DNA of 64,000 bases, from the NCBI RefSeq assembly GCF_006345805.1, contig NW_021834901.1:1-64000 (forward strand), written 5' to 3'. Source of the stretch: Octopus sinensis (Eukaryota). The notes under the pieces are model-generated. The model was not told where the DNA came from and searched no databases. It worked only from the letters and a program-made list of their open reading frames with translations. Shown here in pieces: positions 1-64,000 of this stretch (positions within the stretch are counted from its first letter, which is position 1; every line of letters begins with the position of its first letter). A program made the translations under genes and the position numbers.

Positions 1-989
1 TATGTGATTGGCTGAAATTCTTAATATCCGGAAAATAAATCCATTTTCCAGCTAGTCACCATTCCTACACGTCGAGTGTTGAAATGGTCGCTGTGCAAAC
101 ATAAGATGATTGTTCTGCGCACAAAACATCACTCGTCCCAGGATCTGAAATCATGACCTTAATCACGATTTCATGTCCTCAACTTCTATTATATTACCAA
201 AACTTCATTTTTCATATGTCCTGTCAATACCACAGAATATCTTATCTACTTGTCGCTTTTCTAAAACAAAAACGCCATAGTTTTTACCGATTATTGGGAT
301 GGCGATATCTGCTCAAAAATAGGACCTCATCGCTCTAGTTACTAAAATGGAAACCCGGCCAATTTTCCTCGTTCGCAGATATATTTCAGTTATTTGTAAA
401 GAATGCTTGTTGTTCAATGATGACAAGACTATGATCAGAGGCGTTTCGGTCATGATCATCCCGTCGATTTACTTACATCGCAATGTGTGTTGTGTTCTTT
501 CCGTGGTTAAGACGGTAGGGTGTGAAACAATGGAATATCATTGACTCAAATGCTTACGATAGGGCTGGTAGCGCAAACGTTCAAGTAATGGACAATCATT
601 AGTCCTGAAACCTACACCGACAATCATTATTGTAATACATCACATGATGTGGATGTTAATTTTCATAGATCTCTCCGAAATATAAGTCCGACCTTACAAT
701 TAATTTTTGCTTAGAAACTCTGTCTCCCTTTTCAGCTTCCTTTCAGCAACCATAACTATGTCTCAATATTACTATTTCCTGCAACTATCTTGCCAATCGA
801 CATTGCCATACATTCTTGTCAGTTAGATTATTTCCTACTTTTTTATTGTTTTAATTTCATTTGGCTTTTCCTTTCCTATCCTACTATAACTCAGGCAAAT
901 CATAAAATTTCATTCATTATTATATATATCAAATCTAGCTAACTCTACCCTACTTTCTACTGATATTAAACCGCTTCCACCTTCGTTAT

Positions 990-2130
990 TCTAAGTAAGT
1001 GCAATCTTGCTCTTCCTAATCGAGGCTGAAGTCCTCTATTCATATTGAATTCCTTCCTAGTTCTCTGTCTAGATTTGCTAATTCAGATCTTTTCCAATCA
1101 ACAAATTCTGCTGAATACCGAAGTAACGACACTTCCCAAAGTTTTTACAACCTTTACTAGATTAAGAACCCTTCGCTTTCCCTTCATTAGCTTCTTCAAC
1201 CTTCCGATGTACTCCTTAGCTATTTTTGTTTTCATTTCCATTGTTAGTACACTCTCAGATTCTAATACTCCGAAGCACTCAGTGTCACCTGAGTAGAGAT
1301 ATAATTTCCAATTCTTTGCACTATAGCTGTAACTAATTAAGTCTCTTGTGTTGTCTGCAACACTGAATATACTCAAATATTCACTTACCCGTGAGTGTTG
1401 AATCATGCCATATGATTTGTATACTTTTGAAGTTTGCATTCTTTATTTTAGAACTGCTTTCTCCGTGTGTAATAGATCGTGCGTTCCTCTAGCCTTCTTT
1501 CTGCAAACATTTCAGTTCTTCTGGTAGCAAATTCTGGTTGTCCAGTTGCTTCTAAATGTTTTCTGTGTGAATTCATGTTAACAGTCTCTACATTGGGAAT
1601 TTGCCTGGTTTTTGTCTATTTTGGATTTTATGTAGTTAGTTATGAATGCCTGATCGTGTGCGGTTGCTTACAAAAAACTGTCTCCCTTTCATTTTCCGTT
1701 CTGAAACCATATTTAGTCTGTAAGTGTCCCTTGGCTATTCTTTCTGTACCCTTTCTGTTCCACTGGTGCTTTGTAATTATTTCCAGGAAATCATACACCT
1801 AATTAGATATTATTCCTGTCATCAGCTTCCACATGAGGGGCAGACAGGTGATAGGCCGGTGATTATCCACTGCATTGCTTGTTGGGATTATTTTGGCAAA
1901 GAATTGTTTGACTTTTGGTCAGCCTCTTGGGGATTGTACCCGTGTTGATCATTTAATATATTTGCTTGGCTATTTTCTGTGTACTGCTGGGGAAATTTTC
2001 AGCCAATATCCTTGTACGCTATCCGGTCCTGGGTATTTCCAGTTTGGCGATTTAATCACTCTGGCCCACATTGGTAGTCAAATATACAATGAGGCGACAG
2101 GGGTTTATACATCTGCTTTTACTCGTCCTT
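990..2130 (-). pseudogene. Decayed R4/Dong-type RT fragments (two fused pieces)
   Basis: Minus-strand frames give [67 protein letters not shown] and KIAKEYIGRLKKLMK, broken by stops and frameshifts. Confidence 0.85.
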
Positions 2131-2749
2131 AATTACTAAACAATACTCTCCTCTCGCTCTCTCTTTTTCACCGAAACTTATTATTTATAAGACTTGTACT
2201 TATTCTATGAGTCTCCTTTGCTGAACCACTAATTTACATGGACGTAAACTCACCAACATCGGTTGTAAAGCGATGGGGTGTACACAGACACAAAAACTCA
2301 CCACACACACACACACCACACCACACACACACACACAATACTTTTATATTAATTATAAAATGAATGTTCTTGAAAAAGGCTAATGTTTTTCTTGCTCCTA
2401 ATCCGTTATAATTTATGTCCCTCCGCTCAATGATCAACCACACCTTAAACCCATGATACCCAATTTCTGCACCACATTTTTCTGTTCAAGCCGGGTGTTT
2501 AGTGGTAAACCAAACTGAGCAGTCACACTACATACGACCTTTGAAATGATTTTCTTTTGTTTCAACGCTAAGGTATAATATATACTTTTATGTGGCTTTG
2601 GGGAGTGGCATGAACGGATTCTTCTATTTGTATGTATTTCAATTTCTCGTGTAACGAACAATTCCTTTAACGAACATGGCTCGGAAAGGATTATGTGTAT
2701 ATATAGAGATGGCAGTGGTTTGAGAAGTTTTGAGTCGAACTAATTGACC

Positions 2750-3450
2750 TCTGTACTTAATTTTTTAAGCCTTGTACTTATTTTATTGGAGTATATTGGT
2801 GAACCGCTAAGTTACCGGAACGTAAACACACCAACACAGGTCATCAAGCGGTGGGACAAACACTGACACAAAGACACACACAACTGATACATACAGACAG
2901 ACATATATAGACATAGAAGTGCCAGTAGTGGCCGTAGAGTATGAAACACATTGTTCCGTGTTCAGTCCCGTTGCGAGACATTTTGGCTGAGTGTCTTCTA
3001 CTATAGCCAAGGGCCGACCATAGTCTTGTGAGTGGATTTCATAGATGGAAACTCAAATAAGCCCGGCGTATGTGTGTGTGTGTATTTGTGTGTCTATATT
3101 TGTCCCTCCACCATCATTTGACAACCGATGTTGGTGTGCTTACGTCCCTGTAACATAGCGGTTCTGGAAAAGAAAACTGATAGAATAAGTACTAGGATTA
3201 CAAAGGTTAAGTCCTAGGGTCGATTTTTCGACTAAAGGCGGAGAGCTCCAACATGGCCGCAGTCAAATGACTGAAACAAGTAAAAGAATAGTCACGATAG
3301 GCTTCTTTCCGTTTCATCTACAAAATCCACACATGAAGATTTTGAGAGTCCAATGGCTACAGTAGAAGACATTTATGTAGCGTGCCACGCAGTGGAACTG
3401 AAACCGAATCCAAATTTGGAAGCAAGCGTCTTACCACACAGCCGCGCCTA
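2750..3450. mobile_element. Cluster of degraded tRNA-derived SINE pieces (octopus OR1/OR2-like), mixed orientation
   Basis: Blocks gaaccgctaagttac..gtaaacacacc, ctatagcc..gggccgacc..gtgagtggattt and ggccgcagtcaaatgactgaaacaagt match the more intact copy at 14365-14757. Confidence 0.75.
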
Positions 3451-3589
3451 AACATGCCCCCCTACACAGATTCAATCCAAGGAAACCGCATAAAGATGAA
3501 ACACTCTCCAAGCCGTTCACTTATAATTTGTTAAAACCATTACATGGTGTCCATTAGTGAGTGATGCTGTGTTTTGTTTTATTTCTCCT

Positions 3590-4500
3590 ACACATTGATT
3601 CCAAATTTTGGCACAACACCAGCAAATTCAGGGGAGGAGTAAGTTGATTACATCGACCGCAGTATATAACTGATATTCATTTCATCGACCCCGAAAGGAT
3701 AAAAGGCAAAGACAACCTCGGCGGAATATTTCTACTTAATATTTAATATTATTACGTTCATGCTGCATTTTTGAAATTGGGTGTTAAAACAGAAATTCTT
3801 CTATTGGAGATGGTCGTCTGTTGCCAATGAAACACGCGCAATATATATTTGATATTCACTTTATTGTTGTTGTTGTTGTTGTTGTTGGTACGCCGGGCGA
3901 AACGTTTAGAAGTATTTCGTCTGCGGTTACGTTCTGAGTTCAAATTCCACCGAGTCCAAATTCCACCGAGGTCGATATTGCCTTTCATCCTTTTGTAGTC
4001 GATTAAATAAGTACCAGTTACGCACTGGAGGCGATATAATCGACTTAATCAGCGTGTCTGTCCTTGTTTGTCCTCTCTGTGTTTAGCCCCTTGTGGGTAG
4101 TAAAGAGATAAGTATTTCGTCTCTCACTACATTCTGAGTTCAAATTCCGCTTAGATCGACTTTGCCCATCATCCTTTCTGAGACGATAAATTAAGTACCA
4201 GTTACACACTGGGGTCGTAATGGACTTGTCCTTGTGCTTCCAGTAGACAGGATAATTATTATTATTATTATTATTATTATTATTTGAGGTTTAGCTGGCA
4301 GAATCGTTAGCACGCCGGGCAAAATGCTTGGTAGTATTTCATCCATCATTAGTTTCTGAGTTCAAATCCCCCGAGGTCAACTTCACATTTCAACATTTCG
4401 AGGTCTATAAATTAAATACCAGTTGAGTACTAGGGGCTATGTAATCGACTAACTCCCCCCATCCAAGAATATGTCAGGCTTTGTGCTTATAGTAGGAACG
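3590..4500. mobile_element. Cluster of tRNA/CORE-like SINEs (octopus OK-like)
   Basis: Repeated gttctgagttcaaattcc..gaggtcga..tttcatcc..gataaattaagtaccag blocks with B-box-like GAGTTCAAATTCC. Confidence 0.8.
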
Positions 4501-4523
4501 ACTATTATTATTGTTATTATTAA

Positions 4524-4586
<63 letters not shown>

Positions 4587-4616
4587 CATCATCATTATTA
4601 TTATTATTACTATTAG
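4500..4616. repeat. (ATT)n microsatellite, empty paralog of the array at 35045-35150
   Basis: Direct reading; preceded by the same ggaacgact flank as the array at ~35045. Confidence 0.9.
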
Positions 4617-4897
4617 CATAAATTCTTTCGTCTCACATACTGTGATCTCCTGAGCGACTCTCTGCTACGCCTTTTTCTTCTTATCCTGCTTATTCTGTAT
4701 TAAAATTTATATTAAATGTCTACTTTTCTACTGTTTGTCAAGTGGTTTGTTTATCAAATAATTTATACTCGGAACAATTGTACAAACGGAATTTCCCACT
4801 TGGTGCAGCTATATATTTTAGTAATTGTTTGAATGAATACACGCACATACACAACTCACTTATATGTTTGTGTGTGGTGTGTGTGTATATATATATG

Positions 4898-4957
<60 letters not shown>

Positions 4958-5060
4958 GTGTGTGTGTGTGTGTGTGTGTGTATGTATATATATATAAGCA
5001 TAGTAGAAATTGTTAAAGAAGAAATATAAAATACACGTGGAAATGTAAGGATAAAAGATG

Positions 5061-5105
<45 letters not shown>

Positions 5106-5243
5106 GAGAGAGAGAGAGAGACTTTTAGTGGGGGGCAACCAGATCGAACCTTCCCAAGTGTTACTGCCCGAGATGGTCGTGACTTGTGGGACTTGACTGA
5201 GGAAAGAGAGCGTTATTTTTTTTACCATTTATATAAGTATGTA

Positions 5244-5275
<32 letters not shown>

Positions 5276-5641
5276 TGTGTGTGTGTATGTGTGTGTGTGA
5301 GTATGTGTGTGTGTGTGTGTGTTTCAATCTATGTATTGAAGTTTCTGTTTGTTTATCTGTCTAATTATTTTTCGAATTATCTCTCTCTCTCTCTTTCTCT
5401 CTTTCTTTCTTTTTTCTTTCCCTCTCTCTCTGTTCCACACTTTCATTTTCTCTCTCTTTTTCTCTCTTTCTGACTTTCTCTCTTACTCTCCTCTCTCTCT
5501 CTCTTCGTAATGCTATTTTTAGTGTGCTGGTGCTGCTTGTAGGAACTTTAATCATTAATTAATGATGCCTTACCTTATGGCATTTTTTTACGCATGCTTG
5601 CCACTTGATATTATTATAAGCAATAATATCCTTATATATAC

Positions 5642-5690
<49 letters not shown>

Positions 5691-6994
5691 TATATGCACT
5701 TATACACAGGTGTGTATGATTGTGTATAGGAGAATATATTACTGAAAGAAATTCCAACTTTGATTTTTATGATTTATTTACAATCCTATAATAATATATG
5801 ATAAGATAAGTTAACATAATGAAGCGATAGAATATCAAATATCCACTCTGATTGAACTAGTACTTTCATGCATTCTTCAAGTTGTATAAAAATAGGTATT
5901 GTCTGCATCATTCCAAAGAGAAATAAAGTCTCCATAAAGTGTAAAAGTTAGAAATAATTTGTATGGTGTTAGTAACAAAATATTGTGTTAGAAATAGGAT
6001 TATTATCATCGGTCTTAAATTTAATCTCGCCAGTGTAGATATGTGTGTGTATAAATATCAATTTTAAATATTTACAGGAAAGTAGCAAAAATTGATTTAC
6101 ATTTACAATGCCGGTTTCAAATATGACTTCAGTTTTAATTTTTTACAGAAATTAAATAGGGTTTATCCACTTATCTGAATATTCTATTACCTCATGAAAG
6201 TTTATTGTCTCATTCTGCGGCTTGTATCGGATAAGAATTCTGACCGAAGTACACATTTGTTATGACCCGTTATGTGTTTTTTTAACGGCAGTGTCAGTAC
6301 TTTGTGTCGATATATGTGATTCGCTGTACTTTAATATCCGGAAAATTAATCCATTTTCAAGAAATTCACCATTTCTACACGACGCAAATTAATATAAGAT
6401 GAGGTGATTTGCTTAATAACTTAATACAATTCCCTTTACGGGAATTGAAACCGCGATCTCGCTATCGCGAATGTAACACCGTTAAGAGCATGGTCATTTG
6501 CCTTGGACACCAATTATATTATTTAACATGTTATATGACATAGGTGTAACAGCATCCCAGAAATCCTTCTTATCTACTAGGCGTTTTCCTGAAGCAACAC
6601 CCACTGAATTTTCATGGAACCCCAAAATGATCTGAGCGTTACTCCTAAGAGATGTCTCTTGTCAGCTAACGATATGGCGTTGTATCATGTAATGATGGAA
6701 TTTCTGACGCAGAAAATTGCAGAGTTTGACGTGGTGATACAAAGTCTGAGACCGAGGCCAATTTTAGGTTCATATCTTTGTTTGATTTTTTTTTGTTGTG
6801 TTTTACTTAGGGTGTTGTTGTCGACGTTGTTGTTTGCCCTGTTCGTAATTTTGCACAAAGGCATTCCAACTATAACCAACTAAATTTCTTTTATTCCAAC
6901 ATTAGCAACCATGTCCTCCATTGTGTAAAATAAGAGTGTGTGATTGGAAACAGATTTCGCAGCTATTTCCAGATGTTTGACGGAAAACATTATA

Positions 6995-7228
6995 TATTTC
7001 TTTACTACCCACAAGGGGCTAAACAGAGAGGAGACAAACAAGACAGACAAACGGATTAAGTCGATTACATCGACCCCAGTGCGTAACTGGTACTTAATTT
7101 ATCGACCCCGGAAGGATGAAAGGCAAAGTCGACCTCGGCGGAATTTGAACTCGGAACGTAACGGCAGACGAAATACGGCAACGCATTTCGCCCGGCGTGC
7201 TAACGTTTCTGCCAGCTCGCCGCCTTAA
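6995..7228 (-). mobile_element. Near-intact OK-like SINE with 15-bp target-site duplication
   Basis: Head ggcggcgagctggcagaaacgttagcacgccgggcgaaatgcg on minus; acggaaaacattata at 6980-6994 and 7229-7243; absent from paralogs near 17620 and 29035. Confidence 0.92.
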
Positions 7229-8093
7229 ACGGAAAACATTATAAACATATCTGCGTCACAAGCCAATGTTTCCTGATTGAGTAAAGCTATGATCAGAGGA
7301 CATCCAGTCATCATCTTCCCATCCATTTAGTTATATAGCATTGTCTCCGGTCTCTAGGTGAGCAGGGCCGTCCTTGAATTCAATTGCTTAAGTACACCTG
7401 CAACCAAAAACTCATAGGACACTTGTGTGTATACTACTAAATACATGCTTGTTTAACTCCTCCTCAGATCTGAATACTTCGTCACCTTTTCATCCCCGCA
7501 GGACTTTCGAATGAAAGAATAAGTTGTATAGTCCAAAAAAGTATAGAGCTTAAATTAAAAAGATAATATTAAACAAGAATTCAAGCAAAATAGTCGGCAA
7601 TGCCTGTACACAGTGTCTGTACATAAATTTACAAATTGCTTTGCAGTGTTTCCGTTGTCTATTCGCGTTCTGAGTTCCTTTCCTGTCGAACTCCCTTTTG
7701 CCTTTCATTTCTCAGAGGTGCTAAAATCCAATTAGTTGACTGTCCCCTTCTCCCACAGAAACACAACCCTCCCCCCAACATAACTGGACAACAGGTTCAT
7801 TGAAGCGTTAATTGGCTGTGGCTGCAAATGAAATTAAAATGAATTTAAATTGCCTTACCATTCCGCCAATTCGACGCCAGCCAACTGACCATTCCAAATA
7901 CGATAAACAAGTGCATAACACACACATACATGTATACATACATACATACATGCATGCATACACAGGCGTATACACACATGTATGCATACACACACACATA
8001 CATACGTATATATATATGACGAACTAATTCTTATTTTCTCAGAGGCAGCTCAGATTTTTGTCAATGAAAAGCGACTATATCTCCGTAATATAT

Positions 8094-8976
8094 GACTCTC
8101 TTTTTGTCTCTCTCTCTCTCTCTCTTTTTATTTTACTTGATCTGTCCCCCTCTCTCTCTCTCTCTTCTCTCTACTCATCCTCTTTTTCTCTTCTCTTTAC
8201 CCTCCTATTTCTTTGTCTCGCTCTGCACTCACAGGTCATTCATTCTTCGACAAACCCATCCCTTCTCCTCTCTGATCCCTTCTTTCTCTCTCTTCTCTCT
8301 CTTTTGTGCGTTTTGTCCCTCGTCTCTCTCTCTCTTCCTTTGCTTCTCTTTCTTTTCTTTTCCCCTCTTCTCTGTCACGTGACTGTTGGCCGAAATCTGC
8401 CTCTCAGCTCCTGACCCTCGTCGTGTTAACATCGTTGTTTTTCGTCCGCCGCTATAAAGGCTTCTTCCAATGCGCCAGAGAAAAAATTTGTTTGCTTGTT
8501 ATCAGTCGTAAGACACTTGTTGTTTTCACCGTTAATGCTTCTGTATTTCATGTTTCTGTATTCCATTATTGTTTTTTGTTTTTTTTATATCTGTCCCTTT
8601 TGCTGTCCTGGTGTTCGTATGCATTCGATCCTTCTTCCAGGAAATCTACGCTTCCAGCTTAGTTTTTCTAATGCTCGTTGCTTAGTTTTTCTTGGAGGGC
8701 TGGCCGTGATCTAGTAATCTCAAGATTAATCAGCCGAAATTACTACGATGATCCGGTTCTTGACTGAAGACTGAGGGGTTCGAATGTCCTGTCCATGTTT
8801 ATTGTGTCGTCTTCTAAGAGTTATACGTTCTTGTCCATGTTGTATTTTTCTACATACCTTAACATATATTCCAGGCGCCCCGTACCCCCCTTATCATTAA
8901 TGTGAGCACATATTCTTAATAATTGGTACGACTCTCTTTTTGTCTCTCTCTCTCTCTCATTTTTACTTGATCTGTC

Positions 8977-9014
<38 letters not shown>

Positions 9015-9816
9015 ACTCATCCTCTTTTTCTCTTCTCTTTACCCTCCTATTTCTTTGTCTCGCTCTGCACTCACAGGTCATTCTTCGACACCCATCCCTT
9101 CTCCTCTCTGATCCCTTCTTTCTCTCTCTTCTCTCTCTTTGTTGCGTTTTGTCCCTCGTCTCTCTCTCTCTCTTCCTTTGCTTCTCTTTCTTTTCTTTTC
9201 CCTCTTCTCTGTCACGTGACTGTTGGCCGAAATCTGCCTCTCAGCTCCTGACCCTCGTCGTTTAACATCGTTGTTTTTCGTCCGCCGCTATAAAGGCTTC
9301 TTCCAATGCGCCAGAGAAAAAATTTGTTTGCTTGTTATCAGTCGTAAGACACTGTTGTTGTTTCATCCACCGTTAATGCTTCTGTATTTCATGTTTCTGT
9401 ATTCCATTATTGTTTTTTGTTTTTTTTATTCTGTCCCTTTGCTGCCTGGTGTTCGTATGCATTCGATCTCTTCTTCCAGGAAATCTACGCTTCCAGCTTA
9501 GTTTTTCTAATGCTCGTTGCTTAGTTTTTCTTGGAGGGCTGGCCGTGATCTAGTAATCTCAAGATTAATCAGCCGAAATTACTACGATGATCCGGTTCTT
9601 GACTGAAGACTGAGGGGTTCGAATGTCCTGTCCATGTTTATTGTGTCGTCTTCTAAGAGTTATACGTTCTTGTCCATGTTGTATTTTTCTACATACCTTA
9701 ACATATATTCCAGGCGCCCCGTACCCCCCTTATCATTAATGTGAGCACATATTCTTAATAATTGGTACGACTCTCTTTTTGTCTCTCTCTCTCTCATCAT
9801 TTACTTGTGATCTGTC

Positions 9817-9854
<38 letters not shown>

Positions 9855-10533
9855 CATCCTCTTTTTCTCTTCTCTTTACCCTCCTATTTCTTTGTCTCGC
9901 TCTGCACTCACAGGTCATTCTTCGACACCCATCCCTTCTCCTCTCTGATCCCTTCTTCTCTCTCTTCTCTCTCTTTGTTGCGTTTTGTCCCTCGTCTCTC
10001 TCTCTCTTCCTTTGCTTCTCTTTCTTTTCTCTTTTCCCTCTTCTCGTCACGTGCCTGTTGGCCGAAATCTGCCTCTCAGCTCCTGACCCTCGTCGTGTTA
10101 ACATCGTCGTTTTTTCGTCCGCCGCTATAAAGGCTTCTTCCAATGCGCCAGAGAAAAAATTTTTTGCTTGTTATCAGTCGTAAGACACTTGTTGTTTTCA
10201 CCGTTAATGCTTCTGTATTTCATGTTTCTGTATTCCATTATTGTTTTTTGTTTTTTTATATCTGTCCCTTTTGCTGTCCTGGTGTTCGTATGCATTCGAT
10301 CCTTCTTCCAGGAAATCTACGCTTCCAGCTTAGTTTTTCTAATGCTCGTTGCTTAGTTTTTCTTGGAGGGCTGGCCGTGATCTAGTAATCTCAAGATTAA
10401 TCAGCCGAAATTACTACGATGATCCGGTTCTTGACTGAAGACTGAGGGGTTCGAATGTCCTGTCCATGTTTATTGTGTCGTCTTCTAAGAGTTATACGTT
10501 CTTGTCCATGTTGTATTTTTCTACATACCTTAA
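8094..10533. repeat. Three tandem copies of an ~838-bp unit (last copy truncated at a (TA)n tract)
   Basis: gactctctttttgtctctc at ~8094, ~8931 and ~9769; bodies near-identical apart from indels. Confidence 0.95.
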
Positions 10534-10721
10534 TATATATATATATATATATATATATCTTTGATAATGATGAAGAAGAGAGAGAGAGAGAGATAGAGAG
10601 AGAGAGAGATAGAGAGAGAGACAGACAGATAGAGAGAGAGAGAGATAGAGAGATACGCAAATATATATATATATAAATGTATATATATATATTTGTGTGT
10701 GTGTGTATGTGCGCGTATATA

Positions 10722-10753
<32 letters not shown>

Positions 10754-10827
10754 CATATATGGCTGCTATTTTTAGCAAGTTAAAATTACCTGTTAAAGGG
10801 TAATATTCTATTTTGAAATATATAAAC

Positions 10828-10878
<51 letters not shown>

Positions 10879-10918
10879 CGTGTGTGTGCGTGTGTGTGTG
10901 CGTGTGTGTGTGTGTGTG

Positions 10919-12832
10919 TGTGTAGTGTTGGCGAATCTCAGGAAGCATGGAAGTTTTGAAGGATGCAGTGCTCCGACAAGTAACAACTGATGCCGGCAGT
11001 TTGTTCCATGCTTGTATGTGTATGGAGGGGAGAAAATCAAGTGTAGTGTTGGCGAATCTCAGAAAGCATGGAAGTTTTGAAGGATGCAGTGCTCCGACAA
11101 CTAACAGCTGATGCCGGCAGTTTGTTCCATGCTTGTATGTGTATGGAGGGGAGAAAATCAAGTGTAGTGTTGGCGAATCTCAGGAAGCATGGAAGTTTTG
11201 AAGGATGCAGTGCTCCGACAACTAACAACTGATGCCGGCAGTTTGTTCCATGCATCAGCGTGTGTATGGAGGGGAGAAGATCAGGTGTAGTGTTGACGAA
11301 TCTCAGGAAGCATGGAAGTTTTGAAGGATGCAGTGCTCCGACAACTAACAACTGATGCCGGCAGTTTGTTCCGTGCTTGCGTGTGTATGGAGGGGAGAAA
11401 ATCAGGTGTAGTGTTGGCGAATCTCAGAAAGCATGAAAGTTTTGAAGGATGCAGTGCTCCGACAACTAACAACTGATGCCGGCAGTTTGTTCCGTGCTTG
11501 CGTGTGTATGAGGGGAGAAAATCAGGTGTAGTGTTGCCGAATCTCAGGAAGCATGGAAGTTTTTTTGAAGGATGCAGTGCCGACAAGTAACAACTGATGC
11601 CGGCAGTTTGTTCCATGCCTGCGTGTGTATGGAGGGGAGAAAATCAGGTGTAGTGTTGCCGAATCTCAGGAAGCATGGACGTTTTGAAGGATGCAGTGCT
11701 CCGAAAAGTAACAACTGATGCCGGCAGTTTGTTCCATGCTTGCGTGTGTATGGAGGGGAGGATATCAGGTGTAGTGTTGGCGAATCTCAGAAAGCATGGA
11801 AGTTTTGAAGGATGCAGTGCTCCGACAACTAACAACTGATGCCGGCAGTTTGTTCCATGCTTGCGTGTGTATGGAGGGGAGAAGATCAGGTGTAGTGTTG
11901 CCGAATCTCAGGAAGCATGGACGTTTTGAAGGATGCAGTGCTCCGACAACTAACAACTGATGCCGGCAGTTTGTTCCATGCTTGCGTGTGTATGGAGGGG
12001 AGAAAATCAGGTGTAGTGTTGGCGAATCTCAGGAAGCATGGAAGTTTTGAAGGATGCAGTGCTCCGACAACTAACAACTGATGCCGGCAGTTTGTTCCAT
12101 GCATCAGCGTGTGTATGGAGGGGAGAAGATCAGGTGTAGTGTTGACGAATCTCAGGAAGCATGGAAGTTTTGAAGGATGCAGTGCTCCGACAACTAACAA
12201 CTGATGCCGGCAGTTTGTTCCGTGCTTGCGTGTGTATGGAGGGGAGAAAATCAGGTGTAGTGTTGGCGAATCTCAGAAAGCATGAAAGTTTTGAAGGATG
12301 CAGTGCTCCGACAACTAACAACTGATGCCGGCAGTTTGTTCCGTGCTTGCGTGTGTATGGAGGGGAGAAAATCAGGTGTAGTGTTGGCGAATCTCAGAAA
12401 GCATGGAAGTTTTGAAGGATGCAGTGCTCCGACAACTAACAGCTGATGCCGGCAGTTTGTTCCATGCTTGTATGTGTATGGAGGGGAGAAAATCAAGTGT
12501 AGTGTTGGCGAATCTCAGGAAGCATGGAAGTTTTGAAGGATGCAGTGCTCAGACAATTAACAACTGATGCCGGCAGTTTGTTCCATGCTTGCGTGTGTAT
12601 GGAGGGGAGAAAATCAGGTGTAGTGTTGGCGAATCTCAGGAAGCATGGACGTTTTGAAGGATGCAGTGCTCCGACAACTAACAACTGATGCCGGCAGTTT
12701 GTTCCATGCTTGCGTGTGTATGGAGGGGAGGATATCAGGTGTAGTGTTGGCGAATCTCAGAAAGCATGGAAGTTTTGAAGGATGCAGTGCCCCAACAACT
12801 AATAACTGATGCCGGCAGTTTGTTCCATGCTT
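10919..12832 (-). repeat. 121-bp tandem satellite, array 1 (~16 units), derived from a CR1-type LINE ORF2 3' end
   Basis: ORF-track stops recur every 121 bp (11644, 11765, 11886 ...); unit reads AWNKLPASVVSCRSTASFKTSMLPEIRQHYT* on minus; at 12826-12853 it runs into FFTLRLAEAWNKLP. Confidence 0.95.
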
Positions 12833-12972
12833 CAGCAAGTCTCAGCGTGAAAAATTATATCGGAAATGAATAAGAGAAAATTAACTTGGTGGATTATTAC
12901 ACATACATAGTACAACAGGTCACATATCGACAAAAGGAAACTTGAAATTTCGAAGGAAATTATGATGTGCGT

Positions 12973-13021
<49 letters not shown>

Positions 13022-13849
13022 CTCAATAGTTTTTCTTTCCACATTAAATTCCAATATAATCGCAATTTACACACACTGTAACGTATTTGCAGAAAATTAC
13101 ATTAGAAAATAACCCATTTTTGTTAAAGTTCTGAGCAAACACAGACAATTCGTGTGAATTTTACGAAACTCATCTTTCCGCCCACAGACAAATTTGTTTC
13201 GCTACAAATTCCGATATAATCAGAATGATCACCATCTGAAGCGTATTAACAGAAAATTTAATTAAATATGGCCGTTTGGCGGGGAGTTATGAGGAAACAA
13301 ATTCGGTGCGTCGCACACATCTGTGAGAATGGCTGCCTTCCGAAGACGGGTCTTCTGCTGGAAATCGCTGTTCCAGTCGGAAAGCTTCTCGGATGTCCTC
13401 TCCCGCATCTGTGCGTGTTGGTGGGACATTACCATCAAATCCAAGCACCATTTGAGTCGTCTCTTTTCCTAACTAACATCTCTCTCTCTCACTCTCTCTC
13501 TTTCTCTAATTCTTTTTTCTTTCTTTCTCTCTGGGGGTTATGTTGCAGCCCTACCCAACCACCAGAATCATCCTCACCTGACCTAAGACCGACAATGACA
13601 GAGAAAGTAGCTGTCCATCTGCAGCTGACATGTACCCCAAGCCTCGACTCCTTGAAGCATCAACGGCTTAAAATGTGTAAGAAGCCGGTTCCCATTGTTA
13701 ACAGCGTGTAGGTCAACGGCAGACATATCTGGTCGGTGGTGGAAGATTGAGACAGATGCACAGGTATCTCGACGAAATTCAGCTGCGGGGAAGTGGCATC
13801 TGTCTTTACGATCAACCATGTGTTTCATTTTTCTTGAATCTTTTATTTA

Positions 13850-15400
13850 AATAAGAAATTTCAGTGTTTTTTCCCTTTTGTACAGACATATTGCGTTTAT
13901 TAAGTTGTCCAAAAATGTCTGACAAATAGAATAATTTGTATAACGAATCTTCATTGTGGAACAAATCTGAATTTAATCCCAGCAGGAATATTATGTCTTC
14001 ATCTTCTTAAAGTTCTAACAATTGTTTCAAAGCTTCTCCATTTCAGATTCATCACACTTCTGTTCTTCATAAAACTTTGCTGAAATTGGATGCCATTTTC
14101 TCACAGAAGAGGAAACTATTGAGAACAAGAATTTTAATAACGTTAATAATTTTAACCGCTTCTTGTAATATTGCAAAAGTATCTGGAAATATTTTCTGAG
14201 AAACAAACACCTCTCAGTGAAGATTGCAATAAGTGACAGAAATAGGGTTTTTATCTTACAAATTTAACTTGAACCCCAATTTCCCTCCTTATCATAGCTT
14301 CCGCATCTTTATTACATACTACATTACATTTATACCATCCAAGGCCTAGTTCTATCTCCCTTTTACTTGTTTCAGTCATTTGACTGCGGCCATGCTGGAG
14401 CACTGCCTTTAATCGAGGAACTCGATCCCCGGGACTTATTCTTTTATAATCCCAGTACTTATTCTATAGGTCTCTTTTGCCGAACCGCTAAGTGACGGGG
14501 ACATAAACACACCAGCATCGGTTGTCAAGCAATGCTAGGGGGACAAACACAGACACACAAACATATACACACACACAAACATATATATACATATATACGA
14601 CCGGCTTCTTTCAGTTTCCGTCTACCAAATCCACTCACAAGGTATTGGTTGGCCCGGGGCTATAGCAGAAGACACTTGCCCAAGATGCTACGCAGTGGGA
14701 CTGAACCCGGAACCATGTGGTTGGTAAGCAAGCTACTTACCACACAGCCACTCCTTCGCCTTTCGTCTACTTTTAGCTACAAAGTCCCCATCTTATGAAC
14801 CAATCTTCTTGGACCCTATTCTATATTACTATAGTTTGTAAGTTTTGCTGCTTCATCTAATTGAATTGCATGTTTAGAGACGTTGTTTAAAAACCTTCGC
14901 ATAATTTACTCCAATTAATCATTATTCATTTCTGAAATACAAATACCAACATTATCATTTCGCAGACGAACTTTGATTCATCTGCATGTTATTTCAATGA
15001 ATAATTCCTGATGTTTTCATTGCTGCTGCTAATACAAGTTCTTCGCCGATGTTGTTTGGGGTTTCTTTTATCTCTTGCAATTAAATAAACAGCTTCAAAA
15101 GATGCCCTTAAGTATTTCACTCTGTCTATTGAGTGAATAACTTGCTCAAGAGATTGCTTCTGTGTACTGATAGCCTTTCAAAACAATTCTATAGTCTTCT
15201 TATTATAAAGGAATGTCTTGAATCAAAACGTTTTAAATTTTTGTGGGCTTCATATTTTCAGACAACAAACAATTCTTACAAATAAAGCTGACCGGAATTC
15301 TTTCAATATTTGTCCAAAGTAAAAGTAAATCCATTATATTTCGTCTTTGCTCGTTCTGAAAGAATTACTTATTTCTGAATTCATGACACTCTTTCAAGTT
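13850..15400 (-). pseudogene. Decayed hAT (SPIN/Charlie/ZBED5-like) transposase, interrupted by a SINE
   Basis: Manual minus translation: LRASFEAVYLIARDK..IGEELVLAAAMK, HAIQLDEA, EAVKIINVIK..LNSFLFCEKMASNFSKVL*RTEV and LFHNEDSLYKLFYLSDIFGQLNKRNMSVQ, resembling the hAT IGEELILPAA, FALQLDES, LLLHTEVRWLS and LAYLADIFSHLNELNLSLQ motifs; many stops. Confidence 0.85.
14365..14757 (-). mobile_element. Full-length OR-like tRNA-derived SINE
   Basis: Minus head aggagtggctgtgtggtaagtagcttgcttaccaaccacatggttccgggttcagtccc with A/B-box-like motifs and the typical internal (CA/TA) tract. Confidence 0.88.
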
Positions 15401-16064
15401 CTTCACTCTCCTCAGTTATATCATCGTCGTTACTTTCTGCAGTTTTATTCCTCGATAGATTTGGCCATTTTTCTATAGAGAATATATTTTGTCTTTAATT
15501 ACAATATGCTAATTACTGTCACCGTCTTTGAGCAGAACAAGATGAAGATCTCACTCAATAAAGGAACTGATTCTGAGTCATCACATTTGAAAGTTATCCT
15601 TTTGGTTTCAGAGAGTCAGTGATAGAGTTCTCTTTTCTCTGTTATTTCAAAACGTCGTTTTTATAAATAAGTCTATTGTTACAAATTAAATTTAAATTTG
15701 AATATGTTCCTCTTAGTTTACATAATCAGTGACTTATTGTTTTGTACAACTTTCAGGAAGAAAGATCATGTTTATTATATTTTTGTTGTGTTTTTACATC
15801 ACATATAATATTTGAATATTCGTTCATTCCACGTTTTTGGAGCTAAAAATTAGTAAGATATGTCAGCAATTTATTCAAAATTATTTTATATAAAGGATGA
15901 TACCATATAATTTGTTTCTAAACCAATAATTTCTAATAGTAATTGCTTATCAATTTCTGAAATAAATTTGAAGTAATTTAAATAATTTTATGTTAAATTT
16001 CAAAATAATCAGGTCTGTTCACTCGTATCACGTAAGAATCCAATAACAATTGGACAATACTTAC

Positions 16065-18363
16065 TTATTTTTCGAATTATCTCTCTCTCTCTCTTTCTCT
16101 CTTTCTTTCTTTTTTCTTTCCCTCTCTCCCTGTTCCACACTTTCTTTTCTCTCTCTTTTTCTCTCCTTCTGTCTTTCTGTTCTTCTCTCTCTCTTTGTGC
16201 TGCTATTTTTAGTGTGCTGGTGCTGCTTGTAGGACCTTTAATTATTAATTAATGATGCTTTACCTTATGGGATTTTTTACGCATGCTTGCCAGTTGATAT
16301 TATTGTAAGCAATAATATCCATATATATATATATATAAATATATATGCACTTATACACAGGTGTGTATGATTGTGTATAGAAGAATATTCCAACTTTGAT
16401 TTTCATGATTTATTTACAATCTTATAATAATATATGATAAGATAAGATAACATAATGAAGCGATAGAATATCAAATATCCACTCTGATTGAACTAGTACT
16501 TTCATGCATTCTTCAAGTTGTATAAAAATAGTTATTGTCTGCATCATTCCAAAGAGAAATAAAGTCTCCATAAAGTGTAAAACATAGAAATAATTTGTAA
16601 GGTGTTAGTAACAAAATATTTTGTTAGAAATAGGACTATTATCATCGGTCTTAAATTTAATTTCGCCTGTGTAGATATGTGTGTGTATAAATATTAATTT
16701 TAAATCTTTACAGGAAAGTAGCAAAAATTGATTTACATTTACAATGCCGGTTTCAAATATGACTTCAGTTTTAATTTTTTACAGAAATTAGAAAAGGTTT
16801 ATCCACTTATCTGAATATTCTATTACCTCATGAAAGTTTATTGTCTCATTTTGCGGCTTGTATCGGATAAGAATACTGACCGAAGTACACATTTTTTATA
16901 ACCCGTTATGTGTTTTTTTAACGGCAGTGTCAGTATTTTCTGTCGATGTATGTTATTCGCTGTACTTTAATATCCGGAAAATAAATCCATTTTCCAGAAA
17001 TTCACCATTCCTACACGACGCAAAGCAATATGAGATGAGGTGTTTTGCTTAAGAACGCAATACAATTCCCTTTACGGGATTCGAAACCGCGATCTCGCTA
17101 TCGCGAATGTAGCACAGTTAACATCGTGGTCATACGCCTTGGACACCAGTTATATTATTAAACATGTTATATGACATAGAGGTGACAGCATCCCAGAAAT
17201 CCTTCTTATTTACTGGGCGTTTTCCCGAAGCAACACCCACTGAATTTTCATGGATCCCGAGAAAGATCTGAGCGTTACTCCTAAGAGATGTCTCTTGTCA
17301 GCTAACGATATGGCGTTGTATCATGTAATGATAGAAAGTCTGACGCAGAAAATTGCGTTGTTTGATGTGGTGATACAAAGTCTGAGAACGAGGCCAATTT
17401 TAGGTACATATCTTTGTTTGATTTTTGTGTGTTTTACTTAGGGTGTTGTTGTCGACGTTGTTGTTTGCCCTGACTGATCGTAATTTTGCACAAAGGCATT
17501 CCAATTATACCCTACTAATTATTTTTATTCAAACATTAGCAACCATTTCCTCCATTGTCTAAAATAAGAGTGTGTGATTGGAAAGAGATTTCGCAGGTAT
17601 CTCCAGGTGTTTGATGGAAAACATTGTAAACATATCTGCGCCACAAGCCAATGTTTCCTGATTGAGTAAGCTATGGTCAGAGGACATCCAGTCGTCATCT
17701 TCCCATCCATTTAGTTATATAGCATTGTCTCCGGTCTCTAGGTGAGCAGGGTTTTCCCTGAATTCAATTGCAACCAAAAACCCATAGGACACTTGTGGGT
17801 ATACCACTAAATACATGCTTCCAATTCCTCAGATCTGAATGCTTCGCCACCTTCCCATCCCCGCAGGACTTTCAAATGAAAAAAATAAGTTGTACAGTTA
17901 AAAAGTATAGAGGTTAAATTAAAAAGATAATATTAAACAAGAATATCCAAGCAAAATAGTCGGCAATGTCTGTACACAATGCCTGTACACAAATTTACAA
18001 ATTGCTTTGCAGCGTTTCTGTCGGCTATTCGCGTTCTGAGTTCCTTTCCCGCTGAAGTCCCCTTTGCGTTTCATTTCTCAGAGGTGCTGAAGTCCAATTA
18101 GTCGACTGACCACTTCCCCCACAATAACACAACCACTGGCATTCTACCTAAGCCAGAGACAACATTATATGAGCGGCAATCTAGGATTTCAGGACAAAGA
18201 ATTGCTACGCGGTGTCATATGTAATCATGTATGGTTATATAAAGATGCAGAAAGACATATACATACACAAACACACACAAATATATTTGCGTGTATGTGT
18301 GTGTGTGTAAGTGTACCTGTGTGTGCTTGTGTATGTGACTGTGTGCAATTATGTACGTTTGTT

Positions 18364-18411
<48 letters not shown>

Positions 18412-19485
18412 CGTAGAGCCCTGTGAGTGGATTTGGTAGACAGAAACTATATGTATATATATGTGTGTGTGTGTCTATATGTTTCTATGTGTCATTTTAT
18501 TGTTCACTTTTGCCGATCCGCTATGTTAAGGGGAGCGAAATAAAACCATGCTGCCAAGCTGTGAATGGAGAATAAACATAGACACACATACGTTTGAATG
18601 TGTTATTTTATTGCTCACTTTTGCCGATCCGCGATGTTAAGGGTGATGTTATGGTTGCTTGGAACCAAATGCTCACCGCCAAATTATCGTCAGAAATTAA
18701 ATACGTTTTATCCACTTATCTGAATATTCTATTGCCTCATATAAGTTTTTTGTCTCATCAGAAGCGTTCCGGTCGTGATCATCCCGTCGCTTTACTTATA
18801 TTGCAATGTGTGTTGTGTTCTTTCCGTGGTTAAGACGATAGGGTGTGAGACAATGGAATATCATAGTCTCAAATGCTTACGATAGGGCTGATAGCGCAAA
18901 TGTTCAAGTAATGGGCATTCATTAGTCCTGAAACCTATATCTACAATCATTATTGTAATACATCACATGATGTGGATGTTAATTTTCATAGATCTTTCCG
19001 AAATATAAGTCCGACCTTTCTATCAAGATGAAGCATCAATTTATTAAACGACATCTAGGACTGAATTATTCTGCAACTTGCAGAAGAATGAAAGTGATAT
19101 TCTACGTGGTTTACTCTGCATGTGTGTTTAGTATATTGTAACTTTCATGTACATGGGTTATCTCAAGTACAACATACCCTCGAATATTTAGGGGCGTCCA
19201 GTTCACCCTGTGTAACTTGCCGAAGACTCACACAGCAGATGCAGGTACTAGAGGGTAAAGACGGTACTAATTCTCTAAGTTGTTCACTTGAGCATCCGCA
19301 TACCAATTTATTATTATTCCATATACACAAAACACTTTAGATTGTCTGAATACGTTTGTGTGTATATATATATATACTAATGTATATGTGGGCGTCTATG
19401 AGCATGTGTGTGTGTGAATACATGCACAAGTGTACGGCGTTCAAAATACACACACAGACACACACACACGCAGATACACACACAC

Positions 19486-19529
<44 letters not shown>

Positions 19530-21770
19530 TACGCATTCAGAGATCAACACACACATATAAAAAGTGTATTCGTTTCTTTAATTATTTTACTTGTTTAAGT
19601 CATTTGACTGCGTCCTTGCTGGAGTTCCACCTAAAAAGCCTTTAAGCCGAAGAACCGAATGTTTACCACTGGGCTTATTCTTGGTAAGCCTGGTACTAAT
19701 TTTATTGATCGCTTTTGCCGAACAGCTATGTTAAAGCGGGCGTAAAAGACCTGCTGTCAAACTATGAACGCGTAACCAACATAGTCACACAGACACACAC
19801 GCACACAAGTAAACACACACACACACACACTCATACATACACACACACGCGCGCGCGCCACACATACACTCACAGACACACTCACACACACATATGTATA
19901 TATATATATATAACGGATTTCCTTCGGGTCCGTCTACTAAACCCACTCACAAGTCTTTGCTCGGCCCGAGGTTATAGTAGAAGACACTTTCCCAGGTTGC
20001 CAAGCAGGGAAACTACACATGGATCTATGTGCCTGCGGAACAAGTTCCTTACCAAAAAGCCACGCCTATGCATGTGTGTTTATGTAGAATTCTATAAACA
20101 GGATGAACAGGACAATCAAATGTTTAAATAATAGTTCTTACTTGCGTGTAACAACGTTATGGTTGCTTGGAACAAAATGCTCACCGACAAATGACTGTCA
20201 GGAACAACGTTATTCTATTAAGTTGCATAGTAATAGAAAGATAAAAAGAAGAAAATATAAATCATATATTTGTGTCTGTGTATATATAAATACATTTTAA
20301 ATTTTAAAAGAAATGTAACAAAAATTGATTTATCTATTCGCATTCTGAGTTCCTTTCCTGTCGAATTCCCCTTTGCCTTTCATTTCTCAGAGGTGCTGAA
20401 TTGCAGTTAGTCGACTGTCCACCTCTCCCACAAAACACAACCCCTGGCATTCTACCTAACCCAGAAACCACTTTATAAGCGGCAATCTAGGATTTTAGGA
20501 CGAAGAATTTCTACGCGGGGTCATATGTAATCATGTATGGTTATATAAAATGCATGAGGATATATATACATACACAAACACGCAAAAATATGTGTGTGTA
20601 TGTATGTTAGTTGGTATATATATATATATATATATCTTTATATACATATGTATATATGAATGTATATGTGAGCGTGTGTCTACATGTGTGTGTGTGAATA
20701 CATGCACATGTATACGAGGCAAAACATTCACACACATACATATATATAGGTATATAAATACATATGTATATATTCATACGCATTTATATATATACACAGA
20801 CATGCGCACACACATATATAAATGTGTATTCTTTTTCTTTAATTCTTTTACGTGTTGAAGTCATTTGCCCGCGGCCATGCTGGAGTGCCATATCAAAAGC
20901 CATTAGGCCCAATAAATTGACATCAGAGATTATTCTTTGTAAGCCAAGTACTTATTTTATTGGCTGCTTTTGCCGAACCGCAATGTTAAGGAAGGGGCCT
21001 TAAAAAACCTGCTGTCGAATATGAATGGGTAACAAACATAGTTGCAAAGGCCAAACAAACACACACATACACAAACAAACAAACTCACACACACACACAC
21101 AAACACATATATGCTTCAATATATATAGATTTATATATAACGCACTTCTTTCGGTTTCCGTCTACCAAATCCACTCGTAAGGCTTTGGTCGGTCTGAGGT
21201 TATAGTAGAAGACACTTTCCCAAATTGCCATGCAGTGAAACTGAACCTGGAACTATCTGCTTGTGAAGCATGTTTCTTACCACACAGCCACGCCTATGCA
21301 TATGTGTTTATGTAGAAGTCTATATATAGGATGAACAGGACAAAGAAATGTTTGAATAATAATTCTGAAGTGCATGTAACAACGTTATGGTTGCTTGGAA
21401 CCAAAATCTCACCGACAAATGATCGTCAGGAACAACTTAATAGTATTAATTTGCATAGTTATAGAAAGATAGAGAGAGAGGGAAAAATAAATCATATATA
21501 CATGTGTGTGTAGATACAAATGTTAAATCTTAAAAGAAAAGTAACAAAAATTGATTTACCTTTATAGAGCCGGCCCCAAATATGACTTCGGTTTGAATTT
21601 TTGACAGAAATTAAATGTTTTATCCACTTATCGGAATATTCTATTGCCTCATATAAGTTTTTTGTCTCAACCTTCCAGGTGCTATCCGAAAAGCATACTG
21701 AATGAAATACCCTGTTGTAATAATTCTCTAATTATTTTTAAAACGAGAGTGGCAGTATTTTTTCTTGATG
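16065..21770. repeat. Segmental duplication blocks: 16065-18130 matches 5365-7770 and 27415-29570; 18130-19990 matches 29570-31490; older internal duplication around 20330-21700
   Basis: Shared anchors ttttcgaattatctctc, ggcattctacctaa and gatctttccgaaatataagtccgacct read by eye. Confidence 0.9.
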
Positions 21771-24355
21771 TATGTGATTGGCTGAAATTCTTAATATCCG
21801 GAAAATAAATCCATTTTCCAGCTAGTCACCATTCCTACACGTCGAGTGTTGAAATGGTCGCTGTGCAACATAAGATGAATTGTACTGCGCACAAAACATC
21901 ACTCGTCCCAGGATCTCAAATCACGACCTTAATCACGATTTCATGTCCTCGACTACTATTATATTACCAAAACTTTATTTTTCATATGTCCTGACAACAC
22001 CTACAGAATATTCTTATCTACTTGTCGCTTTTCTAAAACAAACGCCATAGTTTTTACCGATTATTGGGATGGCGATATCTGCTCAAAAATAGGACCTCAT
22101 CGCTCTAGTTACTAAAATGGAAACCCGGCCAATTTTCCTCGTTTCGCAGAATATATTTCAGTTATTTGTAAAGAATGCTTGTTGTTCAATGATGACAAGA
22201 CTATGATCAGAGGCGTTTCGGCCATGATCGTGCCGTTGATTTACTTACATCGCAATGTGTGTTGTGTTCTTTCCGTGGTTAAGACGAGGTGGGTGGGACA
22301 ATGGAATATCATTGTCTCAAATGCTTACGATAGGGCTGATAGCGCAAACGTTCAAGTAATGGACAATCATTAGTCCTGAAACCTACACCTGCAATCATTA
22401 TTGTAATACATCACATGATGTGGATGTTAATTTTCATAGATCTCTCCGAAATATAAGTCCGACATTACAATTAATTTTTGCTTAGAAACTCTGTCTCCCT
22501 TTTCAGCTTCCTTTCAGCAACCATAACCATGTCTCAATATTACTATTTCCTGCAACTATCTTTGCCAATCGACATTGCCATACATTCTCTTGTCAGTTAG
22601 ATTATCTTCCTACTTTTTTTATTGTTTTAATTTCATTTGGCTTTTTCCTTTCCTATCTCCTACTATAACTCAGGCAAATCATAAATTTTATTCATTATTA
22701 TATATATCAACTCTAGCTAACTCTACCCTACTTTCTGCTGATATTAAACCGCTTCCACCTTCGTTATTCTAAGTAAGTGCAATCTTGCTCTTCCTAATCG
22801 AGGCTGAAGTCCTCTATTCATATTGAATTCCTTCCTAGTTCTTCTGTCTAGATTTGCTAATTCAGATCTTTTCCAATCAACAAATTCTGCTGAATACCGA
22901 AGTAACGACACTTCCCAAAGTTTTTACAACCTTTACTAGATTTAGAACCCTTCGCTTTCCCTTCATTAGCTTCTTCAACCTTCCGATGTACTCCTTAGCT
23001 ATTTTTGTTTTCATTTCCATTGTTAGTACACTCTCAGATTCTAATACTCCGAAGCACTTATGATTCTCTGCCTTCAGTGATATTACTTTCTTGCTATCTG
23101 GCCTTCACTGCTGACTCCCTTTTCTGTGTGAATTCATGTTAAAAGTCTCTACATTGGGAATTTGCCTGGTTTTTGTCTATTTTGGATTTTATGTAGTTAG
23201 TTATGAATGCCTGATCGTGTGCGGTTGCTTACAAACACTGTCTCCCTTTTCATTTTCCGTTCTGAAACCATATTAGTCTGTAAGTGTCCCTTGGCTATTC
23301 TTTCTGTACCCTTTCTGTTCCACTGGTGCTTTGTAATTTATTTCCAGGAAATCATACACCTAATTAGATATTATTCCTGTCATCAGCTTCCACATGAGGG
23401 GCAGACAGGTGATAGGCCGGTGATTATCCACTGCATTGCTTTGTTGGGATTATTTTGGCAAAGAATTGTTTGACTTTTGGTCAGCCTCTTTGGGATTTGT
23501 ACCCCGTTGTTGATCATTTTATATATTTGCTTGGCTATTCTTCTGTGTACTGCTGGGGGAAATTTTCAGCCAATATCCTTGTACGCTATCCGGTCCTGGG
23601 TATTTCCAGTTTGGCGATTTAATCACTCTGGCCCACATTGGTAGTCAAATATACAATGAGGCGACAGGTGTTTATACATCTGCTTTTACTCGTCCTTAAT
23701 TACTAAACAATACTCTCCTCTCGCTCTCTTTCCCTCTCTCCTCTAATAACTTAATTAAATTTAACTCTCTATAATTATCTACGATGACTATGCGAGAATT
23801 TGTATGTGGGTGTGTCTGTGCGTACAAACAGACATTTATCTGTCCATTTCTAAACTCATACGTATGGATGTGTATGTATGGCCGCGTAAGTGTGTGTATC
23901 TGACTGTGTGTATATCAATAGGAATATGCCACTGCATATGTGTCTGTGTGTGTCTGTGTGTATTTGCATATGTTAGTGCGTGTGTGTATGTGTATGTCTC
24001 TCTCTGTATGTATGTGTGGTATACATGCATCCTTTAACCCCAAGTCAAACACCCCTTCACTATATAGACTAATCTCTATATACTCTCATATATTTCTCAT
24101 TCGCCCAATAATAGACTCTTCCAAGGCCATCCAAATCTGATTCACTTTCTATTCAAAGATGCAACTGTTAATTTCCATTATCCTTTGCCAGGGACTTTCC
24201 TGGAAACTTTACTAACTTTTTCACCGAACTTATTATTTATAAGACTTGTACTTATTCTATGAGTCTCCTTTGCTGAACCACTAATCTACATGGACGTAAA
24301 CTCACCAACATCGGTTGTAAAGCGATGGTGGTGGACAGACACAGACACAAAAACT

Positions 24356-24387
<32 letters not shown>

Positions 24388-25903
24388 ATACTTATATTAT
24401 AAATTATAAAATGAATGTTCTTGAAAAAGGCTAAATGTTTTTCTTGCTCCTAATCTGTTATAATTTATGTCCCTCCGCTCAATGATCAACACACCTTAAA
24501 CCCATGATACCCAATTCTGCACCACATTTTTCTGTTCAAGCCGGTGTTTTAGTGGTAAACCAAACTGAGCAGTCACACTACATACGACCTTTTACATGAT
24601 TTTCTATTGTATCAACGCTAAGGTATAATATATACTTTTATGTGGCTTTGGGGAGTGGCATGAACGGATTTCTTCTATTTGTATGTATTTCAATTTCTCG
24701 TGTAACGAACAATTCCTTTAACGAACATGGCTCGGAAAGGATTATGTGTATATATAGAGATGGCACTGGTTTGAGAAGTTTTGAGTCGAACTAATTGACC
24801 TCTGTACTTAATTTTTTAAGCCTTGTACTTATTTTATTGGAGTATATTGGTGAACCGCTAAGTTACCGGAACGTAAACACACCAACACAGGTCATCAAGC
24901 GGTGGGACAAACACTGACACAAAGACACACACACTGATACATACAGACAGACATATATAGACATAGAAGTGGCCGTAGAGTATGAAACACATGGTTCCGG
25001 GTTCAGTCCCGTTGCGAGACATTTTGGCTGAGTGTCTTCTACTATAGCCAAGGGCCGACCATAGTCTTGTGAGTGGATTTCATAGATGGAAACTCAAATA
25101 AGCCCGTCGTATGTGTGTGTGTGTATTTGTGTGTCTATATTTGTCCCTCCACCATCATTTGACAACCGATGTTGGTGTGCTTACGTCCCTGTAACATAGC
25201 GGTTCTGGAAAAGAAACTGATAGAATAAGTACTAGGATTACAAAGGTTAAGTCCTAGGGTCGATTTGTTCGACTAAAGGCGGAGCTCCAACATGGCCGCA
25301 GTCAAATGACTGAAACAAGTAAAAGAATAGTCACGATAGGCTTCTTTCCGTTTCCATCTACCAAATCCACATATGAAGATTTTGAGAGTCCAATGGCTAC
25401 AGTAGAAGACATTTATGTAGCGTGCCACGCAGTGGAACTGAACCCGAATCCAAATTTGGAAGCAAGCGTCTTACCACACAGCCGCGCCTAAACATGCCCC
25501 CCTACACAGATTCAATCCAAGGAAACACGCATAAAGATGAAACACTCTCCAAGCCGTTCACTTTATAATTTGTTAAAACCATTAACATGGTGTCCATTAG
25601 TGAGTGATGCTGTGTTTTGTTTTATTTCTCCTACACATTGATTCCAAATTTTGGCACAACACCAGCAATTTCAGGGGAGGAGTAAGTTGATTACATCGAC
25701 CCCAGTATATAACTGATATTCATTTCATCGACCCCGAAAGGATAAAAGGCAAAGACAACCTCGGCGGAATATTTCTACTTAATATTTAATATTATTACGT
25801 TCATGCATTTTTGAAATTGGGTGTTAAAACAGAAATTCTTCTATTTGGAGATGGTCGTCTGTTGCCAATGAAACACGCGCAATATATATTTGATATTCAC
25901 TTT

Positions 25904-25934
<31 letters not shown>

Positions 25935-26578
25935 GTACGCCGGGCGAAACGTTTAGAAGTATTTCGTCTGCGGTTACGTTCTGAGTTCAAATTCCACCGA
26001 GTCCAAATTCCACCGAGGTCGATATTGCCTTTCATCCTTTTGTAGTCGATTAAATAAGTACCAGTTACGCACTGGAGGCGATATAATCGACTTAATCAGC
26101 GTGTCTGTCCTTGTTTGTCCTCTCTGTGTTTAGCCCCTTGTGGGTAGTAAAGAGATAAGTATTTCGTCTCTCACTACATTCTGAGTTCAAATTCCGCTTA
26201 GATCGACTTTGCCCTTCATCCTTTCGGAGACGATAAATTAAGTACCAGTTACACACTGGGATCGATGTAATGGACTTGTCCTTGTGCTTCCAGTAGACAG
26301 GATAATAATAATAATAATAATAATAATTATTATTATTATTATTATTATTATTTGAGGTTTAGCTGGCAGAATCGTTAGCACGCCGGGCAAAATGCTTGGT
26401 AGTATTTCATCCATCATTAGTTTCTGAGTTCAAATCCCCCGAGGTCAACTTCACATTTCAACATTTCGAGGTCTATAAATTAAATACCAGTTGAGTACTA
26501 GGGGCTATGTAATCGACTAACTCCCCCCATCCAAGAATATGTCAGGCTTTGTGCTTATAGTAGGAACGACTATTATTA

Positions 26579-26627
<49 letters not shown>

Positions 26628-26910
26628 CATTATTATTATTATTATTACTATTAGTATAAATTCTTTCGTCTCACATACTGTGATCTCCTCAGCGACTCTC
26701 TGCTACGCCTTTTTCTTCTTATCCTGCTTATTCTGTATTAAAATTTATATTAAATGTCTACTTTTCTACTGTTTGTCAAGTGGTTTGTTTATCAAATAAT
26801 TTATACTCGGAACAATTGTACAAACGGAATTTCCCACTTGGTGCAGCAGCTATATTTTAGTAATTGTTTGAATGAATACACGCACATACACAACTCACTT
26901 ATATGTTTGT

Positions 26911-26986
<76 letters not shown>

Positions 26987-27109
26987 GTGTGTGTGTGTGT
27001 GTGTGTGTGTATGTATATATATATAAGCATAGTAGAAATATGTTAAAGAAAGAAAATATAAAATACACGTGGAAATGTAAGGATAAAGATGATATATGTA
27101 TATGTATAA

Positions 27110-27183
<74 letters not shown>

Positions 27184-27432
27184 CTTTTAGTGGGGGGCAA
27201 CCAGATCGAACCTTCCCAAGGTTACTGCCCGAGATGGTCGTGACTTGTGTGGGACTTGACTGAGGAAAGAGAGCGTTATTTTTTTACCATTTATATAAGT
27301 ATGTATGTGGTGTGTGTGTGTGTGTGTGTATGTGTGTGTGTGTATGTGTGTGTGTGAGTATGTGTGTGTGTGTGTTTCAATCTATGTATTGAAGTTTCTG
27401 TTTGTTTATCTGTCTAATTATTTTTCGAATTG

Positions 27433-27466
<34 letters not shown>

Positions 27467-29570
27467 CTTTCCCTCTCTCTTGTTCCACACTTTCATTTTC
27501 TCTCTCTTTTCTCTCTTTTACTTTCTCTCTTACTCTCTCTCTCTCTCTCTCTCCGTAATGCTATTTTTAGTGTGCTGGTGCTGCTTGTAGGAACTTTAAT
27601 CATTAATTAATGATGCCTTACCTTATGGCATTTTTTACGCATGCTTGCCACTTGATAATATTTAAGCAATAATATCTTATATATACATATATATATAGTA
27701 TATATACATATATATATATATATATAATATATTATATATATATATATATGCATTATATACACAGGTATGTATGATTGTGTATAGGAGAATATATTACTGA
27801 AAGAAATTCCAACTTTGATTTTCATGATTTATTTACAATCCTATAATAATATATGATAAGATAAGATAACATAATGAAGCGATAGAATATCAAATATCCA
27901 CTCTGATTGAACTAGTACTTTCATGCATTCTTCAAGTTGTATAAAAATAGTTATTGTCTGCATCATTCCAAAGAGAAATAAAGTCTCCATAAAGTGTAAA
28001 AGTTAGAAATAATTTGTATGGTGTTAGTAACAAAAATATTTTTTTAGAAATAGGATTATTATCATCGGTCTTAAATTTAATCTCGCCAGTGTAGATATGT
28101 GTGTGTATAAATATCAATTTTAAATATTTACAGGAAAGTAGCAAAAATTGATTTACATTTACAATGCCGGTTTCAAATATGACTTCAGTATTAATTTTTT
28201 ACAGAAATTAGAAAAGGTTTATCCACTTATCTGAATATTCTATTACCTCATGAAAGTTTATTGTCTCATTTTGCGGCTTGTATCGGATAAGAATACTGAC
28301 CGAAGTACACATTTGTTATAACCCGTTATGTGTTTTTTTAACGGCAGTGTCAGTATTTTCTGTCGATGTATGTTATTCGCTGTACTTTAATATCCGGAAA
28401 ATAAATCCATTTTCCAGAAATTCACCATTTCTACACGACGCAAAGTAATATAAGATGAGGTGATTTGCTTAAGAACGCAATACAATTCCCTTTACGGGGA
28501 TTGAAACCGGGATCTCGCTATCGCGAATGTAACACCGTTAACAGCGTGGTCATTCGCCTTGGACACCAATTATATTATTTAACATGTTATATGACATAGG
28601 TGGGACAGCATCCCAGAATCCTTCTTATCTACTAGGCGTTTTCCCGAAGCAACACCCACTGAGTTACATGGATCCCGAGGAAAATCTGAGCGTTACTCCT
28701 AAGTGATGTCTCTTGTCAGCTAACGATATGGCGTTGTATCATGTAATGATGAAGAAGTCTGACGCAGAAAATTGCGTTGTTGATGTGGTGATACAGTCTG
28801 AGAACGAGGCCAATTTTAGGTACCTATCTTTGTTTGTTTTTTTGTTGTTTACTTAGGGTGTTGTTGTCGACGTTGTTGTTTGCCCTGACTGATCGTAATT
28901 TTGCACAAAGGCATTCCAATTATACCCTACTATTATTTTTATTCAAACATTAGCAACCATGTCCTCCATTGTCTAAAATAAGAGTGTGTGATTGGAAAGA
29001 GATTTCGCAGGTATCTCAAGGTGTTTGATGGAAAACATTGTAAACATATCTGCGTCACAAGCCAATGTTTCCTGATTGAGTAAAGCTATGGTCAGAGGAC
29101 ATCCAGTCGTCATCTTCACACCATTTAGTTATATAGCATTGTCTCCGGTCTCTAGGTGAGCAGGATTTTCCATGAATTCAACTGCTTCAGCACACATGCA
29201 ACCAAAACCCATAGGGCACTTGTGTGTAGACTACTAAATACATGCTTCCACCACCTCAGATCTGAATGCTTCGCCATCTTCCCATCCCCGCCAGGACTTT
29301 CGAATGAAAAATAAGTTGTACAGTTTAAAAGTATAGAGCTTAAATTAAAAAGATAATATTAAACAAGAATATCCAAGCAACATAGTCGGCAATGCCTGTA
29401 CACAATGCCTGTACACAAATTTACAAATTGCTTTGCAGCGCTTCTGTCGGCTATTCGCGTTCTGAGTTCCTTTCCCGCCGAAGTCCCCTTTGCATTTCAT
29501 TTCTCAGAGGAGCTGAAGTCCAATTAGTCGACTGACCACTTCCCCCACAAAACAACAACCACTGGCATTC
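21771..29570. repeat. Segmental duplication copy of 1-7770
   Basis: Collinear match at an offset of ~21.8 kb; lacks the SINE at 6995. Confidence 0.95.
22760..23700 (-). pseudogene. Paralogous decayed R4/Dong RT fragments (shorter copy)
   Basis: Same sequence as 990-2130 with an internal segment missing near 23100-23130. Confidence 0.8.
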
Positions 29571-29787
29571 TACCTAAGCCAGAGTAAACATTATATGAGC
29601 GGCAATCTAGGATTTCAGGACAAAGAATTGCTACGCGGTGTTATATGTAATCATGTCTGGTTATATAAAAATGCATCGGGATATATATACATACACAAAC
29701 ACGAACAAATATATGTGCGTGTATGTGTGTGTGTGTAAGTGTACCTGTGTGTGTATGTGAATGTGAATGTGTGCAAATATGTACGTT

Positions 29788-29839
<52 letters not shown>

Positions 29840-32800
29840 GGCGTAAAGCCCGGTGAGTGATTTGGTAGACAGAAACTTAAAGAAGCCCGTCGTTTATATG
29901 TATATATATGTGCGTGTGTGTGTCTATATGTTTCTATGTGTTATTTTATTGGTCACTTTTGCCGATCCGCTATGTTAAGGGTGGGTGTTATGGTTGCTTG
30001 GAACCAAATGCTCACCGACAAATTATCGTCAGAAATTAAATAAGTTTTCTCCACTTATCTGAATATTCTATGGCCTCATATAAGTTTTTGATCGATTATT
30101 GGGATGGCGATATCTCATTTCTCTAGTTACTAAAATGCAAAACCGACGAATTTCCCTCCTTTCCCAGAATATATTTCAGTTGGTTGTAAATTATGCTTGT
30201 TGTTCACTGATGACAAGGCTATGATCAGAGGCGTTTCGGTCATGATCATCCCGTCGATTTACTTACTTCACAATATGTGTTGTGTTCTTTCCTTGGTTAA
30301 ATCGGTAGGGTGTGAGACAATTGAATATCATTGTCTCAAATGCTTACGATAGGGCTGATAGCGCAAATGTTCAAGTAATGGACATTCACTAGTCCTGAAA
30401 CCTACACCGACAATCATTATTCTAATACATCACATGATGTGGATGTTAATTTTTATAGATCTTTCCGAAATATAAGTCCGACCTTACTATCAAGATGAAG
30501 CATCAATTTATTAAATGACATCTAGGATTGAATTATTCTGCTACTAGCAGAAGAATGAAAGTGATATTCTACGTGGTTTACTCTGCATGTGTGTTAATAT
30601 ATTGTAACCTTCATGTACATGGGTTATCTCAAGTAAAACATAGCCTCGAATGTTTAGGACGTCCAGTTCACTCTGTGTAACTTGCCACAGGAGTCACACA
30701 GCAGATGCAGGTACAAGATGTTAAAGACTGTACTAATTCCTAAGTTGTTCACTTGAGCATCCGCATACCAATTATTATTATTCGATATACACAAAAAACT
30801 TTAGATTGTCTGAGTACGTTCGCGTATATATATATATATATATATAATATATATATGTATATATATATATATTTATATTAATGTATATATATATATTAAT
30901 GTATATGTGGGCGTCTATGTGCATCTGTGTGTGTGAGTACATGCACAAGTGTTCGGCTTTTAACATACACACACATACACACACACGCACACGATCACAC
31001 ATATTTGTATATATATATATATATAAAAATATTCATACGCATTCAGAGATCTACACACACATATAAATAGTGTATTCTCTTTAATTCTTTTACTTGTTTA
31101 AGTCATTTGACTGCGGCCTTGCTGGAGTACCACCTGAAAAGCGTTTAAGCCGAAGAGCCGAAGAAATTTACAGTTGGGCTTAGTTTTTGTAAGCCTGGTA
31201 CATATTTTATTCGTCGCTTTTGCCGAACAGCTATGTTAAGGCGGGAGTAAAAGACCTGCTCTCAAGCTGTGAACGGGTAGCAAACATAGTCACACAGACA
31301 CACACGCACAGGTAAACACACACACACACTCACACACGCGCGCGCGCGCACCACATATACACTCACAGACACACTCACACACACATATGTATATATATAT
31401 ATATAACGGACTTCCTTCGGGTACGTCTACAATACCCACCCACAAGTCTTTGCTCGGCCCGAGGCTATAGTAGAAGACATTTTCCCACTTTCCCTATAGT
31501 AGAAGACACTTTCCGTGGTTAATTCGGTAGGGTGTGAGACAATTGAATATCATTGACTCAAATGCTTACGATAGGGCTGATAGCGCAAACGTTCAAGTAA
31601 TGGACAATCATTAGTCCTGAAACCTACACCTGCAATCATTATTGTAATACATCACATGATGTGGATGTTAATTTTCATAGATCTCTCCGGAATATAAGTC
31701 CGACATTACAATTAATTTTTGCTTAGAAACTCTGTCTCCCTTTTCAGCTTCCTTTCAGCAACCATAACCATGTCTCAATATTACTATTTCCTGCAACTAT
31801 CTTTGCCAATCGACCATGCCATACATTCTCTTGTCAGTTAGATTATCTTCCTACTTTTTTTATTGTTTTAATTTCATTTGCCTTTTTCCTTTCCTATCTC
31901 CTACTATAAATCAGGCAAGTCATAAATTTTATTCACTATTATATATATCAATTCTAGCTAACTCTACGCTACTTTCTGCTGATATTAAACCGCTTCCACC
32001 TTCGTTATTCTAAGTAAGTGCAATCTTGCTCTTCGTAATCGAGGCTGAAGTCCTCCATTCATATCGAATTCCTTCCTTGTCCTTCTGTCAAGATTTGCAA
32101 ATTGAGATCTTTTCCAATCAACAAAATCTGCTGAATACCGAAGTAACCATACTTCCCAAAGTTTTTACAACCTTTACTAGATTTAGAACACTAAGCTTTC
32201 CCTTCATTAGCTTCTTCACCCTTCGAGTGTACTCCTTATCTATTCCATTGTTAGTACACTCTCAGATTCTAATACTCCGAAGCACTTATGATTCTCTGCC
32301 TTCAGTGATTTTACTCTCTTGCTATCTGGCCTTCACTGCTGACTACCTGTCCCCTTCTTATGACTTGTGTTGCGCACATATCTATGCCAAATTCCATGCC
32401 TATATCTTTGCTGAAGAGTCTTACAATTCGTATTAAGGAACCAAAAAGCTTCTAATCGTCCATCTTGAGCAAATGATTAATATTTCTTTAACATCTCTAA
32501 ACTGATACCCTGACTTTGCCTTTAGTAGTACTAAATTGACGACAGCTAAGCATAAGAACTATTAAAGAGGTAACGAGTCTCTGGAGAATTCCTCACCTGA
32601 TATTAACTTTTCCTAAGACACAGTGTCACCTGAGTAGAGATATAATTTCCAATTCTTTACACTATAGCTGTAACTAATTAAGTCTCTTGTGTTGTCTGCA
32701 ACACTGAATATACTCAAAATTCACTTATCCGTGAGTGTTGAATCATGCCAATGATTTTTATACCGTTGAAGTTTGCATTCTCGATTTTAGAACTGCTTTC

Positions 32801-35050
32801 TCTGTGTGTAATAGATCGTGCGTTCCTCAACCTTCTTTCTGCAAACATTTCAGTTTTTCTGGTAACAATTTCTTGTTGGTCAAGTTGCTTCTAAATGTTT
32901 TCTGTGTGAATTCATGTTAAAGTCTCTACATTGGGAAATTGCCTGGTTTTTGTCTATTTTGGCTTTTATGTAGTTAGTTATGAATGCCTGATCGTGTGCA
33001 GTTGCTTACAGACAATTTCTCCCTTTTCATTTTCCTTTCTGAAACCATATTAGTCTGTAAGTGTCCCTTGGCTTTTCTTTCTGTACCCTTTCTGTTCCAC
33101 TGGTGCTTTGTAATTTATTTCCAGGAAATCATACACCTAATTAGATATTATTCCTGTCATCAGCTTCCACATGAGGGGCAAACAGGTGATAGGCCGGTGA
33201 TTATCCACTGCATTGCTTTGTTGGGATTCTTTTGGCAAAGAATTGTTTGACTTTTGGTCAGCCTCTTTGGGATTTGTACCCCGTTGTTGTTCATTTTATA
33301 TATTTGGTTGGCTATTCTTCTGTGTAGTGCTGGGGAAATTTTCAGCCAATATCCTTGTACAGTATCCGGTCCTGGGTATTTCCAGTTTGGCGATTTAATC
33401 ACTCTGGCCCACATTGGTAGTCAAATATACAATAAGGCGACTGGCGTTTATACATCTGCCTTTTCTCATCCTTACTTACTAAAAACATCCCTCCTCACTT
33501 CTCCCTTCTACTCACTTAATTAAATTTAACTCTCTATAATAATATACGATGACTATGCGAGAATTTGTATGTGGTGTGTCTGTGCGTGCAAACAGACATT
33601 TATCTGTCCATTTCTAAACTCATACGTATGGATGTGTATGTATTTTCGCGTAATTGTGTGTATCTGACTGTGTGTATATCAACGGGAATATGCCACTGCA
33701 TATGTGTGTGTGTCTGTGTGTGTTTGCATATGTTAGTGCGTGTGTGTATGTGTATGTCTCTCTGTGTATGTATGTGTGTGTATACATGCATCCCCTTAAC
33801 CCCCAAGTCAAACACCCCTCACTATATAGACTAATCTCTATATACTCTCATATATTTCTCATTCGCCCAATAATAGACTCTTCCAAGGCCTTCCAAATCT
33901 GATTCAATTTCTATTCAAAGATGCAACTGATAACTTCCATTATCCTTTGCCAGCGACTTTCCTGGAAACTTTACTAACTCTTCGATCACGAAAATACCAA
34001 ACACATTTATCTGTGTTGGTGTGCTTACGTCACTGTAACATAGCGGTTCGGTAAAAGAGACCGATAGAATAAGTTCTAGGCTTACAAATATTAAGTCCTA
34101 GGGTCGATTTGTTCGAATGAAGGCGGAGCTCCAACATGGCTGCAGTCAAATGACTGAAACAAGTAAAAGAATAGTCACGATGGGCTTCTTTCAGTTTCCA
34201 TCGACCAAATCCGCTTATGAAGATTTTGAGAGTCCAATGGCTACGGTAGAAGACATGTGCGTGGTGAGCCACGCAGTGGAAATGAACCCGAATCTAGATT
34301 TGGAAGCAAGCATCTAACCACACAGCCGCGCCTAAACATGCCCCCCTACACAGATTCAATCCAAGGAAACACGCATAAAGATGAAACACTCTCCAAGCCG
34401 TTCACTTTATAATTTGTTAAAACCATTAACATGGTGTCCATTAGTTAGTAATGCTGTGTTTTGTTTTATTTCTCCTACACATTGATTCCAAATTTTGGCA
34501 CAACACCAGCAATTTCGGGAGAGGGAGTAAGTTGATTGCATCGACCCCAGTACTTAACTGATATTGATTTCATCGACCCCGAAAGGATAAAAGGCAAAGA
34601 CAACCTCGGCGGAATATTTCTACTTAATATTTAATATTATTTCGTTCATGCATTTTTGAAATTGGGTGTTAAAACAGAAATTCTCCTATTTGGAGATGGT
34701 CGTCTGTTGCCAATGAAAACACACGCAATATATATTTGATCTTCACTTTTTTATTATGTTGTTGTCGTTGTTGTTGTTGTTATTATTGGTACGCCGGGCG
34801 AAACGCTTAGAAGTATTTCGTTTCCCCGAAGGCGGTGAGCTGGCAGAAACGTTAGCACGTCAGGCGAAATGCTTAGAAGGATTTCGTCTGTGGTTATGTT
34901 CTGAGTTCTAATTCCGCCGAGGTTGACTTTGCCTTTCATCATTTCGATGTCTATAAATTAAATACCAGTTCTGTACTAGGGGCTATGTAATCGACTAACT
35001 CACTCCCAAAAAGATTTCAGGCCTTGTGCCTATAGTTGGAACGACTGTTA
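29570..35050. repeat. Further, more diverged segmental copy (29570-31490 matches 18130-19990; 31510-35050 matches ~500-4510)
   Basis: Collinear anchors; deletion junction at ~31490-31515; homology ends in the (ATT)n array. Confidence 0.9.
32000..33470 (-). pseudogene. Paralogous decayed R4/Dong RT fragments (longest copy, keeps the catalytic block)
   Basis: ORF 33160-33414 SPNWKYPGPDTVQGYWLK; minus reading near 32380-32490 gives INHLLKMDD*KLF..LFSKDIGMEFGID. Confidence 0.85.
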
Positions 35051-35095
35051 TTATTGTTATTATTATTATTGTGAATGTGATTATTATTATTATTA

Positions 35096-35150
<55 letters not shown>

Positions 35151-35151
<1 letters not shown>

Positions 35152-35459
35152 TATGTTTGACTTTTGCTTTATGTCTGTACAAGTTGGCTCCAAGTCTCAC
35201 CCAGAGACCTCAAGAGACAACAGGTTGGAGGTTCTGTGCCCATTTTTGGCACGGGTTTTCATGCGCCTAGCTTTTTCTGTGCTGTGTTTCTTGTATGCCT
35301 ATCTCTAATTCCAAAATTGGTTGTATTCGGAATTCCCTTAGATATTCCTTTGCCTGTTTGTTACTGAGTATGATGCTTTCTTGTTTTCATGTTTGAGACA
35401 AGTTTAACATCCAGTCCTCAGAGTTTTCAGTAGGTGTCTAGGCCAATTATAGCTAATCT

Positions 35460-35461
<2 letters not shown>
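35151..35461 (-). mobile_element. Short Dong-like derivative flanked by (ATT)n on both sides
   Basis: Across frameshifts the minus strand reads KLAIIGLDTY..EDWMLNLV..HENKKASYSVT..AKEYLREF, similar to the post-RT region of the long element (DWMIKLVENHERRKKLHSIIKESKKF), then ends in (TAA)n. Confidence 0.65.
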
Positions 35462-35509
<48 letters not shown>

Positions 35510-36062
35510 GAGTGAGAGAGCAGTACATGCCATCAAAGTGATACTGGGGTAAAATATACGAAGCCCAATATACCCATCATGACTACCCGTCTGATAAGGG
35601 TACACCAGGCATATGCATCACAAGCATATGTGCGCAACATGCTGATCTCATATCAAGATAAACAGTGCATGACCTTGCAGGTGGGACCCAGTTAGAATTT
35701 TCTTCTGGTCGAGTAACCCATCCCACTCAAAAGGTCCCTGAATAAGGATTTTTTAAGGATGTTGAACAAACCACCCATGTTTCCAAAAGTGAATTAGCCA
35801 AACCTCTAAAAATTCCTTTCAGCATACGGCTATGATGCTCTCCCACTACTTCTGATCATGATCAGAGATGCACATATCGTCGGCCACTAAGGGACATGCT
35901 CAACTGGTTAAGGTCAAACAACTGACAAGCAAATCTGTGGTATTGAGCAGAATATTTGCTGTAGCCCATCTTTTATACCAAGACAAAACAATGTACATGA
36001 TAACACTTCCAATCAGTTAAGATCAGCAGCCATGAGAGCCACTGCCTGGTACTGCATCAGGA
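35510..36062 (-). mobile_element. ~550-bp non-coding interspersed element ending in (TAA)n
   Basis: Bounded by (ATT)n at 35462-35509 and ~36064-36081; no ORF; same polarity as its neighbours. Confidence 0.55.
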
Positions 36063-36081
36063 CATTTATTATTATTATTAT

Positions 36082-39000
36082 TGTTTGTTTTTTTTTCTTC
36101 TTTCAAATTTGCTTCCATTTCTTGCCGGGTGTCTTCCGGACTCCTAGGGCAAAGAAACTCATAGTATACGTTGGTAGGCCATTAAACCAAACTCAATAGT
36201 TCGTTCATTTTTTTTTTTTAAATTATAATACATGAGCAGCAACAGTTCTCACATCGACAATGCTCTTCTCAATACGTGTGATGTACCAGTTAAGACAATC
36301 TTTTGCACTTCTTGCAGGGATGGTAAGCCAGGGATCATTCTCATAATTTTCGGTTCCCTTCTTGATCATTCCTAGTGCTCCTACGATCACTGGTATTGTG
36401 ACCGCCTTGAGATGCCACATTTTCTCAATTTCAATGAGTAGGTCTTTATATTTTCTGAGCTTGTCAAACTCTTTCGCTGAGATATTATGATCACAGGGGA
36501 TGCTCATGTCGATCAATAAGCAAACTTTATTGTTTTGGTCTTTCACAACAATATCTGGTTTATTGGCTTTGATGGCTCGGTCTGTATGTACTGGAAAGTC
36601 CCACAGAATGGTTACATTTTCTCCTTCAGTTACAGCCTCAGGGTGGTGATTATACCACTTGTCGGCAGTTTTGATATTGCAATGCCGACTTATTAGCCAG
36701 CGGAGATATTGGCCAACTATGTCATGTCTTAATTTATACTCCACTGGTGCTAAGACTTTACATCCAGAGATAAGGTGGTCCACTGTTTCAATCATGTCGT
36801 TGCAGAATCGGCATTTTGGGTCTGCTCCATTTTTCATCACATTGGCCTGGTAGTTCCGGGTTAATAGTCTTTGATCTTGAGCAGCCAGGATGAAACCTTC
36901 GCTCTCTGCTTTTAGCCCTGAGCTCCGTAGCCACTGATGGGTTTGCTTCTGGTCAACTTCAGCTTGTTTGCTGCGGGTCACATATTTGCCGTGCAGAGGT
37001 TTCTCCTCCCACCTATCAGCCAATTGCTCGTGCGCTTTTTTCGTTGCCATCATTTTCACCTTCTTTGCAACAATAGTTGCCGTACTTCCCTCGGGCTGTT
37101 CAGTTTGGGTATCCTGCACGAGATCAATAGCAAATTTTTTGCTTTCCTTTATAATAGAATGAAGCTTCTTTCGTCTCTCGTGATTTTCCACGAGCTTTAT
37201 CATCCAGTCATTCGATATTTCGAGATATTTGGCCAGTCCAATTGTGGTTGTTTTGTAAGCTAGTTCAAATTGGATCAGGCCTCGACCTCCTTGGGCTCTG
37301 GGAAGGTAAAGGCGATCTACGTCTGCCTATGGGTGGTGCATCCTATTACAACTCAGCAGCTTGCGTATTTTCCTATCTATATTCTTTACTTCACTCATAT
37401 TCCAGTTCAACACATTGTAGCTATAAGTAACAACTGGAACTGCTAAGGAATTTATAGCTAACACCTTGTTACGTGCATTTAGTTCAGATTTCAGGACTGC
37501 ACGAACTCTCCTATAACATTCCTTCCTGATCTTCTCTTTCATGCTTGCATGCTGAATACCAGAGCCTTCATTTATCCCTAAATATTTGTATGTTTGTTCT
37601 TGCTCAAGCTCTCTTATGACTGTGTCAACATCTAACACGACTGAATTTGTGGTCTTCACTTTCCCTTTCTGGAAAGTGGCCTTGGCACACTTCTCAAGTC
37701 CAAACTCCATCCCGATGTCATCGCTGAATGCTTTCACGGTGCGCAATAGGCCTTCAAGTTCATTATTGTCTTTACCATAAAGTTTTAAGTCATCCATATA
37801 AAATAGATGGCTTATTTTTTTATTGGTAATTTTATACCCATACTCTGTTCTGTTTAATTCACTTGTAAGGGGTATTAGGGCTATGCAGAATATTAAAGGT
37901 GAAAGTGAGTCACCTTGAAAAATTCCACAGTTGATGTTTATATTTTCTGAGGCAAGTACTCCATTAGAGTGGTATAATTGGAGATTCGTATTCCACAACG
38001 ACATATTGTGCTTCAGGAAGTTTGAAATCACAGGGGAAATTTTGAAGATGTCCAGCGATCTCAAGATCCATGGATGCGGTATACTGTCGAAGGCCTTTTT
38101 ATAGTCAATCCATGCGGTGCTGAGATTTCTGCGCTTGTTGTGACAGTTCTCAAGGATCATACGATTGATTAGCAGTTGATCTTTGCATCCGTAAGAGCCT
38201 CGGCGGCACCCTTTTTGTTCAATGGGGAAAATATCGTTTTTCTCCATGAATGCATATGTTTTCTCCGCCAGGATAGATGTTAGGATTTTATACGTGGTGG
38301 ATAGACAGGTTATAGGCCGATAGTTTTTTGGAAGGTTGGTTTCGTTATTCTTTGGGAGTAGGTAAGTAATGCCACTTGCTAACCATTCAGGTGTTTTCTT
38401 TGGGTCTCTCATAATTCCATTGAGCAGCTGAACTAGCTTACCGTGTGCGCATGGGAGCGATGCGAGCCAGAAATTCGGCACCCTATCTTTACCGGGGGAT
38501 TTCCAATTATGGGCCTTCGTGAGTGCCTTTCTTAGGTCTGCTATTGTGATGTCTTCCCATGCTTGTTGTAAATTTTGGTAGGATCCTTCAGTTTGTATAA
38601 TCCAGTCTGCATTTATGTTGTACGTCTTCTTGTCACTCCAAATCCTTTTCCAAAAGTTTTGAACTTCTTCCATGGGAGGGGGGTCTTTAACGGTTACTTT
38701 CTCCTTCCCTATTTCTCTGTAGAATTGTTTGGCATTGGATCTGAACAGCTTATTTTGCTTGTAAAACTTGTTTCTCTTCTCAAATCTTCGTATTCTTTGG
38801 GCTTTTGCTTGGACCTTTTGTTTCAGCGTTTCTTTTATTGATATCAGTTCTTCTCTTGGTGAGGATCCAAATTTTCTCTTCATCTTTCTTCCTGTTCTGG
38901 ATCTTACATCATTTCCACATATTAGTTCATTTAATATTGATATTTCCCCTCTCATAAATTCATTCTCTTTTTCAATTTTACTTCTTCAGGTTTGATTTCT

Positions 39001-40042
39001 TCCCAGGTTTTGTTTTCTTTGTTTTTTCGGGGGGCATACAGCTGGTTTCAATTGCCCTAGCAGAAGCGTAAATAATTTCATTTAACTCAGTAAAATCAGG
39101 TTTTAATTCTCGTATTATTTCATTTGTTACATAGTTGCCAATTTGGATTTGTTTTTTATTTTGGTTTGTATTTGAGAGTTTATGAAGCGGTTCTCTATCA
39201 TTCATACTTGTATGTCTTACAACTTCAAGCGTATTCAGGATTTTCTGCCTCATTTCTGCTATAGACTCTCTGTGTTCTTCAGCAATGCGAGATCTTCAGT
39301 TACTGTTGTTCTTTCGTTTTCCTGGCTATCTTTAACAGGTACAATAGAATTTCTTGTATCTTCAGGCCTTTGCGTACTTTGGTCAGATGGCAGTCTTTCA
39401 ATTAAGCCTCGTGGCGGCTATACTGTTCATCTGATTCTTCATTTCCTTTGTGTCTTATATTTATGTCATTTTCCGTTGTGTGCTTGATCGCGCTTATTTC
39501 ACTGTCTGTGAGTCTGTTATTTCTAAAGATATCCCTCCTCACATTTGCTAATTTGTTCTCGTCCAAATAGGGCCTACTGTCTTGATTCCGTGTTCTCCAT
39601 ATACTGTAAGAGTTTGCGGTGTGTCTCTCTTGAGATGGCCTACCTAATGCATAGTAATAAGCGTATATTACTTCTTTATACTCTTCTCGGGTCCATTTGT
39701 TCCGCTTACATTTTTCTTTCTGTGGTGGTTGTGGTGGTGAACTTGGAGGGCTCGAGTTGGGGGATTTCCAGTTCAAGTGACCATCCATGTCCGTATTCGG
39801 AGAAGAGTTTGTGCCAGTTGATGACTTTTCGATCCCAGGCTGGCTCTTCCCTGGGGGACGCGCTTCCAGATTAACCATAGGACAAGCGATTTGGTATACT
39901 GATTTAGTTTTCCTTTTAGTTTCCAAAAACATTTTGGTGCTACGATAATGTTATCATTTTTTAGCTTTGATTGGCTCGTGGGGAGACGGCCATCATTGCC
40001 GTTACAATTATAATCGTACCATTATAGCAGCCGTAGTCGGCT
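36082..40042 (-). mobile_element. Near full-length R4/Dong-clade non-LTR retrotransposon inserted in (TAA)n
   Basis: Single-ORF architecture: N-terminal domain, RT, CCHC, restriction-like endonuclease. 3' UTR ends in (TAA)n; ATT-type repeats follow position 40042. Confidence 0.93.
36249..39932 (-). CDS. Dong/R4-type polyprotein (Myb-like domain, RT, zinc knuckle, RLE), split by about four frameshifts
   Basis: ORFs 39402-39932 (KWTREEYKEVIYAYY), 38978-39253, 37327-38955 (YRPITCL, WIDYKKAFDSIPH, GIFQGDSLSP, YMDDLKLY) and 36223-37203 (CRFC..HLISGC, RHD, KPDIVV..LIDMSIP). The true C-terminus is probably IPGLPSLQEVQKIVLTGTSHVLRRALSM* ending at 36249. Confidence 0.9.
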
Positions 40043-40518
40043 TATTATTGTTATTATCATCACCATTACCATCACTATCATCATTATCGCCACCATTACC
40101 ATCATCATTATCATCATCACCATCACCATCACCACCATCATCATCAATGATATTGTTTTATGTGTAGTCATAGCAGTATCTTATTATTGTTACTTTTGTT
40201 TTTTTTTTATCATTATCACCATCACAGTAGTGTCTGTCTGTCTCGTTGGCTGGCTTGGTGGTTGGCTGGCTGACTGTCTTTTTTTTTTTCTTTTAATTGT
40301 GGTCCTATCGGTCAAAAAAAGTTCAGATGTTTACTACTATTAGGCTTAAGAAAAATTAAGGAAGGGCGGTTCTGTATTGTTTGTGAATAGAGAAGTTGTG
40401 TTCGACCAGAGAGAATCGTAGCATCATCATTTTTTTTTTTCCACGTGCGTTTGTGTTATTGTAATAAAAAGTGTTTGTATATTTCCTGTAAGGTAATATT
40501 GTGGAGGTTGAAGTTGAC

Positions 40519-40562
<44 letters not shown>

Positions 40563-40581
40563 GTTATTATTATTATTATTC

Positions 40582-40680
40582 ATGTCACTGCCTGGAATCG
40601 AAGTCTGAATGTTGGGGTTAGTAGCCCGCGCTCTTAACCACTATGCCATATTCCCGTGTGCATATGGCATAGTGATTAAG
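40582..40680 (-). mobile_element. tRNA-like SINE head with a short fold-back
   Basis: Minus reads ggcatagtggttaagagcgcgggctact..ttcgattccaggcagtgac; cttaaccactatgccatat pairs with atatggcatagtgattaag. Confidence 0.6.
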
Positions 40681-40724
40681 ACACCTGATGAATGCTGGAG
40701 GGTGTATCAGCTGAAATGTTGTGT
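40681..40724 (+). ncRNA. Degenerate minimal type-I hammerhead ribozyme (family D, copy 1)
   Basis: ACAC-CUGAUGA-..GCUG/CAGC..-GAA-AUGU-U-GUGU; stem I ACAC/GUGU; stem III carries a U.G pair. Confidence 0.6.
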
Positions 40725-40812
40725 TATCAACCAAAAAGATGAGGACACATATCCTTCAAATATAAATAATATAAATAATGTACATATTTCCGCATTTCTT
40801 AAATATAGAACT

Positions 40813-40846
<34 letters not shown>

Positions 40847-40895
40847 GCATTATTAAATCTCAGAATGAGATTGAAACAGTAATCGCTCGACAATG

Positions 40896-41144
40896 TAAAG
40901 TATAGAAGCCATCTTATCATGGCTAACCACATAGGGGAGGGGTGTTACTGTAGCTTTATAGCCCCAGAAGATCTTCGTCTCCAGCTGGCTTTAGACACCA
41001 TATCAGTGCCATATCAGTGCCATATCAAGGGCACTGATATGGTGTCTAAAGCCAGCTGGAGACGACGTTCTCCTGGGGCTATAAAGCTACAGTAACACCC
41101 CTCCCCTATCTGGTTAGCCATGTTAAGATAGCTTCTATACTTTA
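40896..41144. repeat. Fold-back: ~115-bp inverted arms with a short loop containing an 11-bp tandem duplication
   Basis: taaagtatagaagcc..ccatatcagtgcc versus ggcactgatatgg..gcttctatacttta; loop repeats ATATCAGTGCC. Confidence 0.92.
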
Positions 41145-41347
41145 TATATATATATATATATAACAGGCATACATTGCTGAAAGTGTTCAATACTTCAATT
41201 TAAGTGGTATTTTTTTCATTTATTACGACAGCAGGGACTTAAAGTTTGTCTTGTACCCCATACAACAAATGTTTATAATCCTGGTTGTTTAGTGATTTAG
41301 AATTATTATCACGGGTATAGTTCAGGAAAATATCACTTCTATAATTC

Positions 41348-41439
<92 letters not shown>

Positions 41440-41441
<2 letters not shown>

Positions 41442-41605
41442 AGGAGCAATAGCCTAGTGGTTAAGGCAGCGGACTCGCGGTCGCAGAATCGCGGTTTCGA
41501 TTCCCAGACCGGGCGTTGCGTGTGTTTATTGAGCGAAAACACCTATAGAAAGCTCCACGAGGCTCCGGCAGGGGGTGGTGATCCCTGCTGTACTCTTTCA
41601 CATCT
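41440..41605 (+). mobile_element. tRNA-derived SINE 5' part
   Basis: gcctagtggttaag (A box) and ggtttcgattccc (B box); the same family occurs at 47645-47940 (-) and 49801-50090 (+). Confidence 0.8.
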
Positions 41606-41829
41606 TCGCCAGTTCAAACCTTATGAAGCTTAACGATTGTGTCACAAATTTATTGACTGCTATTTCTAATAAAAATTGGTGGCTTGTTGAACCACAACTT
41701 ACTCTCTCTCTCTCTTTCTCTCTCCCCCCTCTCTCTTTCTACATATATATATATATAGAAATTCGGGGTGAGTACTTGATAATTATAAGCACCTGTGTAT
41801 ACCGTTTGGTGGTGTAGGTGGTGGAGTAA

Positions 41830-42238
41830 ATTGATCAAAATAAAATAAAAACATGATGCGAAGGATTCAGCGGTACATATGTTTCGGGCCTTTATTAGAC
41901 AGATTTATAACAATGCATAATGTATGTCTGTGGCCTTCTTCAGCCGCGCACAACAGCTTCCACAAGGAACATGTGTTACTCAAAATTCTTGGTTTGGGAT
42001 GAATCCCTCATTCACGTACGACAAATGCGGCAGCAGCATAGAGTTGAAGCCGTCCATCTCTTTCTTCTCTCAATGTAGAATGAGGAAATTGGATGTTGAG
42101 GTACTGTAAATATAATCAATACGCGGCTGAAGAGGCCACAGACATACATTATGCATTGTTTTATAAATCTGTCTAATAAGGCCCAAACATATGTAAACGG
42201 AATCCTTCGCATCATGTTTTTATTTTATTTTGATCAAT
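41830..42238. mobile_element. Fold-back element, ~118-bp arms (41830-41948 / 42122-42238), Penelope-pLTR-like
   Basis: attgatcaaaataaaataaaaacatgatgcgaaggattc..cagccgcg is mirrored by cgcggctg..gaatccttcgcatcatgtttttattttattttgatcaat; each arm holds a hammerhead motif. Confidence 0.8.
41870..41947 (-). ncRNA. Type-I hammerhead ribozyme (family A), intact core
   Basis: GCGG-CUGAAGA-A-GGCC-[41 nt]-GGCC-C-GAA-ACAUAUGU-A-CCGC; stems I and II and the palindromic stem III all pair; GUA cleavage triplet. Confidence 0.8.
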
Positions 42239-42285
<47 letters not shown>

Positions 42286-42703
42286 TTATATACAGGCACA
42301 CAGATACATGAATAATTATTTGTATATATTCCAAAATGTGAATGCACACAGACAATGCATAAACGGATACACACAGACAATATATTATATATATATATAA
42401 TATATAATATATATATTTGTATGTATGTATATATATATACATATATAATGTGTGGGTCCATACTATTTGTCCATATATATACCTACCTATACATCTATAC
42501 ATACAAATGCAGACATGTAATAGTGCGCGTGGTGCGTGTTAGGCCTTGACAATAATGATGATGACGATTATGATGATTGGACGTTGACGATAGCTGCTTA
42601 CAGGTTATAAAACTGTCCTGACCTGATTTTTGACTAAGAGGCCTGCAGTCGTTAATGTTAAGTCAAAGTGTGACTCAGTTTCAACATTCTTAACACACAC
42701 ACA

Positions 42704-42748
<45 letters not shown>

Positions 42749-42814
42749 ACGCGATAAACACGCAGGTGACTCAGACCAACAATTACTGCTATATCCTGCC
42801 CTCCCGTGGGCAAG

Positions 42815-43200
42815 CTAGTAGAAACTTAGTGCCCGCGCGAAATGCTTAGCCGTATTTCGTTCGTCGCTAAGAACTGAGTTTCAAATTCCACCGAGGTCAA
42901 CTTTGCCTTCATCATTTCGGGGTCGATAAATTAGTACCAGTGACGCACTGGTGGTCGATAATCGACGTAATCCGTTTGTCTGTCCTTGTTTGTCCCCTCT
43001 ATGTTTATTCCCTTGTGGCTAATAAGAAACAGATATTTCGCCGTCGATACGTAATGAGTTCAAATTCAGCCGAGGTCGACTTTGCCTTTCATCCTTTCGG
43101 GACGATAAATTAAGTACCAGTCCAAAGCTGAAGGTCGATGATTCGACTTGTTTCCCCGCCCAAATTTTCATTCACGCCTTGTGCCTATTGTAGAACTATA
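42815..43200 (+). mobile_element. OK-like SINE, tandem partial copies
   Basis: gagtttcaaattccaccgaggtcaactttgcc..ggggtcgataaattagtaccag followed by a second gagttcaaattc..gaggtcgactttgcc. Confidence 0.8.
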
Positions 43201-43486
43201 CATACTCTGTTCAGCCCTTTCGAATTGTGCCAATGCTACATTCACTTTTAACTTTTTAGGTGTCGATAAAATAAGAAACAGGTTCATATCGGGGTCGAAG
43301 TAATAAACTAGCAAACTCCACAACAACAATTTGGGACTTGTATATATGGCTTTTTTTCACTTTCTCTATTCCTCACTCCTCTTTACATATATATATATGT
43401 GTGGTGTGTGTGGTGTATGTATGTAGGTATGTATGTATTTATGTATGTATGTATGCATGTATAAATATATATATATTATATATATA

Positions 43487-43523
<37 letters not shown>

Positions 43524-43531
<8 letters not shown>

Positions 43532-44265
43532 ATTTTACATTACTCGGTAGTCAAGATAAACTCTGAGTTTCAGATGCCGAAGTGGAAATCCACAACACAT
43601 CACTCGTTCGGTTATCTGGCTATTGAAAACGTTATGAAAAAATACCGTTAAAAATGAAGGGAAATTACTCTGTTATAACTCTGCTTTGCCTGCGTACTTA
43701 TACATCGCTCGCATTTTTCGGTCATAAAAATATATAAAAAATACATAAACATATATAAAATATATAAAAATATATAAAGGTGCGGTTTATGCGACATGGG
43801 AGATGGCTTATCTGGAAAAGCAGCTTAGACCCTACCACATTCTAAATACAGCCAGAGCTTTTCGGATCATCCCACATGTGACTAAATTCTGTTACGTTTT
43901 TTGGTCCCCTAAAGAAAACGGATAGACATATCTTTCTTGTTATGTCCCAAAGATAGATTTATATATTTTTATATTATTTTATGTATTTTTATATAATTTT
44001 TATGACGAAAAATGCAGTGATGTTAGTACGCAGCAAAGCAGAGTTATAACAGAGTAATTTCCCTTCATTTTTAACGGTATTTTTTCATAACGTTTTCAAA
44101 TAGCCAGATAACCGAAGAGATGGTGTTGTGGATTTTCCACTTCGGCATCTGAAACTCAGAGTTTTATCTTGACTACCGAGTAATGTAATAATATTGTATA
44201 GATAATTTCCTCTTTTTACATAATATTGAGGTCTCTTTCTTTCTTTTGTATCTTACCGTTTATCC
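43524..44265. mobile_element. Fold-back element with ~250-bp arms (43524-~43776 / ~43950-44200) between (TA)n tracts
   Basis: tatacaatatt..cattactcggtagtcaagataaa..ctctgagtttcagatgccgaagtgg is mirrored at 44130-44200; the right arm continues to ~44265. Confidence 0.9.
44106..44169 (+). ncRNA. Hammerhead-like fold with a U4C core variant (family C)
   Basis: AGAUAA-CCGAAGA-GAUG..CAUC-U-GAA-ACUCAGAGU-U-UUAUCU; 6-bp stem I and 4-bp stem III. Confidence 0.6.
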
Positions 44266-44299
44266 TATATATATATATATATAATATATATATAGATAG

Positions 44300-45283
44300 T
44301 TAATCAATTTAGGGTAGTAAAAATTTCGATAAAAATTTATCACTACCAGCGGCCCAGTGGAAAAGAAAATAGTCATGAGACTAAATGTAAATATATAACA
44401 ATTTAGGAATGGCCTTAACAGGCCATTCGTCCACTAGACAGAGCAGCCATAACTCCAACCGCCAAGTAATGTAATTCAGAAAAAGGTGAAAAATTAAAAA
44501 CGTTTACCCTAATTCATCTTTAGAGACGATCATCGTTTCTGCGTTTTTAATGATAGACCAGCTTAATTAAATTAATTAAGCTAATCTACCATAGGTCACG
44601 CTTCGTCAGTAAGAAACCTTTGGTAGAGGCAAATATACACGAGGCTACTTGCATCGAAGCCTGGAATACTGTCCGTAAAATTTTCGAAGACCAGCGCAAT
44701 CTTCGCCAACCTTATCAGCAAGCAATATAAACTGCCGATTCAAACTCAAATTAGTCAGAAAATAATCAATTAATCAATTAGAGTAGTAAAAATTCGATAA
44801 AAATTTATCACTACCAGCGGCCCAGTGGAAAGAAAAATAGTCATGAGACTAAAATGTAAATATATAAAAATTTAGAATGGCCTTAACAGTTCATTCGTCC
44901 CACTGGACAAGAGCACCATAACTCCAACCGCCAAGTAATGTAATTCGGAAAAGGGGAAAAATTAAAACGTTTACCCTAATTCATCTTTTAGACGATGCAT
45001 CGTTTCTGCGTTTTTAATGATAGACCACTTAATTAAATTAAATAAGCTAATTAAGCCAAAGGTTTCTTTACTGACGAAGCGTGACCTATGGTAGATTAGC
45101 TTATTTAATTTAATTAAGCTGGTCTATCATTAAAAACGCAGAAACGATGCATCGTCTAAAAGATGAATTAGGTAAACGTTTTAATTTTTCACCTATTTCC
45201 GAATTACCTTACTTTGGCGGTTGGAGTTATGGCTGCTCTGTCTAGTGGACGAATGGCCTTACAGGCCCTTCCTAAATGGTTAT
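44300..45283. mobile_element. Tandem-plus-inverted element with a 466-nt unit (Penelope pLTR or non-LTR retrozyme-like)
   Basis: 44300-~44570 repeats at 44770-~45040; 45056-45283 is the reverse complement of ~44390-44623. Confidence 0.85.
45067..45160 (+). ncRNA. Type-I hammerhead ribozyme (family B) with a long stem-II hairpin; second copy on minus at ~44520-44613
   Basis: UUUA-CUGACGA(45071-77)-A-GCGU..ACGC-A-GAA(45141)-ACGAUGCAUCGU-C(45156)-UAAA; 16-bp inner hairpin with three G.U pairs. Confidence 0.78.
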
Positions 45284-45306
45284 ATATATAATATATATAT
45301 ATTAGA

Positions 45307-45355
<49 letters not shown>

Positions 45356-45365
45356 ATAATATATA

Positions 45366-45414
<49 letters not shown>

Positions 45415-45910
45415 CATATATATATATACATATATATAACTTATATATAAGGGCTTATAAAAAAATAAATAACTACTTTGCCACATACTGAACTCATTAG
45501 AAATAGCAGCTAAAGAAATTTCTTCAGCTATTTCTAATACTTAAAGAAGATCTCTCTCAGATAGTGTTTGCCTAAACCACTCACAAAGGTATGGGGGAAA
45601 AAACATTAAAAAATCAAGTGCAAAGGTTATTTGAGAACGTACGTTTCTAGATTTAGTCAATTCGACTTTCTTTCGTCAGCTCAGAATCCTTGAATCGATT
45701 TGGGACACTGAAAGTTGGAGCATACCCTTTCGGCTTCTTATCACCTCTAGAATTCTGCTCGAACTAAAGTGCTATCAAATCCGAATATGCAAGCGAAGAA
45801 TTTCTGCTCTCCCCTTTCCACCAGCGTGGGTTAAATTGACAAACACCATGTATTAACGGTGAAAACCGCCAGCATTTAACATATATATATATATATAATT
45901 GCATATATAT

Positions 45911-45961
<51 letters not shown>

Positions 45962-46057
45962 TAGATATACTTATATACATATATATATATATATAGATAT
46001 ATACATATTATATATATATATATATATATAATATAGATATACTTATATACATATATA

Positions 46058-46088
<31 letters not shown>

Positions 46089-46119
46089 CATATTATATTA
46101 TTATAAATATAGATATACT

Positions 46120-46169
<50 letters not shown>

Positions 46170-46893
46170 AGATAATATACATATATAATATATATATATA
46201 TCTATATATATATATATATACATATATATAGATCATATTTATTTATATAATTATATATATATATATATAATATATATATATATATATCTATATATATCCT
46301 ACGCACTATTGGATGTGTGGTAAGTAGCTATCTAACCAATCACATGCTTTTGGGTTCAGCATGGCAGAGCAGGGAATGTTTCTACTATATCCTCGGCCCG
46401 AATAAAGCTTTTTGAGCGGATTTGGTAGATGGAACTGAAAGAAGCCTTCGATATTTATGTAGTTATATGATTGTGTGGTCTGTGCTTGTGCCCCCACTAT
46501 CGCTTGACAACCGATGTTGGTGTGTTTCTGTCTCCAAAATATAGCGGTCCGGCAAAAGATAGAAGATAGAATAAGTAATAGGCTTAAAAAAATTAGTCCT
46601 GGGGTCGATTTGTTCGACTGTAGGCGGACTCCAGTATGGTCGCAGTTACATGACAGAAACGAATAAAAGAAATATACATATATATAAATATATGTGTGTG
46701 TGTCTGTATATGTGTGTATAATAAGTATGTATATATACATACATGAATATATATATGAAATATATTTGTGTATGTATGCATGCATATATATGTGTATGTA
46801 TGCATATATATATATATGTATGTATGTATACATATATATATATATATATATTTATATACGTGTGTGCGTATGTATGTAATTTATGTGTATGTT

Positions 46894-46929
<36 letters not shown>

Positions 46930-47460
46930 GTGTGTGTATATGTAATGTATGTATATATATGTATATATATATGTATGTATAATTAGCTTGCAAACCAACC
47001 ATATGGTTCTAGGTTCAGTCCCACAACATGACAATTTCGACAAGTGTCTTTTGCTATAGCATCGTTTCCGACCAAAGCCTTGTGAGTGGATTTGTTAGAC
47101 GGAAACCGAAAGATATATATTTAATATCTATATCTCTCTATAGATTTAAAATTTTTATTCTTTTGTCTTTAATCTTCTGTCATCTGATTTATTCTTTTAT
47201 GTTCTGTGAATACTCTGTCTGGAACTTCCTGCATACACGTTGTCACTGACGACGGAATACCCTGAGGTCTGGAGATGCTGACCCATCACCTGTGTTATCC
47301 AGAAACTGAGATATTAACTACTTCTACTTCTCCATTTTTCATTCCACTCTAATTAAATATTCTAAATGACCCGAGATACTCGCCCTGTTTTGGTTTTCAT
47401 TTATTTTCCTTTAATATGTATGTATGTATCTCTCTTTCTATATATATATATATATATATG

Positions 47461-47536
<76 letters not shown>

Positions 47537-47584
47537 TATATAAATTTATATGTCTGTATGTATATATGTATACATATATATATA

Positions 47585-47640
<56 letters not shown>
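45280..47640. repeat. (TA)n-rich microsatellite field with embedded OR-like SINE pieces (46310-46670, 46985-47110, minus-type heads)
   Basis: Direct reading. Confidence 0.85.
47241..47312 (+). ncRNA. Possible decayed hammerhead (family E), stem III missing
   Basis: CTGACGA at 47246-47252 and GAAAC at 47302-47306 with GGA/TCC closing stem II; no NUH or stem III. Confidence 0.3.
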
Positions 47641-47644
<4 letters not shown>

Positions 47645-47646
<2 letters not shown>

Positions 47647-47940
47647 CGTGATCACCGTGACCGACCATCAGATGTTGCTACACATCGCTGGTCACAATGC
47701 ATTTGTATTGTTTTAGCCTTCGAACGACGCCACCCCGCTGGCTCAGCGAGCAGGCCAACAGAAGAAAGAGTGAGAGAAAGAGTGGTGAAAGGGTACAGCA
47801 GGAATCACCACCGCCCCATGTCGGAGCCTCGTGGAGCTTTTAGGTGTGTTCGCTCAATAAACACACACAACACCCGATCTGGGAATCGAAGCCGCGTTCC
47901 TCCGACCGCGAGTCCGCTGCCCTAACCACTGCGCCTCCAC
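47645..47940 (-). mobile_element. tRNA-derived SINE, full length
   Basis: Minus head ggaggcgcagtggttagggcagcggactcgcggtcggaggaacgcggcttcgattccc. Confidence 0.85.
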
Positions 47941-47945
47941 ACACG

Positions 47946-47976
<31 letters not shown>

Positions 47977-47977
47977 G

Positions 47978-48026
<49 letters not shown>

Positions 48027-48487
48027 TATATATACATATATATACACATAAGTGTGTGTGTGTGTGCCATAAGCTGTTTTCACTGTCCGTCTTGTTTATA
48101 GCAGAGAACGTTTGCTCTAGGTGCCATGCAGTGGAATTGAACCCGAAATCCTGTTGTTCAGAAACGAACTGCTGACCACACAGCCACGCCTATACCTGTA
48201 ACGCTTGTCTACGTGTCTGTGTGTGTGTCCATACATATATCACTATATACACGTTTCTAATTATATGTGTGTAAGTATGCATGTGTGTGCCTGTGTATAT
48301 ACAGATAATTCGATTGAATGTTAAGGTGTCGGACGATGTCAGGCAGAGAGATTATGACGTCACAAGAACAAAATAGATTTAAAGAGAGAGCTTGTCATTC
48401 TCTTCTCTTCTCTCACTCTCTCCCCAAACCTTTCTTCTCTCATAATAATTACATCGAAAAATACCTTAGGTTCGAAATTTCTCCACG

Positions 48488-48531
48488 ACACCTGATGAAA
48501 GCTGGAGGGTATATCAACCGAAGCGTTGTGT
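48488..48531 (+). ncRNA. Degenerate hammerhead (family D, copy 2)
   Basis: ACAC-CUGAUGA-..-GAAG-CGUU-GUGU; GAAA mutated to GAAG; downstream flank matches 40725-40780. Confidence 0.5.
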
Positions 48532-48904
48532 TTACAACAAACAAGATGAGGACGAATATCCGTCAAATGTAAATAATGTAAATAAGAAGTTTTATCGTTT
48601 CAAATTTTTTAATTCTTTGCTTGTTTCAGCGTATTTTTGACCACCAAAATGACCAAGATTGTATTTTTAGCTGCATTACTAAAGGCATTATGTGACTTCG
48701 GACTGTTCATTGCTTATACTGTCAATATAGTCGAGTGAAATACTTGACGTGGATTTAATGGAAATATTGACCGGTCATAATCAAGGATATTCTGTTCGAT
48801 AACAACTTCAAACGGTGCTATACATACATACATACATATATATATATACATATATGTATGTATGTATGTATGTGTGTATGTGTCTGTGTGTGTATGTATG
48901 TGTG

Positions 48905-48935
<31 letters not shown>

Positions 48936-48938
48936 GTA

Positions 48939-48970
<32 letters not shown>

Positions 48971-48978
48971 ATATTTGT

Positions 48979-49034
<56 letters not shown>

Positions 49035-49258
49035 GTGTGTGTGTGTGTGTTGTACTCTACTATTAAAGCAGCAGAGAATTCAACAAAACCTGTTACTCTG
49101 AGTTTCCCGTTGCCGTTCATCGGCCAGTTTTTGCTAGAATGGAACCGAAATGTCAATTCTATCCAGCCTATTTTCTGCTGCTTTAAATAAAGCATACTAC
49201 TCTACCACTGTATTTGAGTACTCTTTTTCCACTTGTTTCACATTTATGTGTTTACTCC

Positions 49259-49300
<42 letters not shown>

Positions 49301-49698
49301 ATATAATATATATATATATTATATACATTCATACATATATATGTATATATATATATACATTCATATATATATATGTGTATATAATATATATATATATATA
49401 TATATTATATATAATATATGTATACATATATTATGTTTATATATATATATATAAATATATACTCTTTACTTGTTTCAGTCATTTGACTGCGGCCATGCTG
49501 GAGCACCGCCTTTAATCGAGCAACTCGACCCCGGGACTTTATTCTTTTGTAAGCCAGTACTTATTCTATCGGTCTCCTTTGCCGAACCGCTATGTGACGG
49601 TGACGTAAACACACCAGAATCGGTTGTCAAGCAATTCTAGGAGGACAAACACAGAACTGACACAAACAATATACACACCACACATGCATATATATATA

Positions 49699-49743
<45 letters not shown>

Positions 49744-49800
49744 ATTATATATATATTTACATATATACGACAGGCGTCTTTCAGTATATATATATATATA

Positions 49801-50090
49801 CTGGGCAATGGCCCAGTGGTTAGGGCAACGGACTCGTAGTTGTAGAATCGCCGTTTCGATTCCCAGGCCAGGCTGTGTGAGTGTTTCTCGAGCGAAAACA
49901 CCTAAAAGTTCCACAAGGGTCCGGCAGGGGTCGGGGTGGCGATCCCCGCTGTAATCTTTCGTCACAACTTCATCTCAGTCTTTCTTCTGTTAGCGGCGGG
50001 GTGGCGTCATTTGAAGGCTAAACCAATATGAATCGCATTGTGACCAGCGAGGTGTAGCAACATCTGACAGTCTGATTGGTCACGGTGACG
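49801..50090 (+). mobile_element. tRNA-derived SINE
   Basis: ggcccagtggttagggcaacggactcg..gtttcgattccc and a 3' end matching 47645-47720 in reverse. Confidence 0.8.
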
Positions 50091-50183
50091 TTGTTATATA
50101 TATATATACACACACATACATACATACATATATATACACATAGAGGCACACACACACACACACACATACATACACACACACAC

Positions 50184-50214
<31 letters not shown>

Positions 50215-50786
50215 TGTATGTATGTATGTATGTATGTATGCATGTATGTATGTTATGCATGTATGTATGTATGTATGTATGTATGTATGTATGTATGTGT
50301 GCATATCTTTTGTTTTTCCTGAGTCAGTTATTAAACTGCAATCATGCTGGAGCAACAATTTGTAAAGATTTAACCCAAAATAAATTACTCCGGCAATTTT
50401 TCTTTAGCCTACGTCTTATTCTATCGGATGTCTTTTGCCGAACCGCTACATAATGGAGACAAACACAGATACAAAGAGAGAAAGAGAGACAAAGAGTGAG
50501 AGAATGAGGCAAATAAACATGTGAAACTTCTTGGGATTGATATATAAAATAAATATCAATGGATAGATGTTAGCAGAGAGGAAGCAAAGATTGAGGATGT
50601 TCCACTCTCTGCTTTGTCTTTATCTCCGTGTATCCATGGATTTCTGTTGCAGCCACTCTTCATGTCGGGGACTTGGTCGTCGGTAAAGCTTTCCGAGTCG
50701 AAGTTGAATCTGTTTGGTAGCTGCTAAGTGTTTTCTACATTGAGAATCTCTTGAGATCTGTTCAATCTCTCTTTCTCGCTCTCTCT

Positions 50787-50837
<51 letters not shown>

Positions 50838-50937
50838 CTCTTTCTCTCTCTCTGACGTCTGTATATATATATGTATATGTTTGAGTGTGTGTGTATGTTT
50901 TTATATATGTATGTATATATCTATGCATATGTTTATA

Positions 50938-50979
<42 letters not shown>

Positions 50980-50982
50980 ATC

Positions 50983-51014
<32 letters not shown>

Positions 51015-51029
51015 CATTTCTTTCTTTCT

Positions 51030-51790
51030 CTTCTTATTCTCTTACTTGTTTCAGTCGTTTGACTGCGACCATGCTGGAGCACCGCCTTTAGTCGAGCAAA
51101 TCGACCCCGGGGCTTATTCTTTGTAAGCCTAGTACTTATTCTATCAGTCTCTTTTGCCGAACCGCTAAGTGACGGGGACGTAAACACACCAGCATAGGTT
51201 GTCAAGCAATGCTAGAGGGACAAACACAGGCATATAAACATATACACATATGCATTACATATATACGACAGGCTTCTTTCAGTTTCTGTCTACCAAATCC
51301 ACTCACAAGGCATTGGTTGGCCTGAGGCTTAAGCAGAACACTTGCCCAAGGTGCCACGCAGTGGGACTGAACCCGGAACCATGTGGTTGGTAAGCAAGCT
51401 ACTTACCACACAGCCACCCCTAGTCTATATACATATATACGACAGGCTTCTTTCAGTTTCCGTCTACCAAATCCACTCACAAGGCATTGGTTGGCCTGAG
51501 GCTATAGCAGAAGACACTTGCCCAAGATGCCACGCAGTGGGACTGAACCCAGAACCATGTGGTTTGTTAGCAAGCTACTTACCACACAGCCACCCCTAAG
51601 TCTATATACATATATACGACAGGCTTCTTTCAGTTTCCGTCTACCAAATCCACTCACAAGGCATTGGTTGGCCTGAGGCTATAGCAGAAGACACTTGCCC
51701 AAGATGCCACGCAGTGGGACTGAACCCAGAACCATGTGGTTGGTTAGCAAGCTACTTACCACACAGCCACTCTTACGTCTATGTATATAT
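51030..51790 (-). mobile_element. OR-like SINE whose head region is tandemly triplicated (~175-bp unit)
   Basis: atatacgacaggcttctttcagttt at ~51261, ~51434 and ~51611, each ending ttaccacacagccac. Confidence 0.9.
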
Positions 51791-52165
51791 ATATGCACAC
51801 ACATACATACACAGCTGCTCTACTGGTTGTCATCACCCTTAAGATGAAACTTTAAGTTAACAGTTCAAGGGCAATAACTCTTGTAGAATAAGAAGTATTA
51901 CCTCCCTTAATGTAGTTAATTAAATTCTCTCGTTTGGGTCAAATTTTTCTTTCCGTCCTTCATTGACAATAAAACGAAGTGGTAAAGGTCGCTTCTTGCG
52001 TGTGTATGTTCGAGTGTAACTCAAACCGTTGATTCACTTCCCCTTCTCTGACGCAGATAACCGTCTCTTTCGTGGGCCACAATATAAACATCCCGCCAAT
52101 TTTGGCGAGTGTGTCCGTGTTTCAGTGGAATTGCTCAAACGGTGATTCGAAATCGATCCGCTTAC

Positions 52166-52230
52166 CGTCGCCGTCCGATCATGCGAAAAAAAAATCAATC
52201 AGTTAGGCGGCCATCCGTTCAATCGAGCAA
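52166..52230 (-). other. Candidate first exon (CpG-rich; ATG at 52182; donor CG|GTAAGC)
   Basis: Minus reads cgcATGATCGGACGGCGACG|gtaagc; pyrimidine-rich leader upstream; no downstream exon identified. Confidence 0.25.
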
Positions 52231-52559
52231 GAGAAAGACGAGAAAGAAAGAGAGTGAGAGAGAAATACAGAGATAGAATGGGAGTGGGAGACAAATAGAG
52301 AGTGGGAGAATGAGAGAAGGGGAGAGAGGGAGGCAGATAGGGGTAGAGAGAGAAAGAGGAGAAAGAAAGAGAGAAAGAGTGGGAGTGAGAGGGAGAGAGA
52401 GAGAAACAGGCAGGAAGAGAGAGACGGGTGACACAACGGTGCCAGAGACACACAGACAGACAGATATATACAGTGAGAGAGAGAAAATAGAGTGACAGAG
52501 ACAGGTAGGAGAGAGAGAGAGTCTTTTTTCATCGTATGAGAATAGCAAGTCAGAGGCAG

Positions 52560-53140
52560 GTATTAGTTCTTCCGTCGTTGTCGACGATGACCAAATACAT
52601 TACATGGGAGAAGGAGATGGGTAACGGTGTGTCCGGCAGTGGTCGTCCAGTCCGATACGTGCTGGGAAGTCTTTGCCACAGGTCGGGCAATGGTTGTCTG
52701 CTGGGTCTGAAGGCAAGAAGCCGACTCTGGACCCGCATAATTGAAGCTTTCGTTGCCCTTGTAATCCTTTTCTAGGTTGCAAGGTATATCTGGGTCAATT
52801 AGTACCTCTGTCAAGGGCATATGCAGTGACCTGTGAGTCATCAATTCTGTCTGCATGCAACAGTATCCACACCCAGGCTCACGGCTTCCACAGGCTGGCT
52901 AAACCTTGGTAAGGGTAGCAAACGGCCTTTAACCATTGGTGGACTAGGGCTTGTCTACCTAAGGATGTGAACCAGTTGAGTGTGCTGAGGAAACCACTAG
53001 ACAGGCTCAACGGACCAGCAAACTTTGTGGAGGGTGAACTGCAACCTGTCTGTAGTTTTCTTGACTTCATCCTTCCACTGGAATTACATAGGAAGGGACG
53101 AGAGAGTAAGCCAGATTCTGTTGTGCAACCTTCCCTCACT
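52560..53140 (-). mobile_element. Short RTE-type LINE derivative (3' end plus probable 5'-UTR-like segment)
   Basis: ORF 52600-52782 contains HCPTCGKDFPARIGLDDHCRTH, like the RTE C-terminal CxxC..R.GL..H.R.H motif; no RT motifs in the adjoining ~350 bp. Confidence 0.65.
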
Positions 53141-53197
53141 TTAATCCATGTCCCGCTCACTTCAACATATCACACCATCCCAGGGTCAGGTAAAATA

Positions 53198-53435
53198 TTG
53201 GGCTGGTGCATAATTATTGCGGCTTATTTCAAGAAATATTATTCAACAAAAGCAATAAAAATATTTATCAAAAACATCTTTACATGATCGTCTATCAAGC
53301 GAATGGGAAGCAGTTATTGAAGTAGATGGTGAATATGCTCCGGAATAATCATTTAAAGATGTTTTTGTTACATGTTATTGTTTTTGTTGAATAAAATTTA
53401 TTGAAAAAAGCCGCAATAATTATGCACCAATCCAA
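53198..53435 (+). mobile_element. Mariner MITE (238 bp) with 26-bp TIRs and TA target duplication
   Basis: ta|ttgggctggtgcataattattgcggc ... gccgcaataattatgcaccaatccaa|ta; TIR resembles Hsmar1/MADE1; interior encodes WEAVIEVDGEYAPE*, a mariner transposase C-terminus. Confidence 0.9.
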
Positions 53436-53929
53436 TATATGGACACACACACACACACCACACACACACACGCACACACACACACACACAGTCGGACGAC
53501 GGATGGAACAACGGTTTGCCTATTGATGAGAGAAACGGATGTGAGGACACCTGGATGGAACGCCTCTTCAGAGAGCATCGTGCGGTGTGTGGAGGGAGAG
53601 AAAGGGGCGGAGCGACGGCGAGTGATGCCTATCATTAAAAAGAGTGAGAATAATATAAAATAGTGTTTATAACACATTATCGATAAATATCGAACATTGA
53701 TCAATGGAATTAGTACAGATTGCGACTCCACGTCACTGATTCGTTTTTTATTTCGCTTTTTCACATTTCCAATTCTTTACTTTTCCTTTCACTCTGCCTG
53801 CAATCATCACACAGTTTGCATGGTCGCTGGAGTGAAGTGGCTTAGAGGTTAGGGGCATTCGGGTTAGATTTGGGGTGATATATTAATACATGCTGAGGTG
53901 GGAGAGAGAGGATTTTCTAAGTTCCCTTA

Positions 53930-54160
53930 ATTTTTATATGAGTGACAACACAAAACTTTTATATACCTGGCTGTTATTTCTAGCATCACGTAGGACCACC
54001 AATTGTGTATTATTCCTCCGGATGCTTCTTAAGGTCTCCTTCAATCTTTCATGAAAAACAATGCAGAATATAGTGTATTGAACTGTTATTTCTACCATCT
54101 TACCCGACAACCTGTAGGACAATATGTTTGATAGACGCTTCGTCAAGTGTCCTGCTTTTA
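53930..54160. repeat. Old tandem family marked by ggctgttatttctagca, left part
   Basis: Homologous to 56320-56530; motif at 53969 and a variant at ~54082. Confidence 0.65.
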
Positions 54161-54279
54161 TAAAACAAAAACTTTAGAAATATCAAGGTGTTTGGTTGCT
54201 GTTTCACGAATGATGCGAGACAATAGAGAGGTGAGATTCTTTTATAAAGGTCGAAATGATTTTGGGAGGGAAACAATGA

Positions 54280-56310
54280 GATTAAGGGAAAGAAAGAGAG
54301 TGAGAGAGAGAGAGAGTAAAAAGAAGGAAAGAATGAAAGAGAGTGAGAGAGAGAGAGAAAGGAAGAAAAAAGAAAAAAAGAAGGAATGAAAGAAAAGAGA
54401 AAGGAAGGAATAAAGTAACATGATTCTGTAATAATGCATGAAATGAGAACGGAAGAAAGAAAGAAAGAAAGGAAGGAAGGAAGGAAGGAAATAATGTAGG
54501 AAAGAAGGAAGGAAATAATGTAGGAAAGAAGGAAGGAAAGAAAGGCAGTAAGAAGAAAGAAAGAAGGAAAGAAAGGCAGAAAGAAAGAAAGAAAGAAAGA
54601 AGGTAAAAAGGAAAGAAAGAAAGACAGAAAGTAAAAAGGAAAGAAAGAAAGAAAGAAAGTAAAAAGGAAAGAAAGAAAAAAAGAACGAAAGAACGAAAGA
54701 AAGAAAGGGAGTAAGTAAGAAAGAAGGGAGAAAGAAAGAAAGAAGGACAGAAGGAAAAAGAGGGGAAAATAAAAAGAAGGGAAGGAATAAAGAAAAAAAA
54801 AGAAAGGAAGAAAAAGGAAAGAAGGAAAAAGAAGGAAATGAAAAACTGAAACAAAAATAAAGAATATAACGAAAAGAAAGAAGAAGAAGAAAGAATGAGA
54901 GAAATGAAGAAAGAAAGACAGGAAAGAAAGAAAGAAGGAAGAAAGAAAGTAATGAAAGAAAAATAAAGAAATGTAATAAAGAAATCAGGAAAGAAAGAAA
55001 GAAGAAAAGAAAGTAAAAGGAAAGAAAGAAAAAAGAACGAAAGAACGAAAGAAAGAAAGGGAGTAAGTAGAAAGAAAGGGAGAAGAAAAGAAAGAAGGAC
55101 GAAGGAAAAAGAGGAAATATGAAAGAATGAAGGGAAATAAGAGAAAAAAGAAGAAGAAAGGAAGAAGGAAAAAGAAGGAAATGAAAAACTGAAACAAAAA
55201 TAAGAAATAACGAAATGAAAGAAGGAAAGAAAGAAGATGAGAAGAATGAAAAGAAAGACAGAAGAAAGAAAGAATGGAAGAAAGAAAGTAATGAAGAAAG
55301 AAAAATAAAGAATTAAGAAGAAATCAGAAGAAGAAGAAGAAAAGAAAGACTGAAAGGATGAAGAAAGCAAGAAAGAAAGGAAAAGGAAAGAAAGAAAGAA
55401 AGAAAAAGGACATAAGTAAACGGAAACAAAAAGAAAGAAAGAGAGAGAGAAAAAAGAAGGAAAGAAAGAATGTGAGAAATGAAGGACGAAAGAAAGACAG
55501 AAAGGAAAGAAAGAAAGAATGAGAGAGAGATAGAGAGGAAGGCGACGTAATTCTGAAAAAATGATAAGAAGAAAGAGGGAGAAGGAGGGAGAGAGGGGGA
55601 GGAAGGAGGAGGGATTAGAGAAATAAATGTTAAGAAGAGAGGAGGAGTGTGAGATGAGAGAGAAAGAGTAAAAAGGCGGAGCATTAATATATAATAAGGT
55701 AATAGAGAGAGGGAGAGGGAGAAAGAGAGAGACAGACAAACAGAGACACGGAGACAGAGAGAGACATAAGAAGCGAGAGGGCGAAAGAGAGAGACTGAAA
55801 GAGAGAAATCGAGAGAGCAAAGAGAGAGAAAGACAGACATAGAGAAAGAGAGGGAGAGGGAAAGGGAGGAGAAAGGGAGGGAAAGAATGAGGTAAGAGAA
55901 TGAGAGAATATTATATAAGGAGGTGGAGGGAGAGAGAGAAGGATACATAGGTTTAGAAAGAGAGGGAGTGTGTGAGGTGGGGCGGAGCGCAAAAGAGGTA
56001 GAGGGAGAGTATGAGATATGAGGTGGTAAAGAGGGAGGGAGAGAGACAAAAAGTGAGGGAGGGGAAGGAAACAGAGATGATGTATGAGATATATGCTTTG
56101 TGAGGGAGGGAGAGTAAGAGTTGAGAGAAAACGAGGGATGAGGGAGGCGGGGTTAAACAATAACATAAATAAGTGAAAGAGGGGGAGGGAGAGGAGTAGA
56201 GAAGGAGAGGGAATGATGTGTGTGATAAGAGAGGGAGTCTATCATGTATTAGAGAAAGGAAGAGGGGAAGGATGAGGTATTAATACAGAATGAGGAAGGA
56301 GAGAGAAGAG
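54280..56310. repeat. ~2-kb polypurine (GAAA/GA/GGA) low-complexity tract with an internal ~345-bp duplication
   Basis: aagaacgaaagaacgaaag at ~54681 and ~55033; aaaaactgaaacaaaaataa at ~54841 and ~55184. Confidence 0.9.
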
Positions 56311-56319
56311 TTTCGAAGT

Positions 56320-56880
56320 GTCCTTCATTTTCATATGAAACACAAAACCAAACTTTAACATACTTGGCTGTTATTTCTAGCATCACATTTGATCCCCAAC
56401 TGGACTATATTTCTCCAAAAGCTTCTGAAAGTGTCCTTCATGATAACAATGTAAAGTATAGCGTAATGGGCTGTTATTTCTAGCAAGATAACAGACCACC
56501 AATACGTTTTATAGACGCTTCTTCACTTGGTTTCTCTTTCGAGGAAGAAGTCTGACCAGATCCGGGAAAAAGTTTTATAAATGCTTCTTAAATTGTCTTT
56601 CAATTTCGTATGAAAAACAAAGGAACTTTGAGTGTAGTGGGCTGTTATTTCTAGCAAGATACCAGACCACCAATACGTTTTATAGACGCTTCTTCACTTG
56701 GTTTCTCTTTCGAGGAAGAAGTCTGACCAGATTCGGGAAAAAGTTTTATAAATGCTTCTGAAATTGTCTTTCAATTTCGTATGAAAAACAAAGCAACTTT
56801 GAGTGTAGTGGGCTGTTATTTCTAGCAGGTGTAGAAATAAACCAGGTGTAGGAGGATTCTTTGAATAAATGCTTCTTAAA
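56320..56880. repeat. Old tandem family, right part, including two near-identical ~172-bp units
   Basis: ggctgttatttctagca at 56366, 56469, 56640 and 56811. Confidence 0.85.
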
Positions 56881-57089
56881 TTGTCCGTCAATGTCTCGGC
56901 TAATTAATTTGCTCAATTAAGAACTACACAGTAATTATGTAATTAATGGTTAGTTAAATAATTAGCTTCTGGTAAAATAATTAGCGAGAGAGAAATTTGA
57001 AGGTAAATCTGAAAATATAATTTATTTGTAAGAAAGTAAGGTTTCTTAGGGATAAAAGGAGAGGAAGAGGGAGAGAGTAAGATATAAGG

Positions 57090-58200
57090 AGGTGGGGGAG
57101 ATAGAGAGAGAAAGAAAGGAAGAAAGAGTGAGAGAGAGAAAGCCTAGGGAAGGGGAGGGATATATTAATGTATGAGGAAGGAGAGAAAGAATGAGAGTGG
57201 GAGAGAGAGAGAGAGAGAAAGAAAGGAAGAAAGAGTGAGAGAGAGAGAAAATAGGGAAAGGAAGGGATATATTAATGTATGAGGAAGCAGAGAAAGAATG
57301 AGAGGGGGAGAGAGAGAGAGAGAGAGAATGCGTGAGAGAGAGAGAGAGAGAGAAAGAAAGGAAGAAAGAGTGAGAGAGAGAGAAAATAGGGAAAGGGAGG
57401 GATATGTTAATGTATGAGGAAGCAGAGAAAGAATGAGAGTGGGAGAGAGAGAGAGAGACAGTATGCGTGAGAGAGAGAGAGAGAGGAAGGAAGAAAGAGT
57501 GAGAGAGAGAAAGCCTAGGGAAGGGGAGGGATATATTAATGTATGAGGAAGCAGAGAAAGAATGAGAGTGGGAGAGAGAGAGAGAGAGACAGAATGCGTG
57601 AGAGAGAGAAGAGAAAGGAAGAAAGAGTGAGAGAGAGAAAGCCTAGGGAAGGGGAGGGATATATTAATGTATGAGGAAGTAGAGAAAAAATGAGAGTCGG
57701 AGAGAGAGAGAGAGACAGAATGCGTGAGAGAGAGAGAGAGAAAGAAAGGAAGAAAGAGTGAGAGGGTGAAAGCCTAGGGAAGGGGGGGATATATTAATGT
57801 ATGAGGAAGCAGAGAGGGGGAGTGAGAGTGTGAGAGAGAGAGAGAGACAGAATGCGTGAGTGAGAGAGAGAGAAGAAGGAAGAAAGAGTGTGAGAGAGAA
57901 ACCCTAGGGAAGGGGAGGGATATATTAATGTATGAGGAAGCAGAGAGTGGGAGTGAGAGTGGGAGAGAGAGAGAGACAGAATGCGTGAGAGAGAGAGAGA
58001 GAGAGAGATAGAAAGGAAGAAAGAGTGAGAGAGAAGAGAGAGAATGCGTGGAGAGAAGAGAAGAAAGAAAGGAAGAAAGAGTGAGAGAGAGAAAGCCTAG
58101 CGAAGGGGAGGGCTATATTAATGTATGAGGAAGCAGAGAAAGAATGAGAGTGGGAGAGAGAGAGAGACAGAATGCGGGAGAGAGAGAGAGAGAGAGAGAG
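57090..58200. repeat. GA-rich minisatellite, about 8 units of 110-190 bp
   Basis: Core tagggaaggggagggatatattaatgtatgaggaag recurs about 8 times with variable (GA)n spacers. Confidence 0.9.
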
Positions 58201-58539
58201 ATACAGTTAGTGAGGGAGAGGAAGAGGTGAAGGCTTTTGCAAGGGAGGTGGGCGGTGATTAAAATGAATATATAATGAGGTTCTGAGAGAAAGGAGACAA
58301 AGAGGGAGAAGTGGGAGGATATGTTTTGTAGGGGAGGGAGAAAGAGTATGAAAATGCATTAAGGGTTTAGTGAGGTACAGACAGAGGGAATTAAGAGTAA
58401 AAGCAAGGGAGGGGGAAGCATTTGGTAATATATGAGGAGGTGGGAGAGGGAGGCGAAGAGAAAGAGACAAAGAGGGAGAGCGCGCTTATTGGACGATATA
58501 TATTTAGTAATAGGGGAAGGGTATGAGTTAATAAAGAAA

Positions 58540-59401
58540 GCAAAATGGGCGGAGTCAGTCTACATTATGCAAAGTGGTGGGAGGAGTCAACGTTGAAGGG
58601 GTAAGAACAATAACTCTTATTGAATCCCTTTTCGCTTTAAATTCTATTTTTTTCTTTCGCAGAATTTGAAGATTTCCAAAAATGATTTAATGTAAATAAT
58701 AGATCGAAGGGTTTAATATTGCAATTCTTAGCCCTTAATTTCCTCCTCGTAATCTTCACACTGCACCCTGCACCTATTGTGGATGCAGCTGCTAGAAATA
58801 GCAGCCAAACATCGCATACTAAATGAAACCTCTGATTTCTTTAATTGCTTCAAAATTTATTAAGTTGAGGAAAAAGTTCGTGCGTTTGGTCTTTATTTTG
58901 AAGAATATTTGTTGCTTTTGAATAAATTCTTGCATAAAACAATCATTATTTTAACACGACGCACAGACATTTCCCTCAATCTAATAGTTTCTATTTTATA
59001 ATTGGCATTTGGTCAGATAACTGCAAAGATTAGCCATTGACTGTCCACTACAAAGAGAAGGGGGCAAGAATATGCAATGAAAGTGCAGTTAAGTGCAGCC
59101 GTGCACTGGTTGTTGTCCTATTTTAAGCTGCAAAAATGTGAAAGTAAACTTCGAGAAGGAAAGGGATCAGACCGGAAGTGATGAGAATAGAACAGGAAAC
59201 AAGTGAATGCCATCTAACGGAGAACAATTCAGCTCATAGTGACGACGCCTCTACCACCGAAACATCTCGACACACTGTTTTTACTCATCGCAGGCCGGTC
59301 TCATGGATGTGTGACGGAGCTGTGTTGCGGGGAAACAGCTACGAGAACGGAAATCGACGGAAATTGACGCATCTCGACGGTTATGAAGGAGTTCAGTGAG
59401 T
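58540..59401 (+). promoter_or_regulatory. Candidate promoter and first exon
   Basis: GC box GGGCGGAGT near 58546, ETS consensus ACCGGAAGTG at 59171-59180, CpG-rich 59230-59390, donor-like CA|GTGAGT at 59395/59396. Motif evidence only. Confidence 0.3.
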
Positions 59402-59689
59402 AGATATTAAATGCCTTTCGGTATTGCTTCAGATGTTTGACACCCGAATTTTCTGCCTCAGAGCTTCCAGAAAATGGAGATTTTAAATTATATTTTCGAA
59501 AACTGAGCTTCTGATGCTGTAAATTGCGATTATATCGGAATATTTGATGAAAACATTTTTCCTTCTTCGATGTTAGGAGTTTTGGAAAATTCACACAAGG
59601 CGTCTGGCTTTCTTCACAACTTTCAGAAAAATAGTAAATTTTTAATGGAATTTTCTATAAATGCCTTTCAGAGTGTATCGATTACAATT

Positions 59690-59855
59690 ATAAAATAATA
59701 ATAAAAATAATGAAATTATTGTATACAGTGCTCAGGTGCACCACCACTTGTCAGAAAGTGGGTATAAAGTGTATGCAGTAATGTACAAATGTATGGAAAG
59801 CGAACAGTGTATGAGTCAGATACATGCTTGCGTATGTATGGAGGGGAGGACATCA
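59690..59855 (-). mobile_element. CR1-type LINE 3' UTR and (ATT)n-like tail, contiguous with satellite array 2
   Basis: After the terminal unit the minus strand continues caagcatgtatctgactcatacactg..cacctgagcactgtatacaataatttcattatt(tt)attattatt. Confidence 0.8.
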
Positions 59856-62800
59856 GGTGTAGTGTTGGCGAATCTCAGAAAGCATTGAAGTTTTGAAGGA
59901 TGCAGTGCTCCGACAACTAACAACTGATGCCGGCAGTTTGTTCCATGCTTGTGTGTGTATGGAGGGGAGGAAATCAGGTGTAGTGTTGGTGAATCTCAGG
60001 AAGCATGGAAGTTTTGCAGGATGCAGTGCTCCGACAACTAACAACTGATGCCGGCAGTTTGTTCCATGCTTGCGTGTGTATGGAGGGGAGAAAATCAGGT
60101 GTAGTGTTGGCGAATCTCAGAAAGCATGGAAGTTTTGAAGGATGCAGTGCTCAGAAAATTAACAACTGATGGCGGCAGTTTGTTCCATGCTTGCGTGTGT
60201 ATGGAGGGGAGGAAATCAGGTGTAGTGTTGGCGAATCTCAGAAAGCATGGAAGTTTTGAAGGATGCAGTGCTCAGACAATTAACAACTGATGCCGGCAGT
60301 TTGTTCCATGCTTGCGTGTGTATGGAGGGGGGGAAATCAGGTGTAGTGTTGGCGAATCTCAGAAAGCATGGAAGTTTTGAAGGATGCAGTGCTCCGACAA
60401 CTAACAACTGATGCCGGCAGTTCGTTCCATGCTTGTGTGTGTATGGAGGGGAGGAAATCAGGTGTAGTGTTAGCGAATCTCAGGAAGGATGGAAGTTTTG
60501 AAGGATGCAGTGCTCCGACAACTAACGACTGATGCCGGCAGTTGTTCCATGCTTGTGTGTGTATGGAGGGGAGGAAATCAGGTGTAGTGTTGGCGAATCT
60601 CAGGAAGCATGGAAGTTTTGAAGGATGCAGTGCTCAAACAATTAACAACTGATGCCGGCAGTTTGTTCCATGCTTGCGTGTGTATGGAGGGGAGGAAATC
60701 AGGTGTAGTGTTGGTGAATCTCAGGAAGAATGGAAGTTTTGAAGGATGCAGTGCTCAGAAAATTAACAACTGATGCCGGCAGTTTGTTCCATGCTTGAGT
60801 GTGTATGGAGGGGAGGAAATCAGGTGTAGTGTTGGTGAATCTCAGGAAGAATGGAAGTTTTGAAGGATGCAGTGCTCAGACAACTAACAACTGATGCCGG
60901 CAGTTTGTTCCATGCTTGAGTGTGTATGGAGGGGAGGAAATCAGGTGTAGTGTTGGTGAATCTCAGGAAGAATGGAAGTTTTGAAGGATGCAGTGCTCAG
61001 ACAACTAACAACTGATGCCGGCAGTTTGTTCCATGCTTGCGTGTGTATGGAGGGGAGGAAATCAGGTGTAGTGTTGGTGAATCTCAGGAAGAATGGAAGT
61101 TTTGAAGGATGCAGTGCTCAGACAATTAACAACTGATGCCGGCAGTTTGTTCCATGCTTGCATGTGTATGGAGGGGAGGAAATCAGGTGTAGTGTTGGTG
61201 AATCTCAGGAAGGATGGAAGTTTTGAAGGATGCAGTGCTCAGACAATTAACAACTGATGCCGGCAGTTTGTTCCATGCTTGAGTGTGTATGGAGGGGAGG
61301 AAATCAGGTGTAGTGTTGGTGAATCTCAGGAAGGATGGAAGTTTTGAAGGAGGCAGTGCTCAGACAATTAACAACTGATGCCGGCAGATTGTTCCATGCT
61401 TGCGTGTGTATGGAGGGGAGGAAATCAGGTGTAGTGTTGGTGAATCTCAGGAAGAATGGAAGTTTTGAAGGATGCAGTGCTCAGACATTAACAACTGATG
61501 CCGCAGTTTGTTTCCATGCTTGAGTGTGTATGGAGGGGAGGAAATCAGGTGTAGTGTTGGTGAATCTCAGGAAGGATGGAATTTTGAAGGATGCAGTGCT
61601 GCAACCACTAAACTGATGCCGGCAGTTTGTTCCATGCTTGAGTGTGTATGGAGGGGAGGAAATCAGGTGTAGTGTTGGTGAATCTCAGGAAGAATGGAAG
61701 TTTTGAAGATGCAGTGCTCAGAAAATTAACAACTGATGCCGGCAGTTTGTTCCATGCTTGTGTGTATGGGGAGGGGAGGAAATCATGTAGTGTTGGTGAA
61801 TCTCAGGAAGGATGGAAGTTTTGAAGGATGCAGTGCTGCAACCTCTAACAACTGATGCCGGCAGTTTGTTCCATGCTTGAGTGTGTATGGAGGGGAGGAA
61901 ATCAGTGTAGTGTTGGTGAATCTCAGGAAGGATGGAAGTTTTGAAGGATGCAGTGCTGCACACTAACACTGATGCCGGCAGTTGTTCCCTGCTTGAGTGT
62001 GTATGGAGGGGAGGAAATCAGGTGTAGTGTTGGTGAATCTCAGGAAGGATGGAAGTTGTGAAGGATGCAGTGCTCAGACAATTAACAACTGATGCCGGCA
62101 GTTTGTTCCATGCTTGCGTGTGTATGGAGGGGAGGAAATCAGGTGTAGTGTTGGTGAATCTCAGGAAGAATGGAAGTTTTGAAGGATGCAGTGCTCAGAC
62201 AATTAACAACTGATGCCGGCAGTTTGTTCCATGCTTGCGTGTGTATGGAGGGGAGGAAATCAGGTGTAGTGTTGGTGAATCTCAGGAAGAATGGAAGTGT
62301 TGAAGGATGCAGTGCTCAGACAATTAACAACTGATGCCGGCAGTTTGTTCCATGTTTGCGTGTGTATGGAGGGGAGGAAATCAGGTGTAGTGTTGGTGAA
62401 TCTCAGGAAGAATGGAAGTTTTGAAGGATGCAGTGCTCAGAAAATTAACAACTGATGCCGGCAGTTTGTTCCATGCTTGAGTGTGTATGGAGGGGAGGAA
62501 ATCAGGTGTAGTGTTGGGGAATCTCAGGAAGAATGGAAGTTTTGAAGGATGCAGTGCTCAGACAATTAACAACTGATGCCGGCAGTTTGTTCCATGCTTG
62601 AGTGTGTATGGAGGGGAGGAAATCAGGTGTAGTGTTGGTGAATCTCAGGAAGGATGGAAGTTTTGAAGGATGCAGTGCTGCAACCACTAACAACTGATGC
62701 CGGCAGTTTGTTCCATGCTTGCGTGTGTATGGAGGGGAGGAAATCAGGTGTAGTGTTGGTGAATCTCAGGAAGGATGGAAGTTTTGAAGGATGCAGTGCT

Positions 62801-64000
62801 GCAACCACTAACAACTGATGCCGGCAGTTTGTTCCATGCTTGAGTGTGTATGGAGGGGAGGAAATCAGGTGTAGTTTTGGTGAATCTCAGGAAGGATGGA
62901 AGTTTTGAAGGATGCAGTGCTCAGACAATTAACAACTGATGCCGGCAGTTTGTTCCATGCTTGCGTGTGTATGGAGTGGAGGAAATCAGGTGTAGTGTTG
63001 GTGAATCTCAGGAAGAATGGAAGTTTTGAAGGATGCAGTGCTCAGACAATTAACAACTGATGCCGGCAGTTTGTTCCATGCTTGCGTGTGTATGGAGGGG
63101 AGGAAATCAGGTGTAGTGTTGGTGAATCTCAGGAAGAATGGAAGTGTTGAAGGATGCAGTGCTCAGACGATTAACAACTGATGCCGGCAGTTTGTTCCAT
63201 GTTTGCGTGTGTATGGAGGGGAGGAAATCAGGTGTAGTGTTGGTGAATCTCAGGAAGAATGGAAGTTTTGAAGGATGCAGTGCTCAGACAATTAACAACT
63301 GATGCCGGCAGTTTGTTCCATGCTTGCGTGTGTATGGAGGGGAGGAAATCAGGTGTAGTGTTGGTGAATCTCAGGAAGAATGGAAGTTTTGAAGGATGCA
63401 GTGCTCAGACAATTAACAACTGATGCCGGCAGTTTGTTCATGCTTTGTGTGTATGGAGGGGAGGAAATCAGGTGTAGTGTTGGTGAATCTCAGGAAGGAT
63501 GGAAGTTTTGAAGGATGCAGTGCTTGCAAACCACTAACAACTGATGCCGGCAGTTTGTTCCATGCTTGAGTGTGTATGGAGGGGAGGAAATCAGGTGTAG
63601 TGTTGGTGAATCTCAGGAAGAATGGAAGTTTTGAAGGATGCAGTGCTGCAACCACTAACAACTGATGCCGGCAGTTTGTTCCAAGCTTGAGTGTGTATGG
63701 AGGGGAGGAAATCAGGTGTAGTGTTGGTGAATCTCAGGAAGATGGAAGTTTTGAAGGATGCAGTACTCAGACAATTAACAACTGATGCCGGCAGTTTGTT
63801 CCATGCTTGCGTGTGTATGGAGGGGAGGAAATCAGGTGTAGTTTTGGGAATCTCAGAAGGATGGAAGTTTTGAAGGATGCAGTGCTGCAGACCACTAACA
63901 ACTGATGCCGGCAGTTTGTTCCATGCTTGAGTGTGTGGAGGGGAGGAAATCAGGTGTAGTGTTGGTGAATCTCAGGAAGAATGGAAGTTTTGAAGGATGC
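59856..64000 (-). repeat. 121-bp tandem satellite, array 2 (at least 34 units, runs off the window)
   Basis: Same unit and orientation as 10919-12832. Confidence 0.97.

What the first reader, a model, noticed from the sequence alone, without database searches (positions are those of the whole stretch)
59690..64000. 121-bp satellite born from the last codons of a CR1-type LINE through a 7-bp microhomology
Seen: the unit encodes AWNKLPASVVSCRSTASFKTSMLPEIRQHYT*. Array 1 ends (12826-12853) in upstream LINE sequence FFTLRLAEAW; array 2 ends (59690-59829) in a 3' UTR with an (ATT)n-like tail. The heptamer AAGCATG occurs both in the ORF (GAAGCATGGAAC; plus-strand CATGCTT at 12826-12832) and in the UTR (CAAGCATGTATC; 59823-59829), one unit apart, and marks the unit boundary. 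Known: WNxLP..VV....FK is the usual CR1-clade ORF2 C-terminus. Inference: slippage or unequal exchange at the heptamer seeded a satellite. Both parental junctions are visible in one window.
Basis: partly seen in the sequence, partly recalled or inferred. Interest (0 to 1): 0.75.

Follow-up and report, generated by a model that had tools for sequence, protein, structure and literature searches.

The report
LINE-tail 121-bp satellite in octopus
The 121-base tandem repeat is an amplified piece of the tail of a very abundant jumping gene (a LINE), cut out between two copies of AAGCATG. This is a well-documented example of a known way that satellite DNA is born, and here it has happened more than once from the same LINE tail.

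Summary
Two arrays of a 121-bp unit lie at 10920-12832 and at 59823-64000. The second runs to the contig end, so it has at least 75 units.

On the minus strand the unit is the last 31 codons, the stop codon and about 25 UTR bases of a LINE. An intact 995-aa copy of the LINE's ORF2 carries endonuclease and reverse-transcriptase domains. In 25 of 25 single-unit genomic copies, the two AAGCATG sites are exactly 121 nt apart.

All window-type arrays that have these flanks sit at one and the same insertion site, inside a multi-kb low-copy duplicated segment. Paralogues of that segment are empty or hold 1, 3, 5, 11, about 32 or at least 75 units. This points to one 5'-truncated insertion that expanded and then spread by segmental duplication. 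Exact matches to this junction lie within 0.03-1.15 Mb of scaffold C29, on unplaced contigs, and at one separate array on C28.

A sister 123-bp form has its junction 2 nt upstream. It occurs on at least eight other scaffolds. Seven two-unit copies have seven different 5' truncation points, so a duplicated LINE lineage carried it by retrotransposition.

This is a new member of a known kind. An earlier report of this scan (s1-106310) already covered array 1.

The parts
10920..12832 (-). Array 1: 15.8 units of 121 bp. In LINE sense the junctions read native ORF first, then type A (CGC|AAGCATGG) with point variants, plus two B-like junctions.
12826..12832 (-). ORF-side heptamer (AAGCATG in LINE sense, codons E-A-W) at the 5' edge of array 1.
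12833..12855 (-). The 22-23 nt of LINE ORF2 upstream of the heptamer (FFTLRLAE). This is the 5'-truncated end of the founder insertion.
12856..15157 (.). Flank 'Xright'. It is part of a multi-kb low-copy duplicated segment and is contiguous with Xleft in empty-site paralogues. It is interrupted by a block of about 400 bp at 14354-14759 that those paralogues lack.
10835..10928 (.). (TG)n microsatellite that replaces the 3' side of array 1 (UTR, tail and Xleft are missing here).
58442..59689 (.). Flank 'Xleft' of the same duplicated segment. It abuts Xright directly in the empty-site paralogues.
59690..59822 (-). Unrepeated remainder of the LINE 3' UTR, with the ATT-like tail at about 59690-59716.
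59823..59829 (-). UTR-side heptamer AAGCATG, 121 nt downstream of the ORF-side one in the parent element.
59823..64000 (-). Array 2: 34.7 units inside the window, at least 75 units to the contig end (C11372:68901).

Best explanation
The 121-bp arrays are a satellite derived from the 3' end of an abundant, young LINE whose ORF2 has an APE endonuclease and a reverse transcriptase and looks CR1-like. One copy of about 263 bp, truncated 22 nt upstream of the ORF heptamer, inserted into a multi-kb low-copy duplicated segment. The element carries AAGCATG twice, 121 nt apart: once in codons E-A-W of ORF2 and once 25 nt past the stop codon. A misalignment between these two sites duplicated the 121 nt between them. 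This step is inferred, and I favour replication slippage or unequal sister-chromatid exchange on DNA. Once two units existed, ordinary unequal exchange grew the array. The array then spread with its host segment by segmental duplication near one end of scaffold C29 and on unplaced contigs. The window holds two such paralogous copies. The unit has no coding capacity: 121 is not a multiple of 3 and each unit carries the stop codon.
For: The parent element is real. At least 1999 DNA candidates and 37,496 protein-level candidates were found, copies are 92-97% alike, and 5' truncation points vary. An intact 995-aa ORF2 has Exo_endo_phos and RVT_1 domains. The heptamers are 121 nt apart in 25 of 25 single-unit copies. 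Xleft and Xright are directly contiguous in four fetched empty sites (L037, L038, L040, L046), and two more are implied by coordinates. At the identical site, with the identical truncation, paralogues hold 1 unit (L047/L048), 3 (L043, L049, L050), 5 (L039), 11 (L051), about 32 (C29:690406-694400) and at least 75 (window). In these arrays the first junction is native ORF and the following ones are type A. Exact type-A junctions occur only on C29 at 0.03-1.15 Mb, on unplaced contigs and at one C28 locus, so they are not scattered like retrotransposed copies. Unit identity falls with distance along the array, and the sister-type array L052 shows a private junction variant in 12 of 13 junctions. 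Both fit growth in place.
Against: The only one-unit paralogue (L047/L048, probably one locus assembled twice) has a 27-bp UTR deletion that starts at the heptamer. It may therefore be a collapsed array rather than the ancestral state. Flank trees are unresolved, so filled copies are not shown to form a clade nested among the empty ones. An independent type-A array (L053 on C28) has other flanks and truncation at -28, and the 123-bp form was demonstrably carried by retrotransposition. An origin during or before reverse transcription therefore cannot be excluded for the 121-bp form.
Confidence: 0.68

Rival explanations
1. The duplication arose on RNA or cDNA. Either the LINE reverse transcriptase switched template between the two AAGCATG sites during target-primed reverse transcription, or the inserted RNA already carried repeated units. 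In that case the founder insertion was multi-unit from the start, and the one-unit paralogue is a later collapse.
For: For the sister 123-bp form, seven two-unit copies (L055-L061) have seven different 5' truncation points, unrelated flanks and normal ATT tails. One copy (L059) is truncated inside the first unit. Six of 8 dimers share a G at one site where 21 of 22 single-unit copies have A. L053 is an independent type-A array with its own truncation point. The one-unit X copy has a deletion that starts at the heptamer.
Against: Exact type-A junctions are absent from scaffolds C1-C27. Apart from one C28 locus, they are confined to 0.03-1.15 Mb of C29 and to unplaced contigs. Seven further LINE copies taken at random with respect to unit number were all single-unit.
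Confidence: 0.24
2. The 121-bp (type A) junction is secondary. It arose inside a 123-bp (type B) array by recombination between an internal junction and the native UTR heptamer at the array's 3' end, and was then homogenised.
For: L062/L063 (C29:33.8 kb) reads native-B-B-A, with the A junction next to the UTR, as this route predicts. B-like junctions occur sporadically in array 1 and in L039.
Against: In every X-family array whose 5' end was fetched, the junction right after the native ORF is type A or a point variant of it, not type B. The rare B-like junctions are internal or 3'-terminal.
Confidence: 0.05
3. The arrays are assembly artefacts, that is, mis-joined or inflated repeats on an unplaced contig.
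For: The window lies on an unplaced contig. Contig C13108 duplicates the start of array 2 at 100% identity. Array 2 runs off the contig end.
Against: The same unit and junction occur at many placed loci with both flanks assembled. Contigs from independent public runs bridge the unit-to-unit junction (records 8 and 15).
Confidence: 0.03

Closest known systems
Chicken HinfI repeat containing a CR1 fragment (Li and Leung 2006, as tabulated in PMC9659126)
   Same: A tandem repeat whose unit holds the 3' UTR and part of ORF2 of a CR1-family LINE.
   Different: Here the unit is only 121 bp. Its boundaries map to a 7-nt direct repeat inside the element, and empty, one-unit and multi-unit paralogues of the founder site are all present in one genome.
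Common cetacean satellite related to the 3' end of L1 (PMC9659126, its reference 82)
   Same: A satellite monomer derived from the 3'-terminal part of a LINE.
   Different: It comes from a different LINE clade, is old and is of Mb scale. Its parental junctions are no longer visible.
Double-insertion model for TE-derived satellites in Drosophila (McGurk and Barbash 2018, PMC5932611)
   Same: Tandem TE dimers act as seeds that unequal exchange expands into arrays.
   Different: In that model the unit is a whole (possibly truncated) element including its end. Here the unit boundaries are internal, at a microhomology, and the unit lacks the tail and most of the UTR. The L053 locus does show a second LINE copy inserted just behind the first copy's tail, but that pairing is not what repeats.
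Other LINE-tail arrays noted earlier in this same genome (s1-109844, s1-109996, s1-105993, s1-106310)
   Same: The last codons and first UTR bases of a LINE are amplified in tandem. One earlier case was read as retro-copied.
   Different: Those mostly concern RTE-type elements. This report adds the paralogue series, the second junction register and the retrotransposed dimers for the AWNKLP LINE.

Membership tests
TE-derived satellite (LINE 3'-end-derived tandem array) | Head-to-tail units with a constant period | tested here: met
   Period 121, 94-95% matches, 15.8 and 34.7 copies in the window
TE-derived satellite (LINE 3'-end-derived tandem array) | The unit is colinear with one contiguous stretch of a dispersed element | tested here: met
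   Single-unit LINE copies hold the unit flanked by upstream ORF and downstream UTR plus tail
TE-derived satellite (LINE 3'-end-derived tandem array) | Direction of derivation: the element is the parent and the array is the derivative | tested here: met
   The element is genome-wide, includes copies with an intact ORF2 and shows variable 5' truncation. Arrays begin with native ORF and end in native UTR, and empty-site paralogues exist
CR1-group LINE | ORF2 with an APE endonuclease and a reverse transcriptase | tested here: met
   L070:336-3320, 995 aa: Exo_endo_phos E=5.5e-13, RVT_1 E=8.5e-36
CR1-group LINE | C-terminal FF..R....WN.LP..V signature preceded by the VRP.LE...W / VQRRA..R block | tested here: met
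   Seen in the translations. That this signature marks the CR1/L2/Rex1 group is my own recall, not a tool result. Pfam has no model for this region
CR1-group LINE | Short-repeat 3' tail instead of poly(A), frequent 5' truncation, little or no target-site duplication | tested here: met
   (ATT)n tails. Truncation points range from 41 to more than 750 nt. The empty versus filled site shows at most 1-3 ambiguous bases
CR1-group LINE | Reverse-transcriptase phylogeny places it in the CR1 clade | not tested
   No reference RT set was at hand. PMC13282606 lists CR1 families among recently active LINEs of Octopus vulgaris, but this element was not matched to them
Classical satellite DNA (long heterochromatic arrays) | Very long arrays at cytologically defined heterochromatin, centromere or telomere | not testable with these tools
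   The longest assembled arrays are 9-12 kb. There are 401 type-A and 844 type-B junction matches. No cytology is available
Retro-mobilised tandem repeat (repeat carried inside a retrotransposing element) | The same repeat junction at unrelated sites with independent 5' truncation points and normal 3' tails | tested here: met
   Met for the 123-bp form only: L055-L061, L008, L052, L054, L062. Not met for the window's 121-bp form

The most novel reading that the evidence does not exclude
The imperfect direct repeat GC(TG)AAGCATG ... GCAAGCATG in this LINE's tail is a recurrent template-switch hotspot. The LINE's own reverse transcriptase would use it to make tail multimers during insertion. In that reading an active LINE lineage both creates satellite seeds and scatters them across chromosomes, and some seeds then grow into arrays of 10 kb or more.
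Probability: 0.25. Interest if true: 0.55.

Novelty: new member of a known kind. Interest (0 to 1): 0.36.

Why it matters
How a dispersed mobile element turns into a tandem satellite is usually inferred long after the junctions have decayed. Here one genome preserves all of the following:
- the parent element;
- both parental junctions;
- the empty target site;
- a graded series of 1 to at least 75 units at one founder site;
- a sister form that is carried as a dimer by retrotransposing copies.

This makes the locus a convenient natural system for two questions. The first is whether the initial duplication happens on DNA or during reverse transcription. The second is how satellite seeds reach new chromosomes. 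It does not reveal a new principle.

Tried and rejected
- **Flank phylogeny.** Maximum-likelihood trees of 380-bp 5' and 3' flanks were made to ask whether filled copies nest among empty ones and whether the one-unit copy is basal. Both trees were star-like and unresolved.
- **Higher-order repeat.** I looked for one in array 2. Two unit haplotypes are interspersed without strict periodicity, and identity simply decays with distance.
- **Hairpin as a cause of breakage at the UTR heptamer.** A small local stem-loop appears in the RNA fold, but the region folds no better than shuffles (z -0.35 for RNA, +0.42 for DNA). Not supported.
- **Reads.** The one raw-read DNA run (X22) laid only 33 reads, all on the AT-rich tail, and none on the LINE, so it gave no depth or junction information. 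The other three runs are contigs. They show the LINE and junction-bridging pieces but cannot show expression. X15 is only guessed to be RNA. No claim about transcription is made.
- **Uniform 5' end.** A first impression that the element is a discrete 350-bp retroposon was an artefact of using L009, itself truncated, as the reference. All-against-all comparison shows variable truncation.
- **Pfam on the last 197 aa of ORF2.** No family was found.
- **Double insertion.** Rejected as the origin of the 121-bp unit, because the unit lacks the tail and most of the UTR.
- **Bulk genome fetch.** The census of loci is therefore partial.
Full report
**1. Observation**

Tandem Repeats Finder reports a 121-bp period at 10920-12832 (15.8 copies, 94% matches) and at 59823-64000 (34.7 copies, 95% matches). 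The window is bases 1-64000 of an unplaced contig, C11372, of a 2.72-Gb genome. Array 2 runs on to the contig end at 68901, so it holds at least 75 units.

Read on the minus strand, the edge of array 1 translates as I*FFTLRLAEAWNKLPASVISCWGTASFKTSMLSEIRQHYT*. CATGCTT (AAGCATG in LINE sense) sits at 12826-12832 and 59823-59829, and then recurs every 121 bp. Left of array 2, positions 59690-59822 are a non-repeated stretch that ends in an ATT-rich tail.

**2. The parent element**

A 261-bp query made of UTR plus one unit finds at least 1999 candidate places in the genome. The 28 best that lie outside this locus are 94-96% identical over the whole query. In them the sequence upstream of the unit continues as ...TTTTTCACGCTGAGAGTTGCTG|AAGCATGG.., and downstream it runs through the UTR into (ATT)n.

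The 5' ends differ from copy to copy, from 41 to more than 750 nt upstream of the heptamer, as expected for 5'-truncated LINE insertions. An earlier impression of a fixed 5' end was an artefact of a truncated reference copy.

A protein search with the last 197 codons gives 37,496 first-look candidates. The 150 scored hits are 90-94% identical (apart from the query's own locus), with open frames up to 997 aa. One natural 995-aa frame (L070:336-3320) has Exo_endo_phos and RVT_1 domains.

The C-terminal region (..VRPHLEFASPVW..VQRRATKRI..TRGH.YKV..FFTLRVAEAWNKLPASVV..FK..) matches what I recall as the signature of the CR1/L2/Rex1 group. Pfam has no model for this region, and I did not run a reverse-transcriptase phylogeny. 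CR1 families are listed among recently active LINEs of Octopus vulgaris (PMC13282606). Earlier notes of this scan call the genome Octopus sinensis, which I did not verify.

**3. The microhomology**

In 25 of 25 single-unit copies the two heptamer sites are exactly 121 nt apart. AAGCATG is intact at the ORF site in 23 copies and at the UTR site in 20. The array junction reads ..CACACGC|AAGCATG|GAAC.., that is, UTR sequence on the left and ORF sequence on the right.

**4. One founder site, many states**

The flank right of array 1 (Xright, from 12856) and the flank left of array 2 (Xleft, to 59689) each have about 15 close paralogues in the genome at 84-97% identity.
- **Empty sites.** In four fetched loci (L037, L038, L040, L046) Xright and Xleft are directly contiguous (..CCGATATA|AATTGTAATCG..), with nothing between them. 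Two more are implied by coordinates.
- **Filled sites.** At exactly that point other paralogues hold the same LINE fragment, truncated 22 nt upstream of the ORF heptamer. Unit counts are 1 (L047/L048), 3 (L043, L049, L050), 5 (L039), 11 (L051 at C29:0.753 Mb) and about 32 (C29:690406-694400, both flanks on one array).
- **No clear target-site duplication.** At most 1-3 bases are ambiguous.
- **Extent of homology.** Homology between these loci extends for at least 1.5 kb on each side, including an AG-rich 135-bp repeat. The host is therefore a multi-kb duplicated segment, not a small mobile element.

The window holds two partial paralogues 47 kb apart in the same orientation. Array 1 keeps the 5' (ORF) junction and Xright, and its 3' side is replaced by (TG)n. 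Array 2 keeps the 3' (UTR) junction and Xleft, and its 5' side lies beyond the contig end.

**5. Distribution of the 121-bp form**

The type-A junction with up to one mismatch has 401 matches. Exact matches on numbered scaffolds are only on C29 (0.03-1.15 Mb of a 17-Mb scaffold) and at one C28 locus. All other exact matches are on unplaced contigs. The common point variant (..CACACACAAGCATGG..) has 93 exact matches, again only on C29 at 0.69-1.15 Mb and on unplaced contigs.

The 121-bp form thus spread locally with its duplicated segment, not by retrotransposition. The C28 array (L053: native ORF, then 5 type-A junctions, UTR and tail) has unrelated flanks and a different truncation point (-28). 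It is an independent locus.

**6. A sister 123-bp form**

Arrays on C24 and C27 have a 123-bp period. Their junction lies 2 nt further upstream (..CACACGC|TGAAGCATGG.., type B). The two parental sites are in fact an imperfect 9-of-11 direct repeat, GC(TG)AAGCATG versus GCAAGCATG. Exchange in the GC part gives type B, and exchange in the AAGCATG part gives type A.

Type B has 844 matches. Among the first 100 exact matches there are at least 22 loci on C2, C14, C20, C21, C23, C26, C27 and C28, ranging from single junctions to arrays of 6 and 12 kb.

Seven single-junction loci (L055-L061) are two-unit LINE copies. They have seven different 5' truncation points (one inside the first unit), unrelated flanks and ordinary ATT tails. 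Six of 8 dimers share a G at one UTR site where 21 of 22 single-unit copies have A. The simplest reading is that a LINE lineage carrying a duplicated tail retrotransposed repeatedly.

Longer B arrays then grew in place. In L052, 12 of 13 junctions carry a private variant (..CGCTTAGGCATGG..). L062/L063 reads native-B-B-A, so a type-A junction can also arise at the 3' end of a B array.

A third array type has a 337-bp period with other boundaries in the same LINE tail. It occurs on C12126 (L004).

**7. Mechanism**

These points are shown:
- the unit is a LINE-tail segment bounded by the heptamers;
- the arrays with the X flanks share one insertion site and one truncation point;
- unit number varies from 0 or 1 to at least 75 among paralogues;
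- the 123-bp dimer was retrotransposed.

This point is inferred: for the window's 121-bp form, the first duplication happened on DNA after insertion, by slippage or unequal exchange at the 7-nt repeat, and unequal exchange and segmental duplication followed.

The inference is weakened by the one-unit paralogue. It has a 27-bp UTR deletion that starts at the heptamer, so it could be a collapsed array. The flank trees are also unresolved.

A breakpoint at the 3' edge of the UTR heptamer recurs three times: in the duplication, in this 27-bp deletion, and in an 18-bp deletion in the intact copy L070. This hints at a fragile or switch-prone point. However, folding gives no significant structure there.

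Template switching by the LINE reverse transcriptase remains a live rival. I put it at about one in four.

**8. Reads**

Public runs from four coded organisms hold up to half of the sampled words. Contigs from three runs cover the flank and the LINE, and some bridge the unit-to-unit junction (records 8 and 15). The single raw-read run laid almost nothing. Nothing can be said about expression.

**9. Comparison and novelty**

LINE-derived satellites are well known. Examples are the chicken HinfI repeat with the CR1 3' UTR and partial ORF2, and the cetacean satellite related to the L1 3' end (both in PMC9659126). TE dimers as satellite seeds are described in PMC5932611. I found no paper describing octopus satellites of this kind.

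Earlier reports of this scan describe several LINE-tail arrays in this genome, and one (s1-106310) covers array 1 itself with the same reading. What this report adds is the empty/1/3/5/11/32/75 paralogue series, the confinement of the 121-bp form to 0.03-1.15 Mb of C29, unplaced contigs and one C28 locus, and the retrotransposed 123-bp sister form.

The verdict is a clean and well-documented new member of a known kind, of moderate interest.

Noticed in passing
window 1-6991 vs 21771-29039; 16312-18532 vs 27712-29981; 31509-34821: The window is built from large segmental duplications at 92-96% identity. The 9.3-kb block 6991-16312, which contains array 1 and Xright, is absent from the paralogous copy. 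It is bracketed by 1.3-kb direct repeats (5660-6991 and 16312-17625).
   Followed up: partly
window 8091-10540: Three tandem copies of a unit of about 840 bp (about 96% identity) lie just left of the (TG)n that truncates array 1.
   Followed up: no
window 51256-51793: A 177-bp unit is repeated 3.1 times (95% matches). From memory its sequence looks like the common octopus SINE, so this may be another dispersed element caught in tandem.
   Followed up: no
window 57203-58034 (and 57089-58199): An AG-rich repeat of about 135 bp (6.3 copies) lies next to Xleft. The same repeat lies beside the empty-site paralogues (for example L037:1-271), so it belongs to the duplicated segment.
   Followed up: partly
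L004 (G000:C12126:9978-13234): A third array type comes from the same LINE tail. It has a 337-bp period and at least 5 units, and joins UTR ..CTGCATAT to ORF GCAGACACCC.., so its boundaries differ from those of the 121- and 123-bp forms.
   Followed up: partly
L053:1932-2214 (G000:C28, about 1.876 Mb): A second, single-unit copy of the same LINE tail sits about 20 bp behind the ATT tail of the type-A array. This looks like tail-targeted insertion.
   Followed up: no
L070:3340-3360; L047/L048: The UTR right after the AAGCATG heptamer is prone to indels. There is an 18-bp deletion in an otherwise intact LINE copy and a 27-bp deletion in the one-unit X paralogue, and both start at the heptamer.
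   Followed up: partly
G000:C13108:1-5709: This contig duplicates the start of array 2 and its left flank at 100% identity in reverse orientation. It is probably a redundant contig or haplotig. C11052 likewise mirrors C27:18.286 Mb.
   Followed up: no
run X22: A raw-read genomic run labelled with the same species as the best holders laid no reads on a LINE tail that has thousands of copies. Either the label or the filtering of that run is odd.
   Followed up: no
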